A stretch of DNA of 64,000 nt, from NCBI GenBank assembly GCA_041665305.1, contig JBAYJD010000002.1, forward strand, positions 10,068 to 74,067, written 5' to 3'. Numbering within the stretch: the stretch's first letter is position 1; each line of letters begins with the position of its first letter. Source of the stretch: Elusimicrobiales bacterium. Its GTDB lineage: Bacteria; Elusimicrobiota; Elusimicrobia; Elusimicrobiales; UBA9959. Under the pieces are notes generated by a model. It made no database searches. It saw only the letters and a list, made by a program, of their open reading frames with translations, and had not been told where the DNA came from. This document shows, one piece after another, positions 1-64,000 of the stretch. Both the position numbers and the translations under genes were made by a program.

Positions 1-125
1 GATCGTACAGCGTTATGGTGACTTCGGCGTTGTCCGACAGCGTGTAAGCTATAGCCGTCTTGCCTTCCGCCCCGCCTTTTCTCGGGTCGAACGGATTGGG
101 ATAGTTGCGCACATTCGTAAGCACG
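1..125 (-). other. Start of an NYPNPF-type C-terminal beta-sandwich (T9SS type-A CTD or FlgD Ig-like pattern), truncated by the window edge
   Basis: VLTNVRNYPNPFDPRKGGAEGKTAIAYTLSDNAEVTITLYD runs to coordinate 2; NYPNPF is encoded at 89-106. It matches the widely seen consensus NYPNPF(N/D)P...T.I.Y.L.....V.(L/I).(I/L)YD. Such domains are normally the last ~80-100 aa of a protein, so the stop is probably a few tens of codons left of the window. Confidence 0.7.
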
Positions 126-3100
126 GAGGCGAGCACTCCGGTGGTGACCGGCGCGTCAAGAACGGACCAGGCGGAGTAAACCCCGGCGTTGCTCACGGCG
201 CGAGCCCTGTAGAAGAAGAACATATCCTTGGGCCTGGCGGTTTCACCCGGGAACGCGGAGCTTCCGACAAAATACGAGGGGACCCTGGCCGGCACCAGGC
301 CCAGGGGGCGCCAGACGATATTGGCCTGCAGATCGGAGACCGCCCCGCCCCTTTCTTGGATCTCGTAGCCGGCCACGCCGGACACCTGCTGGCTGGAAGG
401 CGTCCATTTGACCTCGTAAGTGGTCTGGTCCGGAGCGCCGGCGGACACCTGCGCCTTCGGAACGCCGGGTATGGTAGGAGCGGCGGGATCGAACCTGAAG
501 ACGAACAGCGGCCTTACCGAGGAAACGACGACGGTTGAACCGGCGATCGTCACGAACCTGGCGCTGAAGATAGCGGCGTCGTCCGACACGGGTTCGCCGC
601 CCAGGGGGGAGCCCAGATGCGCTATGGGCGACGAGCCCCTCAGGCCGCGGCCCGAATCGGTATCGGAAGGCACTACTTCAAGCGTATTGGGCGAACCCGT
701 GACCCGGCGCAGGCGCATGATCTCGCTGCCCACATAGATCAGACCCGGCAGCTGGAGCTTGGAATCGTCGTCCACCGTAAGACTGACGTCGGTAACGCCT
801 ATATTTTTGGTCAGCCGCGCGCAGTTGGGCACCGGCAGCGCCAGGCCGCTTATGGAAGCCGCGGTCACCGGAGCGCCGGAAGCGAGCGGGGCAAAGGCGC
901 TGGCGCGCATCCCGGCCTTTATTCCCGACGCGGTCTCGCCTACGCGCCTCCAGGTGGCGCTAAGCGACGCGGGATCGTCATAAAACCGTCCGGCTGCGAC
1001 CTCATAGTAGCCCTGCGAGGCGGAAACCGTCGGCAGGGTCGCCTTAAGGAGCTGGCCGTTCCCCACCCAGGAGGACGGCACGAAACCCTGACCCGGGGCG
1101 GGCACGAATTTGGTGAGGTCGAGCGTATCGGTTCCAAGCAGCATCTGCCGTTCCCCGGACATATTTATCAGCACCTGGTCCGGGATCCCGTCCTGGTTCA
1201 GGTCCACTTCCAGGACCTTATTGCCGACCATGTCGCTGGACGGGACCGGGTCTCCGATAAGAGAGATCCTGTTAAGCCGCGGATCCGCCCCGGTGGAGAA
1301 GTTGTCGGGCACATGGTCCCCGTTGATATCCAGGAGAGGGGCGTCCTTGGGGCAGTTGGCCAGCCATTGCGAACCGTCCGCGCAGATCCAGCGGGTCTGG
1401 TCGGGCAGATAGTTATTGAGGGCGTCCTTGCAGATATTGTTGCGCACGAAAGCCGGATCTTTCCCGTTATTGCAGTTCACGGGGTCGATCTTGGCGAAGG
1501 CGGGATAGCCCACAGCGTTGTCGGGAATGCCGGGCCCGGCCAGCGTGATGATGACCGGCAGGGTATCGGTATCAACCGCCACCGCGGGAACGACCAGCGG
1601 CGCTATCTGCACAAGTCCCGAAGCGACGGGGGGTTGTTTTACGGAATCCGGGACCGCGCTCAGCTCCGCCAGGCCGCCGGGCCCTCTGATGTCGCCGTAA
1701 GAAGCCAGTTTAAGGCCCACGGAATGGCCTATCACCGCGTTCGAGGCGCCTATCGTGCCGAGGACGAAAATAATGCTCCTGGAAGCGTCCACGCGCAGCC
1801 GCGGCAGGCCGCCCGAAACTATGTTCACGGTGGCTATTCCCAGGCTGAAAGCTTCGCTTCCGCCGGCCTGATAAAGATGCGTCGCCTTGCCTATAAGAGT
1901 GTCGCCGGCGCTGTAAGTGCTGTTGCCGTCGGAATCCAGGTACAGGCTTACCGAGATCAGATCGCAGGCGGAAGCGTCCGCGCAGTAGCCGCTTCCCGTC
2001 TGGGTGAACCTGAAAGCGCCCAGGTCCACCGAGCCCTCGTTCGTCTGGATATCCAGCCGCATGAAGTTAACATCCCTGGAACCGGGCTCCACGGCCACCG
2101 GGGCGAGATTCACTCCGGAAACCTTAAGAATGGTCCCGCCTATCAGGACATTCACCGTCTCGAACGGCAGGGCCTGCGTCGTGGTTCCGTTGGGCAGCTG
2201 CGGGAACTGGCTTACCCCCACATTCACGCTGCCGTTGACCAGTTTCACGATCGGAGAATCCACCACTATGGCGTTCGGACCCGGGATCTTGACGCCCACG
2301 CCGTTGCCGATCATGGCCGAATCCCCTATATCATAGGCCAGGAAATAGGTCTGCTGGGAAGGGGACAAAAGCTGCGGGGTGCCCAATTCCAGCAGCCTGA
2401 CCCTGTTGTTGTCGTCCGTCTGCTCGAAGAAATCGACTTTTTCCACCACGGCGCCGGAGGAGACGGACATGGCGGGCGTGGCTGAAACCCCCAGGATGCC
2501 GCTTCTGGAGGTTACGCGCAGCGAGGCCGCGGAGGTGGAGATGGAGACATAATGCATCAGTTCGATATCGGAGAGCAGGATGTCGCCGCTGGACGGGAAG
2601 CCCGCGGTCGAGACGACCGCCAGGTCGAAAGGAACGACGGCGGCGCTTGAGACCGCGGCGGAGAGGACGGTCCTGGGACCGGAGATCGGCTGGTCGGACG
2701 CGTCCAGCACATCGTTGGAGTTCACATCGCGGAACACCCTGATGAACTTCACATCCCTGTTGCGGCCGTAAGGCTTCGTCACATCCGAGGAAGAGCCGGT
2801 CTTTTCCACCATCAGCCTGCGCCAGGTCGCCTGCGAAGTGTCGGTCTTCATATTAAAGCGCAGGACGGGGACCAGGGGCTGGCCCTGGCCCGCGGCGGGC
2901 GCGGAGGCGGAGACATCGTTGACGCCCATCGTGATCACGCTGGGGGCCTCCACTATGGTATCCAGCGTGGAATTGGCGGGGAACACCCCGGCCGCGGACA
3001 CGCCGTCGGGGATCGCGACATTGAAATAATCGGTGCCGCCCACCGACAGGCCTATGGTTTTTCCCACCTGGCCGAATTCCGAGACATCCACGGTGACATA

Positions 3101-6100
3101 AAGCACCGTGGGGTAGGAGCTTACCACCACCCCCTGGTTGAATTTCACCGTGGTGGTCCTCTTGTTGAAGAAGTCGTTGCCGGCCGACAGCAGATTCGTG
3201 TAAACGCCGGCCACCGCGCCGGTGTCGTCCTCGACGCCGTTATTGGCGGGATCCAGCCACACCTTCACATTGACGAGGTCCGAATCCACGCCCGTGCCCG
3301 TCAGGTCCAGTTTCATGGAGTCGAGTATGGCGGTGTTTTCCATGGGCTTGGTCTTAAGCTCCACCCTGAGCAGAGCGACCGTTTTTTCGTTCTGGAGGAC
3401 GGAACCGGAGCCCACATTGCTCACCGCGATGGTCAGCGTATCCGTGGTCGGCACGATCACGAAATCGGGGCCGGCCACGGGCGTGGACACCACCACGGAA
3501 TGGCCGACGCCGGCGGGGCCGGTAACAACGGAGAAGGGGCTCTGGCCGTCCAACTCCACGCCCGCCACCTCGTTAAGATTGGCGGTCCCGGGATAGGAGA
3601 AATCGGCCGTGGGGTCCACATCCAGGGTGACGAAGAAGGTGACCGGGGAAAGCAGTTTCCTGATCAGCACATAATCGCGCCCGCTCTCGCCCAGCACAAC
3701 GGTGGACAGGGAACCGGAGAAGGTCCCGGTGCCGACCTGCAGATCGGCCACAGGCTCTCCGTTGGAATCCAGGTTAAGGATGCCGTCCCCGTTCATGTCG
3801 CGGAAGATCCTGATCCTGGAGATGTCGGTGTCTTTTCCGTTGAGCGGATCCGGCCGCGTGCGCCTGAACTTTATCCGGTTGACCTGGATCTCGAAGTCGG
3901 AAGCCGACATCCTCATCACGAAGGCGCCCCTGTATTTCTGTCCCTGCCTGACCTCGGTCCCGACGATAGCGCCGGAAGAATGCGCAACGGGAATGCTGCC
4001 GATCTGCCCCCTTGAAACGCTCTGTAGGGCGTTGGCTATCACGCTGGTGTAACCTATGATCTCGTTATCGACCAGCGCGTAGCCGGAGGCCGGCATCCCG
4101 AGGGTGGAAGAAACTATCCAGGCCCCTTCCGTGCCGGGGTTCGCCGCGATATCCTGCGCCAGCCTGCAGGCCGGGTGCGCAACTCCGGCCGTGTCGGAGA
4201 ACACGGGATCCGCCGCCACGGTCAGGACCTGCGGCTTGGGAACTATGTGATGAAGCGCGGTTTCGAAGGTGAAATCAGCGGGCCTCTTGTTGGGTTCCGA
4301 GATGGAGTCTTCGAGCGGCGCATCCAGGCCGTCGTTGATCACCGGGAAACTTTGGGTCTCAAGAACGAGGCCGAAGGTCCGGGGTTCGCCGGTCACGGGG
4401 TCCGTGGGGACCGCGGTGTCGTTCATGTCCAGGGTAAGCAGATAGTCCGAACGGGCGGAGAAGATCCTCTGCACCGTAGCCGTGGAAGCCCCGAATTCAA
4501 GCTTCGCCAGCAGCAAGCCGCCCCCGGTGTTGAACGCGGCGGAGGCCACGAAAAGATCCCCGGCGTCCACCTGGTAATTATGGTTCATGTCCTTATAAAG
4601 GCCGATACCGTTGGCCTCGTCGGCCGCGAACCCGTCGCTTACGGCGGTCCCGGTGGCCCTTACTATCAGCCGGCGCCAGAGCGCGTCGGATTTTTCCACC
4701 GACATGCCGAAGGACGCCACCGCCTGCCTGGTGGCCCCCTGCATAAGCTCCAGGGCGGAGTTCACATTGGCGGGCGCGATATAGACCTGGTCGGGGAATT
4801 CCGTGATGGTTTGCAGATACGCGTTGGTGAGCGCGGGCTGGATGCCGATGTTGTGATAGTCCACGATATCCGGCCAGATGACATTGAAGTAGTCGGTGGT
4901 CCGCATTTCAAAGCCGAGCCTCACCTGCGAACCGACCGAGGCCAGGTTGGAAAGGTCATAGGCCAGGATATAGTTCTTATCGACGGTGGTGATCTCGGCG
5001 CCGGCAAGGCCCCGCGCGACTTCCCCCGTAGTGCCCCTGAGCCTGACGCGGGCCTGGCCGGAAATTTCAGTGCCGGCGGGCCAGTTCCTGGCGGTGGTAC
5101 CGTCCGCCCCGCGGACAAGACCGGTAAAGCGTTTCAACGCCTCATTATAACCGTAGTAATAGACGACTTCCTTACCGGCCTCGTCGGTCTGGTCGTCGCC
5201 CAGCACCAGCCTTCCCGGGGCGAGCGGCGGCAGATAAGGCTCTTCGGCTGGCTTCAGGAAGCCTATGCCTTTGAAAACATTAAGATCATCCACCTCAAGC
5301 CAGCCGGCCTCTCCCAAGGCGAGGCCGGTGGAAATATGCGTCTCCGGGAAGGTCTGGATCTCGCCTTCCGGCGTCACCAGTTGGTCGGTGCCCGGCTCAA
5401 GCAGGCCGTTGGCGTTGATATCATAATAGATCTTGATATCCGCGACATCCGAGGCTTTATTGTTCTTCACGCCGCCCTGGGTGGAATGGCTCCAGCGGTC
5501 CAGCTTGATCCCGGTGAGCACGCCCGCGCCGTGGTTGGTATTCAGGGTCAGCTGGGCCAGAGCGGTATCGCTGGACCCCTGCACTTTGGCCTCGGTGGCC
5601 AGATTGACCTTGGCGGTCACGCGCACGGTGTCATAGGTCGGGACCACGGCGACGAACGAGGACTGCATCACGGTGAAGCCCGGCGCCTTGCCGGTGCCGG
5701 CGACCGGGAAGATGTTGCCGGAATTCACGACGGCGGCATGGGTCTTGCCCAGGCTGGCCGAATTTGAATAATCGAAGACCACATAATAGGTCCTGGTGGA
5801 AACGCCTATGTAGCCGCAATTGGCTTTATCCACTATGTTCAGGCTGACGCTGCCTCCGGCGAAGGTGGAGGGGTTGTTCGGATCCGTGACCTCGGTGTCG
5901 TTGCCGGTCTCGAACACCCCGTTGCCGCCGGCGCTGTTCTCGCACCCTTTGGGGTTCGTGTCCATGAACAGGCGCACGGCCACGATGTCGCCGTCCGCGC
6001 CCTCGCTCCCCAGGTCGCTTATACGGTTTACGGTTATCCTGTCCAGCACGGCGTTGAACTCGTTGGTCCAGAGCGGGATCCTGAGCATACCGGCGTATTT

Positions 6101-9100
6101 CTGCCCCTGGGCCGCGACCGGCGACTGGACGCCGTCCACGAAGGCGGCGATATTGATCGAAGTGGAGCCTGACACGGTATAGATCTGGGCCGGGGCCCTC
6201 TTTACTGAGGTGGTGGAGGTCTGCATCTCGAAATTATTCACGGCCACCGCCACCTCCGCCGTTACGGAAGACACCACCACATGCTGGTTCGGCGCCTGCA
6301 GCGCCAGGCCCAGCGTCCTTTCCGTGCTCAGATCGGCCGTGGCGGAGATCCTCACGGCCAGGAAATAGTCATGGCTGGCTTCGGTCACCAGGGATTCCAC
6401 GGGGAACTTTGTATCCAGGTCCTTGATCAGCCAGTAGGTCCCGTTCCAGTCCGCTATGGTAGCCGAGCCTATAAGCACGTCCGGGTTGGTACACTTGCCC
6501 TGCAGGAAAGCCTCGGGAGGGCAGAAACTGCCGTTGGAACTGGAGTCCCAATATAGTTCCAGGCTTTGCAGGTCCGACGCTGAAAGGTCGCCTTTCTTAA
6601 TAACCCTGAGCTCTTTAAGGCGCGCCGTAAGGCCGGAACCCGCCGGCTGGGCGCGGGCGGAAAGCTTCCACATCATCACGGGATAGGTGGGGTCCACGAC
6701 TCCGGAGCCCTGGTACAAAGAGGTCATGCCCGCATAAATCGTGCCGGAAAGCGTCGTCTGTTTGGCGGCGCTGCCTTCCGGCGCCATGTCCGTGGGCTGG
6801 ATGACTATGCCGCCCACCACCACATCCGGGTCGGAATCGGCGCCGACGGCCGGCGGGTAGAAGCCGGCATGGCCCCAGAACCGGCCGGCGTCGCCGGTGT
6901 AGCCGAAGATCTTGGCCGGATCGTTATCCGCAAGGCCGGAGGTGGCGTAGTCCGTGACACTGATCTTCAGCGAAGTGGTCATCAGGTCGGAGCGGATGCC
7001 CAGCAGCGGATACACGCCCGCGTCACCGTCGGCGTCGCCCGCCGGCGAGAAAATATAAGTGGTGGTGGGCGCGGTATTGGTCGGAGGATCGTTGACGCTT
7101 ACCTCGCGGTTCATGAGCGTGGCCGACGAGGAAGAAACGCTGAAGATCACCTTGCCGGTATAATACTGGCCGTTCTGAGGGTCGCCCCGCGCGATATTGC
7201 CGAAACGGTCGCGGGCGTTGACGCCCCAGACGGCCTGGGCCCCGTCGACCGTCCTGGTGGCGAACAGGACCTGGTTGGTGTCAGTGACCTTCAACGGGTG
7301 CGCCGCGGTAAAATTATGATGGATCGAGAAATAAGCGGCCCGCGCCGGGGTTATCACGACCTCCTGCTGCGTGCCGGCCAGGTCCTTAAGGCCGGCCCGG
7401 GAGGAAAGCTTCAGGGTATCCGTTCCGGCTGTCTGGTCCCAGACATACAGCGAGATGCTGGTGTTGTTGGGGTTGATATTGGTTATATAGTCCGCAATGC
7501 TCAGGTCCGTCCAGTCGGCGCTGACCGCCAGCGGCCTTGTAGGATCCTGACCTATGACGAGCCGCTGCTTCTCGCCGGAGAATTTAAGCCCGGAAGTGAA
7601 CGTGCAGCTGGTGGCCGCGCTCGTGGAAGCGACATTGTCGTACACATCCCTGAGCTGGACCGTGACCTGGGTCGGGATCTCCACCCTTGTATCGTCCGAG
7701 GGATCCTGCGGCGTGCCGTTGTTCCCTGTGACGGCATACTGGATAGTGCTCCCCGCTATAAGCCTGCGCACGGGGGTGAGGAAGGTGACATGGTCCGGAT
7801 CGTTGGCGTTGACGGTATAGGGCTGTTCCACCATGTTCAGGCCGCCCATGGCGGGCACGGTGACGGTGGAGACCTTGGCCAGCGTATCGTTAAGGTAGAA
7901 GTTGACCGTGGACTCGCCGCCGCGCAGCCTAAGATAAGAGGAAGCCGGATTGCCGGCGGGGACCGAGGTGTCCAGCGGGGAGGCGAAGATCACGGTGCCG
8001 GTGGAATTGGACTGGACATCGAAGATTCTGTCCACTCCGGCGGGTTGCGGACTGGCGTTGCCGAACTTATCCTGCACCTGCAGCATGAACGCCTGGGAAG
8101 TGACCCCGGCGGTGAGCGTCCTTAAGGTATTTACCAGAGACAACCTGCCGCCCAGGGAATTGGCCCTGGCTATCACTTCCTCCGACTGGGTCGCCGCGGT
8201 CCAGATGGGCACGGCCGGGACCTCGGCCTTGATCGTGGGCATAGAGGCGGAGGAAGCGCCGTAATCATAGGAAGCGCGGGTGTCCAGGTAATAGAAGGTC
8301 GTGTAATACTGTCCCAGGGGGATGGTGATCGCGCCGGTGGAATCGGCGAAAGCGGGAGGATCGTCGGAAGCCACGGCGGAGGTCTGCGAGAAACCATAAG
8401 CGTCGAAATAACCGCTGGGGGTCCTCGAAGAGGAGAAGACCACGGTCACCGGCATCGTGGAAGGCGTCGGGTTCTCGAACGAATCCCTCAACTGCACTTC
8501 CAGCAGGTTAGCCAGGCCGAACACGGGGTCCAGAGGTTCGCCGGCCTTAAAGACTTTTTTCGCGTTGTCGAAACTCAGGTGATCCGTGGGCTTGGGGTCC
8601 ACCCTAAGGGCGTGGACGGCATTGGCCACGGCGGGGCTGGAGAAGAGATTACCGGCGGTTACCGTCCAGGTGGAGCCTCTGCCGTCGGTAAGCGGAACGG
8701 AAGCCATGGAGTCCTTGTAGAAGAAGGAAACCGTGGTGGAATTCGGCGACGGGCAGAGCATGGCGTCCGGCAGGATACAACCGTCGGGAATGGAGACGGT
8801 GGTGCGGAAACTGTTGTTGCCGGCGTCCCGGAAACCGTAATTCCAGGGGGGCTGGGCGGGATTCGTGGTGGTGGCCAGCGCGAAATTGGAAAGAGAATGG
8901 ACGGTAACTTCGGCCCCCGGGATGCCGAGATTGAGGTTCGTAAGCCCGACCACCACCGGATTGCCGAAGTCGTCAAGCCGCTGCACCGTATAGGCGGCCA
9001 GGTTTCCGGCCGTTACGGCGTTCCCGGCCGGGACCGAAGAGAACACTGCGCGTGTGGCGTCGCCGCCTATGGTGGTGAATCTGGGACTTACATTCTGCGC

Positions 9101-12100
9101 CATCGAATCGTAATTCCCGCCCGGAGCCGGAGCGGTGCCCAGCCAGACGCGCGCCGTGGTTCCCGTGGAAGCGGTGTTCACGAAATACCAGACGGCGGTG
9201 GAAACGCCAACAAAGCCGTCTGAATCGGTATAAGCCGTGGTGGAGGTTCCGACATCCGCATAACCGGCGCCGAGACGGATCACGCCGGACTGCGCCGCGG
9301 GCTGGGGGTCGACCACCGCGATATAGACCGTGGTCCCGGCCAACTTCACGGCATTATCATAGGCGTCGACCGTCTGCGCCTGGAGCCTGACCCTGCCGAG
9401 GGTGGCCGGCGGATTGGTGGTAATGCCGGCCCTCACCTCGACATCGGCGGCGTCCGGGGTATACCGCTGGCCTATAAGGTTCGTCCCGCCGCTGAGCACG
9501 CTCACCTTTTCCGCCGTGGGAGGGCCGGGATTGACGGTTATAGCCGGCCTGAGGGAATATCCCGGCGCCTCGGTGCGTTCGGTGGAAATATCCGTGGCCG
9601 GAGACACGACCCCGGTCTGCTTTATCCTCACCCAGCGCGCCGGAGGCGAGGCCTGCTTTAGTTTGAAGGCCGAGGCTATCACCATCGAGCCTTTATCCGC
9701 CGCGGAGAAGAACTGCCCGCCCGCGACCTCGGGGGTCTGGGTCGGATTGGCCGGGCTGGGGCTTTCAGCTTCCAGCTCGATCGTTGAAAGACAAAGGTTG
9801 GACCCGGTGGACAGGACATTATGATATTTATCGTGGGCCGTCACCCTCACGTCGAAGACATCTCCGGCGCCGACGGTTCTGGTCCACTGGGGAATGGGAC
9901 CCGTGGTTCCCGTGGAGGCCAGCAGGTCGTCGAATTCGAAGTGATGCAGCACGCCGGGGTGGATCTCCCATGCGGCGCTGGTCGCGGAAGAGATCGCCGC
10001 GGGAGAGACCGTGCAGGTGGCGCCGACCACATAATCGGGCATGGCGCGCCTGGGGAACACGCCGTCGCCTGACAGCGGCGAGAAGGAAACCCTGCCGGAG
10101 GACATGTCTTTGGCGGTAAGCGTTTCCGTCAGGTCTATCTCGTCCTTCGTGGTTTCCAGCTTGACCCTGGGCTGGAGGCCCGGGTCCCGCACGCGGTTGT
10201 AATAGGCGTCCACAAGGTCCACCGTCACGGAAGCATAGAGCCCTTCCGTTATGGTGAGAATGCCGGGCGTCCCTTTCTTCCCGGGAGGCGCGCCGGCCAG
10301 AGGGGCGCCGTTCTCGTCCACTTCGGCCGGTTTTCCCTCCACGGCGGTCTCGCCGGGCAGAAGGACCATAAGCCTTACCGGCGCGGACGACTCGGCAAAG
10401 AACAGCGCGCTTTGATTGGCGGCGTTCGGGGCGCCGTTGGCCCCGAAGCTGTTATCGGGGTTGGAGGCGAAGATGACATGGTCCGCGGCCCGTGTCCGAA
10501 GCGTTACGGAGAGGTCCTTGGTCCCGTCGGAATTGAAGGTCGTGGTGGCCGGCGGGGCGTCGAACTTGTCCGTGGTGGCAAGATACACGTTCCCGACGCC
10601 GCCGATGGTGTTGAAATAATTATCCACCACCCTGGTCTTCACGGTGAACGGCACGCCGGCGAAGATGGAGGGGCTCAGCGCCGTGGAAGTGGACCCGATA
10701 AGCTTGCCCCCGAAGGGATAAACGCCGTTGCCGGGGTCCGCGGTTTCCCACGGCATAAGGAGCTGGATGCCCGCCGGAGCGCTCGGGACCACGGTGAAGG
10801 TGGACGGATTCACCCCGGACGGATTGGTGGGCGGGTCGGTCTTTCTTCCGGCATCTATCGGGCCGGTACCGTCGTAGGCCGCCGTAAGATACTGGCCGGT
10901 CGCGGCGCGCCTGAGAATTATGTTCGGCACATCCACGAAGCCGGAATTGTCCATCTGGACCACATAGCCGGGATTATTGCCGAAGGTGTCGTTGGGCGCC
11001 CTTACCGTTATGTCCTCGCCCGAAATGGCGCCCGGGGTGACGTTGAAATATCTGTCGGTCACATATACCCTCACCGCGAAGCCGGCGCCTACGGTTGCGG
11101 TGCTGAGCTCCGCCGCGACCGCCTGCCTGGCCAGCGCATAGCTGGTGGCGCCCTGGTTAAGGACCTCGCCGCGGCCCAGGTGTATAAGAATGATCCTGGA
11201 GGAGGTGCCGGGCACCACGGCGAACTGCTGGGAAGAGCAGTTGGCGTTGTCGGCGGAATCCTTAAGGTCCAGCCCGTCGGGGATCTCCGCGTCGTAAGCC
11301 ATGATCTGCGCGTTGCCCACGGCGCGCGTCATGCTTACGGTGAAAGCGGCGGAACTGCCCGACACGCTCTGGGCCGGAGGGATCACCGCGTTCGGGTCCG
11401 TGGCGGCCAGGCTTATCGTATCCGCCGCGCTCCTGGCGGAGACCATGTTCCAGAAGCTGTCGGTCACCCGCACCTGCACGGTGAAATCAGCGGCGGCGGG
11501 CTGCGGAGACGGGAGGCAGCCGGCCCCGCCTTTTTTGCCTGTGGCCGTCCCGGGGTCCGTGCATTCGCCCGGCACCAGGGTCTGGATCCTGTCCTCGCTG
11601 TTAGGGACCACGGTAAAGTTGGAGGAGTCCGCTACGGCATTGGGAAGCGCGCCCGAGGTCCGGGTGACCGTAAGTTTGGCGTCGGTGATGATCGCGTCCG
11701 GCACGGCGTAATTGGAGGACCTTCTGGCCGTCCTGGGGCAGATATTGTTTATCACGGCGAACCCGTTGACCAGGGTGAACGGACCGGGCGGGTTCACATC
11801 GTTGGGGTCGCTGGTGACGGCGGTCACCACGGTATCCGGGGTCCAGTCCACGAAATTAAAGTAGTCGTCCACCGCGTAAACGCCGGCGGAATAGCAGCCT
11901 GATGTGGTGGCCGTCGCTATGAACACGGGACCGGAACGGCCCGCCGCGCCGGTATTCTTGCCGTTCACCTGAACCTCGGTCGGCAGGGTCACGACCAGCT
12001 GCGTCGGTTCGTTGGCCACGACCGTGAAGGTGGAGGATACATCCGGCAGATAGCCGTTGACCGAACCGCTTTCGGCGGCCGTGAGCGTATGTCCTGTGGC

Positions 12101-15100
12101 GGCCGCGCGCAGCGAGAAGTTCATAGCGGCCAGGCCCTCGCTCACCGACACGGCGCCGGGATCGAAGAAGAAGCCGTAAGCGCCGGAAGGCGTAAGCCGC
12201 ACGCCGGCGCCGGGATGGACCTTCACCCGGTTATAGAACCTGTCCACCAGGTAAACCTGGGCCTGAGCGATCACGCCGGCCGTGGAAGGCCATACGCCGG
12301 GGTCGGAGAAATCCGGAACGCCGGAAACGCCGGCCTTGCCGCCGGACAGCGGTTGGCACAGGACGGCGTCGTCGCATTTGCCCTGCGTGAGCATCTGGCC
12401 GGGCAGGACAACATGGAATTTATAAGGCGCGGCGGGGCCCGTGTATACCGAGGACGAGTCGCTTACCAGGTAGCTGGTGGTGCTTACCGCGGTTATGGTC
12501 ACGGTTGATTCCGTCACAAGCGCGGGCCAGAACACGGTGGAGCCCGCCGTCAGTTGGAGCGTGGACGGATGTACATCGTAAGGATCGGAAGTTTGCAGAT
12601 ATACCTGCGTCTGTTCGCCCGTCACGATATTAAAGTAAGGATCCACCGCGCGCACCGTCACGGGGAAGGCGGCGCCCGCCGTCTGGGTGCTGACGGAACC
12701 CTGCTTGCCCAGGGCGCTGCCGGGCAGGGGCGTTTCATTAGGCAGCAGGAGCTGCAATTTTACCGGCGAGGACGAATTGACGGTGAAGTAGTCCGAATGG
12801 GCCACGGGAATGCCGTTATCCGTGTTGTTCTTGGCCATGAACCTGGCGCCCGCGCCGGTTATGGTGGAAGTGGCGCGCTTAAGGGTGAAGGTATAGTTCG
12901 TGGTCCCCGACTGGAGCGCCGTTTCCAGGAACTGCGGCAGGCCGTAGGGATCGTTCTCGATCTCCACCCGCACCACATCATTCAACGGCAGCGCGCCCCT
13001 GAGCGGGACCACGTTGTAATAATCGTCCACCGCGTTGACCGTGATGGTGTAGGGGAGGCCGGCTATCCAGGGGTCCGGCGAGCCGGTCTTGCCCGCGGCC
13101 CCGCCCGGATCCGCGGTTTCGCCCGGCAGGAGGACCTGCAGCCGCGTATGCGGCGCGGGGTTGGCGATTATGGCCGGCGAGGTGGAGGCGTTCAGGAGCG
13201 GGAAGGTGACCGATTCCGCCCGCAGCTGCCAGCCCGTGGTCGTGCTGGCCTGGATGAACCGCCAGTCCGTCAGGGAGGACCCGACGACGGTGAACACGCG
13301 GGGGTCCGGATTGACGGCGTTATCCTTCGGATCCTGGGAAAGCAGCCGGACCGAACCCGTGAAAGCCGGCGCCAGGTTCCAGAAATTATCCACGAAGCGC
13401 ACCGTCACGCTGGATTTGGTCCCCGTTATCCAGGCTTCCGGAGAGCCGGTCTTGCCGCCCGCGGTAAGGCCGAAATCATAGGGGGGCTTGCCTGGGACCG
13501 CGGTCTCGCCCTGTACAAGGAGCTGGAGCTTGGACACGGCGCCGGGGACCACCGGGATGTTCTGCGTCTCTTCCCATACGCCTCTTGAGAAGGCGCTGGT
13601 GGTGCTGAGAGCCACGACCCTGCTCAGTTTGGATTCGCCCGTCCTCAGGATGACCTGGTACGAAGTCGTTCCACCGACGAGGTAAAGGGCCGTGGACACG
13701 GCCGTGGCGTACTGGTCGTCGTAGATCGTCCCGGCGGGGTTGAACGAAACCTGGACCAGGGCGGCGGTCGAAGTGTCCCAGTTATAGGAATTATCCACGG
13801 CGTAAACCGTCACCGTGGAGACGGAGCCGGCGGTCACCTGGGCGGGCGCAAAGCCCGCTTTCTTGCCCATGGACGCCGCGTTGCCTTCCTCAAGAACTTC
13901 GCCGTAAGCGAGGATGATAAGGCGGTCGGCCGGCGCGCCCTGCACGGGCACGGCTGTGGAAACGGAGTCGGAGTAGAAGGAGCCCTCGCCGGTGGAAGCG
14001 GTTATATTCCAGCCGTCGGGGTTCCCCGAAGGAATGCCGTCGCCCTTATAATTGCGGGTGTGCAGGATAGCGCCCGTAAAGCCGGCCTTGCCGTTCGTCG
14101 TCGCGGACGAAGGCAGCAGCCTGAGGTCGTCGAAGGGATCGTTGGAGGAAAGCCTGATCGTGGAAGCGGCGTTCTGCTTCCTGTTGAAATAAGCGTCGGT
14201 GACCTTTACCTCCACGGTAAAGTTGCCGCCGGCAGTCCTGGTGGAGGCCGAGCCGGAATAGCCCAGGGCGCTGCCCGGGTCGAAGGTGAGCCCGGGCACA
14301 AGGGCAAGCAGTTTCACGGCGGCCCCGGCCGTCACGCTTATGGACGGGGAGACCGACGGCGACAGGTATGAGCCGTTGGAGGTGGAGGCCGTCACCCGCC
14401 ACGGGCCGGTGGAAATATCCGGGTCGTCCGTAGCCGTCCTGAACACCAGGTCGAAGGTGGTGGCTCCTGCCAGGAGATTGCGCACCGGCGGCGGCACGGA
14501 GTAAGGGTCGGTGGTCTGGACTCGCACCGCGGTATCCGTGGATATAAGGTTGTAGAACCGGTCCACCGCCCTTACCGTTACGGTGGACGCCGTTCCGGCG
14601 ACGGCGGTTTCAGGCGCGCCAAGTTTGCCCCCTCCCGGCTCGTTTCCGGGATCGTAGGTTTCGCCGGGCATGGTGACCAGCAGCCTGTCCGTGGTGGTGG
14701 CCGAGACCACTATGTAAGGGGAAGTCGAGGGCGCGACCGAGAGGGCGCTGCCCGCCGTGGTGGAGGCGTAGATCTTCCAACCGGGCGAGGTGTTGGCTAT
14801 CTTGAAGTAGAAGTTGTCGAAAGTATCCTGGCCCGTAGCCAGCGCTTTACTGAGCGGCACGCTGGCGTATTTGTCATCGGTCAGGATCTTTACCGAGGGC
14901 ACAGAGGCGGGGCTGTAGATCCTGTTATAATAGGCGTCCACAAGCCTCACAGCAAGGGTCATGGAGGACCCGGCCGCCTGCATGGCGGCGGGATCCGGTG
15001 TCTTCCCGCCTCCGGCGACATTGCCGGGCTGGAAATTCTCGCCGGGAACGGCCATAAGCAGCGCGACGGGCGTGTTGGGGTTGACCGGCACATTGGAAGA

Positions 15101-18100
15101 GGTGCCGAAGAGAATATCGTAATTATTGTTCTGCCTGGCTATCACGCGGCTCACTGTCAGCGTGTCGGTGGAAGTTTTAGGAACGATGGTGAACTGGCGG
15201 TATCCGACCGAAAGCTGCGTGGCGGCGGGCTCGGAGTCGAACTGGTCGTCGGTGATAACGGTTATCTCGGCGTCCGTGGAGACCCTGTTATAATAGCGGT
15301 CCACGGCGCGAACATCGGCGGAATACGCGACGCCGGCCGTCCGGACGGACGGGGCGCCCTGTTTGCCGCCGGGGCCTCCGGGATAATATGTTTCCCCGGG
15401 CAACAGCACCTGCAACTGATAATAACTGGAGGCGTTCACCGTAAGGGCGCCGGTGGTGAAAGCGTCGAAACCGGGGACTACGGTGCTTACATGCAGTCTG
15501 ACGGTATTGGTCGCAAAATTAAGGGTAAAGGGCGTACTTCCCAGACCGTTGTTAAGATCGATATTGTCGGGATCCGTTTCCGGGGCGGCGCCGGGGTTTT
15601 CCAGCACATTGAAGAATACCGTCGGAGCATTGCCCGCGCCGCCTTTGTGTTCGATAAGGTTGTAGTTCGAGTCCACAGCTCTGACCACGGCGTTGAACTG
15701 GACGCCGGCGGTCTGGGCGGCGGGCGCGCCGTTGGTATTGCCGAGACCGGGGATATAGATCTGCGGGTCCAGGGTGAGCAGCAGTTTGCAGGCCCCCGCC
15801 GCGCAATTCTCGTCGTCGTTCACGGTAAGCGCCGCCGAAGAGACGGCCAGGGCGCCTCCGGACATCTCGGCCGTCACGCGGCTGGCCGACGGCGCCGTGG
15901 CTTCTCCCGCCAGCGAGGTCCTCTCCGTCTTCATGATCAGGGTAAACGAGGTCGTTCCGCCGGAACCGGAGTCGGTCAGGGGCGTGGCGCGGCTCAGGGC
16001 GAAGGTATCTCCGACCGCGTCCGCCTGGTCGTCCGGGGTATAAACGCCGACCGTAGGCGCGGAGGCTACCATATTACCCCAGTTATCCGTCACATCCACG
16101 GTAACGGTGAACGGCAGGCCCGCCGTCTGCTGCTCAAGCGTCCCGGTCCTTCCGGCGGTGGTGCCGGGAGCTCTTTGCTGGCCCGGGGCCAGCAGGCGCA
16201 GGCTGGTGGGCACATTGGGCCTGAGCAGGGCTTCCGGCGTCTGATAAGAATTGCTGTTCAAACCGGTCGCGGAAACCGTGAAGGCGCGGCGCGTGCCGGT
16301 GGAGACGACGGCGGTGTAAAGCGGCAGATTGAACACGGTGGAGCTGTTCTGCAAGGTTTGTATGATGGGCGCGGCGTTAGGGTCGCCCGGAGTCAGGGTC
16401 ACCTGGAGGCCGTTGTCGTTCACCGGGTTAAAGAAGGCGTCCACGGCGAGTACCGTGACCTGGGTGGAAACTCCGGCCGTCCAGTCGGCCAGGTCCGTAA
16501 GCTGCGAGGAGGTTTTTCCGCCCCATGGATTGCCGGGCGCGCCGCCGGCGCCGTAGGGAGCTTTGCCGGAATTAAGGCTTTCTCCGGGCATAAGGACCAG
16601 CAGCCTGTCCACGGAACCGGCGGCAACGGTCACGGGACGGCTTACGCCGCTCTTAAGCGGGTCCGCGCCGGGAGAGGTGGACACGGTTATCTGCCAGGAG
16701 CCCTGGGAAACCAGCGCGGCGTTAAAGTTGGTCGTGCCCGAGAACATCGGCCTTTCCGAAAAGCCGGTTTCGGAATCGTTGGGGTCCAAGGTCACCCCCT
16801 GCACATCGGCTGAGACATCCGTGCGCAGGTTCCAGTAATTGTCCACCGAGTAAACCCTTACCGTGAACGGCGCGCCGGCGACAGGGCCGTAGCCGGCGTC
16901 GGTGCGGCCTCCGACATAGCCGTAGTCGTAAGGCGGCTTGCCGGGGTCAGGCGTGTCGCCGGGCAGCAGCACCATCAGTTTGGCGGCGCTGGAGGAATTG
17001 ACCACCACCGGCGAAGAGGTGGTATCCGAAACAAGGGCGTTAACGCCGGTCGTTGAAACGGTAATATTATGGCTCAGGCCCTCGCCTTTATAAAGCGTAA
17101 GCTGGAACACGGTGGTGCCGGAAACCAACGGCTGGGATACGCCCACGCCGGAGGCGTAAGGATCGGAAGCGGCCGAAAGCGAAACGGTAGGATTGGTGGC
17201 GGTAACTATGTTCCAGTAATCGTCGGTGACATCCGCCGTAACCGGGAACGCTATGCCGGCGATCTGGTTTGAAACCGTACCGGTCCTGCCGGCGGCGGAG
17301 CCGGGATCGGCGGACTGGACGGGCACAAGCACCCGCAGTTTGGTCGGATTGTTGGGGTTGACGGTTATTCCCCTGGTCGCTGGAGACACGATAGCCGAAG
17401 TCCACGGGCCGGAATAAGGAGCGCTGCCGCCGGCGCCGGTGGCTTCTATCACCGCGTAATTGGCGCCCGCCTGGGCTCTCTTCAGGGTGACCGTTTTCGT
17501 GCCGGTACCGTTTATCAGCGTCATGGAAGGCCCGCCGGTAAACACGGCGTAAGGATCGCCCCTGACGCCGAGCGTCACGGAAACATTGTTGGCCGGCACC
17601 ACATTCCAGTTGTCGTCCACGGCCCGGACCGTGATGGAGAAACTCACGCCCGCAGTGGAGACCGAAGGCGCGGCGGCCATGTCTTTTCCATTGGGAGAAC
17701 CGGGCAGCGCGGCCTCGCCCGGGACCAGGACCTGCAATTTGGTGCCGTTGCCGGGATTGACCAGAACGCCGCCGACGGCGTCCGAAACATAGTTGGAACT
17801 GGAGGTGGTCGCGACCGCCACGGTCCAGCCGGCGCCGGTATTGGCGGTCTTGAAGGTATGGGCTTTCTGAGTCTCATACCCGGGACTGGAGACCGTGCCC
17901 GTCTCATCAATGTCGTAGGTATCGCCTGTCGTGATCACAAAGTTCGCGGAAGGGTACCCCGCCGCCGGAGTGTTGAAATAACTATCCACCAGCTTGACCC
18001 GCGCGAAACCGGCGGCTGAAACGCCGGCGGTGGAGACGACCGGCGTCCCGGTCCTGCCGGTCGCCGAGCCGGGCGATTCGGCCTGGCCGTCGAGTATAAG

Positions 18101-21100
18101 CTGGAGCCTGGCGGGGACATTGGGGTCCACGCTGAACTCGTCGGAATCGTTCAGCGTAAAGCCGTCGCCTATGGCCTCCAGCTTCCAGCCTGAGACGGCG
18201 GCCCTGAGCGAGAAGGTGAAATCCGTGGCGCCGGCAAGGAGCGTCTGGCTCCGGGCCGGAGTTATATCCCCGGCGGCGCCGGAAGGACGGACCGGCATAA
18301 GCGTGACCTGGGTATCGGAGGACACGGGGTTCCAGTAAGAGTCCACGGACATGACCCGGACGGTGAACGGGTCTCCGGCCTTAGGCGTTCCGGACGCGAA
18401 GGCCGTGCCGGTCTTCCCGCCTTCGGTCCCGATGAACGAAACGGCCGTGCCGTTAGCCGCCTGGGGTCTGGAAGGCTCTATGGGGGAATTCCATCTGCCG
18501 GGCGCCGAAACCTGGTCGGGCAAAAGAACAAGGAGCTGGGACGCCGGCAGGGCGCTGAGCGTGAAGGTAGAGGAAACATTGTCGGCGAACAGCGAGCCGG
18601 GCGCGTCCATGTTCCTGGCCCGCAGGGCGGCGTCGGAGCGGGCGTTGTACATTTTTACGCGCTGCGCGGTGGTCCAATTGGCCCAGCCGTTAGCGCCCAG
18701 GACTATCGCCGAGGAAAGGACCACATAATCATTGGCGTCGTTGGATTCTATGCGCACGGTCGGAGTGGCCTGCGCGACCGTATTCCACTGCGCATCCACC
18801 AGGTGCACCCAGGCATTTATGCCCTGGCCCGCAGTCTGGGCGTCCGTAACCCCGGTCTTTCCCGAAACGGAGCCGGGAACGCGGGTTTCACCCGGCAGCA
18901 TTATCTGGAGGCCGGCCGGCGCGCCGGCGGAAACTGTCCCGATAGAGGCGGTCTGGGTGGAAAGTTTCGTGAATGCGCTCATGTCCCGGCTGTAAACCTG
19001 GAGCGCCGGGATATCCACATCCCCGGAGTAAAGATGGGTATACGGCGCCCGTCTCTTGGGCGTGTACGCCGAAAAGCTCCTTGAGCCTGAAATAAGGTCG
19101 CCATTGGGGTACGCGGTGGCGTACGGATCGTTACTGCCTATGTTGACCGTTCTTGTTTCATCCGTCGCGATATTCCAGTAAGGGTCCACGGCCCTTACCG
19201 TTATGACCGAGGCCAACGGCGCGCCGGCGGTGAGCGGAGAGGTCGGGGAGCCGGTCTTGCCGGAGGCGTTGAAAATGCCTTCCACCCCCGTTTCACCAGG
19301 CATCACCAGTTGCAGCGCCACCGGCGAAGTGGAGCGCACCGGCACATTGCCCACGGAATTGGTATTATAGGCCGTCCCGGCCCCGCCGGTATCATAGGCG
19401 CTTATGGTCCAGCCGGAGGTTTTCCGGGTGACCATCCGCATCTGGAACACCCCCGTTCCGTCTTTCAGCACCGTGAGGGCCGGCCCGTAATTCCAGTTAG
19501 GCGTCTGTTCCGCGCCGCACAACGCGGTATTGCCGTCGTACGGGTCTTCGGTGCAGAACCTGACTTCGGGCATCACGGCCTGCTCTTTCGAGATAAAAGG
19601 ATTCGAGCCGGGAACCACATTATAGTACTGGTCCGTCAGATTTACGGTCACTGAAGAAACCATGCCCGCGCTCAGGGTGGAAGGATTCAGGCCTATCTTT
19701 CTTCCGCCATTGGCCGTATTGCCGGGCTGGGCCTGCTGGCCTTCGGCTATGATTTGAAGGTTCACGGGAACATTAGGATAAACCGTTAGCGGATTGGGCG
19801 TGATATACCAGGTATTAGGCGCCGTCAGGACATACGGCGCGTCGGCCTCCACCCGCTGCGGGCCCGCCGTAAGGAAGGTGACATGAAAAACAGTGGTCCC
19901 CGAGACCAGCGGCTGGGAAGCCGCGGCCACGGCAAAGCCGTCATCCGGCAGCTTAAGGTCCGTCTCGAAGGTGGAACCGGGGTCGGTGTTATAATACTCG
20001 TCGACGGCGAACACGGCGACGGTGGAGCTTTGTCCGGCCAGCCAGGGGTCCGGCGTCCCGGATTTTCCCACCGGCGCCGTATTCTTGCCCTGAACGCGGG
20101 TTTCTCCCGGCAGGACCACTATCATTTTGTTGGCGGACCCCGCGGCCACGGTTATCTGACTGGAAGGATTGGCGGTCGGCGGCGCGCCGGCATAACCGGA
20201 AGCAGAAGCCGTATGGGAGCCCGCGGAAAGAAGAGTAGCGTTGACCGTGGTGGAACCGACGAAGGTAATCGCGCCCGGATCGGTATCGTAGGGATCCGAA
20301 GTGGTAACCGTGGTGGTGGTGGACTGGTACACCAGATTCCAGTATCTGTCGGTGAACTGCACTGTAAGACCGGTATTCTCACCTGCCGGTCTCGGCGACA
20401 TCTGGCTTCCGCTGCGACCGGCGTGGGCGGTCATTTTTCCTGGTTCATGAGTTTCCCACGGGGCTAATATCATTATCCTGTCGGGAGCGACGGCATTGAC
20501 GGTCAGATCCACCATGCCGACGATAAGTCCGTCCACAACTTTTAAGCGGCGCGTAATGCCATCGCGGGAAGCCCGTCTTAATCTGAGCTGACCGTCGAAC
20601 TTTTTAACGCCATCATTTTCAGCGGGGAAAATTTCGGTCTTAGGCAGGCCATAAACATCGTCCACTAAATTATCGGGGTCCGGGGTTTCCGGACCCGCCA
20701 TAGGCATTTCCTGATTGACCATAGAAAAGCTGGGCGTTCCGGTATACGCGAGGGCGAGCGCGTTCGCTGAGTCCACCGCGGTGACTTGCACACAATAATC
20801 CTGGCCTACGGCAAGAGTAGTTAAATCCGGTCCACCGCAGCCCATAGCTTTCACGGCGATATTAAATCTGGCGGCGCTTTCGGCTATCTGGATCTTGGGA
20901 CCGGGCGCTATATCTCCATCACTCTGGGTATTGCCGGCGTTATCCACGCCGCGTACCCACAGAACATAGTTTTCACCCTTTACCCACTTTACCGCAGAGT
21001 TCGCGATGGAATTATCTTCCCAGAAGGTTTCATTATTCTGGGTATTGGCGTCCACCCACAACGGTGTGGCGCCGCCCGGGCAGATGGCGGCCGTGGCCAG

Positions 21101-24100
21101 GGTCCAGGTCGAACCGTTCCACAAATAGTCGGCGCCAGGATCGCAGCCGGAAGGTCCGTAAGCCAGCGGGCCTGCGTTGATATCCTTCGTCTTGTCCATC
21201 AGTACTATTATCTGGGTTTTACCCAGATGCCAGCCGGCCGTCCTCAATATACCGGAGCCTTTACCGGAGACAAAATCAGGATCGGAAGAATTGCCCTGGA
21301 TGGTCTTGTCTGGCTGATAAGTGGAACCGTTGACCGGATCGGTGATATAAAAATTAGCCGAGCCGGGAGCGGTAGAATCGTATAGGAAATAGTTGCTCGA
21401 GACGCTGGTCTGAACATTCCCCACCGCGTCGGTGCCGGAGGAAACCACAACATAGTGCTTGCCTCCGCTGAAATTAAGCGCGGAAGTCGTGTAATCCCAA
21501 GTGCTTTGATAAATATGGTTCTGTAGAATGGACTGCCATGACGGACAGACGCCGCTGAAGCCGGAACCCGGTACGAAACACGGCCTGCCGGGGTCGTCGT
21601 AACTCTGTATCGAAACCATGATAGAAGCTATACCGGCAGTGTCGTCGCTGTAAGTACCGACAATGGGCGGGATCTTTCTGGCGTGTCCCGTCACACCGTT
21701 ATAAGCCTGATTATTAAGCGGGACCGTAGGAGCGGTCAAAGGCGGAGTATTATCATAAACGAAGGTGGAGCCTGTGATATAGAAAGAATTCATGTTCCCG
21801 GCGTTGTCCAAAGCCCTTGAGGTTATGTAATAAGAGGTTCCGGATGCCAGGTAAGCGGAGGTCAATCCGCCGTAGCTCCACGGATCTCCGGTCGGTGTGA
21901 AACCCTGGGGCGAAGCATTGCTGAAGCTGCCGCCGCTCCACCAGAGGCCGGTATGATTATTACGGATAGCGACCTCCACTCTGTTTACGCCGGAGCCGCC
22001 AAGGCCGTCCGTGACGGAATCGTTGGAGGTCCCGGTTATTACGGACAGGGTAGTTATAGTTGAGCCGCTGACCGGGGCTGTCACATTTGAGAGCGGCGCG
22101 ATATTGTCATACCTGAAACTTGCGGTGGAATAAGAAGAGCTGAAGTTCCCGGCCTGGTCCTCGGCTTTTATTTCCACGCGGTATGTATTCCCGCTGGACA
22201 GGCCGGACATGCTCTGCGTACTGACCCAGTTCTGCCATGAGTTAGTGGTGCCGGCCGTGAACCAGGCGGATTCCGGGGCTATCGGTTCAAAAGATTGACT
22301 GGACCTGTCCCAATATCTGGTCTGGACATTGTCGTAAATGCGGACATGCACGGCCTTTATGGAACCGGGCAAGGTATCCGACGGAATGCCGTAGATCTGG
22401 GTCAGCAGGGGATTCCTGTTATACAGGGTGGCGCCGCCGGCGCTGGCCGGAGGCTCGGTTATAACGGCCTGGGGGTTCGTCACATCGAAGGTGAACGACG
22501 AACCCGCGGAAATAGTGGTCTGGGTGTTCGCTGCCACATCGTAAGCCCTGGATTCCACGGTATACGACAGACCGTCCTGAAGGCCGTTGACATTATCGGA
22601 CGGAGGCAGTCCGGCGCTCTTGCACCATTTTCCCGCCGCGCCGCAGGCCGCCGCGCCGTAACCCGCGCTAAGCCAGGTGGTTTCGCTTTCCGCGGCCCAG
22701 ATGGAGCCGTTCCAGTACTGCAGATCGCCCGCGCGCCGGATCCGGACATTCGCGCCCGCCACGGTGGAAGGATTGGGGTTCGGGTCCAGCGCCGTTCCCG
22801 AAACGGAGGCCAGGGAATTGACAAAAGCTCCGGTCACCGGGGCCTCCACATCGCTCAAAGGCGCCAGGGTATCATACCGCACGGTGACGGGGGACGGCAT
22901 AGTAAAATTGTTCCCCGACATGTCGCGCACACGCGCATTGATCTCGTAGTTAAGCCCGTTCTGCAGGGGAGGCGAGGGGTAAGTCCAGACATAGTCCACC
23001 GGACCGCCGGTCAAAGTGGCGGCGGAAAGCCATTTTTCCGTGGTGGCGGAGAAAGTGGAAACGCCGTCGTACCAGGCGTTCACCCCCGCTTCTTTAATGG
23101 AAACGGACGCGGCGGCCACGCCGAACTGGTCCGAAGCCGTGCTCTGTATCGTAAAAGCCGCTTTTAAATTGGCGCCGGAGACAGGCAAAGAAGGCGGATA
23201 GGTGATAGTCAGACCCGGCCCCGTGTAATCGTAGGTGAAGGTTATGGAGGAAACCACCGTTTCAAGATTGCCTCCGGGCCGCGCGGCGTCTCTCGCCCTC
23301 ACATAGACGCGGTAAACATACAGGTTGCTGAGAGGCGGCGAGTTCACGCTCCAGTTGGGAGCGGCGAACGCCGCCGCTCCGCCGGTGACCGAGGTCAGCG
23401 CGTGGAACGCGGCCGGGCACCCGGCCGCGGTAAAGGTGCCGCCGGTCACAAGGCCGTTCCAGCAGGCGTGGCCGGGTGAAACTTCTTCCATGGCTATTTC
23501 TATGTTGTCGGCCAAAGGGACGCCTGCAAGGTTATCCGCCGCCGTTCCGCCTATGGCGGTTACGGCGTTAAGCTTGCTTCCGTCGGACGGCGCGGTCACC
23601 CTCGAAACAGGCGGGGTTTTATCCACGGTGAACGCCACGGAATCCACGCCCAGGGTGAAATTCGCGTCGGAACCGTCGGAAGACGGACCCTGATTGGGCG
23701 CGACCGCGGCATCCTTGCCCCTGAACTGGACCACATAAACTCCGTCCGGAGCGAGCAGTCCGTCCAGATCTTCCTGCGAATAACTCCAGGCCGATGGAGA
23801 GCCTGAATTGGCGTTGAACCAGGCTGAGGCGGCGGGAATATTGCCGAAACTGCCGCCGCTGTGGTCCCACCATTTGCCGGTGCCCTTTTCAAGTATCCTC
23901 AGTTGCGCGCCGCCGTTCACAAGCGCCGCCAGGCCGGCGGAAGCCGCGGCGGGCCCGTCGAAAGCGAAGCCGGTTATCGGGCTGATAGAGATGTGATAAG
24001 GGCCTGGGGCCGCGCCGTTAAAAGCGGCGACGGTCCCGGTGGGCCTTGTGATATCGTAAAGGAATTTCACCTGCGGGACAAGAGTGAAAGCCTCTTCGTT

Positions 24101-27100
24101 GCCGGGAGAGTCCGTGGCTTTGGAGCGCAGCAGATACCATCTGCCGCTGGTCATAGCCGGAATCGTGAACGACCAGGTGCCGGACGACGCGCCGACAAAA
24201 TTAGTCGGATTGAAAGTTTCCGTCTGCCCTGAGAATATGGACCCGTTATAATAGTCGGTCGTGGCGCCGGTCAGCCTGCCCATGGAAACCTCGACCCGGT
24301 CGAGGGTCGAGAACAGGTCCACATCGGCCGCGGTGCCGGTAACCACGGAGAAGGCCGACAAGACTTTGGTCCCGTCCGGATCGTTCACACTGGAATGGGG
24401 GGCGACCTGGTCGTAAGTGAACCGGTTGGAACTCACGCCTACGGTGAAAAGATCCTGCTCGTTCAGGGCGGCATCTTTGGCTTTGGCGGTTATGATGAAG
24501 TAATTGCCGGTGGGCCAGGTTATCGCGCCGTAATTCCAGTTGGCGGCTGTGCCTTTCGCGGGGAACCAGCTGGAGGCGTCGCAGGCCCCGTTGAAATCGT
24601 CGAAAGCGGGCCGGTAGCACAAGCCGCCGACCTGCTGTATATTCAAGGTAATGGTGGACACGGAATAATTGTCGTAGCTCGTGCCGGAAATAGTCACCGG
24701 CGTCCGGTGGAACGAGCCGCCGGCCGGCACGGCTATCCAGGCCACGGGCTTCTCATCATCATACGCCACAGGCCCGAGGTCCTGGATCCTAAAATTACCA
24801 GCCTTGTCGGTAGTAAGGGTCCTTATCAGGTAACTCTTGCTGTTCTCAAGCGCGGGAAGGTCCCAGCCCCAGGTGTTGGGCGAAGCCGCATTGTTGTAGG
24901 CCGTGGTGGACTTGTAATTGGCGGCGTCGGAAACGCCGTTAAACGCGGTCCCGGTCCACCAGGTATAGGCCGCTCCGGCGCCGGAGGAAACGGCTATCTG
25001 CAGGCTCGCTACCGGCGAAACGGCGTCGGACGCCGTTCCGGCCAGGGCGGTAACCGCCGGGTTTATATAGGCCGGGGTGGTAAGCGCGGCGGTGGGCACG
25101 CTGAGATCAAAAGTGAAGGTGGACATAACCACCGCCGTCTGCACATTGCCGGCCATGTCGGTGGCGGAAGACTTCAGGATATAGCTGCCGCCCGAGGTCC
25201 ACGGCTGGGACGGGAAGTCATACTGCCAGCTTGAGACCGTGTTTTTGGCCGGGAACCAGGCGGGACAGGCCGCGCTGAAAGTATTAAGCGAAGGATCGTA
25301 ACAGTTGGGCGCGGCTATGGAGGTGTTCTGGAGGCTGAGGGCTATGGTTGAGACCAGGACATTATCCAGGGACCCGCCGTTTATCGCCGAGAGATTCCTG
25401 TAATAAGAATCATGAACGGGGACCGTGATGGACGCCGTGGGGACGCTGAGGTCGTAGGTGAAGGTGGAACCCCGGACATTGAAGAACGGTTCGTCGTTCG
25501 GGGGAGCCGCGGAGTCGCGGGCCCGCGTGGTGATGTAATAGGAGGTTCCGCTGGTCAGGCTGCCGGCCGGGATGGACGAATAGCTCCAGCTGTTCCCAGC
25601 CAGGACCGTAAATCTTTGCGCGGAACTGTCGAAGGACGATCCGGAGAAGGAACCGCCGGCCCACCACAGCCCGTCCGAATTCCTTCTGATGCCGATCTTC
25701 ACCTCGGCCACGGAACCGGCGTTGATGGCGCCCATATCCTGCGCCGTTCCGGAAATATCGGTCCAGGCGGAGGTTTTTATGTAAGAACCGGCGGCCGGGA
25801 CGGCGACCCCCGATTCCGGCGCCGTCACATCGTAGGTGAAGGTCATCGTGGAATAGACCGTGTCCAGGGTATCGAAATTATCCTTTGCCCTGGCCACCAC
25901 GGTGTAATTCACATCCGGCGACCAGGAGAAATCGGTGGTCCAGCCGGTCCAGAGCGCGTTGGTGGACAGCACGGTGAACCAGGCGCTGCCGCCCGGATCG
26001 GGCAGGGTGAAATTCTTTGCCGCGTTGTCCCACCACAGGTTGTCCCAGGTGTTCTCGCGGATCCTGAGCTGCACTTCTTTCACGCCCGAAGCGCCCAGGC
26101 CCGGGTCCGACGCGGTGCCGGTTATGGACGGCAGGTAGGATTTCCTGGAGGAAGAAGGCTCGACAATCCCGGCCAGCGGCGCCTGGGAATTGAAGGTCAC
26201 CGTGGCGGAGGAAAGCGGCAGGGCCTGGGAATTGCCGGCGAGGTCCAGAGCTTTCGTCGTGATCCGGTAAGCCCTGTTCTGGTACGGAACGGCTCCCGCG
26301 TACTCCCAGTAGAAGGTCCCGGCCGGGCCGCCCACAAGCGACGCCGCCACGGTCGAGACCGCGGAAATAAAGCTCGTCCCGTTCCAGTACGCGTCGTTCC
26401 CATCGAAGGTCCCGTCGACAGAGTCGCGGATCTCCACTTCCACGCGCGAACCGCCCACGCCGCTTATCCCGGCCAGGTCCCCGTTGACCGTGCCTGAAAT
26501 AACCGCCAGTTTCTCTATATATGTCCCGTCCGTCGGAACTGAGATCCTGGAGACGGGCGGCGTGGTGTCGTACACGACCTCGTAGATCGAGACGAGATTG
26601 GCTGAAAGGTCCGACGGATTGGCTGCGGGGACGGCGTTATCCTGCGCGCGGGCGCGGAAGCGGTAAACCCTGTCGGAGACCATCGCCTGAGCCAGGCCGG
26701 GCGGATTATAGGTCCAGACGCCGGAAGAGGAGCTCTGGGGCGACCAGGCGGTCGCGGACCACCAGGAATTGGTTTCATTGAGCGTGGAGGACGAGAACAG
26801 ATTGGCGTTGTCGTAGTAATAAGTGTCCCCTCCGCTCAGATAGGAGACCTGCGCCTGAATGTTTTCTTTGGCCGCGATGCCCGAATTTGTGGCGTGGTTC
26901 GGATCGTCGGCCGTGCCGCTTATGGGGGAAAGCGAGGAGATCTTCGCGTTCCAGGAGGGATAATCAATGGCAAGCAGCGGGGCGGTCTTATCCACGGTAA
27001 AGGTCACGGAGGAGCCGTTGCCCGCGAAATTAACCTGGACATTGCCGGCCTTATCGGCGGCCTCGGCCCAGATGGTATAGCCGTTGTCGTCCGTCCACTC

Positions 27101-30100
27101 GGGCAGGGCCGAAACAGCCCAGGAAGACTGGTAGACGGCCGCCGTGGTGGAAACCGTGGCCGTGCCGCTCCAGCCCGAGCCGTTCCAGTATTGGTTGTAC
27201 TTATTGTCCTTGATGTGGACATTTATATACTGGATCTGCACGCCCGGCTGCTGCCCGACATTGGCCAGGACCAGGTCTTCCTGTATGGTCCCGGAGGCGA
27301 CCGAGACGGCGGAACGCTTCTCCCCCGCCTGGACCGAGTTAACCGCGGCGGTGGGCGTTACGATGTCGAAGTTGAACACATTGGCGGCGGAAAGGTCCGA
27401 TTGCGTGCCTTCCAGCACGCCGTTATTGTAGGTCAGGTCCGAAGCCCTGCTCCTGGCCTCGTACTGCGCGCCGTTGGCGAACGCCGCCGTGGGATAGGAA
27501 ACCGTATAGCTCCAGGAAGAACCGGCGGCATAGTAGACGCCTTCGTTAGTAACGGTCTGGTTCCAGACCGCGGTATAGGTGGAGGCGGCATTGTCCCAGT
27601 ATTTGCCGGCGGACGCCCCGTTAACCGCTTTCAACTGCGCCCATACTTTGTAAATTCCGGCGGCGGGCGGCGTTATCCCCGGCGGGTCCGACGCGGCGCC
27701 TGAAAGGACCGGCAGGCTGTTGTAGTATAGCTGTGAAGCCGCCGGGACCTGCACCAGCGCCGAGGGCGCGGCCGTATCGAAGAAGATCTGGGCCGAAGCC
27801 GGCGCGGCCTCCGGCACCCCCGCTATGTTGGAACCGATGGAGCTGAAGGTGTAGGAAGAACCGGTTATAAATTCCGGCAGGTTCCGCGAAAAATTCCAGC
27901 TGCCCGCAACCGGTTGTATGCCGCCCGTGGAAACCTGGACGGACTGCCAGGCCGGGGTGTTGAAGTTCCAGTACCAGTTATCGGAGAGCCTCTGCAATTG
28001 CAGCGAAACCTTGTCGGTGTCGGAATTGGCCGTGCCGCTTATAACGGAGACCGCCTTCTGGTAGCGCGAAGCGCCGGGCGCCGTCACCCTGGTGACGCTC
28101 GGAGGAGGCGAGAACTTGAACCTTCTGGAAGAGGGCGCCGTTTCCCCGTTGGAAGCGTTGTCCGCGGCGCTGGACTTTATCACATAGTAGCAAAGCGCCT
28201 TCAGGTCGGGGCCGGTTATCGGATAGCTCCAGGAATCATCGGCCGGGATATAGGAATTCACGCCCAGCCATTTCTCGGAACCCTGCCAGGCGGAGCCGTT
28301 CCAGTACATGCCGTTATTGCCAGGCGCCGTGCAATCCGCGCCTTGCGTTCCGTCCTGCTGTATGCGGATCTGGACGGTGGAGATATCGGCGGTATAATCC
28401 GAGGCCGTGCCGGTTATGGCCGTTATGGTCTGCACCTCACCGTCCTCCACCGCCGGGACGGTTATACCGGAGAGCGGCGGGACCCTGTCCAGGGTAAAGG
28501 TGGAAACGGTAAGGCCGAAAGCCGAATAATTCCCGGCCCTGTCCGCCGCCTTCACCTTCATCACGAATGAGGCCGAAGACCGGCCGACCGACCAGGAATC
28601 CGCCGCGGTCGCCGGCGTATCGGCCGGCAGCGAGGAAGCCGACACGCTCCAGTTCTCGGCGGCCGTTATAACCCCGGAACTGTATGCCGTGCTCCAGGAC
28701 CTGGAGCCGAAGTTCCAATACTGGTTGGGCTGCCGGTCCGTGTCGGCAAGCTCTATCCAGAGCGCGCTGAGCCCGCTGGGGATGCCGCCGCCGGCCACGG
28801 GATCCAGCGCGGTGCCGGACAGCGAAGAAAGCGCGTTAAAGTAACTGAGATGGGCCGGCGCCGACACTCCGGCCAGCGGCGTGGAATAGTCCAGGATAAA
28901 AACGGCGGTTGAGTATGTTATTTCGGTATTGGGGCCGCCGTTCACCGGCTGGGTATTGTCCCTTGAATAGGACTGCACCTCGAACCTAAAGCCGTCGCCT
29001 TTATCAGCCCCGGTATGGCAATCCCCGAGATTCGCGCCTTTAAAATCGGAGGTGGACATTTGCAGGATCCATTGCGCCAAAGAGCCGGAATTCTGCGCCA
29101 TCCAGCCGTCGGTAAGCGGAGCCGTCACCCAGTTGTTGTACCCGGTATCATAATCGCAACGGGCATTGAGCGAGTCATAGCGGCGCACCCGCACGAAAAC
29201 ATTGTTCAGGCCGGAAGGAGCGGCGCCTAGGTCCCCGCCGTCGGTTTCGGAAGCGGTTCCGGCTATGTTGGAGATCGGCGTATTCCTGTAGATCACGCCG
29301 CCCCCGCCCGCAGCGGGCCAGGTGGATTTTGAAATCGGCACGAAACGGTCCATTTTAAAGGCAACGCCGCCGGTCGGAGCCGGCGTGTCCGCCGTGTTCT
29401 CATTCCCCACGGTATCCCGGCCTCTTACATAGACCGTGAAGTCGCGGGAACCCTGCAGGGTATTGAATTCGTTAATCAGGTTCGCGTCCGCATAGGTCCA
29501 GGAGGAGGTAAAGATCGAGGTGGCGTTCAGCCAGCTGGCCGCGCTGAAAGCTCCCCAGCCGGAGCCGGTCCAGTAATCGCCCGGGGTGTTGCGCTTGATG
29601 ACGACCTGCACGCCGTTCACCGGATTTATTCCGGAAACCGGCTCGGAGAAGTCGCCCGTTATGGCCGGCATGGAGGCGTAAGAGAAGGCGCCGGGCATGG
29701 TTACCGTGGTGACGGGGGCGGAATTGTCGTAGATGAACGATCTCTCTACGAAAGACTCCTGGTTGCCGGCGCGGTCCACGGCTTTTACGCGCACTTTGTA
29801 GACGGAGCCGTCGTTAAGCGCCGGAGGCCAGGTGTCAGCGCCCGGATAAGACCAGGAAACCGAGGAACTAAGCTGCACGCCGAACTGGCTGTCGGTATTG
29901 CCGTAATAGGTTATGGCGAGCGGGCGCCAGTTGTCGCCGGAATCAAAATTCCCCGCGCCGTCGTACTTGGTATTGGCGCCGACATCCACTATCTGGATAG
30001 CGACCCCCGCCGGAGCCACGCCGGAATAGGACTCCGCCGGCAGGTTAACCCAATCCACGGCGGTACCGCTAAGCGCGCTTATCTGGGCCAGGTTCTGATA

Positions 30101-33100
30101 AGCCTGATAGGGCGCCAGAATGGAGGACGAAGGCTTGTTGACATCGTAAACAAATTCGCGGTACACCGCCCCGGCGGCGCCGACCGGAGTGATATTGCCG
30201 GCCACATCTTTAGCCCACAGTTCTACTTTATAGCGTTTATTGGGGTCCAGAGCCGGCGCGGAAAGATCCCACGGATTGACCGCGTTGACTATCAGGAAGG
30301 TGGACCCCGCCACGCTCCACTGGCCGCCGTCCCATCTGGCTTCCACGGCCCGGTCCGGCAGCAGCCTGGAGAGCTCGGCCTTTACCGGCGGCACTATGCC
30401 GGCCGGAGCGTCGGCCGCATTGCCGGTCAGCTGGGTTATGGGCCGGATGTCGCTGTAGAAAGCGCCGGTCCCGGACATCGGGGTGGAGATCGTTATGGTC
30501 GGATAGTTGAAGTCCGAAGTGACCGAGACGGCCTCGGGGGCTTCCTGGTTGCCCGCCTGGTCGAGACCGGCTATTGAGAAATTATACACCTGGTTATGCG
30601 TGGAGATGACCGGCATGTCGTAGCCGACCGGAGGATAGTTCCAGGCGATAGTGGAGGCGGAAACCGTGAAGTCTACAGACAGTTCCACCACGGTCGGGGA
30701 GCTCCAGCCGAGAGCCGTAGTGCCTTTCCAGTACCAGGTATCCGCCCCGTAGGTGTAATAGATCCGCAGCTTAAGTCCCGACGCGCCGGAAGCAAGGCCC
30801 GAGGCGCCGCCGTAGCTTGTGCCGGAGAGCTGCGGGATGGAATTACGGATGTAACTGCCGGCCGTGGGCGTGGAAACCCTTGAAACGGGCGGGGTGCCGT
30901 CCACCACGAAAGAGCGGACGGTGAGCGGGTCCTGCATATTTCCGCCGTTGACGCCCATAGGCTCGGCCTTGTCGAAAGCCCTTGCCATCAGGGTATAGTT
31001 CTTGTCGGAGATCCAGTCCCCGGAACTGAAGGGATAGGTCCAGGTGTCCGTGCCGTTGACCGTCTGCCAGGCCGCTTCGGAAGAGATGGCGTTGGTGAAG
31101 ATAGAACCGTTCCAATAGTAAGTGGAACTCCCTTCCAGATAACCCAGGTTGATCTGCACCTTGTTCAGCTGATCCGGAGAGAACGGCAAAGGAGTATCTG
31201 CGGCGGTGCCGTTGAGGGCCGAAGCGCCGTTAAGGACCGAAGGCTTGTAATTGCCGGCGGCCAAAGGCTGGATTATACCGGAAGTCGGCGGGGTTTTATC
31301 GCAGATAAAGGTTATGGAGGAAACCCCGTCGGCAAACCCGTTCTGCGTATTACCGGAGCGGTCCACGGCCCGCACCTGGAGAACATACAGGAAACCGCTG
31401 TTAAGCGCCGCGTCGAAGCCCGCCGGAGCGTAGGACCAGGTATCGGTGCCCGCCACCACATTAAAGCTGGAAGAGAAGCTGTCGAACCCGGCGCCGGTCC
31501 AATATTTAGAGCCGTTGTAGATCTGGACTTCCACCCTGTCGAGGTCCGACTTATAATTGGGCAGATTGGAGCCGGGCGGGTCGAACGCGGTGCCGTTTAT
31601 GCCGGAAAGACTCCTGAACACCTGCCTGTCGGCCGGGAAACCCAGGTAGGCGTTGGGGGTGCTGGTGTCGAAGATCATGATGCTCGACGACGCCATGCTG
31701 TTCTCGTTGTTCTCGATATTGCCGGCCTTATCCCTGGGCAGCAGGAACACCCTGTAACGGCGGCCGTCCCTGAGGGCGGGATTCACCAGCGTCGCGGTGG
31801 ACCAGTTGACCGTGGCCTGCGGGGTATAGGCGGTTTCGATATTGGTGGTGGCGGAGTCGAAAGCGGAGCCGTTCCAGTAATAGCCGCTCTCCACATCTTT
31901 TATCCTGACGGACACCATGCCGCCGAATTCCTTCTGGAGCGAAGGCTGGGTTATATTGCCTGGGTCGGTGGCGGTGCCGGAGAGGGTCGGCATGGATCTT
32001 ATGAACTGTCCGACCGGGGCCGAAATAAAGCCTATGGGCTTGGTATTGTCTATCACGATCCTGAGCTGCGCGGGACTGCTTTCGGCCTCGTTGGAGGAGT
32101 TATAGCCGGTCACGGTTATGGTGTAAGAGGCGTTATCCACCGTGAAAGCCGCGGCGCTGTTTATGCCCTGGTTCCAGGAATTACCGTCGCGGCTGACAAA
32201 GGTATAGGTGTCGGAGTCCACCCAGTGCTGGGAGGGTTCATACCACCAGCTCGCGGCCCCGATCAGCCTTTGCAGGCGGATCTGGACGCTGTCCACCGCC
32301 CTGAGGTTGGTGCCGATACCCGCGATGTTCAGCACATCGGCGGGTCTGAAATTTTTATCATTGGCGCCGGCCGGGGTCTGGATCGTGGTATCCGCCTCCG
32401 GGGTCTGGACAGTGAAGGAGATGTCGGCGTTCTCCACCGTACCCGGAGATTTTTCGTTCGCGGCCTTATCCACCGCCAGGGCTATCACATTGTACTGGGA
32501 CTGGTTTATCCAGTTTATGGCCGAGGTGTTCCAGGTCCAGGTGCTGGGCTGGGCCACATCCGGATTATGCGCGGTTATAGTTCCGGTGGTGAACCAGATC
32601 CGGTTATTGGGATAGACCCCTCCGGGACAGGCCATGAAGCTGTTGAACAGGTTGTTGTAACATCTGGGACTGCCTTCGCCGCTCGTTTGTTTAAGCGAGA
32701 TCCTCACCACTCCCGGATCCTGCAACTGCCCGGGGAAAGTATCATAAGCCGTGCCGGTTATGGCGGGCACCGCGGTGACGCCGCCTACCGGCGCCGTGGC
32801 GAGGGAAACGGGCAGCGTGGTATCGCCGGTAAAGTAATTGGTGGTGTATGCCGTCTGAAGATTTGAAACTATATCGTGGACGCGGCTCATGGCGTAATAG
32901 GTGGTGCCGTCGGCTATGGCCCCGGCCGGCAGGTTATAAGACCAGGTGCCGGAGGAGACGCCCGAGAACGAAGCCGCATACCACTGCCTGGCGCCAAGGT
33001 TAAACCCGGAACCGTCCCACCATTTTTCATCCGAGAGCCGCTGGATGGCCAGTTCCACGCCGGACGCCGGATCAATGCCGGACTCAAAGTCACGCGGAGA

Positions 33101-36100
33101 AGCCCAGCCGTGCAGGTTTTCCACGGAGTCGTCGGCCGTACCGGTTATGGCGGGCACAGCCCCGATAAAGCTGTTGTCGGACGGGAAGGTTATTTTGGAG
33201 GCCGGCGTGGTAAGGTCCACCACGAAGGTGAAGGTGGAGAAATAGGCGCCGGAATAATTGTTCTGCGCCTGGTCGCGCGCGTACTGGTTTATGTAATACT
33301 GGTAGCCGTCCTGCTGGGAGGCCGCGCTGATATTTTTGGTCCAGTCCGGGAAGATAAAAGTGTCCGCGTCGTAGAAATCAGGAGCGCCCAGCCAGTTGCC
33401 GTTATAAAAGTCCCAGTAAGCCCCGCCCGAACGCCGCAGCCGCAGCTTAACTCCGCTCACGCCGCTGGGCTCGTTAAGACCGTTCTCATTATCGGAGGCT
33501 GTGCCGATTATAAGGCCGGTCGAAGCCGCCAGAGCGTAAGTTTGCGGCACCGTGACATCGGTCAGGGGTACGGCGCTGTCGAAGGCGAAGTAGTGCGCGG
33601 GGTTGCCGTCCGCCTTCAGATTGCCGTTGAACTGGACCTCCGTAGGGGTATCCATCCAATTGCCGGCTTTATCCACGGCCCTGACCCAGACCGAGATCTT
33701 TGAATTGTTGACCGGCGCAAGAGACGGCAGGGCGACGGACCAGTTGCCGCCCGCGTAGGCCGCGGTGCTCCAGCGGGTGTACTTTGTCTCGGGAGTGGTA
33801 TCCCAGTCATCCAGGGTATTCGTATAGGTGCCTTTCCAGTAGGCGTTAAAGGCGCCTCTGGCCTTGACCATGACATGTACCTTGTCTATGGCTCCGGAAT
33901 CGCCGGTGGTGCCGTACAAAGCGTTCACGGAATTGAAGTAGGCGCCGTTCGCCGGCGCTGTGGCGACCGCCACAGGCTTCTGGTTGTCGAACCTTATCAA
34001 CCGGCCCAGCCCGGCGGGGACGGAAGCCGGCTCTCCTGTATTGGGCCCGAATTCCCTGTTCTGCGCCAGATCGTAAGCCCAGGTAACGGCGAAATAATCA
34101 TTGGTCCCCAGGCCGCTCATGACCGACCGCACCTGGGCCGGCACGCTCCAGTTCCAGGACACCACCGGATTGCCCGAACCGTAAGGGCCGGTGTCGACGG
34201 CGGTCTCGAACCAGTAGGGATTGCCTCCGTCGAACGCCCCGCTGCCGGCGCTCCACCAGCCGCCGGTGTTAAGTTTCAGGGCTATCTTGACCGTATAAGT
34301 GCCTAGCCTGGCCTCGTAGGTCCTGTCGTTAGCGGCGTCGTCGCTGGCGGTGCCGGAGACGGACGCAAGCTGGTTGACATATTCTGTCGAGGGACTGGTT
34401 ATGGTGGAGGTCGGTTTATCCAGGTCGAATTTTATAACACGGGCGGCCGCGGCCGAAACATTCCCGGCCTCATCCTCCGACCGCGCTTCTATCTTATACT
34501 TGTGATCGTTGACGAAGACGATATTCGCGTTGTTGTAGTTCCAGCCGGCGGCCGGGCCAAGTGCATTAAGCCACAGCGGGGCGGAGCAGGCCGTAAATGA
34601 AGCTCCGTCGAAGCAAAGACTGTAATCATTGGTCTCGCCTATAACATCGCTTATAGCCACCGCCACCGTGCTGACCCCGGTATGCGCCGAACTTTGCGCG
34701 CTGGCGGAACCACCGGTCACCGGGGTGGAGACCAGCACGCTCGAATAAGTGGCGCCGTCCAGCGGGTAAGTCAGGGAAACCGTCGGAGCGGTCGTGTCGT
34801 AAGTCACGACATAGGTGGAATAAAGAACGGAGTAATTTCCCGCGTAGTCAAGGGCGCGGGCCTCTATGGTATAAGCCGCGTCGTCCTTAAGCATCGCGGA
34901 CGGCACGGTGTAATACCACGAAGTGGCGCCCAACCTTGTAGTGGTTATCCAGTTATTGTCGGAAGCGGCCCAGGCCGCGCCGGTCCAGTATCTGGTCCCG
35001 TCCACTCCCGTGGTGGAGATCCGGAGATCGGTCCATTTGTGCCCCGACAGGTCCGCGTCGACCGTTCCGCCTATGCCGCCCAGCGCCCTGACGGCGGGGG
35101 CCGAAGGCGTGGTGATCAGCACGGACGGCGGGGTATTATCCACTATAAATCTCGCGGAGGTATAAGGCCAGGTATTCCAGTTGCCCTCGCCGCCGTCGTT
35201 CGAAAGCCGGGCGTCGTCCATGGCCTTGGTTTCAAGGACATATTCCCTGTCGCCGGCCGGCCAGACCACGGCGCCGGTGTATTGCCAGGTCCAGGACGGG
35301 GCCGAGCCGGTAAGCGCGGTGTTAAGCCAGGCCGTCTCGGAACTGACCGCGCTGGTGAACGCCCCGCCGTACCAGTAATAAGTGTCGGGAGACTGTAGAT
35401 AAGAAAGCCTTACCTTGACATCGGCCACCCCCGCGGAATTGGCGGCTGGATTATCGGAAGCCGTGCCGTTAATGTCGTCCTGGCCGACGGACCCCGGCTT
35501 ATAGCGGCCGGCTATGCCGTTGCCGTCGTCGACGGGATAGATTATGACCGGGGACGGCGCCGTCTTATCCACAGTGACGACCAGCGAGGACTGGCCGACC
35601 GCGAATTGGTCCTGGATGTTCCCGGCCAGGTCCCTGGCCCTGGACAGGATAAGGTACCTGCCGCCCGTGGCCAGGACGCTGTCCAGCCCGGCCGGGGAAT
35701 AAACCCAGGAAGTGGCGTCGGGCGACAGGGTCCCCACCGTGTTATTGACATCATGCCAGAGCGGCGTTTCACCGGCGTCCGTAAAGTCGGCGCCGTCATA
35801 CCACCTGGGAGCCGCTCCCGTCAGCCTGCGCACGGCCACTTCGACCGCGGTGCTAAGCCAGGCGTCGTAAGCAGTACCGGCCACGGCGGAGAGGCTTCTG
35901 AGGCCGGATTTATTGGCGTCGACCGGCAGGGTTATCCTGGCCGTGGGGCTGGTAATATCGAAGGTGAACGCCTTGTCCGTGGCCGTGCCGGTGTTGCCGG
36001 CCTTATCCACGGACACCAGCTGGACGAGGTAACTTCTGTCGGCTTCCCAGGCCGCGCTGTTCTGGAAATAATCGGTGGTATAGGAGGCCACGCCGGCGTT

Positions 36101-39100
36101 GACCGACGCCGTCAAATAAGTTTCCGGCGCGTCCGCTGTAAAGGTGGAGGAGGCCCAGTTCCAGTATTGCGCGGATTCCTGGCGTTTCACCCTGAAGTAA
36201 GTGTTCACTATGAGGCCGGGCGGCACATCGCTCACGCTTCCGGTCAGGGAGCCGAGCGATCTGACGAACGCCTTGGAGGGATTCGTGACGGCGGCCAGCG
36301 GCGCGCTCGAATCGATGACGAAAGTCCGCCCCGCGCCGGGAGTTTCCACATAGCCGTTGCCGGTGGCTTTGGTTTTTACGCGATAGGTCCTGTTGCCGTT
36401 CCACGCCTCGGACGCGACCGAGGTGCTGCGCCAGATGGTTCCGTCAAAAGAATCCACCCCCAGATAATAGGCCGGATTGTCCTGCGCGGACAGCCATTGC
36501 AGGCCGCTCCAGACCAGGTCGTCGGCGTTATTCTCCACCCCGTCGGGCCCGAAATCCGTTATCCTGACGGCCACCGTGCTGGAATAAACCGCGGTGCCGG
36601 AAATGACGGGTTTCGGCGTCGGCGCCCAATGGGGCGTAGCCGCCGTCGGATCCGTTATAACCGAAACGGGCGGAGGTGTTTTGATGGTAAACAGTATATG
36701 CGGGCCGGGGCCGGTGGAACCCGGTTTTGCCACTTCATTGTTGGCTTTATCCACGGCCTTGGCGAAAATGCGGTAATCTATGCCGTCCGTGCTGGTGATC
36801 CAGGACGGGGTGGAAGCGCCAGTGGCCTCCCATTTATCGCCGGGCAGCACCGAGGCGTCATAGAAGATCTCGGAAGCGGACAGCCAGTTGCCGGCGGCGC
36901 GGTCCCAGTAACCGACGGGCGTACTTACCTTGTAATATGAAACCCTGACCTTATCCACCAGGCCGGGAGCCGTATCGGAAGCCGAACCGGAGACCACCGA
37001 CAGCTCCGTCTGGATCACCGAACCGTCGGCCGGATAAGTCACGGTGGAGGTGGGCGCGGTAAAATCGGCCTTGATGTTCGTGACGGTGGAATAGACCAGC
37101 TGGTAGTTGCCGGCCTTGTCCTGGGCGTAAGAATTTATCTCGTAGGTTTCACCCGTCTGCCAGGGGTTGGCGTTCAACTGCCACCAAGTCGCGGAGGCGC
37201 TCAGGGTTCCGTAGGTCGGTATATGGTTCCAGACCTGCGGCGCGCCCTCAAGCGTCCAGCTCGAATCCAGGACGCGGTAATAATGGTTGGCGTTCGGGCC
37301 GCTGAGCTGTTTAACACGCACAAAAAGGTCCTTCACGATGCCGTTGGGAGCGTCGTAAGAGCCGCCGGTGATCTTTCCGGTCTGGCTTATATAGCCGCCG
37401 TCCGACGGATATGAAACTGCGCTCGTCGGACGGGACACATCGTAAACGAAACTGCCTTTCAGCGCATAGCCTTCCTGGTTCTGGGCGGCGTCCCAGGCGT
37501 TGGTGTAAACGCTGAAAATAACGCCGTTGTTATTGTCGTACATGCCGTCAGCCGGCGTATAAGTCCAGTTATCGAACGACCCTGAGGGAGCGGCGTACAG
37601 CGTCGGAGGCGCGCCTCCCCAGATCGCGCCGCCCTGCCAATACTGGTTATCGCTCGACCTTCTGATATAGATCATGACATTGGACACACCCGAAGAGCCG
37701 GGATCGGCGCTGGTACCGCCGATAGTTATGCCTTTATAGTTGAAATGCTGATTGTCGGACGGATAGGTAACCGTGGAAGCGGGCGACTCGGTATCATATC
37801 TGAAGGTGGCGGTGGTGAAGGTCGTATCCCAGTTGCCGGCGGTATCCTTCGATCTGGCCCTTATGGTGTAACTGACTCCGCTTTGCCAGGTCGAGTTCTG
37901 GATATTGTAGGTCCAGCTGGCCGAGGTCTGGTAAATCTCGGTCTGGGCGGGGACCCAGGGCGCCGCGTTGATATTGGCGCAGGATGTCCATACAGGGAAC
38001 AAACCGGGATTGTAACACGCGGAAAGCTCGCTCATAACGGCGAACTGCACCTGTGAAACGGCGATATTGTCCCCGGCGGTACCGGTAATGTCCGGCAGCG
38101 TGTTGTGGTTGGCGCTGCTCGGCAGGGTTATGACCGTAACGGGCTTTTCATTATCGAAGGTCACCGTCACACCGACTCCGGCCGGCACATCGCCGTTCTG
38201 GGGCTGTCCGGAGTTGGGCCCGTACTCCCTGTTCTGCGCCAGATCGTAACCCCAGGTCACTATCCTGTAATTGGAGTTCTGGTTGTTCGCGTCCGAAAGA
38301 TAGTTATTGAGCGCCGTCGGCAGATTATAGGTGAATTTGCCGGTGTTGACGCCGGTCGTACTGAGATTGGCTTCGTACCACGACGGATTGGAAGCGGAGC
38401 AGTTGGTCCCGTTCCACCAGCCGGTTTCGGAACCGGTCAGCCTTTTGATGGCGACCTTGACCGTATAAGTGCCCAAACCCGCTTCATAGTTCCAGGAGGA
38501 GCCGGTCAGATCATCCGTGGCCGTGCCCCGTATCTGCGTAAATCCGGTGGTGTACCCGGCCAGCGGGTAGGTGATGGTGGAAGTGGGCTTTATGGTGTCG
38601 TAATTGATCGTCACGGCTGAAACCGCGGACGGATTGTCCGCGAAGTCCGCGGCCTGGGCGTCTATCCTGTACTGGACATCGTTCGCGAAAGCCAGGTTCG
38701 CGCTGTTGTAGGTCCAGTTGTCCCACACGCCGCCTACTTTGGCCGCCGTAAGCCAAGAGGGACAGGTTCCGAAACCAGTACCGTTAAAGCAGGCCTCGCC
38801 CGCGCCGCCGGGGTCCCTGATTATCTGCACGGCCACCGTGCTGACGCCGGTGTTCGCGGAGGTCTGGTCATTGGACGAAGTCCCGGTTATCGGAGTGGAG
38901 ACCAGGATCTGCGAATATGCCGCGCCGTCATGCGGGAATGTTACTAAAACGGACGGAGCCGTAGTGTCGTATGTGAACACATAAGTGGAGTATAGGGTGG
39001 AATAATTTCCGGCGTAATCCTGCGCCTGGGCCTCGGCGGTGTACACGGCGTCGTCCCTTAAGATGGAGCCGGGAACCGTGTAATACCACGAGGTCGCGCC

Positions 39101-42100
39101 AAGTTTGGACGAATGTATCCAGGTATTACCGGAAGCTGTCCAGACCGAGCCGGACCAGTATCTGGTCCCGTCCGGGCCGGTGGTGGAGATGCGGAGATCG
39201 GTCAGGCTGTGTCCGGCCAGATCGGCGTCGGCGGCGCCGTAGATGGAGAAAGAGGCCTTCTGGGCCGAAGCCGTCGGGCTGGTTATCAGAACGGAGGGAG
39301 GGGTATTGTCCACTATAAAGTACCGCGTCGCGTACGGTTCCACTTCCCACACGCCGTCCCCGCTGCCGTCAGCCAGCCGGGAATCGTCCATGGACCGGAC
39401 TTCCAGCTTATACTCCCTGTCGCCGGCCGGCCAGAGGATGCTGCTTGCATAACTCCAGGTCCAGTTGGGCGCTGAGCCGGATTTGGAAGTGGGCTGCCAG
39501 GCCGTGGCTTCCGTGAGGGTCCCGGAACTGAAACCGGTCCCGGCGCAATAATAGGTGTCGCCGTTCAGCAGGTAAGACAGCCTTATATATGAAGCGGAGA
39601 TATCGCCGTTATTCTGCGCGGGGGCGTCCACGGCCGTTCCGCTCAAATGATTGGCCGGGAACTGCCCGATGTTCGCGGGGGCATATCTGCCGCTGGAGCC
39701 GTCGCCGTCGTTCGCCGGCCGCGAGATGGCCGAGACCGGCGCGGTCTTGTCCACCTTTATGACCAGCGAGGACACATTTACGCTGAACCCGCTAAGCATA
39801 TTGCCGGCCACATCGCTCGATCTCACAAGTATGAAGTACTGGTAGCCGGATTCGAATTTATCGTCAAAATTCGCGGGAGCGTACACCCAGGTCGTCGCGT
39901 CGGGGGACAGGTAACTGCTTCCGGCGCCGTTCACGACATCCAGCCAGTGAGGCTCGGAAGCCAGGTCGCTGAAAGAAGTTCCGTCGAACCAGAGCATGGT
40001 GCCGGACAGCCATTTTTGTATGGCTATCTCCACTTTCTGGTTCTCCCAGTCGTCGGCCGCCGTACCTGAGATGGACGGCAGGGACCTTATGGCTTTGGCG
40101 TTCTGCGGCAGAAGTATCCTGGTGGTCGGGGAGGACAGGTCCAGCTTGAAGGTGACTTCCGCCGCCGTGCCCGTATTGCCGGCCTTATCCACCGACACCA
40201 GTTGCACCACATAATCCCTGTTCTGTTCCCAGGCCTGGTTGTTCAGGAAATAATCGGTGGTATAGCTCGCCACGCCGCCGACCACGCCGGCCGGAAGGTA
40301 GGTCTCGGGGGCGTCCGCGGTAAAGGTTGAAGCGGCCCAGTTCCAGTACTGCGAGGCTTCGTCCCGCTTGACGCGGAAATAAGTGTTCTGGATCACGCCG
40401 GGCGCGATATCGCCGACGCCGCCGATCAGGCCGGTCATGGAATTTACCCATCTGCGGTCGGGCGCCGTCACCGCCGCGGCCGGAGCGCTTGAGTCTATGA
40501 CGAACAGCCGTCCCGCGCCCGGAGTTTCCTCATATTCGTTGCCCGTATGAACGGCCTTGGACTTGACGCGGTAAGTTCTGTTGCCGTTCCACTGGTTCGA
40601 CTCCAGGTCTATCTGCCATACACCGTTCCCGGGATTGAAAGAATCCACGCCGAGGTAGAGATCGGGATTAGCGGACGCCGAGAGCCATTGCGTCCCGTTC
40701 CAGACAAGATCGTTCCCGTTCTCCAGGCCGTCGGCCCCGAGATCCGTTACCCTCACGGCCACGGTGCTGGAATAGACAGAGGTGCCGGAAATGGCCGGCT
40801 TGGGGTTCGGGACCCAATGGGGCGTGTTCGCGGACGGCGAGGTTATGCCGGAAACGGGCTGGGGGGTTTTAAGCGTGAATTCCATGTACGGCCCGTCCCC
40901 GACGGCGCCTGGCTTCGCGACTTCCAGAAGCGCCTTGTCCACGGCCTTGGCAAAAACCCTGTAAGCGATGCCTCCCACCGAAGTCACCCAGGTCGGGGTC
41001 GAAGAGCCGGTGGCCTCCCACTTGTCGCCCGCCAGCAGCGTCGCGTCATAAAAGATCTCGGCGCCTGAATTCCAGAGCCCGGAGGCGCGGTTCCAGTAAT
41101 TGCCGTCGCAGATGCCCGAAGCGCAATAATAGGAAACCTGTACCTTATCGAGCTGTCCAGGGGCCGTATCCGAAGCCGAACCGGAAATAACGGTGACCTC
41201 GGTCTGGAGAATGGAACCGTTCACCGGGTAAGTGACCGTGGAGGTGGGCGGCGTAAAATCGGCTTTTATCAGGGTAACGGTGCTGTAACCCAGTCTGTAA
41301 TTATCCGCCTTGTCCTTGATGTTCACGCTGATATCGTAGGTTTCTCCGGATTGCCAGGGAGTGGTGTTCAACTGCCACCAGGTCGCCGAGGCGCTTAATG
41401 TGCCGTAGGGCCCGCCCTGGTAGATCTCGTTCCAGACCTCGGGGACATTTTCCAGGGTCCAGCTTGAATCCGACACCCTCCAGTAATGGTCGGGCTTTGA
41501 GCCGGCGGTCTGCTTGATCCGCACATAAACCTTCTCAACGATGCCGTTGGGCGCGTCATAGGCGGTACCGGTTATTTTTCCGGCCTGGCTGATATAGCCT
41601 TTGTCGTACGGATAAGTCACGGCGCCGGTGGGCTTGGAAATATCGTAAACGAACTCCGCGTCCCTTACGGTGCCGAGATTGCCGGCGCCCGTGCCTTCCT
41701 GGTTCGTGGCCAGGTCGTCAGCCCTGGTAACTATCCGGTAAAGATGGCCATCCGTCCATTGCGGGGGATCGTAAACCGCGTTCCAGGTCCAGACCCCTCC
41801 GACGATATTACTGAACAGCCATTTGTCGCCGTCGGTATCGGTCCACCCCATGCCGGTCCAGTAGGTCGTACCGCGGGTGAGATCCTGAACATACATACTT
41901 AATCCGACGACCCCGGAGCCGCTGCTCGGATCGGTATAGGAACCGGTTATGGAGGACGTGGAAAGCTCCGCATGATGCGAACCGTCCGCGGGCGAAACCA
42001 CGGTGGATTCCGGTTCGGTGTTGTCGAACTTGAACGTTACGGTGGAATAGACGGCGTCATAATTATCCACGGAATCCCTGGCCCGAGACTCCAGGCGGTA

Positions 42101-45100
42101 AGTGTAGCCCGAACTCCACGGGAAAACGGAGGCGTCGAACGAGAATGTGCCGCTAGACTGGGACGGCGCGTAGGTGAAAGCGGCGGTGGACCAATAAAGT
42201 TCCGGATCGGAAGCGGATTCCCACCGGCGCGCGACGGCGTTCCAGTAAACATTCCCCACGGCCCGGTAGATCCTTATTTTCACGGCCTGGAACGGATCGG
42301 ACAGGTACATCTTCCGGTTATCCGAGGCGGTTCCGGAAACGGCCTGCACCGAATTCTGCGGCTGGGCCGCGGGCAAGGTTATAACGGATATGGGATTCGT
42401 CCTGTCTATGTAAAAGACCGCGGCGGAAGAATCAGGTCCCTGGTTGGCGCCCGTCTGAGTATTGTCCTTCGACCGCGCGCGCGCCGTATAAGTGTACGAA
42501 CTATGCCAGACGGTGTCCGCGAAGCTGTACGACCAGTTCACTGAAACCGCGCTGTAAGTGGAATCCGCCGTGAACCACTGCGAGGAACCGGCGCTCCAGC
42601 CGTTGACCGGGTCCCAGTACCAGTTGTTGCTGTCGCGCTGGAGCGAGATCTCAGAATTGCCTATGGGGATCACGCTGTACAGGTCGGTGGAATTGCCCTC
42701 TATTTTGGAAAGCGACCTGTAGACCGCGGTGTTCTGCGGCGTTGAGAAAGACGAAGAAGGGCCGCTGGTGTCGTATCTGAAGGTCCGAGAGGTATTCTGA
42801 GAAGCGTCCGCGTACCCGAGCACCGCGGGCAGGGCTTCGCTGTTGGAAGCCTTATCGTAGGCGCGGGTGCGCACATTGTAAACCTTGCCGTCAGTCCAGG
42901 CCGGCAGGGTCGAATAGGTCCAGGCGGAAGTGGAAGGCATCACGGCCGTATTAAAATATTCGTCCGTGACCCAGGTGCCGGAAGTAGACCACCAGTGCCA
43001 GTAATAGGTGGTGGCCTGGTTAAGATCGGCTATGGAGATCTCCGTCCGGTCCACGCCGGACAGATTGTCGCCGGCCGTGCCGCTCAGCTGGGTAAGGTCG
43101 TTGTAAGTAACCCCGTGCGCCGGAACGGTTATCCTTGAGGAAGGGTTAGTCTGGTCGAATGTCACGATCACGCCGTCAGTTTCGTCCGCGGCCGCGGTCT
43201 CCACATCGGCGCCGCCGTTATAGGCGCAAAGGCTCCTTATGCGGTAAACCTTGTTATTGGTCCAGGAGAAGCCCACCGTATAGGTGGCGCTATAAACCTT
43301 ATAATTGCCTCCGCCGAAACTTTCAAAGCCGCCCAGGGCCGCGTCGGTCCAGTCCTGTACCACCGTTGAGTCGGTTATATTCTCCACCCTAACCCTGGCC
43401 CAGGCCGGAGCGGCGGTCGAACCGCGGGAAAGTTTAAGATTGATCTCGGGAAGAGCGGTCAGATAAGAGCCGTGCGCCGGATTTGAAACATAGGAATAGG
43501 GCCAGACCCCTTTTTTCATGTAGATCGAGCGCCCGGCGCCGGCGGTTTCAGTCTTGGAAGCGGTCAGGGCCCTGGACCTTATCCGGCCTCTGAAATCTTC
43601 CGCGCCGGTGCCAAAGGCCGGCGGGAGGGCGTTTCCGGAGCAGACGAAATATTCTTTTCCGGAACAGGCGTTCCAGTAGCCGGTATCGCCGGACGCCCAG
43701 GAACCGTTCTCCCAGGTCCTGCCGGCCTGGTCGTATATATTGATCGCCACGGAAGTCACCGGCGTTTCGCCCCAGGCCTCGCCGTGCACAAATCCCAGCC
43801 TGTCGGTATAGGTGGTGTTGTCACCCGCCTGATAATCCCTCAGGTCCAGAAGCTGCGACTGCGGAACCGTGACATCGTACTGAAAAGTGGAAGTGGCAAG
43901 CGTCACATCGTAGTTGAGCGCCTTGTCGCGCGCGCGGGAGACGACCCGGTAATACCTGCCGCTGGTCAGTGTGGAAGGCGGCGCGAACGACCAGTTCCAG
44001 GCGTCGGTCCCGGACGACATGGTCCAGCCCGGGGTGACCCAGGTATTGGGCGTGGAGGTCCAGCCGGAACCTGTCCACCAGTTGTAATCCGCATCGTTAC
44101 CCGTACCCCTGTCTATGATCTGGAGCTGCACTAGATCCAGGCCCGTGCCGGGATACGGGTCCCTGGCCTGCCCGGTAAGATACTGCCATCTGCTTATTTT
44201 GGTCGCGTCCGCCGGGGTAAGCACCGCCGAAGTCGGGAGCTGCACGTCGTACTCGAAATAGTTCTCCACGGACGGGACCTGCTGGTTCAGCGCCGTATCT
44301 TTGGCCTTCACCTGCACCCTGAACCTGTGGCCGGAGCCGCCGTTGGAAAGAAGCGAAAAATTCGGCGTGGAATAGGTCCAGGACCGGCTCAGGTCCCCGG
44401 CTGAGCCCGCGAGGGTGACCGTGCGCCAGAGCGGCGTGCCGCTCTCCTGCCAGGCCGTGCCGTTCCAATAAGTGGTGGGCCATTGCAGCTCCCCGGCCGG
44501 ACCCAGCGCCCGGATCCAGACCTCGACCCCGCCGTTGGGAATGCCGCTTTTATCGTCGGTCGAAGTGCCCTGTATGGAGGCTATGGCATGGTTTGAATTA
44601 TTGTAATAGCCGTTGGCCGCCGGCAGCGAAACGCCGCTGGCGGGGTTCTGGGTGTCGATGGTGAAGGTAACGGTCGTTATAGCCGACTGCCACAACCCCA
44701 CATCGTCGCGCGACCTGGCGCTCAGCCTGTAGGAGGACGACTGCCAGTTGATGCCGCTGTAATAAAAATCGGCGGTTTTGACCGGAAGGTTCTGTAAATC
44801 CTGGGAACTGAACCAGACATCAAAACCGGGATCGTCCTCCCAAAAAGATCCGTTCCAGTACTTGGAACCGGTCGTATCTTTCAGACACAACTCCAGCTTA
44901 TCCAACCCCTGATTATCGGACGCGGTGCCGTAGATATTCCAGGAACCGGCGCTGTACACGCCGCCGTTGGCCGGGAAAGTGGCTATGGCCACGGGAGGCG
45001 TTCTATCGATGGTGAACGCCAGTTTGGGCGTGGAACCCGTATCCAGCGAATTGTTTTGCGCGTTCCCGGCTTTGTCGACCGCCTGCCAGCGGATCTCGTA

Positions 45101-48100
45101 GTTATAGTCGTTGATCAAGCCGGTGGAAAGATTTATGCTCCAGGCATGCTCCCACCTGTTCTGTCCGCCGTTCTCCGTACCGGCGTCAAGAACGGGATTG
45201 AGCGGCGTCTGTCCCCCCCATCCTGATCCGGTGAAGTATTTATCCAATTGCACATTGTAGAGGGACAGGTTGACCTTGTCCATGGAAGTGCCCACCGGGC
45301 TGTAACGGGAAGTATCCCAGGCCGTGCCGGTAATGGAAGAAAGTTCGAAAAGGACCGCCCCGTCGGTCATGCCGGTAACGGCGGCGGTGGGTTTGTCCAC
45401 ATCATACCAGAACTGCTGGGTCGCCACGGAACCCGTATTACCCGCCGGAAGGCTGGAATCCGTGCCGCGCACGCCCAGTTCATATTTCCTGCCGCCGACG
45501 AACGCGGCGGAAGAAATATTCATGCGCCAGGTTCCAGCCGAATAGATGCCGGTATTATAAACCACGGAGTCGGTCCAGGTCCTGGTGGTTTCGTTCCAGT
45601 AGGTCGCCCCGCGGGTCAGGTCCCTTAAACGCACCTCCACCAGCGCGGTGTCGGTATCTATGGTCCCCTGAGCGGTGGTCTGGAGGCCGAGCGGGGCGGA
45701 AAGATACCCAAGCGAAGCCGGCTCCGTTATGACCGCGACGGGCGCCACCCGGTCATAAGTGAACACGGCCGTCGAAAAAGCGGTTTCGTACCTGAGATAA
45801 TCCTTCGCCTGGATATTCACCTGGTACTGGGTGGGCGGCGAACCTACCCAGGCAAAAGCGTCGGTATAAGACCAGTTCGTGGTCCGCAGGGCCAGATCCG
45901 AACCCAGCTCTATCCAGGAGGAAGCCTCGTCGGCTGTAAAATCGTCGGCGGCGGCGTTCCAGTACAGCAGATCGGTGTTGCGCCTGATGCGCACGCGCAG
46001 GGAATCTATCCGGACATTATCGAACGCCGTACCGGAGACGACGGGCAGGGAGGAGTACCTGGACCCATCCGCGGGCGCGGTGCTCCTGGAGACCGGCGCG
46101 CTGGTGTCCCACCAGAAGGTCGCGGTGGAACGGCTGACCTCGGTATTGGGACCGGGGGTCGAGGTAATATCTATGCCGGCGGTGGTGAGGTAATAGGTGG
46201 TACCGTCGGTCATGTCGGCCGGGGCGGGCAGAAGGGTGGTTCTCGACCATAAAACATCCGTCCCTAGCGGCGGCTGAAGATCGTTGGGGCTGAACCACAA
46301 ATTCGGATTTGACGGTATGGGCCCCGGGGTCCAGCCGGCGGAGGTGTCCCAATATTTCTCATCGGAATTCCTCCACAGCACCCATCTGACGCTGTTGATG
46401 CCGCCCCGGCTGTTATCATGCGCCGTACCGCCTATCGCGGTAAGCGAATTTATCACGGCGTTGTTCACGGGAGCCGTAGACTGGGAGCTTGGAGCCGTGG
46501 TATCGTAATAAAACACCGTGGTGGACCAGTTAACGCTGTAACTCCCGGCGGCATCGACCACCCGCCCCCATATCGTATATCTGGAGTTGCTGCTCCAGCC
46601 GGGATTGGTGTAGGTCCAGTTTACCGTCGCCCCCTTGGCTCCGGAGGCGGGACCGGTGGACACCCATTTTGCGTAATTATATTCATCCCCCGTAGCGTAA
46701 ACAGCCCACCCGCCGGGGGTCCAGTACCTGTTATCCGCCCCCTCTTCTTTTATGAAGAGACTGACCCCGTTCTGCGGTATGAACTGGTTGTCCTGCGCCG
46801 TCCCGTATATGTTCCACGCGCCGGCGCCGTACCGGCCGCCGTCCACGGGGGAAGTGGACGCCATGGTCGGAGGGATCTTGTCTATTGTAAATGTCAGACT
46901 GGGGACGCCGGGGTTATCAAGAGAGCCGGTTTCTATATTTCCGGCTTTATCGGCGGCCAGCCAGCGTATTTCGTATGTATAATCGTTTATCCAACCCGTG
47001 GACGGGGTTATCGACCAGGTATGCTCCCACCTGTTCTGGCCCGCATTAAGGGCGCCCGCGTCAAGAGCGACATTAAGCGGCGTTTGCAAGCCCCAGCCGG
47101 AACCCGTAAAATACTGTCCTATCTGCGTGTTGAAGATTGAGATGTTGACATTACCGAGCGATGAACCCACCGGACCGTAGGAGGCGGTCTCCCATGCTGT
47201 ACCGGTAATGGAGGGAAGGCCGGACAAGATCGCGCCGTCCGTTATACCCGTAACGGCGGAAGTGGGTTTATCCACATCATACCAGAACCGCTGGGTGGCG
47301 CTATAGCCGACATTGGCGGAAGGAAGATCCTGGTCGGTGGCGCGCATATAGATCTCGTACTGCTTGCCGCTGACGAACGCGGCGGAGGAGATCTTCATGC
47401 GCCAGTAGCCGGGCGAATAGATCTGCGCCGTGTTCCAGACCGCCGCATTCGTCCATGATTGCGCCGTTTCGTCCCAATAGGTGGTTCCGCGGGTCAGATC
47501 CTGAAGACGCATCTCCACCAGCGCGGTATCGGCGTCGACAGTGCCCTGCATGGTGGTCTGAAGGCCCAACGGCGCCGTGATATATCCCAGCGAAGCCGGC
47601 ACGGTCACGACAGGCACCGGCACGGTGGTATCATAGGTGAAGGTAACAGTGGTATAACTAACCTCATAATGCGGGGCCGGCAGCGTCACCCTGTCTATGG
47701 CCCTGGATTGCATCTCATAACTCGCGCCGTCGCTCCATACGCCGGCGGGCATGATGAGCGCCCAGCCGGTGGTAACATTACCCAGCACCGTACCGTTTAG
47801 AACGCTCGTCCAGGCCGTATTGGCGTTCAGGGAATCGTCGAACTGCTGCGCGCTGTTGTTCCAGTAATAACCGTCGCTCAGCCGTTTTAACCTGAGATAG
47901 ACGGAATTAACGCCGGAAGTCTGGTCCCAGGCCGTGCCGTTAATGGTGGGTATGGAGTTGTAGCGGGCGCCGTTAGCGGGCATGGTGGCGACGCTTATCG
48001 GCGCGGCCCTGTCGCAGATCGCGGTATTTGTGGAATATACCGCCTCAAAATTTTCGTGCGGATACAGCGTATAGTCGCTGGCCTTACCGTAAAAAGCGTA

Positions 48101-49897: not shown

Positions 49898-49935
49898 GAG
49901 CCTTTTGCACTCTGACGACTTTTTGATATTTCCGA

Positions 49936-49985
49936 GAAAAAGACCGTGCGCAACGGATTGCGTTCCGTTTGTCCCGGTCTTTTTC
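49936..49985 (-). terminator. A5-stem-loop-T5 hairpin between the HEAT gene stop and ATG 49897 (terminator or attenuator-like; it would be coding if ATG 50005 is the true start)
   Basis: On the minus strand: GAAAAAGACCG-ggacaaacggaacgcaatccgttgcgca-CGGTCTTTTTC. The outer stem is 11 bp (49936-49946 with 49975-49985), with an inner aacgga/tccgtt pairing and a following T-run. Confidence 0.3.
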
Positions 49986-50036
49986 AGGGCGTCTTTCAGT
50001 TTCATATTAACCGTTGCCGCCGGCCAAGCCGTACGA

Positions 50037-50798
50037 TCACTTTTTTTTCATATGCAGATCGATCCTTGCCTTTACAGCTTTATCCCCGCTGCGCTCCTTT
50101 ATGCCGCGCAATTTGTTTTCTCCATCCTCGGTCCGGCTCAGGGCGTCAAGTATTCCAAGTTTTGCGCCGGGATCCTTTTCAAGGTCGAAATCTTTTGACA
50201 GGGTTTCCGCATCGCCAAGCCTGGATAACGCCATGTAAGCGGCTATCCGCATATCCCTGTCAAGGTCGGTCCCGACTATATCCCGCAGACGCTCCAGCGC
50301 TTTCGGATCATTAAAAAACCCGAGTGAATTGACGGCCTGGATCCGTACGCCTTTATGTTTTTCGACCTTCAGCGCCGCGAGTATCCCGTTAAGCGCGCTC
50401 CGGCCGCCGGTTTTTCTCAACGCCGTTATGGCGCTTGTCCGGCCGCCGGGTTCCGGCTCGCTTATAGCGGCCCGGCTTAAAAACACCACCGCCTCATCGC
50501 TTTGTATCGCGCCCAGTTCCCGGTAAAGTCTTTCCCTGCCCGGAAGCTCTTTTTCCGCTTTGGCCGCTGAGATCTTCCCCTTGACGCCGTTATCAGACGG
50601 CGCCGCGCCAAGCGTCGTTACCGAAAAAATACCGCTGATAAAAACGATCACACAGCACACGGCCGGAAAGACCGTCCTTTCCTTCCTGGTAAAAACGGGC
50701 TCCTCAAAGCCTATATCAGCTTTAAAAAGTTCGCTAAATACGGTCCTTCTTGATTCAGCCATATAATTACCCGGCATAAGCGGATATAGCTCCGGCAC
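50037..50798 (-). CDS. Membrane-anchored HEAT-repeat (PBS-lyase HEAT-like) protein
   Basis: Track ORF of 253 aa with one TM segment (FPAVCCVIVFISGIFSVTTLG). HEAT-like repeats follow: AITALRKTGGRSALNGILAALKVEKHKGVRIQAVNSLGFFNDPKALERLRDIVGTDLDRDMRIAAYMALSRLGD. The listed start is GTG 50798; ATGs at 50777 and 50762 are alternatives. The stop is 140 nt upstream of ATG 49897. Confidence 0.75.
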   Translation of the reverse strand: MPELYPLMPGNYMAESRRTVFSELFKADIGFEEPVFTRKERTVFPAVCCVIVFISGIFSVTTLGAAPSDNGVKGKISAAKAEKELPGRERLYRELGAIQSDEAVVFLSRAAISEPEPGGRTSAITALRKTGGRSALNGILAALKVEKHKGVRIQAVNSLGFFNDPKALERLRDIVGTDLDRDMRIAAYMALSRLGDAETLSKDFDLEKDPGAKLGILDALSRTEDGENKLRGIKERSGDKAVKARIDLHMKKK

Positions 50799-51060
50799 AC
50801 ACTTAACGCCTAAAGCGCTATAAGGACGCTTGCGAACAAGCTAAACGCCAAGTATTTCACAAACGCAAATAAGCGCCGCCTCCGGAAACTCCTGTCATCC
50901 CCGGTGTTCGACGCCTTTGATAAATATCATAGTAATTATAATACAAAGATGATATTACAAAAAAGTTAATTTTTTGGGTAATTTCCGAAACCTCCCTCTT
51001 TTGCATAATTCCGGTCATAAATCCCTTCTCCCGGCCCGGCCTGGGAACGCGGCAGTGCGG

Positions 51061-51101
51061 CAGAAAAACGGCCTGACGGGACGGCGCGCGCAATTCAGGC
51101 C
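51061..51101 (-). terminator. Second intrinsic-terminator-like hairpin downstream of sRNA-like unit A
   Basis: The minus-strand RNA reads GGCCUGA-(18 nt)-UCAGGCC followed by GUUUUUCUG. The stem arms are 51095-51101 and 51070-76. Confidence 0.4.
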
Positions 51102-51102
51102 A

Positions 51103-51287
51103 ATAAAAAACCGCTTCAGCGTTCTTCGTTCCCATACAGGGCTACCGCTCCGAAGACAGCCAAAACGGCCGACCGCGACAAATCAGTTTTGATCTTCGGC
51201 AGCCTGACCCCCGCGTATATAGCGGGTCTTAGCTTTGCGCCGCCGGCTTTCGCCGGCTTTGCTATTATCGTGACATACGAACTTCGC
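51103..51287 (-). ncRNA. sRNA-like transcription unit A (~185 nt), family unknown
   Basis: It is bounded by a consensus promoter (51294-51321) and a long terminator hairpin with a T-run. The hairpin arms are 51151-51168 and 51111-51128, paired with G-U wobbles, and the A-run on plus is 51103-51110. Internal hairpins are gccggc-GAAA-gccggc and cccgc-tatatac-gcggg. There is no plausible ORF (only ATG-TCA-CGA-TAA). Confidence 0.45.
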
Positions 51288-51293
51288 GTTAAT

Positions 51294-51321
51294 ATTATAG
51301 CAGACAATCCGTATTTGTCAA
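51294..51321 (-). promoter_or_regulatory. Consensus sigma70-type promoter with extended -10 (unit A)
   Basis: Minus strand: TTGACA (51321-51316), a 16-nt spacer aatacggattgtcTGc, then TATAAT (51299-51294). The TGn extended -10 is present. Confidence 0.65.
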
Positions 51322-51342
51322 GGCCTATGCCCTTGACGAGTC

Positions 51343-51354
51343 AAACAAAATACC
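51343..51354. promoter_or_regulatory. TTGAC-N2-GTCAA palindrome upstream of promoter A (candidate operator)
   Basis: The sequence ttgacgagtcaa is a perfect 5+5 inverted repeat lying 21 nt upstream of the -35 box. A matching palindrome sits in the equivalent position upstream of promoter B. Confidence 0.4.
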
Positions 51355-51373
51355 ACAAGGCGGCCACGACCTA

Positions 51374-51418
51374 AAGGGCGGGGTGGTAAAAATTTTTGCG
51401 GCGAAAATTTTTAACCGC
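51374..51418. repeat. 45-bp A5T5-GCGGC-A5T5 element, copy 1
   Basis: aagggcggggtggtaaaaatttttgcggcgaaaatttttaaccgc matches 56819-56863 at 40 of 45 positions. It contains two self-complementary AAAAATTTTT blocks. Confidence 0.7.
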
Positions 51419-51634
51419 AAAAAAGGCCGTTTTGGCTTTCTTCGTTCTACCCTTAAGCAGGGTCGAGGCCCGAAGACAGCTAAAACGGCCAAATTACTTG
51501 TCCCGTTAGGGGCGCACCGGACACTGTCACCGCTTCAACTCCCACTCACCGTGACCACCCTACCGTTCCGACTCACTCTACCTGCCGCGCTCCTAACGGG
51601 ACACCCACTTCACCTGCTGCCACTGCTGCTTCCT
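51418..51634 (-). ncRNA. sRNA-like transcription unit B (~215 nt), family unknown
   Basis: A consensus promoter lies at 51641-51668. The 3' end is a 20-bp hairpin (51471-51490 pairing with 51425-51444, one mismatch) followed by UUUUUU (plus A-run 51418-51424). The body has a long-range helix, gtcccgttagg(a)gcgc ... gcgc(c)cctaacgggac, and is purine-rich. No ORF is present. Confidence 0.45.
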
Positions 51635-51640
51635 GAATAT

Positions 51641-51668
51641 ATTATAGCAGAAATACAAATATTGTCAA
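51641..51668 (-). promoter_or_regulatory. Consensus sigma70-type promoter with extended -10 (unit B)
   Basis: Minus strand: TTGACA (51668-51663), a 16-nt spacer atatttgtatttcTGc, then TATAAT (51646-51641). It begins 35 nt after the S41-like gene stop. Confidence 0.65.
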
Positions 51669-51678
51669 GGGTCCTTTG

Positions 51679-51692
51679 GTTGACATGTCAAC
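51679..51692. promoter_or_regulatory. GTTGAC-N2-GTCAAC palindrome upstream of promoter B (candidate operator)
   Basis: The sequence gttgacatgtcaac is a perfect 6+6 inverted repeat, 10 nt upstream of the -35 box. Confidence 0.4.
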
Positions 51693-51702
51693 AACCCCGA
51701 TC

Positions 51703-52842
51703 TCACTTCTTGGCGGCCGCAATAACCCCCATCGCTTTCTCATAGGCCGGATCGTCGAGCAGGGCCGTTTCGCCGGAGGCCGTCCAGGCGCGTTTAAACT
51801 CTTCCGCTTGGGCCGCCGACAGCCCGACCCTTAGATCAGGCTCCACTCCGAGATCCTCCAGCGCTTTCCCTGAGGGAGGGAACAACCTGGCTATGGTAAG
51901 CCTGATACCCTTCCCGCCCGGACCGAGGCTGAATGTTTTTTGCAGGGAAACGCCGCCCCGCGTGGTTTCGCCGATTATCTTCGCGCCGCGCAGTTCGCGC
52001 AGCGCCTGCGCGAACGCTTCCGCCGCCATGGCCGTGCCGGAATTGACCAGCACAAAGGGCTTAAGGGCGGCGAACCGCCCCCTGCCTGCGGCTTCAAAAA
52101 GCCTGGAGTAGCCTTTATGCCGGGATCTGAGCTCCAACACCGGGCCGGCCCCGGCGGCGAGGTCCTTTAAAAGCGCGGCGGCCTCGTCAGGCACTCCGCC
52201 GGAATCCCTCAGGTCGAAGACCACCCTTTTGGCGCCTAATCCGGACAGCGTATCCAGCCCCGCCGCGGCAATGGCGCCGGAGCCTTCGAAGAACATTCCT
52301 ATCCTGACAAAAGCAGTGGCGGTATCGGGCAGATAAAAGCCGAAGATCAAGGGGAAGGCGAACAATTCCTTTTTAAGTTTTACCGTTATCACACCGGCCC
52401 CGCCGGGAGCGCCTCGTTCTATCTTCAGACCGAACCCCGCGCCTGCGCGCAGGCCCGAAACCGCTTGGAGGTCGGCCTTACGGCCGTCAATTTCCAGCAC
52501 CCTGTCCCCATCCCGCAAACCGACCGCCGCGCCCGGAGAGCCCCTGAACACTTTGGCAAGGTAAAAGCCGCCGCGCCGTTCTTCCAAAAGCAGACCGGAG
52601 GAGAGGGCGCCTCCGCCGGGAAGCTCCTTAAATTTTTTCCCGGCCGCGACGATCTCCGCATGCCGGTCCAGGATCTTAAGGCCTTCCACGCCTTTGGAGA
52701 GCAGCAGTTCCCTGATCCGCCGGGGAGCGTGCGCCTCATAACTATGCTTTTCGAACACTTTAACGATGTCCGGCGCCATATCCTTATCCACGCAGGCCGC
52801 GCAGGCGGCAAGACAGACCAGCGGCAGGAAAATTTTATTCAT
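51703..52842 (-). CDS. S41 (C-terminal processing peptidase)-like lipoprotein with PDZ domain; catalytic dyad apparently substituted
   Basis: Track ORF of 379 aa. A lipoprotein-type signal is present (MNKIFLPLVCLAACAAC). A PDZ-like segment follows (GGFYLAKVFRGSPGAAVGLRDGDRVLEIDG). The S41 core motif DLR.N.GG reads DLRDSGGVP. The Ser motif G(S/T)ASASE reads GTAMAAE (52018-52038), and the Lys motif TFGKG reads TRGGV (51949-51963). Confidence 0.8.
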   Translation of the reverse strand: MNKIFLPLVCLAACAACVDKDMAPDIVKVFEKHSYEAHAPRRIRELLLSKGVEGLKILDRHAEIVAAGKKFKELPGGGALSSGLLLEERRGGFYLAKVFRGSPGAAVGLRDGDRVLEIDGRKADLQAVSGLRAGAGFGLKIERGAPGGAGVITVKLKKELFAFPLIFGFYLPDTATAFVRIGMFFEGSGAIAAAGLDTLSGLGAKRVVFDLRDSGGVPDEAAALLKDLAAGAGPVLELRSRHKGYSRLFEAAGRGRFAALKPFVLVNSGTAMAAEAFAQALRELRGAKIIGETTRGGVSLQKTFSLGPGGKGIRLTIARLFPPSGKALEDLGVEPDLRVGLSAAQAEEFKRAWTASGETALLDDPAYEKAMGVIAAAKK

Positions 52843-54188
52843 ATTCGATCGGCTCCGGATACGGGAAAATCGCCGGACGCGCCGCCGGCGTTATAACCGG
52901 GCGAGCAGGGATCGGTGGGCAGAAAAGGCCCGTACTCGGGGCACTGTTGAGCGTTGAGAGAATTGGGAGGCAGGCAGCAGCAGGGCGCCTTGGCCGTGCA
53001 GCCGCATTCCGCGCCGTAACCCTCGGTCGCGACATAGTCCTCCAGGCCGATATTCTGCAGGGTCTGCGCTGCGTCCGGATCGGCAAAACCTCCGCTCTCG
53101 GCCTTGTCCGCCGAGGCGCCGTCGCCGGCGCCCCCCGACCCCGTAAACGGTCCCAGGGGAGTGAACAGCGCCTTGGCCAGGCTCCGGCTTGCTTTTTTAT
53201 CCTGGTAGTCTTTATCCCCTTTCAGCGATTCTTTGGTGCCTTCCGCGTCCAGTTCCGGCTTGCCGACGGCGGAAACACCGAGCGTCCGGGCGTCGGAGGC
53301 GTTCAGGTCCTGCTCTCTCAGGAACTTGGGGATGGACCTGGGATCCACGCGGTCCAGTTTGGCCTTGACTTTCTCATCGTACACCAAAGAATAGGCGGCG
53401 TCGGAGTTGGCGTCGAAAGTTTTGGCTATCCAGCCCCTGGCCGCGTCCTGGGAGGCCAGGCGCGCGCCGTAGAGATTGGCTTTGAAGGCGCTTTTTAACG
53501 CCTCCATCACGGAAACCTTCGGCCCCCCGGCGGCGCCGCCCGGCGCGCCGCTTTTGGACTGCGCGAGCCGGGCCGGAGCATTGCCCTTCGTCTCTTCCGG
53601 TCTCAGCTCCGCCGTGCCGGAGGTCCGACCGCCGTTCAGCCGGCCGAGGGTTATCTCTTTGACCAGAAGTTTGCCGTCCGACCCGGACCTCGGGGCCTGG
53701 GAATGCGCTACAAAGCCGCCCGCGCCCGAAGACGGGTCCCCGGTTCCGGCCCCGCCCGCAGGACCGGCGGTTCCCGGGGCAGCCGCGCCGGACGCGCCGG
53801 CGGAACCGTCAAGAAGTTCTTTTTTAAGCGCCGGGTCGGCTTTCGCCAGTTCTTCTTCCGAAGCGAAAAATTCTCCTTCCTTTTCAGCTTTGGCCGCCGG
53901 TCCGGACCCAGGCGCGGCGCTATTGGCGCTCAGTTGGTTATAATTGCCGCCGCCCGCCAGTTTATCGGCGGCGTTTTTCATGGCGACCCAAGCCACGAAG
54001 CCTCCCACGGACAGGAAAACCAGCACGAGCGCGAGCCCCGTCCACTTATAGCTTCCGGGGCCCTTCGGGAGGAAAAAAGAAGCCCGGGAACCGCGGTCCT
54101 CATCGCTTTTATTTTCGCCGGTCATAGGTTGGTCCGCAAGGAAACGGCAGTCCTGCGGGTTCGGGGTCCTATCAGCCATGGGACCCAT
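52839..54188 (-). CDS. Single-pass membrane protein, Gly/Ala/Ser-rich, with a Cys-rich C-terminus (function unknown)
   Basis: Track ORF of 449 aa with TM segment WTGLALVLVFLSVGGFVAWVAM. The C-terminus is ECGCTAKAPCCCLPPNSLNAQQCPEYGPFLPTDPCSPG. Its stop overlaps the S41-like start by 4 nt (52839-52842), suggesting translational coupling. The true start may be ATG 54125. Confidence 0.6.
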   Translation of the reverse strand: MGPMADRTPNPQDCRFLADQPMTGENKSDEDRGSRASFFLPKGPGSYKWTGLALVLVFLSVGGFVAWVAMKNAADKLAGGGNYNQLSANSAAPGSGPAAKAEKEGEFFASEEELAKADPALKKELLDGSAGASGAAAPGTAGPAGGAGTGDPSSGAGGFVAHSQAPRSGSDGKLLVKEITLGRLNGGRTSGTAELRPEETKGNAPARLAQSKSGAPGGAAGGPKVSVMEALKSAFKANLYGARLASQDAARGWIAKTFDANSDAAYSLVYDEKVKAKLDRVDPRSIPKFLREQDLNASDARTLGVSAVGKPELDAEGTKESLKGDKDYQDKKASRSLAKALFTPLGPFTGSGGAGDGASADKAESGGFADPDAAQTLQNIGLEDYVATEGYGAECGCTAKAPCCCLPPNSLNAQQCPEYGPFLPTDPCSPGYNAGGASGDFPVSGADRI

Positions 54189-54491
54189 CGGGCCTGCGGT
54201 CGGCCCGGCGACTTCGCGCCGGTTGCCTGTTCATTGAATTGTGCTTCGCACCCCTCGGCCCGATCCGACCCATGGCTGCCACCCCTCCAGTTATACCCTG
54301 CCGCATATTTTAGTATTAACATGATCCCGCCCTTAATTACGATAAAGCACATTTAACCCGCCCGGTGGTTTCTGCAATCTTACAACAACAATAATGCTGT
54401 CGATACTGTCCCGCAGGCTTTTAAGGAAGCGGCAGTCCTGTAAGTGCGCGGGCATCGGGGGGACGGGGCTGCCTGGTCCGTTATCGTCCGC

Positions 54492-55115
54492 CTACTTCAA
54501 TCCCGGCAGCACGAACTGTATCGGCCTGTCCCGACTGGGCACATATTTAATGACTTCGAGCTGTTTTCCGCCGGCACAAAGATAGTCGTAGCCGTTGTTG
54601 CAGGCCGCGCCGTAAGGTTCGGCGCAAACCACCTGTTTGGGATACTTGCACAGCATCCCTATACCGGCGGGATCGGTCTCCACCGTCACCGTGACCACAT
54701 TCCAGACCTGCGTCCGCACGACCTCCAGCTTAAGCGTGCGGAGGTTCAGGAATTTCTTGACCGAGGGGGTGTTGAAACCGATATAATCTTTGACCTTCTC
54801 CTCTATATCCTTTCTAAGCCAGGGATCGTCCCAGCTTGCGGCGAAATCGGCGTTAAGATGCGATTCCAGCTGCCAGCGGCGGGCCGCGTAATAAGAGCCT
54901 ATCTCCATTTTCTGCACCAGCACCAGCAGTGCGAACATCTTGGCCGTGATAAAGACCACCAGCATGAAAAGCGGGAACAACAAAACGACTTCGGTCATCG
55001 CCTGCCCGCGCCTGCGGCGGGACCCGCCCGGAAGAGAGGAACGACGGGGAAAAATAAAATACAAAGCGGAAACGCACCGCCTCTTGATATTCTCAACAAC
55101 TCCACTGGCTCTCAT
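54492..55115 (-). CDS. TadE-like pseudopilin
   Basis: The N-terminus MRASGVVENIKRRCVSALYFIFPRRSSLPGGSRRRRGQAMTEVVLLFPLFMLVVFI fits the TadE pattern G-x-x-x-x-E-x-x-L-x-x-P plus a hydrophobic helix. I prefer ATG 55115, which is preceded by gggagaagagaggaataca, over the track's 55232 start, which overlaps the upstream gene. Confidence 0.6.
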   Translation of the reverse strand: MRASGVVENIKRRCVSALYFIFPRRSSLPGGSRRRRGQAMTEVVLLFPLFMLVVFITAKMFALLVLVQKMEIGSYYAARRWQLESHLNADFAASWDDPWLRKDIEEKVKDYIGFNTPSVKKFLNLRTLKLEVVRTQVWNVVTVTVETDPAGIGMLCKYPKQVVCAEPYGAACNNGYDYLCAGGKQLEVIKYVPSRDRPIQFVLPGLK

Positions 55116-55153
55116 TGTATTCCTCTCTTCTCCCGGCGCCCGCGGTTCCAGCC

Positions 55154-56368
55154 TCACGGATAGAGCCGGGTCTGATATTTCGGCGTGGGATCGGGCCACA
55201 CGCAATTGTTGCCGGAGGTCAATTGGGGGCACTGGCTGGCCACCAGGGCATGCACGCAGGGGCGCCCCGTTTCCTGGCAGGCCGCCTTGCCTTTGAAATC
55301 GACGCCGAAATAATTGGAAGGCGCGTTCCAGCCCTGGTAAACATGATAACCCGGGTTACCCACGGTCTTCAAAGCGCCGTCGCTGAAGGTGGCCAGCTGG
55401 AAAAGCCCCGGGGCGGGCATCTGCAGCGGAGGATTGGTCTTACCCAGAAAATACGGCGGCAGGCCCGACTGCGGCACCTTGGCGTGGAAAATTATTTTAT
55501 CCACATACCACATGAACATGCCTGCGCCGCGGGTGATCCTGTTGGCCCGGAAACCCCCGGGGCTCCTGACGCCGTCTTCGCCGCAGAGCGCCGGATTATC
55601 CACGCATTCCTGCGTATTGGCGTTCAGGTAATATGATTTCCTGAAAAAATTAAAATTCTCGGTAAGCCGCTCGAACACCGTCATCTGGGATTCCTCCACC
55701 GCGCCCAGCATGGTGTAAACCTGGGCGTAGAACTTATAGATGCCTATGGCCGGGTCCCAGAAAATATAGATCTTGATGCCCTGGTCGGCGTTTATCAGCA
55801 TCAGGGTATCCTCGGGAGCGGGGGGGTTTTTGTTCATCTGGGGCCGGACGGCCTCGTTAAAAGCGATCTCCCACTTGGATTTATTGTCCAGCGGGGTGGC
55901 GTCCTTGAACTCCTCGTCGTCCTTGTATTTCGGGATGTCGCCCGCGTCGTAAAGCATCTTATAGGTGCAGACCGTGCCCGTCTCGTCGGTCTTTTTCATG
56001 CAGTTTTCTTCCGTCCCCGTGGTACACCCCGCCGTGCATTCATAGGCTTCCTTGAAGATCCTGTACGGGAACGCGCCGTTGACATAAGCCGTGCGGTTAA
56101 GGATGTTGGTATAGTCTCCCATCTGGATGAAGGCCGCCGAATCCAGCGCGAACTGCTGGCGGATCTTTTCCCTGGAGATCTTAGTGGTCTCGAACAGGAG
56201 GTAGATAAAAAGCATGAGCGACGGGATGATAAGGATGGAAGGGATCAGGATCTGCCCCCGCCTGCGGCCGGGGCGGATCGGGTCGGGCGACGAACAGGCA
56301 AAAGAAAAGAACGAAGCGGCGGTATGCCGCCTCCAGGTCTTCTCAACGAGTCCCCTGTATCCCGCCAT
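55154..56368 (-). CDS. Large TadG/TadE-N-like pseudopilin-like protein, Cys-rich
   Basis: The N-terminus ..RPGRRRGQILIPSILIIPSLMLFIYLLFETTK resembles the Tad_N/TadG pattern (RRG plus a hydrophobic helix). About 340 aa of Cys-containing extracytoplasmic sequence follow. ATG 56368 is preceded by ggagagaagaat; the track's GTG 56386 is the alternative. Confidence 0.5.
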   Translation of the reverse strand: MAGYRGLVEKTWRRHTAASFFSFACSSPDPIRPGRRRGQILIPSILIIPSLMLFIYLLFETTKISREKIRQQFALDSAAFIQMGDYTNILNRTAYVNGAFPYRIFKEAYECTAGCTTGTEENCMKKTDETGTVCTYKMLYDAGDIPKYKDDEEFKDATPLDNKSKWEIAFNEAVRPQMNKNPPAPEDTLMLINADQGIKIYIFWDPAIGIYKFYAQVYTMLGAVEESQMTVFERLTENFNFFRKSYYLNANTQECVDNPALCGEDGVRSPGGFRANRITRGAGMFMWYVDKIIFHAKVPQSGLPPYFLGKTNPPLQMPAPGLFQLATFSDGALKTVGNPGYHVYQGWNAPSNYFGVDFKGKAACQETGRPCVHALVASQCPQLTSGNNCVWPDPTPKYQTRLYP

Positions 56369-56417
56369 ATTCTTCTCTCCGCCCACGCCCCGCGGGCCTG
56401 TCGCCGGCGCTCCGCCG

Positions 56418-56660
56418 TTACGGCGCCGCCGCCGGTTTACTGGAGCCTATCACCATCCCGACCAGGCTGAACATTCCGCCAAGAAGTTTTTTATGGAAAA
56501 GTATGCCGACTATCAGCGTAAGCCCCACCACCACGGACAGCATAAGAAGATACTCGACGGTGGTCTGCCCTTTGCGTCCCGGCCGGAAAGGACGCCCGGA
56601 AAGCCATAAGCCATAGGCCATAGGCTTTAAAAAATATAAAAAGCCGATCGCAGAATTCAT
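56418..56660 (-). CDS. flp: Flp-family (Tad/type IVc) prepilin
   Basis: 80 aa: MNSAIGFLYFLKPMAYGLWLSGRPFRPGRKG/QTTVEYLLMLSVVVGLTLIVGILF.. The G/xTxVEY processing motif followed by a hydrophobic helix is the Flp hallmark (compare G/ATAIEYGLI). An RBS, aggggatataaATG, is present. Confidence 0.7.
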   Translation of the reverse strand: MNSAIGFLYFLKPMAYGLWLSGRPFRPGRKGQTTVEYLLMLSVVVGLTLIVGILFHKKLLGGMFSLVGMVIGSSKPAAAP

Positions 56661-56676
56661 TTATATCCCCTGCTAT

Positions 56677-56705
56677 GTTATACCACCTAAACCGGACGCT
56701 TTCAA
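56677..56705 (-). promoter_or_regulatory. Candidate sigma70 promoter for the flp-like gene
   Basis: Minus strand: TTGAAA (56705-56700), a 17-nt spacer, then TATAAC (56682-56677), about 17 nt before the ATG region. Confidence 0.5.
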
Positions 56706-56752
56706 GGCCCCGGGAAAATATCCTACCTTTCCGATGTTGCCCAATTATTAAA

Positions 56753-56779
56753 ATAAAATGTCGTAAGACGACATTTTAT
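56753..56779. promoter_or_regulatory. Perfect 12-bp inverted repeat (ataaaatgtcgt-aag-acgacattttat) upstream of the flp promoter
   Basis: Seen directly in the sequence. It sits about 50 nt upstream of the -35 box, between the RR terminator and the flp promoter. It could be an operator or an RNA hairpin. Confidence 0.4.
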
Positions 56780-56792
56780 CGTCCGGCGCCGG

Positions 56793-56828
56793 AAAAAAGA
56801 AAAAACAACCCCGCCCTGAAGGGCGGGG
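56793..56828 (-). terminator. Rho-independent terminator after the NarL-type RR gene
   Basis: The minus-strand RNA reads CCCCGCCC-uuca-GGGCGGGG followed by UUGUUUUUUCUUUUUU. The stem arms are 56821-28 and 56809-16. Confidence 0.75.
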
Positions 56829-56863
56829 CAGTAAAAATTTTTGCGGCAAAAATTTTTAATCAC
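56819..56863. repeat. 45-bp A5T5-GCGGC-A5T5 element, copy 2
   Basis: aagggcggggcagtaaaaatttttgcggcaaaaatttttaatcac. It overlaps the RR stop codon (56860-62) and one arm of its terminator. Confidence 0.7.
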
Positions 56864-57531
56864 TGACCTTCGTGCGAGATAAGGCCCTTTTCCAGAGCCT
56901 TCACCACGGCTTCGGTCCTGTTGTTGACGGCGAGTTTCTGGAAAATGCTGTTGAGATGATTTTTAACGGTCTTTACGCTGCATTCGAGCGCGGTGGCGAT
57001 CTCCTTGTTGGAGTTGCCTTTGCCCAGCAGGGACATGACCCTGATCTCGGTGGAGGTCAGGGAATCGGGAGCGTTCTCGTAGCCGGGCTGCCCCATCTGC
57101 CTTAAACCCTGGATCAGCTTGCCCATGATGGGCTGGGGGATCATAACGCCGTCGGTGGTAAAGGTCTTGAGGGCGTGCACGAGCTCGGAAGCGGGCAGCA
57201 TTTTTGAAAGATAGCCGTTGGCCCCGGCCTGGATGGCGTCGGTCACATGCGCTTCGTCCTCGTAACTGGAGAGGATCAGGACATTAGTATTGGGGCATTC
57301 TTTTCTGATGATCCGGGTGGCTGAAACGCCGTCCATCTGGGGAAGCTTTATGTCCATAAGGATCACATCAGGCTTGAGTTTCCTGGCCATGGCGACGACT
57401 TCCGGGCCATTGGAGGCTTCGCCCACCACGACGATGCCTTTCTCATCTTCCAGCAGGTCCTTGATACCTTCCCTGAAAAGGGTCTGGTCGTCCGCGATCA
57501 AAACCGACACTGTTTTTTTGGGGGTGGCCAT
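56860..57531 (-). CDS. NarL/FixJ-family response regulator (REC + LuxR-type HTH)
   Basis: 223 aa. Receiver landmarks are VLIADDQ, VILMDIKLPQMDG and LILSSY. The C-terminal HTH is LTSTEIRVMSLLGKGNSNKEIATALECSVKTVKNHLNSIFQKL. An RBS, AGGAG, lies 6 nt before the ATG. Confidence 0.9.
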   Translation of the reverse strand: MATPKKTVSVLIADDQTLFREGIKDLLEDEKGIVVVGEASNGPEVVAMARKLKPDVILMDIKLPQMDGVSATRIIRKECPNTNVLILSSYEDEAHVTDAIQAGANGYLSKMLPASELVHALKTFTTDGVMIPQPIMGKLIQGLRQMGQPGYENAPDSLTSTEIRVMSLLGKGNSNKEIATALECSVKTVKNHLNSIFQKLAVNNRTEAVVKALEKGLISHEGQ

Positions 57532-57568
57532 TCTAAGCTCCTTATTTTATATCTCCGCGCTATCTAAG

Positions 57569-57597
57569 ATTATACCTGATTATACGACGCTTGTTAA
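57569..57597 (-). promoter_or_regulatory. Candidate sigma70 promoter for the NarL-type RR
   Basis: Minus strand: TTAACA (57597-57592), a 17-nt spacer, then TATAAT (57574-57569). A second TATAAT lies at 57584-57579. Confidence 0.55.
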
Positions 57598-57603
57598 AAT
57601 AAT

Positions 57604-58767
57604 TTACACCGGGCTTTCCGGTCCGGCCGAAGCGGCGCCGGGCGGCGGCTCCTTGGCGAACGGAATTGTGAATTTAAAAGAGGAGCCCTTGCCCGCGCCT
57701 TCAGACTCCACCCAGATCCGGCCTTCGTGGTTGTGGATGATCTCCTTTGAGATCGAAAGGCCGAGGCCCAGCCGCCCGTGCGGAGATTTGCCGCCGGCCG
57801 GCTGATAGAAGCTTTGGAAAAGCTTGGTCAGTTCCGCCGGATCTATGCCTTCGCCGGTATCTTTTACGGATACGCAGACCGAGTCTTCAAGGCGTTCCAC
57901 AAAAACCATTATACTGCCGCCTCTCGAGGTGTGCCGGATCGCGTTCTCAAGCAGGTTCATCAGGACCTGGCTGATCCTGCGCTTATCCGCGCACACCATT
58001 TTAAGCCCTTCCTTATTGATCCTTGCGTCTATGGAAATATTCTTCTGCTGGGCCCTGGCCTTCGGCCCCACGATGATCTCGTCCACCATTTTATCCATCT
58101 CAAAATAATTCTTTTCCATGCGCAGCTTGCCCTGCTCGATGGAAGCCCAGTCCACCAGGTCGCCTATAAGACGGGAGATCTGGGAGATGCTGGTATTGAT
58201 GAAGGTCATCTTCTTGCCCTGGTCGTCGTTGGGCGTGATGGTGGCGGCGAGCATCTCGAAACTGATCTGCAGGGTCATCAGGGCGTTAGAGAGATCGTGC
58301 GAGGCCATGGACATGAATTTGGATTTCATCCCGTTCAAACGGTCCAGTTCCTCGTTGTTATGCTTGAGCATGTCGATGAGGCGCTTGTTTTCCTGTTCCA
58401 GGAAAAGCTTCTCCTCGGCTTTCTTGATGGCGCGGCGCAGATAATTGAAATCCACCGGCTTTATCAGGAAATCGTAAACCGACTCCTGGATGGCTTTGAC
58501 CGCGGTGTCGAGCGAAGCGTGGGCGGTCATCATCAGGATCTGGCTGTCGGTATTGAGTTTGCGTATGTCCTTTATAACTTCGATGCCGGTCTTGTCGGTG
58601 AGGTTGAAGTCCATCAGGATGATATGGTAAAAATCGGAAACGACCCGTTTCATGGCTTCGGCGCCGGAACCGGCCTCGAATACCTTATAGCCTTCCATCT
58701 CCAGCAGGTCGCGCAGGGTTTCCCGCAGATGTGCGTCGTCGTCGACTATCAGGATCTTGCTTTCCAT
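57604..58767 (-). CDS. Soluble hybrid REC-HisKA-HATPase histidine kinase
   Basis: 387 aa. The N-terminal receiver shows ILIVDDDAHL, IILMDFNLTDKTG, MMTAH and LIKPV. The H-box is FMSMASHDLSNAL. The ATPase motifs are NLLENAIRHT, DTGEGI and GLGLSISKEII. Confidence 0.9.
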   Translation of the reverse strand: MESKILIVDDDAHLRETLRDLLEMEGYKVFEAGSGAEAMKRVVSDFYHIILMDFNLTDKTGIEVIKDIRKLNTDSQILMMTAHASLDTAVKAIQESVYDFLIKPVDFNYLRRAIKKAEEKLFLEQENKRLIDMLKHNNEELDRLNGMKSKFMSMASHDLSNALMTLQISFEMLAATITPNDDQGKKMTFINTSISQISRLIGDLVDWASIEQGKLRMEKNYFEMDKMVDEIIVGPKARAQQKNISIDARINKEGLKMVCADKRRISQVLMNLLENAIRHTSRGGSIMVFVERLEDSVCVSVKDTGEGIDPAELTKLFQSFYQPAGGKSPHGRLGLGLSISKEIIHNHEGRIWVESEGAGKGSSFKFTIPFAKEPPPGAASAGPESPV

Positions 58768-58869
58768 AGGGGCGGCTGCGGGTCGAAGGGTAATGAACGC
58801 CGGAACTTTTTAACTCCCTGGCTTCCGGCTTTACCGGACTCCCCGACTCCCGAATGCACCGTTACATTC

Positions 58870-60750
58870 TCACTTATTTTGGTTATTGGACACAAGTGGG
58901 AGGAACAGCTTAAAGCAGGTGCCTTGGCCCACCACGCTGGAAACTTCGACGCGCCCCTTATGCCGGTCGGTTATTTTTTTAACCACCGCAAGCCCCAGGC
59001 CGGTGCCCCGGGCTTTTGTCGTGAAGAAAGGCGCGAAGATCTTTTCCAGGGTCTCTTTCGGAATGCCGGGGCCGGCGTCCTCCACATCGATGCGGACCGC
59101 CTCGCCCGTCACCTCGGTGCGCACGGAGATCCTGCCCCGTTCGGGCATGACCTCGATGCCGTTCTTTATAAGGTTCCTGACGGCCTGCGTCATCTCGTCG
59201 GTATCGATGTTGACCGTGGGATTTTCCGGAGCCAATCTTTTTACCAGTTCGATATGCGGCGGGAACGGGAAGGACATAAGCAGGTCCTCCATGTACGCGT
59301 TCAGGTGCGTCAGCTTGGGATTAAGCTCGCGCGTGCGGGCGAAACCCAGGATCTCGTCGATAATGCCGTTGGCCTGGCGGATCTCAGATTCGATGATGGA
59401 GATGTGCTTGGCCACCTTCGGATCCAGGGGCGTGGCGGCGGCGTTCACTTTGGTCTTTATGAAATAGATGGAGTTGTTGATCACGGCCAGCGGATTCCTG
59501 ATCTCGTGGCCTACGACGGAGGCCATCTGGCCTATGGCGGCGAGCCGCTCTTTTTTGATAAGTTCGTCCTGTGCGGACTTAAGCTCCCTGGTGCGCGCTT
59601 CGACGCGGTTCTCAAGGCTGCGGTTGAGCTTTTCCAGCTCTTCCTTGGCCGACATGATCTCAGCGGTCTTCACCTTCAGGGATTCGCTCATCTGCATGAA
59701 GGTGTGGGCCAGTTCGCCTATTTCGTCGTTGGGCATGCTGAGGTCGGGCAGGTAATCGAAATCCCCCTCGCCCAGCTTGATGGCGGCTTCGCGCAGCGCC
59801 TGGATGGGCTGCGTTATGACCAGCGACACGGCGTAACCCAGGAAAAGGACGAACACGGTGACAAGAAGCATCATGCGCCAGGTGCGCTGAAGCATCTCGT
59901 TCGAGGCCTGGTAAGCCACGGAGACCGAGCGCTGGATGTAAACCACCCACCCCAGGTCGGAAACCTCCGCGAAAGCGCCCAGAACCTTCTCCCCGGTATC
60001 CAGGATTATCTCCCCCCCTCCGGTCTTGGCGTCGTTCTGGAGAAGGATCTTAAGGATATCCTCCGGCAGTTTGGCGTCCGGTTTGTAGATCTCCTTAAGA
60101 TTGGAGTGCGCTATCAGGAAACCGTTGGAATCTATCACCGCCGCCTGCGTATGGGTGGCCTCGGGGAAACCGGTCTTCAGGATGCTGGAAAGGCCGGTGA
60201 GGCTCATTTTGGCGATCAGCACCCCCATCCCCTGGTTCGTGGTGGAACTGACGATCTGCACGCCCATGGTTATGGCCGGATAGGACCCCATGTACTTCTC
60301 AAGCCCGCCTACGAACTCGCCGGTCTTCATAACCTTGCCGAACAGGACATCGTTGGAAAAATCGCGCAATTTCGTATCGCGCACGAAACGGCCCACGCGC
60401 ACGGTCTCGTGCCCGCCGGCGTTGATGACGGAAAGCTCAAGGAACGGGGCGTGCAGCTGCATGATATGGTTGATCAGGGCCTGCTGCTTGCCCGCGTTCA
60501 TGGAGGCGAAATCCTCCAGATGGGCCGCGTCGAAAAGGACATTGCGGAAGTTGGTGATGTAGCTGGAAACGGTGTCCGAGAAACCCACGGCCAGGGCCTC
60601 CTGGTCGCGGGAAATGGCCCTGTTAAGCGTCACCTGGCTCAGGGTCAGGAGGTAATACCCCACTATGCCGAGCGGCACGAGCGAAACGATAAGGAACACG
60701 AAAAGGAATTTGTAAAAAAGTCTTCCGCGTTTTTTGGGAGCTTCGGTCAT
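58870..60750 (-). CDS. Membrane sensor histidine kinase (TM, ~270-aa extracytoplasmic domain, TM, HAMP, HisKA, HATPase)
   Basis: 626 aa. The TM segments are FLFVFLIVSLVPLGIVGYYLL and MMLLVTVFVLFLGYAVSLVI. HAMP is ITQPIQALREAAIKLGEGDF...IGELAHTFMQM. The H-box is VGHEIRNPL. The ATPase motifs are NLIKNGIE, DAGPGIP and GTGLGLAVV. Confidence 0.9.
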   Translation of the reverse strand: MTEAPKKRGRLFYKFLFVFLIVSLVPLGIVGYYLLTLSQVTLNRAISRDQEALAVGFSDTVSSYITNFRNVLFDAAHLEDFASMNAGKQQALINHIMQLHAPFLELSVINAGGHETVRVGRFVRDTKLRDFSNDVLFGKVMKTGEFVGGLEKYMGSYPAITMGVQIVSSTTNQGMGVLIAKMSLTGLSSILKTGFPEATHTQAAVIDSNGFLIAHSNLKEIYKPDAKLPEDILKILLQNDAKTGGGEIILDTGEKVLGAFAEVSDLGWVVYIQRSVSVAYQASNEMLQRTWRMMLLVTVFVLFLGYAVSLVITQPIQALREAAIKLGEGDFDYLPDLSMPNDEIGELAHTFMQMSESLKVKTAEIMSAKEELEKLNRSLENRVEARTRELKSAQDELIKKERLAAIGQMASVVGHEIRNPLAVINNSIYFIKTKVNAAATPLDPKVAKHISIIESEIRQANGIIDEILGFARTRELNPKLTHLNAYMEDLLMSFPFPPHIELVKRLAPENPTVNIDTDEMTQAVRNLIKNGIEVMPERGRISVRTEVTGEAVRIDVEDAGPGIPKETLEKIFAPFFTTKARGTGLGLAVVKKITDRHKGRVEVSSVVGQGTCFKLFLPLVSNNQNK

Positions 60751-60818
60751 AAGATCAGGCGACGATTAAAGAATAAAGTGCGCGGCGCAAAGAGCGAACC
60801 CGGATAGAACGGGAGCCG

Positions 60819-60827
60819 CCCCCCCCC
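60819..60827. repeat. C9 (G9 on the coding strand) homopolymer in the intergenic region upstream of the sensor kinase
   Basis: Nine consecutive C residues at 60819-60827, about 70 nt upstream of the kinase ATG (60750). Confidence 0.9.
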
Positions 60828-60978
60828 GCCCGCGGATATATTGTAACAGGCCGGTGTTGCTGAAATATTGCGGGCGGCTGCGCGGCCGCCCGGCGGGCAC
60901 GACGACCGAGCCGTACCCTGTCTCACCGGCAGCCGCGCTGTTCGGCCTGTTACGCTTCGCTCTTTGCGTTTACACCCG

Positions 60979-62511
60979 TTATTTCGCGCAGCCGGCGCCG
61001 GTCGAGCCCTGGGCTTTGACATTCTCAAAACCCGGGACCTTGGCCAGTTCGCCCATGCCCACCACGAACAGCCTGCCTTCCCACAGGAAGGAAGGAGAAG
61101 TGGTCATGCCGAGAGCGGCGGTGTATTTAAAATCTTCCGCCAGCAGGGCTTTCCCGTCCTCGAACCCGGCGGTCACCGCCTTGGGGTCCAACCCCGCCTT
61201 TTTAGCCGCCTCTTCCCATTGCGTGGAAGAAACATCCCTGTTCCTCTCAAGGAGGTAGGCGTTAAACTTGGCCGGGAACTTTTGGGCGATCACGAGCTGC
61301 CTGACATCCTCTTCCCACTCGGGCGTACCGTGCAGGCTTTTGAACGTGTATTGTCCGTCCGCGCCTTTCTCGGAGTCGCCTATATAATGGATCTGCACTT
61401 TCGTGCCCGCGGGCAGCAGCTTCTTATTGACCGCGTCCAGAAGGCCGTTCTCGGCCGTCACGCCGTAAGGGCACTGGGACATGACGAACAGCTTCAGAAC
61501 GCCAGGCTCCGGTTTGGCGGCGGCATACAGGCCTTTGCGCTGCTTGTCGAAGTAAACCAGATAGCCTTTGCGTTCCGTGAAGATGCCCGCCTTGATCTCG
61601 GCTTCCAGAACGGTCCGGACATCCTTATTATCCTCTATGACATAGGCCGGCAGAAAGTCGAGATCGGGGAAATTTTTCAGGCGTTCCGGGGAATCATAAT
61701 CCAGGACCGCCGGCTTTATGCCGGAAAAATATCTGCTGAACGCGTCCACCAGACCGTTGTTCTTCTCCACGCCGGAACTAAGCACGATCCAGAACTTGGG
61801 CGCCGGAACCTTGGCCGCCGCCGGAACCTCGGCCGTTTTTGGCAGGGCCACGCGCTTAGCCTGCGGCAGCAGCTCGTTGACGGCGGAAAAAAAGGCCAGC
61901 AATTTGGCGCCGCCGGCGTAAGGTTTACCGTTCAACAGGACCACGGTGCCGGTAACATCCGCCTTCTTTACGCGGTCATAAACCTTATTCATCAGTTCCC
62001 GGCCGTTCTTGGCCGTTCTGGTTTCGAATTCCTGCACCGGGATGCCGCTGAAAATAGCGGCGTCGCGCCAGCCGTCGGCCCAAGGGCTCAAGGACCTGGC
62101 GTTAAGATAACTCGACAGTTTGTCGCCGTAGAATTTGGACACCACGGCTATACGCATGGACTCGTCTATCTCGGCCTGGCCTCGTTTAGATTCCCATTCG
62201 CCCTTGTCGTTCTTGGAGAGCAGGGGGTACACCTGCAGCTCCACGGCGGAAGGCAGCCGCCGCCGCACGGCGTCGCCCAGGAAGAACCACTGCCAGCCCG
62301 CGCCGTCCATGCTTTCAAAAAAAACTTCCAGCTTCACCCGGCCCGTTTGTCCGTGTCCGGGCGTTATGGCGGCCGCGGCGGCGGGACCGGCTTTTCCGGC
62401 CTGCGCGCCGCCCTCGGCCTGGGCCGCGGACAGCCGGCCGAAGGAAGAAATACCAAGGACCAGAGCCAGCGTCCTTATGATAGTCGTTTTTGCGTTTTTC
62501 ATATGCCTCAT
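60979..62511 (-). CDS. Secreted protein with two tandem DsbA/thioredoxin-like domains (first degenerate, second with a single-Cys CPYG motif)
   Basis: The preferred start is ATG 62511, preceded by ggagagcaata, which gives the signal peptide MRHMKNAKTTIIRTLALVLGISSFGRLSAAQA. The second half reads LKLFVMSQCPYGV (CPYG at 61462-61473) ... GMTTSPSFLWEGRLF (cis-Pro-loop-like). The first half is parallel but reads LEVFFESMDGAGW ... VTGTVVLLNGKPY, with no Cys and no Pro. Confidence 0.6.
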   Translation of the reverse strand: MRHMKNAKTTIIRTLALVLGISSFGRLSAAQAEGGAQAGKAGPAAAAAITPGHGQTGRVKLEVFFESMDGAGWQWFFLGDAVRRRLPSAVELQVYPLLSKNDKGEWESKRGQAEIDESMRIAVVSKFYGDKLSSYLNARSLSPWADGWRDAAIFSGIPVQEFETRTAKNGRELMNKVYDRVKKADVTGTVVLLNGKPYAGGAKLLAFFSAVNELLPQAKRVALPKTAEVPAAAKVPAPKFWIVLSSGVEKNNGLVDAFSRYFSGIKPAVLDYDSPERLKNFPDLDFLPAYVIEDNKDVRTVLEAEIKAGIFTERKGYLVYFDKQRKGLYAAAKPEPGVLKLFVMSQCPYGVTAENGLLDAVNKKLLPAGTKVQIHYIGDSEKGADGQYTFKSLHGTPEWEEDVRQLVIAQKFPAKFNAYLLERNRDVSSTQWEEAAKKAGLDPKAVTAGFEDGKALLAEDFKYTAALGMTTSPSFLWEGRLFVVGMGELAKVPGFENVKAQGSTGAGCAK

Positions 62512-62567
62512 TATTGCTCTCCGGTTTTTAGATGCCGCTTGGGAACGCCTAACGCGCTGAAGGGGCG

Positions 62568-62945
62568 TTATTTGCCTTTCCTCTTTAAAAGCTGGCGAAT
62601 GCGCAGGCACAGTTCCTGGATATCGAAAGGTTTGGTCAGATATTCATCCGCGCCGAGAGAAAAACCCTGCGTTTTTTCTTCTGCGGACAGGAAGCGGCCC
62701 GTCATCATGATAAGGATGAAGTCCTTGGAATGGCGTCTCAGCTCCTGACAGATCTGAAAACCGCTGGAATCCGGAAGCTGGATATCCATGATCACCACAT
62801 CGGGACCGTGTTTCTTGGCCGCATCGATGCCGGCTTTGGCGTTGCCGGCTTCGAGGCAGACAAAGCCTTCGAGGTCAAGGACCTCGGCGAGGCTTTCCCT
62901 CAGGTGCGCGTCGTCGTCGATTACCAGGATCTTTTGTGCGGCCAT
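62568..62945 (-). CDS. CheY-like single-domain response regulator
   Basis: 125 aa with canonical receiver residues: ILVIDDDAHL, VVIMDIQLPDSSG, IMMTG and LTKPF. Confidence 0.9.
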   Translation of the reverse strand: MAAQKILVIDDDAHLRESLAEVLDLEGFVCLEAGNAKAGIDAAKKHGPDVVIMDIQLPDSSGFQICQELRRHSKDFILIMMTGRFLSAEEKTQGFSLGADEYLTKPFDIQELCLRIRQLLKRKGK

Positions 62946-63048
62946 AATGTAAAACCTCCGTAATTCAGCAGGGTAAAGGGTCCGGGGTGAAGGGCCCGGG
63001 GAAGGAATTCCTTAACGACCTCCCCTTGAACCCCTCGCACCCGCGCCC

Positions 63049-63828
63049 TTATTTGGTCGTCGGTACCAGCTTATAACCCACGCAGGGCACGGTGTGCACA
63101 TATCTCGCCGCCTTGCCCATCTTGGACCTGAGGCGGCGCACATGGACGTCCACGGTGCGTGGCGACCCGAAATAGTTGTAGCCCCAGACGCGCTCGATAA
63201 GGTACGGTCGTGAAAGCACGCGGTTGGGGGAACTCAGGAACACATAAAGCAGGTCGAATTCCTTGGCGGTGACGGTGATCTCCCTGCCGCCTATCTTCAC
63301 GGTGTAGCTGGACATGTTGATCTCGACCTCGTTAAGCTTGACGACCTCGTCCGGCTGGGTGCTGACCGTACGGCGGACCACGGCGCGGATCCGGGCCATG
63401 CTCTCGTGCAGGTCCTGGTTGTAGCTGAGGCATTCATCCGCGCCCAGCTGGAAAAAAGCCAGTTTATAGCTGATCTTGGGCGTCTGATGGGCGTTGTGCC
63501 CTCCGCTCGCGCCGTGCCCGTGCGGGACCAGGCTTTCCAGCGTCAGCCCCGACGGCATATGGTCCAGATAGGTGTCCGGCGACTCAAGCATGGCGATCAC
63601 CGGGATGTTCTTGTTCTTGGCTCGGAGGTTTTTAAGGAAAGAAAGCCCCTCCTCATCCGAAAGATTCTGCCCTATAATGACCAGATCGAAGGATTTTTCG
63701 GCCAGCATGCCCATGACTTCCCGGGACCTGTGGGCGGTCATGACCGAGTAGCCCTGCCGGTTAAGCATCTCGAGTATAAGCGAAGCCCGCGAAAAATCTT
63801 TAGCGGCGAAAATGATGTTGATTTTCAC
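63049..63828 (-). CDS. Atypical OmpR/PhoB-family regulator: winged-helix output with a degenerate receiver and a His/Gly-rich insertion
   Basis: The C-terminus ITVTAKEFDLLYVFLSSPNRVLSRPYLIERVWGYNYFGSPRTVDVHVRRLRSKMG...GYKLV is a typical Trans_reg_C. The receiver positions are substituted: IIFAAKD for the DD pair, DLVIIGQNL (G at ~63670-72) for the phospho-acceptor D, AMLES for T, and LSYNQ for KP. The insertion is VPHGHGASGGHNAHQ (63484-63530). The preferred start is GTG 63828, preceded by GGAGAcaat; the track start is 63888. Confidence 0.8.
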   Translation of the reverse strand: MKINIIFAAKDFSRASLILEMLNRQGYSVMTAHRSREVMGMLAEKSFDLVIIGQNLSDEEGLSFLKNLRAKNKNIPVIAMLESPDTYLDHMPSGLTLESLVPHGHGASGGHNAHQTPKISYKLAFFQLGADECLSYNQDLHESMARIRAVVRRTVSTQPDEVVKLNEVEINMSSYTVKIGGREITVTAKEFDLLYVFLSSPNRVLSRPYLIERVWGYNYFGSPRTVDVHVRRLRSKMGKAARYVHTVPCVGYKLVPTTK

Positions 63829-63896
63829 ATTGTCTCCATGCGGCCGTTCAGCCGCGCCATCTGCCGTACGCGAAGAACACGCGTTCACGGACTAAA

Positions 63897-63933
63897 ACCG
63901 CTCCCTGGAAACCCATGGCCGGCGGAGCGGTTC
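63897..63933 (-). terminator. Terminator-like hairpin after the gene that ends at 63951
   Basis: The minus-strand RNA reads AACCGCUCC-(19 nt)-GGAGCGGUU followed by UUAG. The stem is 9 bp and the U-run is short. Confidence 0.4.
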
Positions 63934-63950
63934 TTTGCCCCGGCAAAAAA

Positions 63951-64000
63951 CTACTCCTGTTCGTTTATCTCTTCGATCTCGAAGGTAACGCCTTTCATGC
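63951..64000 (-). CDS. 3' end of an unidentified gene (start beyond the right edge)
   Basis: The minus-strand frame reads ..MKGVTFEIEEINEQE* with the stop at 63951-63953. This is too short to identify. Confidence 0.35.
   Translation of the reverse strand, partial: MKGVTFEIEEINEQE

Follow-up and report, generated by a model that had tools for sequence, protein, structure and literature searches.

The left end of the 64,000-nt window (the whole stretch of DNA analysed) encodes, on the minus strand, the C-terminal end of a giant cell-surface protein with orthologues across Elusimicrobiota, the phylum of the host organism. As judged by sequence profiles and a structure model, this C-terminus is a terminal β-sandwich of the FlgD_ig/T9SS type-A C-terminal domain (CTD) kind, with marginal HMM scores. 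Both the giant protein and the CTD are conserved, across about 80 species of Elusimicrobiota. By analogy with the SprB/SprF pairs and from the arrangement of genes in relatives, the CTD is best read as a signal for docking or anchoring to a PorV-like barrel of its own, a reading held here with moderate confidence. Sorting by C-terminal tags of the T9SS type is regarded as a hallmark of Bacteroidota and of their relatives in the FCB group. The family described here is phylum-wide in Elusimicrobiota, its members have 10,000–17,000 residues, and they end in a tag of the T9SS kind.

The giant gene and its product

The giant gene (2..50005, minus strand) has 16,668 of its 16,733 codons inside the window, the left edge of which cuts the last domain. 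The reading frame has no stop over 16,682 codons, from window position 50047 to position 2. The stop position and the start were taken from the public gene call on ENA ERZ27249449 contig k141_148092 (102,354 bp), which was reached via a neighbour protein with 100% identity and which extends ~9.9 kb beyond the stop of the giant gene, left of the window. With the ATG at window position 50005 as its start, this call yields a product of 16,733 aa, as compared with the ~16.7-thousand-aa protein of the first-pass annotation. Hence, the stop is located 65 codons past the left edge, i.e. within the ~100 codons anticipated in that annotation, and the ORF does not run on for many kb. The tail residues quoted there are present exactly on the minus strand (...VTTGVLASVLTNVRNYPNPFDPRKGGAEGKTAIAYTLSDNAEVTITLYD), with the last codon at window positions 2–4. 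An exact-DNA search with the left end of the window found no copy in the genome-contig and metagenome-contig collections.

Ala, Thr, Ser, Gly and Val are abundant in the product, Cys is scarce, and internal transmembrane segments are absent. Pfam matched only a few Ig-like families in the whole protein (Big_7, Big_13, Big_3_2), self-BLAST for internal repeats gave only the diagonal, and the first 500 aa, used as a query for homologues, retrieved none at E ≤ 1e-3. Over its last 3,500 aa, the protein aligns colinearly with orthologues from other Elusimicrobiota, at 34–70% identity. An artefactual ORF was considered and was ruled out by the 50-kb open frame and this colinearity.

A second candidate start is the ATG at 49897, which lies 36 codons after the start of the public gene call at 50005 and has AAAGG 5–9 nt upstream. 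If translation begins there, the protein carries a probable Sec signal peptide (49817..49897, minus strand), MLPFSAKRLLLPFVAVLWFMGGRQCFA, followed by DYS. From this ATG the n-h-c region is typical by inspection, and it is comparable in the orthologues of loci L168 and L087, so the Sec-type N-terminus noted earlier is plausible.

Directly ahead of the CTD there is a β-rich module with an FN3-like sequence pattern and a linker (125..478, minus strand; YEVKW, GYEIQER, YRARAVSNAGVYSAWS). The module is conserved in homologues, and the linker that joins it to the CTD includes an invariant TG. Of the 'clear FN3 domain' described in the first-pass annotation, this sequence pattern is what remains. The fn3 family was not matched by the window protein at E ≤ 1, and PF00041 was matched by one of ten homologues (E = 0.083). 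The result of hhalign against the human fibronectin FN3 domain (an approximate sequence) was not significant, and a profile of the stretch retrieved no FN3 from the PDB. The structure model of the stretch has a pLDDT of about 30 and is unreliable; a model of the 304-aa tail (pLDDT 43.6) is unusable outside the CTD.

The C-terminal domain

The in-window part of the CTD (2..124, minus strand) comprises the first 41 residues (VLTNVRNYPNPFDPRKGG...VTITLYD) of ~106 aa, among them NYPNPF, which forms the first strand, and YD, with which a conserved YDLLGY loop begins. The other 65 residues, like the stop, are encoded beyond the left edge. In nine tail homologues (58–80% identity) and at 77 of 80 genome loci, the stop follows NYPNPF after 92–105 residues, mostly after exactly 100, and the 65 missing residues are thus predicted independently of the gene call. 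Across the species loci, the domain ends in ...RKIGVIH.

An HMM built from 72 orthologous CTDs matched the 41 in-window residues with E = 5e-13; hence, the match is not due to chance. Searches of Pfam and NCBIfam with the 41-aa fragment and with the last 400 aa gave no match, even at E ≤ 1–10, and HMM support from these collections was obtained only after the missing 65–66 residues had been added from a homologue. The domain completed in this way (window residues plus homologue tail) scored 30.4 bits against PF13860 FlgD_ig (cutoff 27), as compared with 28.2–30.4 bits for isolated complete CTDs, and all nine full homologue CTDs matched FlgD_ig (best E = 4.6e-9). Against TIGR04183 (cutoff 23), the completed CTD scored 26.7 bits over model positions 2–71 of 72, and the homologues' own CTDs scored 22.4–26.0 bits. 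The scores of the CTDs against PF18962, 13.6–19.6 bits, were below the cutoff of 27. The best NCBIfam alignments of the completed CTD were those with the CTDs of a T9SS-dependent M6-like protease, PorU and PorZ.

The fold was modelled on the CTD of a homologue, P0008, since the last 65 residues of the domain are not in the window. The model shows seven strands with a pLDDT of 71.9. Foldseek matched it with FlgD (3OSV, E = 6e-4), PorZ (5M11) and PorU (6ZA2), the last giving the best TM-score of 0.58 with an rmsd of 3.7. FlgD was the top match both by fold and by PDB sequence. The earlier proposal of an FlgD-Ig/T9SS type-A β-sandwich that ends the protein is therefore borne out by the HMMs on the completed domain, the homologue model and the stop position. 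As for the HMMs, PF13860 and TIGR04183 are narrowly passed upon completion, whereas PF18962 stays below threshold and the 41-aa fragment alone matches nothing.

It is unlikely that the domain is only a structural end-cap, i.e. an FlgD-type Ig-like sandwich serving as a building block or adhesive tip, with its likeness to T9SS CTDs due to a shared fold. The higher score with PF13860 than with PF18962 and the first rank of FlgD would fit such a role, as would the name 'FlgD' given by JGI to one fragment. Furthermore, a profile of the domain matched 11,580 representative clusters, many with 5–15 internal tandem copies in non-terminal positions, and the fold by itself is thus no proof of sorting. 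In the giant family, however, the domain is present in a single copy and is always terminal. In 61 species, conservation over the final 1,200 aa is highest in the last 100 columns (majority fraction 0.71–0.73 as compared with 0.34–0.57). The CTD is also found on other cargo, namely CTD-only mini-proteins of 132–152 aa, a β-helix enzyme and giants, and a secreted mini-protein consisting of the CTD alone makes little sense as a spacer. Although FlgD, the hook-cap protein, has the PF13860 domain in common with the giant protein, it is exported by the flagellar type III route and has no Sec signal, whereas the product of 16,733 aa has a probable Sec-type N-terminus and no match to the FlgD N-terminal domain anywhere in its length (Pfam). 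The strong two-way pairing of CTD genes with genes for PorV-family outer-membrane barrels, described below, also argues against a mere end-cap.

Genes flanking the giant gene

A HEAT-repeat gene (50037..50762, minus strand; PF13646 HEAT_2, E = 8e-15) lies directly upstream of the giant gene, with a 31-nt gap to the ATG at 50005. A role of the HEAT-repeat neighbours as chaperones was considered, with evidence neither way. Further upstream on the same strand, a conserved block includes a gene for an S41 peptidase of the C-terminal processing type with a PDZ domain (51703..52842; PF03572, E = 2e-24), syntenic in L085–L087 and L168–L171, and a gene for a 428-aa protein with a Cys-rich C-terminus and no family match (52839..54125).

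Three further minus-strand genes had been described as Flp/TadE/TadG-like. The 67-aa Flp-like prepilin candidate (56418..56621; …GQTTVEYLLMLSVVVGL…) scored 23.2 bits against PF04021 Class_III signal (cutoff 23.7, E = 7e-5). The 168-aa protein (54492..54998) has one N-terminal hydrophobic segment after RRRRGQ and is 'TadE-like' by motif only; at E ≤ 5 it gave nothing but noise with Pfam. The 353-aa protein (55154..56215; P0010 is 100% identical) is 'TadE/TadG-like' by its N-terminal motif only and has no Pfam match. Its family comprises at least 487 proteins, of which the named matches are all from Elusimicrobia/Elusimicrobiota, and a distant member, P0110, scored 14 bits against PF13400 Tad (cutoff 22.3). 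The description thus comes down to one near-threshold score and N-terminal motifs. A Pfam scan of the sizeable minus-strand ORFs between 50 and 64 kb revealed HEAT, S41, two-component and DsbA-like proteins and unknowns. The window encodes no Tad ATPase, secretin (RcpA), TadB/C platform or prepilin peptidase (TadV) and, as stated in the first-pass annotation for the neighbouring genes, no T9SS component.

The upstream block is syntenic in relatives with or without an adjoining giant gene. The giant gene follows directly in three of eight genomes, and in a fourth it is located ~18 kb further, on the same strand as the block. It is very improbable that the Flp-like and TadE-like genes represent a Tad or type-IV-filament machinery that exports the giant protein or fixes it to a pilus-like fibre. 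The position of the Flp-like gene and of the two TadE-like N-termini 4.4–6.6 kb upstream on the same strand, and the order of block, HEAT-repeat gene and giant gene in the genomes just mentioned, would be in line with such a route. However, TadE/TadG have no HMM support, the remaining Tad components are missing from the window, the block is unchanged where the giant gene does not adjoin it, and the CTD would be left unexplained. No Tad system is known to export multi-megadalton proteins that depend on Sec. The Flp/TadE-like genes are part of a conserved neighbourhood, with no demonstrable role in export of the giant protein.

Downstream, at 33 of the 72 Elusimicrobiota loci that could be evaluated, the giant gene is directly followed by a gene for a PorV/PorQ-family barrel fused to TPR repeats. 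The PorV-TPR protein has a signal peptide, and its gene usually begins 60–460 nt after the giant gene. Five proteins from relatives scored 99–116 bits against NF033709 (PorV/PorQ family; cutoff 90) over model positions 5–326, and a barrel-only paralogue in a relative scored 198 bits. The only significant match of a PorV-TPR profile in the PDB was PorV of F. johnsoniae (6H3I_F, E = 2.8e-8). These FadL-like barrels also weakly match Pfam UPF0164 and Toluene_X; hence, family membership is no proof of CTD binding. The barrel partner is known from the loci of relatives only, with none inside the window. At 39 of the 72 species loci a PorV-like gene is absent within about 10 kb of the giant gene, and the two closest relatives, L007 (70% identity over 3,500 aa) and L002 (80% in the tail), have other genes downstream, such as fabF or pseudopilin genes.

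The pairing was also observed in the reverse direction, with PorV-like genes that were picked from metagenomes by the barrel alone and may not all be from Elusimicrobiota. A CTD-bearing ORF ended upstream on the same strand for 52 of the 66 evaluable genes, with 48 of the 52 within 600 nt and a median gap of 190 nt; the background rate of CTD matches was about one per 10 kb. The pair of CTD and barrel persists while the cargo varies, and L079 has a second, paralogous pair. T9SS-kind tags and PorV-family barrels are therefore tightly paired at the gene level in both directions.

According to the preferred reading, the giant protein would be exported by Sec, as its signal peptide suggests. The last ~106 residues would form an Ig-like sandwich with seven strands, of the T9SS type-A CTD/FlgD_ig kind, as predicted from the HMM matches of the completed domain and the model of a homologue. 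The CTD would then function as a targeting and anchoring signal, and not as a generic spacer, on being recognised by a dedicated PorV/PorQ-family outer-membrane barrel, which in many Elusimicrobiota would have a periplasmic TPR extension and is encoded right after the giant gene. Such recognition is proposed because CTD and barrel genes are paired whichever of the two is taken as the starting point, and because PorV is known to bind CTDs. Finally, the barrel may hold the giant protein at the cell surface, like the PorP/SprF-like barrels acting with the 669-kDa adhesin SprB in Flavobacterium. The proposal covers docking and anchoring, not the crossing of the outer membrane; a PorV-type barrel is a shuttle or anchor and no translocon. 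A different role of the CTD, for example in surface attachment, had been one option of the first-pass annotation, and it is favoured by the barrel gene that follows the giant gene in relatives.

The PorV-TPR gene is followed in conserved order by genes for a membrane-anchored FliG-like protein, a long coiled-coil protein, FlbD, MotA and MotB. It thus also adjoins a FliG-like/MotAB cluster, to which it could belong instead. In L085, where synteny is otherwise conserved, four genes are missing at once, those for the HEAT-repeat protein, the giant protein, the PorV-TPR barrel and the FliG-like protein. A highly speculative and improbable extension is that sorting in Elusimicrobiota relies on a CTD/PorV-type module that works without a T9SS of the Bacteroidota style and is functionally tied to these FliG-like, coiled-coil, FlbD, MotA and MotB genes. 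A proton-driven stator with a FliG-like motor would then export, tension or move the PorV-docked giants, as an independent counterpart of SprB/GldLM gliding and secretion.

Comparison with known systems

Like type-A cargo of the T9SS and PorV in Bacteroidota (RgpB, and the uncleaved CTDs of PorU and PorZ), the giant protein has a probable Sec-type N-terminus and a predicted seven-strand Ig-like sandwich at the extreme C-terminus. Type-A CTDs likewise have a YPNP first strand, a YD..G loop and a K-I-x-V-I-x last strand. The Elusimicrobiota CTD, when completed with a homologue's tail, scores marginally above the TIGR04183 cutoff and resembles the PorU and PorZ CTDs in its modelled fold, but does not pass PF18962. 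It differs further in its length of ~106 aa, longer than in typical cleaved CTDs, and in a host phylum outside the FCB group (PMC11285876).

That the giant protein is a canonical T9SS cargo is doubtful. A full system (SprA/Sov, PorK/L/M/N, PorU, PorV, PorZ) would have to be encoded elsewhere in the genome, and the giant protein would be a type-A substrate that is translocated, cleaved and lipid-anchored. The TIGR04183 score and the NCBIfam alignments of the completed CTD speak for this alternative, as do the PorV/PorQ-family genes in relatives and the resemblance of the YD..G loop and the C-terminal strand to two CTD motifs important in P. gingivalis (PMC11285876). However, T9SS genes are absent outside the FCB superphylum according to a review-level statement of 2024 (PMC11285876), and full-text searches of the literature gave no paper in which Elusimicrobia are connected with T9SS or PorV. 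No core gene, such as those for SprA, PorU or PorKLMN, was found among the neighbours scanned in the window and at several other loci. In addition, a single PorV serves all type-A cargo in Bacteroidota, whereas the Elusimicrobiota barrels are paired with their cargo gene by gene and are often fused to TPR repeats.

Docking to a dedicated barrel, the reading preferred here, has a parallel in SprB (669 kDa) and SprF of Flavobacterium johnsoniae, where a very large repetitive surface protein is likewise encoded directly ahead of the gene for its own outer-membrane barrel, and where the SprF-like barrel is required for secretion and anchoring of the cargo (PMC9143113, PMC12618676). PorV is a binding partner of type-A CTDs, and the genes for type-B cargo are linked to those of cognate shuttles or anchors of the PorP/SprF kind (PMC12618676, PMC9143113), with several cargo/barrel pairs per lineage, as in Elusimicrobiota. 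In contrast to the type-B systems, the Elusimicrobiota CTD is of the type-A/FlgD_ig sequence type, the barrel belongs to the PorV/PorQ family and not to PorP/SprF, and dependence of the cargo on the barrel is putative.

Elusimicrobiota are reported to be enriched in proteins of over 5,000–10,000 aa, which huge-protein surveys left without functional assignment (PMC11573180; bioRxiv 10.1101/2023.11.21.568195). The giant proteins of Omnitrophota described there have many transmembrane regions and SecA-like domains and are encoded near T2SS-like genes, features not seen for the Elusimicrobiota giant. The pairing of CTD and barrel genes gives an initial clue to what the uncharacterised huge proteins of Elusimicrobiota do. 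If it reflects binding, it would offer a testable handle on the surface retention of the largest bacterial proteins and would suggest that the full T9SS is younger, or less modular, than the recognition of CTDs by barrels. The annotations 'FlgD' and 'T9SS sorting domain' outside Bacteroidota would then need to be read in context. In public annotation, the PorV-like barrels are designated 'hypothetical' or 'TPR repeat protein'.

The giant gene, its end and its relatives

On the minus strand, the translation of window positions 1-1200 ends ...VRNYPNPFDPRKGGAEGKTAIAYTLSDNAEVTITLYD, as quoted in the first-pass annotation, with the final codon at window 2-4, and the giant frame is open over 16,682 codons from window 50047 to 2. 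A neighbouring protein (window 55154-56215) is 100% identical to an entry on the ENA contig ERZ27249449 k141_148092 (102,354 bp), which, judged from sequence identity, is evidently the source contig of the window; exact-DNA scans of genome and metagenome collections for the left end of the window gave no match. The gene call on this contig takes the ATG at window 50005 as its start and gives a product of 16,733 aa. As 16,668 codons lie in the window, 65 lie past its edge, and ~9.9 kb of the contig lies past the giant-gene stop. All nine homologues of the last 180 residues (58-80% identity) continue for 66 more residues past '...LYD' and end ...RKIGVIH. From these two independent lines, which agree, the giant protein stops soon past the window edge, within the ~100 codons proposed earlier.

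A signal-peptide-like segment begins after the ATG at 49897 (minus strand), which is preceded by AAAGG 5-9 nt upstream. Thus, the true start may be 36 codons downstream of the public call at 50005. Comparable segments are seen by inspection in two orthologues, and in L087, a contig of a relative, the giant-gene call seems to start too late, past the signal peptide. The G+C content is 60%, and Ala, Thr, Ser, Gly and Val abound in the protein, whereas Cys is scarce. It includes no TM-type internal hydrophobic segment, and a Pfam search over its whole length revealed scattered Ig-like domains only (Big_7, Big_13 and Big_3_2).

Surveys report Elusimicrobiota to be enriched in huge proteins and leave these uncharacterised (PMC11573180; bioRxiv 10.1101/2023.11.21.568195). 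When the tail alignment was run against one genome per GTDB species, it found 148 relatives, the closest being GWA2_56_46 (78%), an Elusimicrobiaceae MAG (73%) and WAS_Bin_5 (71%), and the best 80 of the 148 are nearly all Elusimicrobiota MAGs. In 77 of these best 80 loci, the stop comes 92-105 residues (mostly exactly 100) after an NYPNPF-type motif and the protein ends ...RKIGVIH, and in most of the 80 the ORF stays open through all 10 kb of upstream flank. Over its last 3,500 residues, the window protein is colinear with these ORFs at 34-70% identity. The motif-to-stop distance, common ending, open ORFs and colinearity thus mark an orthologous giant-protein family spanning the phylum.

Family and fold of the C-terminal domain

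The 41 in-window residues of the C-terminal domain (CTD) alone matched no Pfam or NCBIfam model. When completed with a homologue tail, the domain scored 30.4 bits on PF13860 (FlgD_ig; cutoff 27) and 26.7 bits on TIGR04183 (T9SS type-A sorting domain; cutoff 23, model positions 2-71 of 72), and the homologues' own CTDs scored 28-29 and 22-26 bits, respectively. The HMM support anticipated in the first-pass annotation was hence obtained, narrowly and for the completed domain only, from two of the three models it had named; for PF18962, the completed and homologue CTDs stayed under threshold. The top NCBIfam alignments of the CTD are C-terminal domains of T9SS-dependent M6-like protease, PorU and PorZ. 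A structure model of P0008, a homologue of the tail and not the window protein itself, has seven strands (pLDDT 71.9), and Foldseek against the PDB found FlgD (3OSV, E = 6e-4), PorZ (5M11) and PorU (6ZA2), the last with the best TM-score (0.58, rmsd 3.7 A). Among PDB sequences, the CTD profile matched FlgD (E = 0.005) and, less well, the CTD of PorU (E = 0.1). The earlier assignment of fold and family to the tail is right; by itself, it cannot separate a FlgD-type Ig module from a T9SS tag. Public annotation is misleading here, JGI naming the CTD fragment P0008 'flagellar hook assembly protein FlgD'.

The stretch before the CTD, previously described as a clear FN3 domain, is not confirmed as such: fn3 had no match in the window protein and matched one of ten homologues (E = 0.083), a PDB profile search found no FN3, and the structure model of the stretch is unreliable.

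The CTD family includes 11,580 representative clusters at E <= 1e-3, and in many proteins it forms 5-15 internal tandem copies. P0130-P0134 and about 60 other database proteins of 1,000-4,000 aa carry 5-15 such FlgD_ig-type copies, the units beginning (S/D)PNPF. The fold therefore serves as a repeat module too. Single terminal copies end RKIGVIH, GRGKIAVLK or RKILVIK, and across 61 species the final 100 columns are the best conserved of the last 1,200 residues of the giant protein (majority fraction 0.71-0.73 vs 0.34-0.57 elsewhere). With this conservation set beside the repeat use, a purely structural end domain appears rather unlikely.

PorV-like barrel genes paired with the CTD

A gene for a signal-peptide protein follows the giant gene in 33 of the 72 loci with enough downstream sequence, and the gap between the two is ~60-460 nt in 30 of the 33. 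In this PorV-TPR protein, ~300 N-terminal residues give an end-to-end match to NF033709 'PorV/PorQ family protein' (99-116 bits, cutoff 90) and ~200 C-terminal residues form TPR repeats. When a profile of the barrel was compared with the PDB, one sequence was significant, Flavobacterium johnsoniae PorV (6H3I_F, E = 2.8e-8), the CTD-binding shuttle of the T9SS. Public names of the PorV-TPR proteins P0280, P0294 and P0296 are 'hypothetical protein' or 'TPR repeat protein'. Locus L079 has a second, paralogous CTD/barrel pair, and L085 is without the HEAT gene, giant gene, PorV-TPR gene and following (FliG-like) gene together, with the rest of the synteny kept.

No PorV-like gene was found in the 64-kb window, and the two closest relatives of the window protein have non-PorV genes downstream. 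In L007 (GWA2_56_46, the closest genome relative), the giant gene is followed at 10833-14099 by genes for a 137-aa protein and a 484-aa protein of Cys-rich repeats (CCVPNPATCSAPAPACGTTTTG…), then by two pseudopilin-like genes (…FTLIELL…, …FTLVEVV…) on the other strand; in L002, fabF is downstream. In a subclade of ~18 species (L010:10721-11785 and ~17 further loci), PorV-TPR is replaced by a secreted HEAT-repeat protein and then a CHASE2-type cyclase.

Downstream of PorV-TPR, relatives include genes in a fixed order for a FliG-like membrane protein, a coiled-coil protein (750-1,160 aa), FlbD, MotA and MotB (L172:11750-18036; L079:12535-15784; L001:10587-14743; L106 and L107, 7.5-12.7 kb). At its N-terminus, the FliG-like protein (580-650 aa) combines a signal/TM segment with a FliF-like periplasmic stretch; it often has TPRs, and its residues ~264-477 are the FliG middle and C-terminal domains (PDB 1LKV, E = 2e-36; TIGR00207, 148 bits, under the cutoff of 227).

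The pairing was also examined in reverse by a metagenome scan started from the barrel alignment only, which gave 80 loci whose hosts may lie outside Elusimicrobiota. A CTD-HMM-matching ORF ends upstream on the same strand in 52 of the 66 loci with at least 700 nt of upstream sequence (TPR-fused barrels, 16/27; barrel-only paralogues, 36/39), and within 600 nt of the barrel gene in 48 of the 52 (median gap 190 nt); the background rate of CTD matches elsewhere is ~1 per 10 kb. The cargo of the pairs includes fragments of giants, a 613-aa beta-helix protein with a choice-of-anchor Q domain (TIGR04183, 28 bits), and CTD-only mini-proteins of 132-152 aa (signal peptide and CTD). The mini-proteins (L071:11354-11809, L105:279-689, L106:5461-5856, L107:5454-5858, L108:524-940 and L134:502-957) consist of a signal peptide, ~10 residues and a ~100-aa CTD ending RKIGV[IL]H. 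In each case PorV-TPR is the next gene downstream, and in L071 the mini-protein gene separates the giant gene from it. Barrel-only PorV-like loci from the metagenomes (L144:6211-9225, L157:10280-10957, L154:4056-5894 and L152:5899-7032) have cargo of ordinary size, such as the beta-helix type with a choice-of-anchor Q domain. In nine barrel-only loci, the barrel gene is followed by one for a ~1,000-aa CpoB/YbgF-type TPR protein (the TPR part of PorW/SprE gave 151 bits, under that model's cutoff). A TolQ/ExbB-like gene is present further on, likewise in nine loci.

The CTD and the question of its export route, both raised in the first-pass annotation, are real. The giant protein would be exported by Sec, as suggested by the typical signal peptide after ATG 49897 and those of two orthologues, and its terminal Ig-like CTD, of the T9SS type-A/FlgD_ig kind in its completed form, would be recognised by a dedicated PorV/PorQ-family barrel that keeps the protein at the outer membrane. 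The two-way gene pairing, CTD conservation, CTD-only mini-proteins and the role of PorV in Bacteroidota argue for this recognition, and we give the whole scheme a roughly even chance. A complete canonical T9SS encoded elsewhere in the genome would also suit a type-A CTD; T9SS genes are reported absent outside FCB phyla (PMC11285876), literature searches found no paper tying Elusimicrobia to T9SS or PorV, and we regard such a system as improbable. Recognition by a dedicated barrel has a parallel in SprB/SprF and other pairs of type-B CTD and PorP-like proteins, where each cargo gene likewise has a barrel gene of its own next downstream (PMC9143113, PMC12618676). Unlike in those pairs, the CTD here is type-A-like and the barrel PorV-like. 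For a phylum-wide giant protein from outside the FCB superphylum, a T9SS-style pairing of CTD and barrel is a new form of a known arrangement.

The conserved neighbourhood upstream

Directly upstream of the giant gene lies a gene for a secreted HEAT-repeat protein (window 50037-50762, minus strand), followed on the same strand by genes for an S41 peptidase with a PDZ domain, a 428-aa protein (window 52839-54125) with no family match that is kept in the syntenic block, 168-aa and 353-aa proteins with a single N-terminal hydrophobic segment each after an RRRGQ motif, and a 67-aa protein containing GQTTVEYLL. Still further upstream, the minus strand also encodes three response regulators, two histidine kinases and a DsbA-like protein. 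Low-complexity stretches of Gly, Ala and Pro occur in the 428-aa protein, whose C-terminus is Cys-rich (…CGCTAKAPCCCLPPNSLNAQQCPEYGPFLPTDPCSPG…).

These neighbours had been called Flp/TadE/TadG-like. For the Flp part, the 67-aa protein scored just under the cutoff (PF04021 class III signal, 23.2 bits vs 23.7), the sole HMM support among the Flp/Tad-like candidates. For the TadE/TadG part, the 168-aa and 353-aa proteins had no HMM match; a distant member of the 353-aa family scored 14 bits vs PF13400. No ATPase, secretin, platform or prepilin-peptidase gene was found in the upstream neighbourhood scanned, and the link to Tad is weak.

The block of ~15 genes (window 50037-64000, minus strand) is syntenic in seven further contigs (eight with the window) and shared with L084-L087 and L168-L171. 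It comprises in order a TPR protein, 371-aa and 99-aa proteins, an OmpR-type regulator, a receiver, a DsbA-like protein (480-510 aa), a dCache kinase, a hybrid kinase, a LuxR-type regulator, the Flp-like and two TadE-like proteins, (an FtsH-like protein), a ~430-aa protein, the S41 peptidase and HEAT. The giant gene comes right after HEAT in the window contig, L087 (12,671 aa) and L168, and does not in L085, L086, L169 and L170; in L171/L172, the same strand carries an 11,815-aa orthologue ~18 kb further along. As it is kept with or without an adjoining giant gene, the block represents a conserved neighbourhood and not demonstrated secretion machinery, and a Tad-type route, for which the Flp-like protein would speak, is most improbable.

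In some genomes the block has an inserted gene for an FtsH-like AAA/M41 protein, or HEAT is followed by inserted genes for glycosyltransferase and radical-SAM proteins. A secreted HEAT-repeat protein is encoded next to the giant gene on its upstream side in the window and on its downstream side in another Elusimicrobiota subclade; these proteins are possible periplasmic chaperones.

Follow-up and report, generated by a model that had tools for sequence, protein, structure and literature searches.

A giant gene of an uncultured Elusimicrobiota bacterium very probably carries an ancient intragenic, in-frame tandem duplication of a super-unit of 11 modules. Duplication is clear for nine of these, which recur with a period of 11 modules. 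The pair of copies records how the gene has grown, and it is very unlikely to be a place where length is switched today or where the assembly has gone wrong.

The gene and its product

The DNA analysed (hereafter the window) is a stretch of 64,000 nucleotides from Elusimicrobiales bacterium (GCA_041665305.1, JBAYJD010000002.1:10068-74067). On its minus strand, a single frame of at least 16,682 codons is free of stops between 50047 and 2. A second ATG of this giant ORF, at 49897, is followed by MLPFSAKRLLLPFVAVLWFMGGRQCFA, which resembles a signal peptide when judged by eye. The full product comprises 16,733 aa according to the gene call on ENA contig ERZ27249449 k141_148092. An earlier, sequence-only reading of this DNA had not stated the minus-strand orientation of the gene. 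With the minus-strand frame open over 50 kb, plus-strand antisense ORFs (for example, 35606-36940) were regarded as probable by-products of a coding strand with 60% GC.

The giant ORF encodes 73 Ig-like modules of ~125 aa each, whose boundaries were set by an iterated HMM, followed by other repeats. Its product has weak matches to the Pfam bacterial Ig families Big_7 (41 bits; cut-off 24.1), Big_3_2 (32 bits; cut-off 23.3) and Big_13. Most of the protein matched no Pfam or NCBIfam model, and neither collection gave anything above cut-off for the N-terminal domain, for the type-2 repeats or for the C-terminal 3.7 kaa. In an AF2 model (pLDDT 91.5), the module is predicted to fold as an all-beta Ig-like sandwich of 10 strands, and a Foldseek search of the PDB with this model returned Ig V-set domains (E ~5e-4, TM 0.35-0.53). 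The protein showed neither a T1SS signal nor an RTX motif, nor any cell-wall anchor; its last 65 aa (the C-terminus) fall beyond the window. It is probably rod-like, built of Ig-like beta-sandwich modules; secretion and a location at the cell surface are probable from the signal-like N-terminus and from analogy.

The features discussed below are as follows (window coordinates).

2..50005, minus strand: giant ORF, first ATG at 50005, leaving the window at the window's start
41654..42415, minus strand: modules 18-19, which probably head the first 11-module unit in diverged form (orthologue-profile ranking)
38165..41653, minus strand: copy A, modules 20-28, block positions 1-9 (iterated HMM boundaries and pairwise identity)
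40151..41653, minus strand: part of copy A with high identity to copy B, spanning block positions 1-4 (67-69% aa and ~70% nt identity to 35969-37450)
38978..39319, minus strand: module 26, which occupies block position 7 in copy A and holds FIVDNTPPSV (70% identical to module 37)
37451..38164, minus strand: modules 29-30 ('a, b'), between copies A and B (at background against modules 40-41)
33998..37450, minus strand: copy B, modules 31-39, block positions 1-9 (iterated HMM boundaries and pairwise identity)
35969..37450, minus strand: part of copy B with high identity to copy A, spanning block positions 1-4, putative conversion recipient
34808..35149, minus strand: module 37, which occupies block position 7 in copy B (70% identical to module 26)
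33227..33997, minus strand: modules 40-41 ('c, d'), downstream of copy B and within the 11-module offset

Extent of the duplicated block

The sequence-only reading had proposed a segmental duplication from two pairs of landmarks, and both pairs, read on the minus strand, lie where it placed them, at offsets that are multiples of 3: FVYDISKPT at 41653 and FVYDVSRPT at 37450 (4203 nt, or 3 x 1401), and FIVDNTPPSV at 39319 and 35149 (4170 nt, or 3 x 1390). The long collinear similarity that it described between them is also borne out. Comparison of the giant protein with itself, by BLASTP on chunks, aligned residues 2801-3500 with 4202-4891 at 60.7% identity over 704 columns, and residues 3155-3846 with 4551-5237 at 55.9%; an off-diagonal at ~4.2 kb is present in the DNA as well (70% over 1.5 kb, BLASTN).

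Modules 20-28 share, in order, 67, 68, 69, 69, 46, 48, 70, 52 and 45% aa identity with modules 31-39, compared with a background of 29.3 +/- 4.8% for ordinary module pairs, and all nine pairs (9/9) are reciprocal best partners at an offset of exactly 11 modules. The size of 10-11 modules given in the sequence-only reading therefore holds as a period, which is 11, but not as an extent, which is nine clearly similar modules. The two modules that complete the period, 29-30, are at background against modules 40-41 (29% and 32%), and a search for homology between these pairs by pairwise identity and by orthologue profiles gave background levels with both methods. Downstream of copy B, the 11-module periodicity is not significant (0.311 versus ~0.295, z = 1.6).

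Profiles built from orthologues point to another partner for modules 29-30. Module 30 and module 19 are reciprocal best matches, and the module 18 profile matches module 29 best, with margins of 5-8 bits over the next-best module. Modules 29-30 are thus probably the diverged head of a second 11-module unit. A division into unit 1 (38165-42415) and a directly adjoining unit 2 (33998-38164) is suggestive only. The alternative is a non-tandem copy of nine modules, with the heads 18-19 and 29-30 related only weakly, by a profile ranking of small margin. In relatives, the string '123456789ab' recurs as an 11-module unit, and tandem duplication of such a unit remains the preferred reading.

A second block event is present in the window: modules 4-5 and 9-10 are 65-67% identical at an offset of five modules. 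Adjacent modules have a mean identity of 29.7% (maximum 40%), and over the whole array these values give no sign of recent single-module slippage. The sequence-only reading held that the array grows by duplication of multi-module blocks and not only by single-module slippage. Its first part is supported by this second event and by the variable number of blocks in ~50 loci; the slippage that it also implied has left no recent trace.

At the DNA level, every spacing of the off-diagonal between copies A and B (4203, 4194, 4188, 4182, 4173 and 4170 nt) is divisible by 3, and the net indels amount to eleven codons, all in frame. Ungapped stretches of up to 300 nt are 70-75% identical, and nucleotide identity across the block positions ranges from 53 to 71%. 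No exact DNA repeat anywhere in the gene exceeds 24 nt, and the longest ones lie within the A/B pair. Synonymous sites are nearly saturated between the copies, with an excess of same codons of just 1.1-1.4 times expectation (~1.29 at positions 1-4 and 7 versus ~1.21 at positions 5, 6, 8 and 9). Dating of the duplication by dN/dS was set aside as not meaningful because synonymous sites are so close to saturation.

Related loci and age of the duplication

Block architectures were read from 51 related loci (about 50 Elusimicrobia loci). All named homologue matches belong to Elusimicrobia/Elusimicrobiota except one Thermoprotei archaeon record; a syntenic orthologue of the gene occurs in GCA_026388155.1, and orthologue identity in inter-species comparisons is ~50-75%. 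A comparison of copy number among related genomes, which the sequence-only reading had proposed as a check, shows that the block is present in ~1.5 to 3 copies, full, truncated or interrupted. The architectures include 123456789ab123456789cd, 1234567ab123456789, 567ab12345678956789ab123456789 and a three-unit form, with up to about three units in some relatives (L029, L039 and L042). Protein length and architecture thus differ between species.

In nearly all loci, A copies run from 27/28-type modules into modules 29-30, and B copies from 38/39-type modules into modules 40-42; behind the last block copy, nearly every locus has a one-to-one orthologue of each of modules 40-42. Modules 29-30 and 40-42 are thus positional orthologues across genomes, and downstream of them module order is conserved one for one across related loci.

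Neighbour-joining trees were built for the block positions from alignments of ~120 columns, for sets of 11 and seven genomes. At position 9, all A copies are separated from all B copies with 99% bootstrap in the 11-genome set and 97% in the seven-genome set. The two-copy layout would accordingly predate the divergence of at least 11 species-level lineages. Most likely, homologous modules 11 apart recombined unequally but in register, or replication slipped between them, an event that would have added ~1,400 residues with the frame intact. It would have taken place before the sampled species diverged, each copy now having its own orthologues in other genomes. Blocks would afterwards have been gained, truncated, interrupted or replaced repeatedly, lineage by lineage. 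The outcome would be a longer fibre with two sets of related but non-identical modules.

Probable gene conversion between the copies

In contrast to the orthologous A|B topology at position 9, copies A and B of the window are sisters at positions 3 and 4. In the 11-genome set, the pair has 92% bootstrap at position 3, where it is nested among the A copies of other genomes, and 81% at position 4, where it lies inside the A clade; the corresponding values in the seven-genome set are 98% and 88%. The two topologies together, both from neighbour-joining of short alignments, are the pattern of concerted evolution. At position 1, copy B of the window falls inside the A clade of its closest relatives (68%), while support for conversion in the trees is weak at position 2 and at position 7 (41-57%). 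Relatives with an identical layout have A-B identities of 42-62% at positions 1-4, compared with 67-69% in the window.

The trees support an old A-to-B gene conversion in the lineage of the window, best at positions 3-4, and conversion is possible at positions 1, 2 and 7 as well. Copy A would later have overwritten part of copy B, in an event that is itself old. Positions 5-6 do not keep A and B copies apart consistently from genome to genome; the B copy of the window, for example, groups with the A copy of L008. The history of the block, as read from these trees, is therefore more mosaic than one duplication followed by one conversion.

The similarity at positions 1-4 and 7 might instead stem from stronger purifying selection, with no exchange of sequence. 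The same-codon ratio is indeed a little higher at these positions, and positions 1-2 are the best conserved across homologues. However, constraint alters branch lengths and not topology, and the B copy of the window is nested among A copies at positions 3-4 with 81-92% support. Moreover, orthologue identities at these two positions (42-66%) are no higher than elsewhere, and relatives with the same layout have A-B identities of 46-61% there. Selection is thus an improbable explanation.

Still less probable is that the block was duplicated independently and in parallel in each lineage, positions 1-4 of the window representing a younger duplication rather than a conversion. Gains at the level of blocks clearly recur, and sporadic patches of high A-B identity occur in relatives (70% at position 1 of L021, 65% at position 2 of L008 and 65% at position 1 of L019). 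However, parallel duplication is at odds with position 9, which parts all A from all B copies (97-99% bootstrap), and with the flanking modules 29-30 and 40-42, which are orthologous by position across genomes; a younger re-duplication of just positions 1-4 into the homologous site would in practice be conversion or replacement. Old gene conversion therefore remains the favoured account of the high-identity tract.

Unlikely present-day recombination and assembly error

The sequence-only reading went further, suggesting that the copies are a substrate for recombination that could vary protein length between cells. This amounts to a recent duplication that recombines actively and yields Periscope-like length variants within a population. 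The longest exact DNA repeats of the gene do lie in the A/B pair, block copy number does vary between species, past exchange between the copies is detectable, and a JGI contig ends inside copy A. Nevertheless, the longest exact run is just 24 nt, DNA identity is 53-71%, synonymous sites are almost saturated, and the two copies form separate orthologous lineages, in the same layout, in at least 11 genomes; the very high DNA identity between repeats that defines Periscope proteins (PMC9704523) is absent here. Active recombination at this site is thus highly improbable, and the recombination idea survives only for the past, as the old conversion tract.

Judged by their divergence, the copies are now too different for efficient recombination or for misleading an assembler. 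Assemblers are not confused by copies that are ~70% identical, and the expectation that this is the most likely place for collapse or expansion was not upheld: three assemblies (ENA, JGI and Logan) agree base for base where compared. This cross-check jointly covers 40037-64000 of the window, and thus not copy B, with the JGI contig compared over 46860-64000; the Logan contig extends 49.4 kb into the gene. The probability that the pair was created by assembly, through mis-joining or expansion of a repeat or as a two-strain chimera, is negligible. Fragmentation is common in giant repeat genes: the JGI contig stops at residue 3397 in copy A, and orthologue contigs often end within the gene. However, an artefactual duplicate would be near-identical, whereas these copies differ at ~30% of bases and by a net eleven codons of in-frame indels within a frame open for 50 kb; the A-ab-B-cd layout was assembled independently in many MAGs and metagenomes, and the three assemblies show 100% identity to the window over the parts compared. 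The contig can be trusted in this region.

Significance

Block duplication is a textbook mechanism, known from titin, nebulin and many adhesins. The mechanism is thus ordinary and the result confirmatory rather than surprising, in a protein family that is uncharacterised. The analysis sketches the build history of one of the largest bacterial genes, in which multi-domain blocks were apparently duplicated with the frame intact, grew apart in sequence and at times overwrote one another, and in which gain, loss and rearrangement of the block still seem to be under way in a clade of uncultured Elusimicrobia. It also provides a map of positional orthology (block modules 1-9 plus a and b, followed by c to u), which could be used to order and compare fragmentary pieces of giant genes from Elusimicrobia MAGs.

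A bolder and rather unlikely reading is that the 11-module block is a functional cassette and not a passive relic: reshuffled, truncated, converted and re-duplicated with alternative N-terminal 'head cassettes', it would tune the length and the order of binding modules of a half-micrometre surface fibre. If so, the strict one-to-one order downstream would reflect a periodic partner structure, as in titin, and the gene would represent a bacterial molecular-ruler or cassette-diversification system.

Comparison with known systems

The giant gene is an example of the huge proteins of candidate phyla, which include the giant genes of Omnitrophota (bioRxiv 10.1101/2023.11.21.568195) and the proteins covered by a survey of those longer than 5000 aa (PMC11573180). 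The Omnitrophota giants are multi-domain enzymatic or HEAT/dockerin mosaics, whereas this protein consists almost entirely of tandem beta-sandwich modules.

In this respect it resembles giant non-fimbrial Ig-like adhesins with non-identical repeats, such as Salmonella SiiE, with its many BIg domains (PMC6272769), and a Mobiluncus adhesin with 51 Ig domains (PMC10619420). All three have many tandem, individually distinct Ig-like domains and are each the largest protein of their proteome, although the present protein, at 16,733 aa, is three to four times longer than adhesins of this type. Any adhesive function of this protein is putative.

With Periscope and similar proteins (Rib, SasG/Aap, SHIRT), it shares tandem beta-sandwich domains, a probable role as a surface rod and a length that varies between relatives. 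The Periscope class is defined by near-identical repeat DNA, which makes homologous recombination frequent, with repeat number varying from strain to strain (PMC9704523). In contrast, neighbouring modules here are ~29% identical, the block copies are ~70% identical in DNA, and the length variation was seen between species, in inter-species comparisons.

The A-band of titin contains higher-order Ig/FnIII super-repeats of 7 and 11 domains that arose by serial block duplication (PMC10665226). Both proteins are giant and rod-like, with beta-sandwich modules of ~100-125 aa. In each of them, a domain is more like its counterpart in the next unit than like its neighbours, and growth has proceeded by duplication of super-repeats rather than of single domains. 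The period of 11 modules common to both is a coincidence. Unlike titin, this protein is bacterial and unrelated in sequence, has one module type in place of an Ig/FnIII pattern, and has two units in the window and up to about three in relatives. The likeness to titin is thus an analogy of evolutionary mechanism and not family membership.

Duplication of a nine-module block

Residues 422-9708 of the giant protein consist of 73 modules of ~125 aa each, as delimited with an iterated profile HMM, with a background identity between modules of 29.3 ± 4.8% in an all-against-all alignment. Neighbouring modules are not closer to each other than remote ones (mean 29.7%, maximum 40% at an offset of one module). 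A sequence-only reading had described an in-frame segmental duplication of ~4.2 kb within this array, marked by two pairs of landmark motifs; both pairs lie on the minus strand exactly where it placed them (FVYD(I/V)S(K/R)PT at 41,653 and 37,450; FIVDNTPPSV at 39,319 and 35,149). The duplication is real and the description correct, modules of the upstream copy matching those of the downstream copy position by position.

38165-41653, minus strand: copy A, modules 20-28
33998-37450, minus strand: copy B, modules 31-39
34682-35398, 35606-36940, 38105-38620 and 40547-41068, plus strand: antisense ORFs of 170-444 codons in the duplicated region, most likely incidental to a GC-rich coding sequence

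Every A/B module pair is a reciprocal best match, with identities of 67, 68, 69, 69, 46, 48, 70, 52 and 45% at block positions 1 to 9. DNA self-comparison shows the corresponding off-diagonal, in ungapped stretches of at most 300 nt at 70-75% identity; the A-to-B spacings range over 4170-4203 nt, each divisible by three, and BLASTN aligns the copies at 70% over 1.5 kb. Because paired identities reach 45-70% against a background of ~29% and the DNA diagonal is in frame, chance can be dismissed as the source of the similarity.

The clear duplication spans nine modules, and its period is 11 modules. The two modules between the copies (29-30, here a and b) and the two downstream of copy B (40-41, c and d) share background identity, and in several relatives the repeated unit comprises 11 modules (1-9, a, b). 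In orthologue-based profiles of the window's modules, module 19 is the reciprocal partner of module 30 and module 18 pairs with module 29, by small margins; this suggests two tandem units that adjoin each other, 38165-42415 and 33998-38164.

Age of the duplication and later exchange

Fifty-one related loci, drawn from metagenomes in JGI and species representatives in GTDB, and two further contigs retrieved through protein matches were split into modules, each named after the window module that it matched best. After copy B, the order 40, 41, 42 to 58 is kept one for one in almost all loci, at 45-75% identity; modules therefore possess positional orthologues. The segment 7 8 9 a b 1 2 3 4 5 6 7 8 9 c d is near-universal among the related loci, and their common ancestor already had both an upstream copy, with modules 29-30 after it, and a last copy, with modules 40-42 after it. 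At positions 8-9, modules of the 27/28 type are consistently found in A copies and those of the 38/39 type in B copies, and in neighbour-joining trees (200 bootstraps) all A copies of position 9 are separated from all B copies with support of 97% (7 genomes) and 99% (11 genomes). Within the window, nucleotide identity per A/B module pair is 53-71%, and at shared amino acids the codons coincide at just 1.1-1.4 times the frequency expected from codon usage (1.03 in control pairs). On these comparisons the block duplication is ancient.

Window positions 1-4 and 7 show A-B identities of 67-70%. In relatives of the same layout (L035, L046, L032, L041, L008, L011 and L013) the values at positions 1-4 span 40-65%, with most between 45 and 56%, and those at position 7 span 46-64%. 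In the trees, the two window modules group as sisters at positions 3 (92% bootstrap) and 4 (81%), inside the A-copy clade; at position 1 the window's A module is sister to that of L046 (92%), and its B module falls within the same A-type group (68%). The simplest reading is that A-to-B gene conversion replaced a tract of ~1.5 kb in the window lineage; this tract would itself be old, synonymous sites being nearly saturated there too. Since isolated patches of high A-B identity also occur at other positions in other genomes, and A/B labels are partly exchanged between genomes at positions 5-6, the block as a whole is a mosaic.

Block architectures among relatives

The main proposal of the sequence-only reading, that blocks of several modules are the units by which the array evolves, is supported by the varied block architectures of related loci.

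Block architectures of related loci
Two full units, as in the window: L032, L035, L041, L046, L008, L011, L013
Two full units with additional partial ones: L009, L019, L039, L042
Three units: L029
A copy without positions 8-9: L030, L031, L034
A copy with unrelated modules in place of positions 2-6: L006, L007, L010, L014, L015, L026, L044
A copy interrupted by some ten additional modules: L005, L021, L023

A second block event is visible near the N-terminus, where modules 4-5 match modules 9-10, five modules further on, at 65-67% identity; modules 1-3 and 6-8 share just 25-38%. Relatives carry a head cassette of either 1-2-3 (L006, L035) or 6-7-8 (L030, L031, L046), followed by one 4/9-5/10 pair; in the window both cassettes are present in tandem. 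A weaker, isolated pair lies ten modules apart (48% identity; BLASTP, 41.6% over 166 aa), with no rise in identity among its neighbours.

46892-47641 and 45017-45763, minus strand: modules 4-5 and 9-10
25463-25840 and 21764-22117, minus strand: modules 61 and 71

Recombination and assembly

That the two copies are an assembly artefact is excluded, because they have diverged from each other, the indels between them are in frame, the reading frame is open and the layout recurs in many independent assemblies. The duplication had also been proposed as a present-day substrate for recombination and as a site prone to collapse or expansion in assembly; neither proposal is supported. With DNA divergence of ~30% the copies would serve RecA-type recombination very poorly and pose no problem to assemblers, and the longest exact direct repeat in the 50-kb gene, located within the A/B pair (34053/38226), is 24 nt. 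Length variation of the Periscope type requires repeats that are nearly identical in DNA (PMC9704523), and the giant gene has none.

The same locus is carried by ENA contig ERZ27249449 k141_148092 (102 kb; gene call of 16,733 aa), JGI contig Ga0376277_0003286 and Logan contig SRR6484324_1319 (50.6 kb), which reaches 49.4 kb into the giant gene. All are 100% identical to the window over the compared stretches, jointly 40037-64000 (46860-64000 for the JGI contig). The JGI contig ends at residue 3397 of the giant protein (window ~39814, module 24), within copy A; no notable repeat was found at this point, and the break is therefore not attributable to the duplication. The syntenic orthologue contig in GCA_026388155.1 terminates within its own block. 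In both fetched orthologues the gene call is divided by a frameshift or stop (L004, 16560-16700; L005, 7000-7030), representing either sequencing error or a genuine change.

The giant gene and its neighbourhood

The giant gene occupies a single stop-free minus-strand frame of 16,682 codons (50047 to 2; window ORF scan), and the final 65 aa lie beyond the window. The first ATG is at 50005 and the second at 49897, the latter followed by a signal-peptide-like stretch (MLPFSAKRLLLPFVAVLWFMGGRQCFA) read by eye from the translation. A second array of ~29 modules of ~125 aa, recognised by a separate HMM, follows the 73 type-1 modules; in the ~2,500 residues after it, no repeat family and no Pfam or NCBIfam match was detected.

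9301-20506 (approximate), minus strand: second module array, residues 9847-13582
2-7609, minus strand: C-terminal region, residue 14146 to the window end
50037-60750, minus strand: upstream neighbourhood conserved with GCA_026388155.1 (L004, 1-9994), comprising a dCache sensor kinase, a hybrid kinase/receiver, a LuxR-type response regulator, four small or unannotated ORFs, an S41 peptidase and a HEAT-repeat protein

The upstream genes are ordinary (HEAT-repeat protein, S41 peptidase, two-component regulators), the HEAT-repeat gene directly adjoining the giant gene, and they recur ahead of the orthologue in the Elusimicrobia MAG GCA_026388155.1. They may encode regulators or processing factors for the giant protein. 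Named homologues come from Elusimicrobiota MAGs, bar one Thermoprotei archaeon record. One locus of typical module order (L054, JBGFRZ010000008.1; FGHIE...Rb1) lies in a bin assigned to Ignavibacteria, the remaining named loci being from Elusimicrobia; mis-binning or horizontal transfer may account for it.

Pfam matches of the modules are weak and of bacterial Ig-like type (Big_7 and Big_3_2 over the cut-off, Big_13 and Big_3_4 under it). An AlphaFold2 model of module 20, computed from an alignment of the 73 paralogous modules, is all-beta with a pLDDT of 91.5, and its nearest solved folds in Foldseek are immunoglobulin V-set domains (E ~5e-4, TM 0.35-0.53). Because of these matches and the confident model, the giant protein is taken to be one very long series of Ig-like sandwich domains.

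Comparison with known systems

Elusimicrobia is reported to be a phylum rich in proteins of >5000 aa (PMC11573180); a literature search found no paper on the present family of proteins or on the arrangement of its blocks. The nearest functional comparison is with giant Ig-like adhesins such as the bacterial SiiE, whose repeats are non-identical (PMC6272769). By analogy, the giant protein would be surface-exposed and adhesive. As for the meaning of the duplication, growth by block duplication stands and the proposed present-day consequences are not supported; the block adds a new case to a familiar mechanism, from a family of giant proteins that is uncharacterised. The closest analogy to its block structure is the super-repeat organisation of the titin A-band, which grew by serial duplication of super-repeats and in which a domain most resembles those at equivalent positions of the other units, each of 7 or 11 domains (PMC10665226).

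Follow-up and report, generated by a model that had tools for sequence, protein, structure and literature searches.

The analysed stretch of DNA, 64,000 nucleotides from an Elusimicrobiales bacterium and referred to here as the window, contains a giant gene on the minus strand (positions 2..50005). Its product, which has weak matches to bacterial Ig-like domains, is 16,733 amino acids long in the full record, where the gene extends beyond the window. The giant gene follows that of a HEAT-repeat protein with an N-terminal hydrophobic segment (50037..50762, minus strand, 241 amino acids), which is the first gene downstream of two adjacent non-coding units on the same strand. The upstream unit B is a detached RNA element and the downstream unit A is a cyclic-dinucleotide riboswitch, and the two have fused counterparts in related bacteria.

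The region between the riboswitch terminator and the start of the HEAT gene includes a conserved AT-rich box with the sequence TTTTTTGTAATATCATCTTTGTATTATAAT (50915..50974, minus strand). The box is 85% identical to that of a related locus, L040, whereas the flanking sequences are 54–57% identical, and relatives carry TTGCGA-16-TATAAT at the same position. The box is possibly a second promoter. Because this conserved promoter-like sequence lies past the terminator, the HEAT and giant-gene operon may have a further source of transcription that bypasses the riboswitch. A small open reading frame over the box was rejected as a conserved peptide, as a 1-nt indel relative to L040 breaks the frame, yet similarity at the nucleotide level extends past it.

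Promoters and terminators of the two units

Each unit begins with a minus-strand promoter composed of TTGACA, a 16-nt spacer containing TGc, and TATAAT, which matches the sigma-70 consensus at 12 of 12 positions and carries the TG extension of the -10 box. The promoters of unit B (51641..51668) and unit A (51294..51321) lie exactly where the original prediction had placed them. Transcription probably starts 7 nt past the -10 boxes, near 51634 in unit B and near 51287 in unit A. These two promoters are the only matches to TTGACA-N13-TGnTATAAT with at most one mismatch in 64 kb, compared to 0.01 expected. Palindromes of the type TTGACnnGTCAA also occur twice within the window, compared to 0.02 expected, and each is positioned upstream of a promoter at a distance of exactly 11 nt from the -35 box. 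The palindrome TTGACATGTCAA (51680..51691, minus strand) is the putative operator of unit B, and TTGACTCGTCAA (51333..51344, minus strand) that of unit A. A palindrome ahead of each promoter had been proposed before, and both are present, but the first had been placed at 51343-54, 10 nt off its position. The arrangement palindrome-N11-TTGACA was also found in 13 loci besides L001–L003, which were left out of the count as copies of the window's own locus. Response regulators of the GerE and OmpR types are encoded in the neighbourhood.

Both units end in a homologous hairpin followed by a run of thymines, in agreement with the original prediction. The terminator of unit A (51105..51170, minus strand) consists of a 5' arm (51170..51150), an apical hairpin, a 3' arm (51128..51111), and T6 (51110..51105). 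The corresponding parts of the terminator of unit B (51419..51490, minus strand) are a 5' arm (51490..51470), an apical hairpin, a 3' arm (51444..51425), and T6 (51424..51419). The 21-nt 5' arm GGCCGTTTTRGCTGTCTTCGG occurs in the window only at 51150-51170 and 51470-51490, with 0.00 occurrences expected, and the 3' arms of the two units are 78% identical. The hairpin of unit A has a calculated energy of -24.3 kcal/mol. Both structures are predicted intrinsic (Rho-independent) terminators, with a stable hairpin preceding a U-run. A simple terminator scanner listed neither of them, because their stems contain internal loops and large apical domains. Directly past the T-run of unit B is a near-perfect AT-rich palindrome (51393..51423, assigned to neither strand), which is missing in L040 and is possibly a second or bidirectional terminator.

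The 5' arm of the terminator was used as a search pattern in metagenomes and identified 34 loci, so the invariance of the arm among them is partly a product of the search. The consensus stem contains 18 pairs and exhibits covariation at two positions that were free of the search pattern (UA, GU, GC, AU, and CG). An aptamer of the GEMM-I type precedes the terminator arm in 32 of the 34 loci, and 18 of the 32 were checked against Rfam. The other two loci are a chance match in coding sequence (L051) and a contig with too little upstream sequence (L059). The hairpin shared by the two units had been regarded as a generic sRNA chassis; it is instead an expression platform conserved within one clade of riboswitches.

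The aptamer of unit A and its predicted switch

The core of unit A is a c-di-GMP-I (GEMM-I) aptamer according to the Rfam covariance model RF01051 (51195..51273, minus strand). The score of the match is 59.5 bits, relative to a gathering score of 35 (E = 4e-9 for the whole window), and the match is full-length, covering model positions 1-87. The GAAA tetraloop on P2 belongs to the hairpin GCCGGC-GAAA-GCCGGC. The original prediction had described both cores as structured, which holds for this hairpin and for the long-range helix of unit B, but had found no known family for either. It had named in advance a confident Rfam match as grounds for rejection, and such a match refutes the reading of unit A as an unclassifiable sRNA.

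The ligand contacts of the aptamer, in the numbering of the Vc2 riboswitch, include A20 instead of G20, whereas A47 and C92 are kept. Position 20 was mapped using the paired G21-C46 and C22-G45 of the Rfam structure line and the published numbering (PMC6140456). The window reads AAU-A-GCAAA, and the combination A20/A47/C92 is present in 32 of the 34 distinct units. Adenine at the equivalent of Vc2 G20 is the signature of GEMM-Ib. The match to the c-di-GMP-I-GGC variant RF03167 has a score of 55.0 bits, which is under the gathering score of 59, and unit A differs from the consensus of this variant at the bases mapped to positions 19, 20, and 47.

The base at position 20 of the aptamer has a role in ligand specificity (PMC6140456). 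Because it is A rather than G in unit A, the switch may respond to 3',3'-cGAMP, to c-di-GMP, or to both. A natural A20 aptamer with approximately 1600-fold selectivity for cGAMP over c-di-GMP has been described (PMC8835794). However, the ligand does not follow from A20 alone, because the G20A mutant of Vc2 binds both compounds, c-di-GMP at 53 nM, and bispecific examples exist among natural A20 aptamers (PMC6140456). No gene of a cyclic-dinucleotide synthase is visible within the window, and the inspected genes of the window and L001 encode no GGDEF or CD-NTase domains.

The aptamer and terminator of unit A do not overlap, and the approximately 23-nt linker between them (51171..51194, minus strand) is 100% identical to that of L040. 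The aptamer ends in CCGAAGA (about 51200..51194), the complement of UCUUCGG in the terminator 5' arm, and the energy of the duplex is -16.5 kcal/mol. This pairing is present in all units, including that of L013, a locus identified without the search pattern. A non-overlapping terminator, together with complementarity between the aptamer 3' strand and the terminator 5' strand, constitutes the layout of the Cd1 riboswitch from Clostridioides difficile. The core of the antiterminator is only 7–8 bp long, and it is without covariation support because both CCGAAGA and UCUUCGG are invariant. An extension of the antiterminator into the linker was rejected, since shuffled linkers did equally well across the 34 units (mean z 0.02).

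Based on this arrangement, a mechanism of the switch can be proposed. In the ligand-bound aptamer, CCGAAGA would be retained as the 3' strand of P1, the hairpin with U6 would form, and transcription would stop before the HEAT and giant genes, giving a predicted RNA of about 180 nt (51287..51105). In the ligand-free state, CCGAAGA would pair with UCUUCGG of the terminator 5' arm. Such pairing encloses the lower 5' arm, so that the terminator stem could not form without a pseudoknot, and RNA polymerase would read through. The analogy to Cd1 thus predicts that unit A is a transcription-terminating OFF switch. The motifs, the identity of the aptamer, the conservation, the covariation, the modular architectures, and the association with genes are observations, whereas we infer the polarity of the switch, its ligand, the level of expression of the units, and the function of unit B.

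Cd1 has a self-contained terminator downstream of its aptamer in an OFF layout (PMC9262584). Unit A resembles it in fold, in the GAAA tetraloop on P2, in A47 and C92, and in the separate downstream terminator. Unlike Cd1, unit A has A20 instead of G, is found in Elusimicrobiota, and targets genes of HEAT-repeat and giant proteins. Its platform, a conserved hairpin of two tiers, is unusually long, and the unit is preceded by a perfect promoter with a palindrome at a fixed upstream distance. The specificity adenine, which is A14 in Gs1761 and corresponds to Vc2 position 20, and the remaining pocket are shared with the GEMM-Ib riboswitches of Geobacter, including Gs1761, Gm0970, and pilM (PMC6140456). 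The pilM riboswitch is an ON switch with a terminator that overlaps the aptamer (PMC9262584), whereas the terminator of unit A is set apart from the aptamer, and unit A occurs in another phylum and ahead of other genes.

The association of the aptamer with HEAT genes is conserved. Upstream of the HEAT gene, an aptamer above the gathering score of RF01051 is present in all ten HEAT loci scanned (L004–L013), and the same threshold is exceeded in 19 of 20 further loci. The first gene past the cassette encodes a HEAT_2 protein in nine of ten further cassette loci, and the giant genes that follow the HEAT genes encode 3,269 to 16,733 amino acids. Approximately 15 nt past the T-run, many relatives have an ATG in the HEAT frame together with a strong Shine-Dalgarno sequence. 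The earlier proposal of a leader governing whether transcription reads through into the HEAT and giant genes is thus essentially borne out for unit A, as a riboswitch with an intrinsic terminator ahead of ten of ten HEAT genes.

Unit B in a modular kit

Unit B contains a G-rich 5' tail (51634..51606, minus strand) ahead of a core (51498..51605, minus strand). The core is formed by a long-range helix with 17-nt arms (51603..51587 and 51515..51499), which are 94% complementary and surround a G-rich region. Conserved parts of the core include AGUCGGAA and UCCGGU, and it has an inner GUCAC/GUGAC hairpin. Across the B family, a covarying helix of 15–19 bp surrounds a G-rich, C-poor region. The helix is 96% paired, with two doubly changed pairs, and that of a sister leader type is 98% paired, with six doubly changed pairs, whereas slid controls reached at most 60%. 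The RNAalifold consensus contains the long helix only. The model R1 matched unit B of the window with scores of 89.4 bits (minus strand) and 33.8 bits (plus strand); by this model the window has a single copy and control loci have none, and the other leader type gives weak matches on the correct strand. Searches of the core against Rfam 15 provided no credible match (E <= 10 for the window and E <= 1 for seven related loci). The B element has good support as a candidate new RNA family that is absent from Rfam.

The motif GCGGT occurs 174 times in the family, compared to 16 occurrences expected; the copy of unit B in the window contains one, whereas fused leaders contain 3–14. Repeats of this type are spaced by 5-6, 11, 16, and 21 nt. 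CsrB and RsmZ carry GGA motifs, and the trp leader carries (G/U)AG repeats that bind TRAP. By analogy, the B family may be compared to these RNAs, as it carries many motif copies, variable in number and spaced by 5-6 nt, in an unstructured region between a strong promoter and a terminator. However, the motif of B is GCGGU or G(C/U)(A/G)GU rather than GGA or NAG, and the window's own copy is poor in repeats. We guess, with low confidence, that the stem of B displays a G-rich, C-poor stretch that is itself unstructured, and that B thereby serves some RNA-binding factor as a platform or decoy. Transcription of unit B would be terminated constitutively, resulting in an abundant RNA of approximately 215 nt (51634..51419).

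Several other functions of B were considered and rejected. A processive antitermination element of the RfaH/ops, put, or EAR type is disfavoured because it would defeat the terminator behind it. Unit B of the window has no GGCGGTAG core of RfaH ops/JUMPstart, no Rfam match to JUMPstart, and no GCGGTAG, a sequence that occurs 0–2 times per leader across the B family. The dedicated antitermination that had been envisaged for a 50-kb gene thus finds no support. A CsrA sponge of the CsrB/RsmZ type was dismissed, as GGA occurs 5–7 times in the window and L040 but 0–2 times in most leaders of the other type. A second small-molecule aptamer was excluded by an interior that varies in length and sequence and is without a consensus structure. 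The helix arms of B and the terminator arms have CCGUU..AG in common, but on inspection their variants do not track each other, which argues against swapping of the arms.

The two units belong to a kit of modules: the operator palindrome and consensus promoter at the start, the terminator hairpin at the end, and between them a G-rich B domain and a GEMM-I aptamer, either of which may be absent. In most relatives, all of the modules are fused into one unit ahead of the HEAT-repeat and giant genes, with B located between the promoter and the aptamer. The cores of units A and B had been called unrelated; in most relatives, however, B is the 5' part of the riboswitch transcript of A. The kit is split in the window and in L040, where unit B consists of promoter, B domain, and terminator, and unit A of promoter, aptamer, and terminator. 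Standalone B units, complete from promoter to terminator, are present in L060–L064. These loci represent two additional lineages, in which the helix is the same and the promoter again fits the consensus. A comparison of the window to L040 showed identities of 100% for the helix arms of B, 95% for its terminator, and 99% for the aptamer, whereas spacers were 42–57% identical, and both changes in the terminator arms of B keep the stem. An assembly artefact was dismissed, as unit B is 100% identical in independent assemblies and the tandem junction is also present in L040. A mobile or REP-like repeat was likewise rejected, as there are only two copies of the cassette in the 64 kb and elsewhere it always accompanies an aptamer or B.

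It is probable that the two adjacent non-coding units represent one modular kit, with A as an OFF riboswitch and B as a terminated G-rich RNA that may serve as a binding platform or decoy. A more specific proposal, which we offer only tentatively, is that B represents a new class of regulatory RNA working with cyclic-dinucleotide signalling. B would be a highly expressed stem with G-rich repeats that captures or recruits an RNA-binding factor and occurs either fused to a cGAMP-type riboswitch or detached from it, and the A20 clade would use 3',3'-cGAMP, not c-di-GMP, to turn off genes of giant surface proteins in Elusimicrobiota.

We know of no established regulation or function for giant bacterial genes of 10,000 to 17,000 codons, and the giant-gene preprint does not mention riboswitches. 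The locus links one giant-gene family to a second-messenger riboswitch, which makes the conditions of its expression directly testable. The adenine at the specificity position suggests that cGAMP-type riboswitches reach beyond Geobacter into an uncultivated phylum, and such a spread was anticipated by Hammond and colleagues (PMC8835794).

Alternative explanations

Rather than a decoy, unit B could be a cis-acting leader or attenuator, in which an oligomeric RNA-binding protein reading GCGGU-type repeats decides the fate of the terminator, and B and A act in series from the promoter of B. TRAP and HutP are oligomeric RNA-binding proteins that read triplets, and the spacings of the repeats in B would fit such a binder. 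Tandem sensors with separate terminators are an established riboswitch arrangement. The locus is similar in placing two structured domains in series before one operon, each with a terminator, and differs in that each unit has its own promoter and operator, and in that the upstream B is not a known aptamer and, unlike aptamers for small molecules, has a variable, low-complexity interior. The expression platform common to B and the riboswitch, and the constant presence of a same-strand gene or riboswitch after B, also favour attenuation. However, structures competing with the terminator of B do not exceed the shuffled level, the best duplex being equal to the shuffle mean. In the window as well as in L040, the perfect consensus promoter that follows the terminator of B and precedes unit A would render control in series largely redundant, and in fused loci the aptamer parts B from the terminator by at least 100 nt. 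We consider attenuation by unit B somewhat unlikely.

Unit A could alternatively be an abundant standalone RNA that sponges or stores the second messenger, with the HEAT and giant genes transcribed from the AT-rich box. The precedent is the merRNA of Bdellovibrio bacteriovorus, a member of the same family for which very high expression is expected and which ends at a terminator as a discrete short RNA (PMC3627812). The perfect promoter of unit A, its strong self-contained terminator, and the 340-nt gap ahead of the HEAT gene in the window, with the promoter-like box inside it, are consistent with such a role. Yet merRNA is defined by having no conserved downstream ORF, whereas the aptamer of unit A precedes HEAT genes in ten of ten and nine of ten loci, and the translation start that many relatives have immediately past the T-run argues for control of the HEAT gene. 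This explanation of unit A is unlikely, and we retain the riboswitch as the preferred one.

That both units are novel trans-acting, base-pairing sRNAs, as originally suggested, appears very unlikely. Each unit has its own promoter and terminator, and alignments reveal no evident conserved ORF, with interior lengths of B that differ by non-multiples of three. For unit A, the reading is refuted by the Rfam match and by the synteny of the GEMM-I aptamer with HEAT genes. For unit B, an sRNA-like nature is strengthened by the standalone promoter-to-terminator units of L060–L064, but antisense regulation of the giant mRNA was rejected. The complementary motif ACCGC occurs 145 times in giant-gene mRNAs, compared to 120 +/- 9 expected, and this is no meaningful enrichment, with the reverse motif similarly increased. 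The single 12-nt complementarity to the 5' region of HEAT is, as read from the alignment, not kept in L040.

Highly improbable, and already disfavoured, is that a tandem duplication of the riboswitch unit left B behind as a decaying, functionless pseudo-riboswitch without an aptamer. The paralogy between the two units in promoter, palindrome, and terminator, and the single GCGGT of unit B, might point that way. However, L040 has the split too, although DNA identity across the neighbouring S41 gene is only about 74%; the helix arms and terminator of B are preserved next to a spacer of 42% identity, with terminator changes that keep the stem; and B stands alone in two further lineages. The fused, split, and standalone versions of the B element rather constitute a natural experiment, which should help to reveal its function.

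A riboswitch and its expression platform upstream of the giant gene

The window is part of a 102-kb metagenome contig (ENA ERZ27249449 k141_148092). Two tandem promoter-to-terminator units are located on its minus strand between the gene for an S41 (C-terminal processing) peptidase (51703–52842), whose end at 51703 lies directly upstream of the cassette, and a HEAT-repeat gene (50762..50037, 241 aa). Unit B extends from a palindrome (51691..51680) to a T6 run (51424..51419). After a 70-nt spacer, unit A extends from a second palindrome (51344..51333) to a T6 run (51110..51105), about 340 nt from the HEAT gene. The giant gene, also on the minus strand, starts at 50005 and continues past the window edge; more than 16,682 aa of its product are encoded within the window, out of 16,733 aa in the full record. 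The giant protein has only weak matches to the Ig-like domains Big_7, Big_13 and Big_3_2, which fit a surface protein without proving one.

The promoters of both units match the sigma-70 consensus at 12 of 12 positions, and carry the TG extension; the 64 kb contain no other site of this kind (0.01 expected). The palindrome TTGACnnGTCAA occurs twice in the window (0.02 expected), in both units exactly 11 nt upstream of the −35 box, and the hairpin arm common to the units has no other site in the window (0.00 expected). The sharing is therefore real and far beyond chance, and the original prediction of identical promoters and terminators around different cores is borne out; it placed the first palindrome 10 nt away from the actual position. 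Two histidine kinases and response regulators of the GerE and OmpR types are encoded upstream (56860–57531, 57604–58767, 58870–60750 and 63049–63888, minus strand). The regulators are candidate binders of the TTGACnnGTCAA operator; the cluster is not kept beside the cassette in relatives.

The core of unit A (51273..51195) is a c-di-GMP-I (GEMM-I) aptamer, which scores 59.5 bits in Rfam against a gathering score of 35. The original prediction described both units accurately, and its idea that they regulate the downstream genes holds in part, but its reading of them as unmatched small RNAs is wrong for unit A. The GAAA-tetraloop hairpin it reported there is present and forms the P2 tetraloop of the GEMM-I fold. 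Relative loci were retrieved by their encoded HEAT-protein homologues (48–63% identity), and in each of them the HEAT gene precedes a giant gene, whose product has 3,269 to 13,952 aa. In all ten that were scanned (L004–L013), a GEMM-I aptamer exceeds the gathering score and lies 250–420 nt upstream of the called HEAT start. In nine of ten further loci, the first downstream gene encodes a HEAT_2 repeat protein.

Scanning metagenome contigs with the terminator 5' arm, GGCCGTTTNNGCTGTCTTCGG, as the search pattern gave 34 loci, in 32 of which the arm is preceded by a GEMM-I-type aptamer. Locus L051 is a chance match within a coding sequence, and the upstream sequence of L059 is too short to judge. 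Rfam confirmed the aptamer in 19 of the 20 loci checked. Alignment of 29 platform sequences yielded an 18-pair stem in which two pattern-free positions covary with their partners (UA, GU, GC, AU, CG); the invariance of the remaining 5' arm is a product of the pattern search and carries no evidential weight. The shared chassis is the expression platform of this GEMM-I riboswitch clade. Unit A adds a new member to a known riboswitch class and is notable for its probable cGAMP-type pocket, for its occurrence in an uncultivated phylum and for having giant genes as its targets. Riboswitches are not mentioned in the giant-gene preprint, which does note conserved pilZ genes near Omnitrophota giant genes.

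In many relatives (L005, L006, L008, L009, L011, L012, L047, L059 and others), the HEAT reading frame continues upstream without a stop as far as a conserved MFSA... start, which has a strong Shine-Dalgarno sequence (GGGAGGAAAAATG) and lies about 15 nt past the terminator T-run. Among the gene calls, P0005 (307 aa) begins there. The extension is a candidate for the true HEAT N-terminus or a leader peptide.

Ligand and probable switching mechanism

P2 opens with a paired G-C, and the unpaired base immediately 5' of it is A in the window (AAU-A-GCAAAG) but G in the consensus of the Rfam alignment. This is the position of G20 in the Vc2 riboswitch, which reads the Hoogsteen edge of one c-di-GMP guanine, whereas riboswitches sensing 3',3'-cGAMP (GEMM-Ib) have adenine there (PMC6140456). 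The Vc2 G20A mutant binds both c-di-GMP (53 nM) and cGAMP (120 nM), and A20 aptamers found in nature span the spectrum from high selectivity to bispecificity (PMC6140456, PMC8835794). The combination A20/A47/C92 is present in 32 of 34 distinct units, and G20 only in L035 and L045, the latter followed by a glycosyltransferase gene. The window scores 55.0 with the GGC-variant model, below its gathering score of 59. The putative ligand is therefore a cyclic dinucleotide, which the sequence by itself does not narrow down to cGAMP, c-di-GMP or both. The linkers of the two G20 units (L035:10089-10155, L045:2806-2879) contain three or four GGG runs 4 nt apart, such as TTAGGGTGTAGGGTTTAGGGTATAGGGTGTAGG; the expression platform of these riboswitches thereby contains a textbook G-quadruplex motif.

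The terminator hairpin of unit A (−24.3 kcal/mol, followed by U6) lies wholly downstream of the aptamer, behind a 23-nt linker. The 3' P1 strand of the aptamer, CCGAAGA, perfectly complements UCUUCGG in the terminator 5' arm, and the duplex including neighbouring bases has −16.5 kcal/mol. The pairing would enclose the lower 5' arm, so that the lower terminator stem would have to form a pseudoknot. The putative antiterminator core comprises only 7–8 bp with both partners invariant; the linker contributes no pairing to it beyond that of shuffled sequence. In the OFF switch Cd1, the ligand-bound aptamer exists side by side with the terminator, and an antiterminator competes with both, whereas the cGAMP-sensing pilM riboswitch is an ON switch with a terminator overlapping the aptamer (PMC9262584). 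Unit A resembles Cd1 in its separate, downstream terminator and is unlike pilM, and its bound aptamer and terminator would likewise coexist in competition with the antiterminator. By this analogy, we predict that the ligand causes termination and that unit A is an OFF switch.

Between the terminator and the HEAT start, an AT-rich box (50974..50915, minus strand) is 85% identical to that of L040, a relative with the same split layout, compared with 54–57% in the flanks. Equivalents are present in L006, L008, L011, L012 and L040, and the relatives have TTGCGA-16-TATAAT. The window and L040 differ here by a 1-nt indel, which speaks against protein-level conservation. The HEAT and giant genes may have a second promoter in this box, in which case the riboswitch would modulate their expression rather than be its sole control.

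Unit B as a candidate RNA family

Unit B has no Rfam family match at E ≤ 10 in the window or at E ≤ 1 in seven related loci. It is no orphan, however: in most relatives, a 126–421-nt leader of about 42% G and 20% C lies between the same consensus promoter and the aptamer. The leader contains a long-range helix in two sequence versions. The helix of the window type, GUCCCGUUAG.GGCGC paired with GCGCC.CUAACGGGAC, lies directly 5' of the aptamer in L028, L031, L036, L042, L046, L049, L054 and L058. Its 19 pairs are 96% paired (at most 51% in slid controls), with two doubly changed, one of which occurs as AU, CG and GC. The other type has 15 pairs, 98% paired (controls at most 60%), six with compensatory changes. 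RNAalifold predicted the long-range helix as the sole structure, so the interior lacks conserved structure. A covariance model of the window type located a single copy in the window, scoring 89.4 bits on the minus strand as against 33.8 on the plus strand, and no match in about 55 kb of unrelated control loci. It matched at least 16 leaders of the other type weakly (15–25 bits, E 0.0025–0.6), at the right position and strand. These results support one B family with two distantly related helix types.

GCGGU-like pentamers make up the interiors and 5' tails. The count of GCGGT is 174, where 16 are expected (z about 40); its spacing peaks at 5–6, 11, 16 and 21 nt, and copies vary from 1 to 14. 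The B copy of the window is poor in repeats and has just one GCGGT. The leader at L008:3474-3673 has a helix 5' arm (..CCCATCTGG) mismatched to its 3' arm (CCAAAAGAG..) and looks as if it were recombinant; the helices of its close relatives L009 and L010 are intact. In L029 and L039, the G-rich leader starts with an additional GC-rich hairpin domain of about 90 nt, within the first ~110 nt after the promoter; other loci lack this domain.

L040 belongs to a different organism, with S41 gene DNA about 74% identical to the window's, and shares the layout of two promoters and two terminators. Identity between them is 100% in the B helix arms, 95% in the B terminator, 72% in the B interior, 99% in the aptamer and 100% in the unit A linker; the spacer between the units and the region after the unit A terminator have 42% and 54%. 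Both arm changes in the B terminator preserve the stem, one producing a G.U pair and the other repairing an A.C mismatch. Standalone B occurs in two further lineages (L060–L062 and L063–L064), whose S41 protein is 67% identical to the window's. There, S41 is followed by the palindrome, consensus promoter, G-rich tail, same helix and a related terminator; the standalone B region is without an aptamer, and the gene after it codes for a coiled-coil-like protein, not HEAT. The modules thus combine as promoter-B-aptamer-terminator, promoter-aptamer-terminator and promoter-B-terminator. The window holds the last two in tandem, which is why identical promoters and terminators were seen around different cores. 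Unit B is 100% identical to the window's in independent assemblies from two other sequencing runs. We regard it as a well-supported candidate for a new RNA family, modularly coupled to the GEMM-I riboswitch.

Possible functions of B and features of its surroundings

The covarying helix shows that B is selected at the RNA level, and its consensus promoter makes the RNA probably abundant. The best fit, which we hold tentatively, is a binding platform or decoy for an oligomeric RNA-binding factor, as B joins a stable stem to variable, unstructured, regularly spaced repeats and works attached to the riboswitch or detached from it. The main rival, to which we give somewhat less credence, is a cis-acting, protein-dependent attenuator; a search for a regulated alternative structure of the B terminator found none. 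Roles as an antisense RNA to the giant mRNA, an RfaH ops-like element, a CsrA sponge or a second small-molecule aptamer found no support when tested.

The S41 gene lies directly upstream of the cassette in almost every locus, including L008–L013, L040 and L060–L064, and does so even at loci without the HEAT and giant genes. This adjacency points to a functional connection or to an ancestral order of genes that has been very stable. Directly after the T-run of unit B, a near-perfect AT-rich palindrome (51393–51423), absent from L040, may be a second or bidirectional terminator. The contig of L002, an independent assembly of the same organism, ends at window position 51385, just past the unit B terminator, where the duplicated promoter and terminator modules may fragment short-read assemblies. 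Past the terminator of standalone B and before the following gene, the heptamer CTTACGG is present in 4 and 7 copies in two near-identical assemblies (L063:3850-3950 and L064:3850-3970).

Follow-up and report, generated by a model that had tools for sequence, protein, structure and literature searches.

The C-terminal processing proteases CtpA, CtpB and D1P (MEROPS S41A; PDB IDs 9jr1, 8sxe, 4c2c and 1fc6) are exported proteins in which N-terminal helices are followed by a PDZ domain inserted before the S41 core, and the core carries DLRxxGG, a G(S/T)AxxxE helix and PPSG. The S41-like protein described here, encoded in a 64,000-nucleotide stretch of Elusimicrobiales DNA (the window), shares these features and is collinear with the proteases over residues 23-344. 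However, it has Met in place of the nucleophile Ser, Gly in place of the Lys at a position that varies within its family, and an SRHxGY loop; it is also a predicted lipoprotein, and its gene always follows that of one specific membrane protein. A precedent for a non-catalytic S41 descendant is the vertebrate IRBP (retinol-binding protein 3; PDB IDs 9frx and 7jti), in which the S41 core was kept, the Ser was replaced in most modules and the protein was repurposed as a binder (PMC10120077). IRBP is a eukaryotic protein of four tandem modules that has no PDZ domain and binds retinoids and fatty acids, whereas the protein studied here is a bacterial predicted lipoprotein with a single module and a PDZ domain, and so falls outside the IRBP family. 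The catalytic losses in IRBP and in the Elusimicrobia clade are independent, and the present case is one of a bacterial S41 protease that turned into a non-enzyme while keeping its PDZ domain.

In the Prc-NlpI and CtpA-LbcA systems (PDB IDs 5wql and 8sxe), an envelope protein with the S41 fold has a dedicated helical-repeat or lipoprotein partner, and a HEAT-repeat protein is likewise often encoded just downstream of the S41-like gene. There, however, the S41 subunit is proteolytically active and a lipoprotein serves as its adaptor, whereas the protein studied here is itself a (predicted) inactive lipoprotein, and the partner it always has is a membrane protein with one TM segment and no TPRs. 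The operon also resembles Tad/Flp (type IVc) pilus clusters, since genes for a Flp-type prepilin, a TadE-like protein and a TadG-like protein occur together in it, but the conserved block differs from them in lacking the CpaF/TadA ATPase, the TadB/C platform, the RcpA secretin and the TadV prepilin peptidase. To our knowledge, Tad clusters do not include an S41-like protein. Our literature searches retrieved no paper combining a C-terminal processing protease with a pseudoenzyme and no description of the S41-like/membrane-protein cluster of Elusimicrobia; the search on S41 pseudoproteases gave rhomboid and iRhom papers only, with "s41" matching DOI strings.

Architecture of the S41-like protein

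The S41-like protein of 379 aa is encoded at positions 51703..52842; this and, unless noted, all features located below lie on the minus strand. The JGI and NCBI pipelines made the identical gene call, and the exact protein is on record in both. Pfam Peptidase_S41 (PF03572) matched residues 177-339 (E = 2.3e-24; 86.3 bits against a cutoff of 24). A profile of the 67-sequence family aligned over residues 23-344 with CtpA of H. pylori (E = 9e-45) and CtpB of B. subtilis (E = 8e-35), and a Foldseek search using the AF2 model (pLDDT 92.9, pTM 0.89) gave CtpA, D1P and CtpB as the best matches (E~1e-25). The protein thus belongs to peptidase family S41 by homology and fold. It scored above none of the curated NCBIfam cutoffs for CtpA, CtpB, CtpC, CtpZ and TIGR00225, with 95.8 against 218.6 for TIGR00225 (prc), 82 against 633 for CtpB and 67 against 625 for CtpA.

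A signal peptide with a lipobox (residues 1-17; 52792..52842) was recognized by pattern only. Cys17 is kept in at least 90% of the 67 orthologues, a second possible site, LAAC, ends at Cys14, and a lipobox-like [LVA][ASG][GAS]C pattern occurs in most full-length representatives of the clade. The LAAC/AAC pattern and the near-invariant Cys17 suggest that the protein is a lipoprotein. The PDZ domain covers residues ~79-160 (52363..52608; SPGAAVGLRDGDRVLEIDG), with SSGLL as the equivalent of the carboxylate loop. Pfam PDZ_6, PDZ and PDZ_2 matched residues 85-124, all below their cutoffs, but the profile and fold alignments to CtpA and CtpB cover the entire domain, its pLDDT is >90, and G83, L85, F99 and D113 are invariant in the 67 sequences. 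In the profile alignment the PDZ domain comes after the N-terminal helices and before the core, as in CtpA. No region of the family is more conserved than the former protease core (residues ~161-340; 51823..52362). It contains the S41 scaffold and cleft motif DLRDSGG (residues 210-216; 52195..52215) and the loop SRHKGY (residues 240-245; 52108..52125), which column conservation marks as family-specific, and the AF2 model shows N- and C-terminal helices around it. An S41 architecture with lipobox, PDZ domain and DLRDxGG core had been proposed in a preliminary description and is supported here.

Loss of the catalytic residues

The alignment register was set with phmmer and the 67-sequence family profile against the solved CtpA and CtpB structures and was anchored by deposited mutants. 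GTA-M-AAE (residues 269-275; 52018..52038) aligned with GSA-S-ASE of CtpA and CtpB and with GSA-A-ASE of the Ser-to-Ala mutants, which puts Met272 at the position of the nucleophile Ser. TRG-G-VSLQ (51940..51963, in which TRGGV is residues 294-298 at 51949-51963) aligned with TFG-K-GSVQ, which puts Gly297 at the position of the general-base Lys and Gln301 at the third triad position. The mutants 9ku3 (S300A/K325A/Q329A) and 4c2g (S309A), which were made as inactive forms, depart from the wild type exactly at the columns of M272, G297 and Q301. In the AF2 model, helix 272-285 starts at M272, and S41 enzymes carry their nucleophile at the start of the equivalent helix (PMC10120077). Both the Ser and the Lys of a competent S41 peptidase are thus replaced. 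Gln301 corresponds to Q338 of CtpB and Q329 of CtpA; Gln occurs in 17 of the 67 family members, and the residue has no meaning here because Ser and Lys are absent. The preliminary description had read both substitutions by eye; its motif coordinates were exact and its register was right, the profile alignment putting neither a Ser nor a Lys of the S41-like protein on the catalytic positions of CtpA and CtpB.

As a control, the same HMM states were read in 130 unrelated S41 domains. Ser and Lys were found together in 114 of them, and Ser, Lys and Gln in 109. Lys was present in 117 domains, namely these 114, the third stretch of P0189 (A/K/Q), P0200 and P0264. In the 67 orthologues the loss proved to be common property: the Ser column holds Met in 58, Arg in 5, Lys in 4 and Ser in none, and the Lys column is variable (S18 D18 N11 R10 G5 E3 K2), as is the Gln column (Q17/T17/V17 and others).

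An exhaustive search extended the comparison to a wider Elusimicrobiales clade of 34 representatives, in which only two (P0177 and P0188) have both Ser and Lys, against 114/130 controls. Ser is kept in 17/34 representatives, together with His242. Judged from sequence, some relatives may therefore still be enzymes, P0177 and P0188 or the Ser-bearing members among them.

The rest of the protein is well conserved. Across the 67-sequence alignment 28 columns are invariant, the mean column entropy is 1.15 bits in the core vs 1.64 in the PDZ domain, and 55/180 core columns are at least 90% conserved. D210, R212, G215 and G216 are invariant in the orthologues and in all control S41 domains, and DLRDxGG, T270, E275, S299 and PPSG are kept in the family. 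S240, R241, H242, G244 and Y245 are at least 90% conserved and are absent from generic S41 proteins. The dN/dS ratio was 0.13-0.26 at unsaturated dS. The catalytic loss characterizes an entire clade within Elusimicrobiales that is under purifying selection.

The membrane-protein partner

The gene directly upstream (52839..54188) encodes a single-pass membrane protein that has a disordered linker and, at its C-terminal end, a Cys-rich module (ECGCTxxAPCCCLPPN...). It overlaps the start of the S41-like gene by a 4-nt ATGA (52839-52842), in agreement with the translational coupling that had been noted earlier. Going by the start annotated for P0071, the protein is probably 428 aa long. It has no match in Pfam or NCBIfam; 80 homologues were found, which come from Elusimicrobia wherever the source names the organism. 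A homologue is the immediate upstream neighbour of the S41-like gene in 14/14 loci, among them L017 and L018, which are distant, and in L017 the pair is kept though the remaining context differs. What is conserved as a functional unit is the membrane protein together with the S41-like lipoprotein.

The AF2 model of the partner shows a TM helix at 47-78 and low confidence for the remainder (pLDDT 56.8), so that no interface can be proposed for the pair. The C-terminal tail ends in Ala, Val or Ile in 34/67 partners, with recurring -(L/M)PA, -TMWV and -AFA, and according to its title the CtpB-peptide crystal 4c2g contains Val-Pro-Ala, a tail of similar type. In other subgroups the last residues are -MAGQ, -GxxN or -GGSW, and in the window's own partner they are -GADRI. 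A conserved partner tail as a clean PDZ ligand was thus found in part only, the tails being heterogeneous.

The upstream operon

The S41-like gene is usually the last in an operon of two-component regulators and Flp-, TadG- and TadE-like pseudopilins. The TadE-like pseudopilin (54492..55232) is syntenic and has an invariant C-terminal tail across loci; its match to Pfam TadE (E = 0.011) and that of its L001 orthologue (E = 4e-4) are both below the cutoff, and its true start is probably internal, the orthologues having ~194 aa. The Cys-rich TadG-like protein with an N-terminal TM segment (55154..56386) gave a very weak Pfam Tad match (E = 0.31) and is syntenic with 61-84% identity and an invariant tail, NNCVWPxPTPKYQTRLYP. 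The Flp-type prepilin of 80 aa (56418..56660; ...GRKGQTTVEYLLML...), also syntenic across loci, reached 22.8 bits with Class_IIIsignal against a cutoff of 23.7 (E = 8.5e-5), and its L006 orthologue was above the cutoff at 24.5 bits. Next to it are the two-component genes (56860..60750), assigned by Pfam, which encode a LuxR-type response regulator (56860-57531), a receiver-kinase hybrid (57604-58767) and a dCache-HAMP histidine kinase (58870-60750). They keep their synteny wherever a locus has sufficient flanking sequence and are 82-96% identical across loci, whereas the S41-like protein and its membrane partner evolve faster, with 40-68% identity. The conserved block begins with a gene for a 543-aa protein (60979..62610), syntenic in 10 loci, whose C-terminal region is weakly DsbA-like (Pfam DSBA, E = 0.0037, below the cutoff).

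A TadA/CpaF ATPase, TadB/C, a secretin and a prepilin peptidase were found neither at 50-64 kb of the window nor in the 10-kb flanks on the upstream side of orthologous loci. Of the Tad-type genes, the conserved block holds only the Flp-, TadE- and TadG-like ones, and it is not a Tad/Flp pilus system. Plus-strand ORFs of 1009 aa and 626 aa at 57.8-62.7 kb, and others across 1-48 kb, were rejected as shadow ORFs because they lie opposite well-supported genes and have no Pfam matches.

The downstream region

Just past the stop codon of the S41-like gene, a promoter-like sequence of the sigma-70 type, P1 (51641..51668; TTGACA-16-TG-TATAAT, 12/12), marks the end of its operon. The promoter scan gave 7 sites vs 0.9+/-0.8 expected, two of them perfect, and the sequence of P1 is invariant in the window, L003, L005 and L006. 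A second 12/12 sequence of this type, P2 (51294-51321), precedes a c-di-GMP-I riboswitch aptamer (51195..51273; Rfam RF01051, 59.5 bits against a gathering threshold of 35, E = 4e-9), which lies ahead of the HEAT gene and the giant gene; among 7 loci searched with Rfam, orthologous matches were found in L003, L005 and L010. The HEAT-repeat protein (50037..50798; 253 aa, Pfam HEAT_2 E = 7.7e-15) has an N-terminal hydrophobic segment, and HEAT_2 genes are also downstream of the S41-like gene in L001, L003 and L005. The giant gene (2..50047) is an open frame of at least 16,682 codons for the N-terminal part of a secreted protein with a signal-like N-terminus (MLPFSAKRLLLPFVAVLWFMGG) and Ig-like Big_7 and Big_13 domains; it crosses the left edge of the window, and its C-terminus is beyond it, together with any sorting domain located there.

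The preliminary description had connected the S41-like protein with a C-terminal sorting domain of the giant protein. This connection was not supported: the giant gene is a separate unit behind P1, P2 and the riboswitch, and it adjoins in only 5/13 loci with readable downstream sequence (the window, L003, L005, L010 and L013). For the same reasons, and with its C-terminus outside the window, the giant protein was rejected as a required partner.

Proposed function and alternative explanations

We propose, with moderate confidence, that the S41-like protein binds peptides without cutting them, as a non-catalytic subunit that works together with its membrane partner within an Elusimicrobia-specific pseudopilin cluster. 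The proposal starts from the established homology, fold, clade-wide loss of catalytic residues, selection and conserved gene pairing; that the protein binds peptides, which ligand it takes and that it serves as a scaffold are inferred. It would be a lipoprotein of the periplasm that evolved from a C-terminal processing protease of the CtpA type, with the complete fold (N-terminal helices, PDZ domain, S41 core and C-terminal helices) and the cleft-forming motifs retained. Its Ser/Lys(/Gln) machinery is lost, and it therefore should not hydrolyse peptide bonds by the S41 mechanism; purifying selection would maintain it as a non-catalytic binding subunit. Most likely it would be a stoichiometric partner of the upstream single-pass membrane protein. 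The PDZ domain and the dead cleft may hold an extended peptide uncut, possibly the exposed, often nonpolar C-terminal tail of this partner, and the pair could form an envelope-spanning scaffold or adaptor in the Flp/TadE/TadG-like cluster under two-component control. A role in C-terminus recognition or as a chaperone, as suggested in the preliminary description, is plausible in view of the kept PDZ domain, the cleft motifs and the often nonpolar partner tails. A more far-reaching version, which we regard as doubtful, is that pseudo-CtpA and its membrane partner are an old, diversified, Elusimicrobiales-wide pair that makes up an envelope-spanning tether of a new kind, in which the partner tail would be clamped permanently and the inner-membrane anchor coupled to the outer membrane. 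Such a tether would serve a minimal Flp/TadE/TadG pseudopilus or the display of c-di-GMP-controlled giant adhesins, and in a sub-variant of it the Ser-retaining sister subclade would have its catalysis re-wired to a Ser-His pair via His242.

Pseudoenzymes can control active relatives, and the S41-like protein might by this logic be a regulator or decoy of a real protease, forming mixed oligomers or presenting or withholding substrates for the active enzyme. The target could be a canonical CtpA elsewhere in the genome, or the FtsH-like AAA+/M41 protease (intact Walker motifs, HEAGH) encoded two genes upstream within the operon in about half of the loci (L001, L003, L005, L009, L011 and L013). 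CtpA and CtpB enzymes are oligomeric, as the titles of 9ksp, 9kub and 8sxe state, and the helices flanking the core are kept. However, the S41-like gene is also kept where the FtsH-like gene is absent (the window, L006, L007, L008, L010 and L014), the catalytic domains of FtsH face the cytoplasm whereas the S41-like protein is predicted to be exported, none of the loci examined showed a canonical S41 gene, and the invariant neighbour is a membrane protein and not a protease. We therefore consider this explanation unlikely. Binding of a small hydrophobic ligand (a lipid, isoprenoid or fatty acid) for envelope transport or sensing, as in IRBP, appears quite improbable. IRBP was the best single-sequence PDB match (E = 1.3e-22) and is an established non-catalytic S41 descendant (PMC10120077), and Met or another long aliphatic side chain occupies the old nucleophile site, but the family profile ranks CtpA 14 and CtpB 4 orders of magnitude above IRBP. 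The PDZ domain, which IRBP modules lack, is kept with its hallmark residues, and the strict pairing of the gene with that of a membrane protein suggests that the partner is a protein.

The protein could instead be a hydrolase with a non-canonical active site, for example at the family-specific Ser240/His242 or at Thr270. S240, H242 and T270 are at least 90% conserved or invariant, core conservation is above expectation for a mere scaffold, and the original Ser accompanies His242 in half of the clade representatives (17/34). Nevertheless, T270 and S299 are just as conserved in ordinary S41 enzymes and have no catalytic role there, S240 and H242 lie two positions apart in a single loop, an arrangement not known as a catalytic geometry, and in the 67-orthologue subfamily Met, Arg or Lys has replaced the original nucleophile, which makes such activity very unlikely. 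We know of no S41 protein that is active without the Ser/Lys dyad. Decay of the gene, or an annotation artefact without function, is hardly credible: catalytic residues were lost and the gene evolves faster than the neighbouring regulators, but the frame is intact in all 67 orthologues and 34 clade representatives and the operon position is conserved. Because of the low dN/dS, the invariant columns, the confident AF2 model and a core that is the most conserved part, the gene is not decaying, and the pseudogene reading was ruled out. For the preferred reading as a binding subunit, the candidate partner makes the ligand of a dead tail-specific protease directly testable with two small proteins.

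Annotation of inactive S41 domains

Proteins of the clade are publicly annotated as "S41 family peptidase", "carboxyl-terminal processing protease" or "CtpA/Prc". Judging from the residues at the catalytic positions, the peptidase label, taken as a statement about enzyme activity, is very probably incorrect for the whole clade, and this affects inventories of metabolism and of proteases in Elusimicrobia. About a tenth of the unrelated S41 domains in the controls of the exhaustive search are also without the dyad, and inactive S41 domains are therefore probably under-recognised in bacteria. Among these control domains are P0200 and P0264, in which the Lys is kept and the Ser is absent.

Family assignment and loss of the catalytic dyad

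The S41-like gene (51703-52842, minus strand) has 379 codons and an ATG start, and the identical protein was predicted by the JGI and NCBI gene callers on independent contigs. Its ATG shares 4 nt (ATGA, 52839-52842) with the stop of the upstream frame, supporting the proposed coupling to the gene of a Cys-rich membrane protein. The product matched the Pfam family Peptidase_S41 at residues 177-339 (E=2.3e-24, 86 bits versus a cutoff of 24), and three Pfam PDZ models matched residues 85-124, all below their cutoffs. Matches to NCBIfam models of C-terminal-processing peptidases were far below the curated cutoffs (e.g., TIGR00225, 95.8 versus 218.6), suggesting that the protein is a divergent relative and not an ortholog of CtpA. 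It is exported and probably lipidated.

A single-sequence phmmer search against the PDB aligned residues 45-339 to Helicobacter pylori CtpA. The stretch GSASASE...TFGKGSVQ of wild-type CtpA, which is GSAAASE...TFGAGSVA in an inactive CtpA mutant (9ku3), corresponds to GTAMAAE...TRGGVSLQ in the query. A profile of the query and 66 orthologs was collinear with CtpA (E=9e-45) and Bacillus subtilis CtpB (E=8e-35) over residues 23-344, and the column of the family Met is the one in which wild-type CtpB (4c2c) and its S309A mutant (4c2g) differ. The mutants named in the Foldseek entry titles are S300A/K325A/Q329A and S309A. Three concordant independent alignments thus assign Met272 to the nucleophile position, Gly297 to the general-base position and Gln301 to that of the third triad residue. 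Helix 272-285 of the AlphaFold model (pLDDT 92.9, pTM 0.89) begins precisely at Met272; the serine of S41 enzymes sits at the start of the corresponding helix (PMC10120077). At the same three HMM states, 130 unrelated S41 domains taken from an exhaustive profile search had Ser and Lys in 114 cases and Ser, Lys and Gln in 109, so the register is not a by-eye artifact. The preliminary description, whose motif coordinates were arithmetically exact, had read Met for the serine and Gly for the lysine, and the alignments to CtpA and CtpB structures uphold this reading. By homology the protein belongs to the S41 family, but it lacks the catalytic features that define S41 peptidases and so ought not to be classed as one.

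Conservation of the loss in the family and the wider clade

The substitutions are shared by the orthologs, which the preliminary description had left to be checked. Among the 67 family proteins (identity 39-71%), the nucleophile column holds Met in 58, Arg in five, Lys in four and Ser in none; the Lys column contains S, D, N, R, G or E, with K in two, and the Gln column drifts. Only the long, unbranched M, R and K occur at the nucleophile site while the other two triad sites drift, a restriction that suggests a filled pocket instead of a neutrally evolving position. All organism-named family members came from Elusimicrobia metagenome-assembled genomes, and all eight reference-genome matches were to Elusimicrobiota.

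The exhaustive search, which covered 1.84 billion representatives, showed the family to be the tip of a wider clade, for which clustering at 50% left 34 representatives scoring 134-548 bits. Common to the clade members are an N-terminal lipobox, an 'HSY' helix, a loop with an S...Y motif and a size near 375 aa; those with names are all Elusimicrobiales and are annotated as 'S41 family peptidase' or 'CtpA/Prc'. Ser is missing in 17 of the 34 representatives and Lys in 29, and only two (P0177 and P0188) retain both. A frequent pattern is a retained Ser with Lys replaced by Asn or Asp.

Pairwise Nei-Gojobori dN/dS was 0.13-0.26 for pairs with unsaturated dS (0.12-0.84), and 28 columns are invariant among the 67 sequences, which refutes a dead gene; judged by these substitution patterns, the gene encodes a functional protein. 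Conservation is highest in the former protease core, whose mean entropy is 1.15 bits compared with 1.64 for the PDZ domain and ~1.9 for the termini. Motifs of the S41 scaffold and cleft are retained in the core, namely DLRDxGG, T270, E275, S299 and PPSG. A loop near-invariant in the family, S240-R241-H242-x-G244-Y245, is not found in generic S41 proteins.

A conserved operon and an invariant gene pair

The S41-like gene is the last of nine minus-strand genes in a conserved order. These encode a weakly DsbA-like protein of 543 aa (60979-62610), a dCache-HAMP histidine kinase, a receiver-kinase hybrid, a LuxR-type response regulator, an 80-aa Flp-type prepilin (GRKGQTTVEY...), a TadG-like Cys-rich protein, a TadE-like protein, a single-pass membrane protein of 449 aa (probably 428) with a Cys-rich C-terminal module (52839-54188) and the S41-like protein itself. 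The order was identical in all 11 independent loci with sufficient upstream flank. P0165, which is distantly related within the clade and carries Leu/Asn/Thr at the triad sites, has the same operon. P0177 lies in a different context, yet directly follows a homolog of the membrane partner (E=4e-73 with the partner profile), indicating that the invariant unit is the two-gene pair. Across loci, the pair members share 40-68% identity versus 82-96% for the adjacent regulators, and thus evolve faster. These data show that the S41-like protein has a CtpA fold without the S41 dyad, is under purifying selection and is always encoded with one membrane protein.

The partner is 100% identical to the NCBI entry 'WCW52_00525 [Elusimicrobiales bacterium]', which assigns the window to an Elusimicrobiales metagenome-assembled genome, and had no match in Pfam or NCBIfam; its homologs with a source-named organism are all from Elusimicrobia. 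The AlphaFold model (pLDDT 56.8) contains a transmembrane helix at 47-78 and is otherwise largely disordered. The C-terminal ~60 residues form a conserved Cys-rich module, GYGAECGCTxxAPCCCLPPN...CPxYGPFLPxDPC, which belongs to no database family. Together with the Cys-rich TadG-like and weakly DsbA-like proteins, the Cys-rich partner suggests disulfide-rich extracytoplasmic components.

The Flp-type prepilin, TadG-like and TadE-like genes (54492-56660, minus strand) are conserved in the homologous loci L001, L003, L005-L011, L014 and L018, and no Tad machinery genes were found near them. In about half of the loci (L001, L003, L005, L009, L011 and L013), an FtsH-like AAA+/M41 gene (6908-8533 in L001) is inserted before the membrane-protein gene. 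Its ~540-aa product has two N-terminal transmembrane segments separated by only a short loop, and its Walker A/B and HEAGH motifs are intact. Two plus-strand frames of the window, 57778-60807 (1009 aa) and 60868-62748 (626 aa), had no Pfam match. Both face genes with good support, those of the kinase and the DsbA-like protein, and in this GC-rich DNA they can be taken with near certainty for shadow ORFs.

A putative binding function and its alternatives

In S41 enzymes, the PDZ domain binds the C-terminus of the substrate, and the chain then lies in a cleft beside the DLRxxGG strand. By analogy, the S41-like protein would retain the binding of an extended peptide and be unable to cleave it; our best inference is a role as a binding subunit in stoichiometric association with the membrane partner. 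The partner tail is a candidate ligand: the last residue is A, V or I in 34 of 67 partner homologs, among which -(L/M)PA, -TMWV and -AFA recur, and CtpB was crystallized with a Val-Pro-Ala C-terminus (4c2g entry title). The tails of other subgroups terminate in -MAGQ or -GxxN, that of the window partner in -GADRI, and because of this heterogeneity the tails are only suggestive. Alternative candidate ligands are the C-terminal tails of the TadG-like (...NNCVWPxPTPKYQTRLYP) and TadE-like (...KYVPNRDRPIQFVLPGLK) proteins, which are invariant even in the distant locus L018.

Instead of serving the partner, the protein might regulate the FtsH-like or another protease; the window operon and the window's closest relatives have no FtsH-like gene. 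It might also be a re-wired hydrolase, or a binder of small ligands like IRBP of vertebrates, which descends from S41, has lost the serine and turned into a binder (PMC10120077). IRBP is the closest functional precedent, and was the top PDB match in the single-sequence search but ranked below CtpA and CtpB with the family profile. IRBP is eukaryotic and lacks a PDZ domain, whereas the S41-like protein is bacterial and has one, so the catalytic losses are independent. As a binding subunit and its membrane partner, the pair constitutes a two-protein hypothesis open to clean testing.

Dead S41 domains are an already known concept; the loss in the S41-like protein is solid, and its function is what we infer. 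Among the 130 controls outside the Elusimicrobia clade, about 13 domains lacked the dyad, sporadically, and several of these were extra copies in tandem multi-domain proteins. Dead S41 domains are thus probably common but unremarked, and bacterial S41 domains that are inactive by their residues are no rarity. Proteins with such domains outside the clade are P0162, P0185, P0186, P0189, P0193, P0200, P0203, P0218, P0223, P0246 and P0264. No paper on a bacterial CtpA-type pseudo-protease or on this gene cluster was found in the part of the literature covered, which is weak evidence.

The downstream regulatory region and the giant gene

A 900-bp regulatory region lies 3' of the S41-like stop, with all its elements on the minus strand. 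It contains a sigma-70-type promoter that matches the consensus perfectly and has an extended -10 (TTGACA-16-TG-TATAAT, 51668-51641), invariant in four loci. The structured RNA of ~230 nt that follows, within ~51419-51668, consists of a 12-bp stem and a long terminator-like hairpin with U6 (folding z-score -2.6); it is shared with L006 only, matches no Rfam family, and could represent an sRNA or a leader of an undescribed type. A second perfect promoter-like site, P2 (51321-51294), is followed by a c-di-GMP-I riboswitch (RF01051, 51195-51273; 59.5 bits versus a gathering threshold of 35) and a terminator-like hairpin with a T-run (~51108-51172). The window riboswitch lies upstream of a HEAT-repeat gene and the gene of a giant secreted protein. 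In L003, L005 and L010, a riboswitch at the same position likewise precedes genes for a HEAT-repeat and a giant protein; a giant ORF is present in L013 as well, and L001, L006, L007, L008 and L014 have other downstream genes. The promoters and riboswitch in the gap, together with the variable downstream genes, indicate that the S41-like gene closes its own operon. The link to the nearby giant protein drawn in the preliminary description is not supported, the giant gene being a frequent but dispensable neighbor under separate, probable c-di-GMP control.

The giant frame runs on the minus strand from ~50047 to beyond the left window edge (2-50047). The N-terminal part covered, of at least 16,682 codons, has a signal-like peptide and Ig-like Big_7/Big_13 domains; the C-terminus, together with any sorting domain of the kind proposed in the preliminary description, lies outside the window. 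This surface protein is probably controlled by c-di-GMP. The giant frame also accounts for the many plus-strand ORFs across 1-48 kb, which are its shadows. The giant genes at the orthologous loci L003 and L005 encode 14,428 and 14,856 aa.
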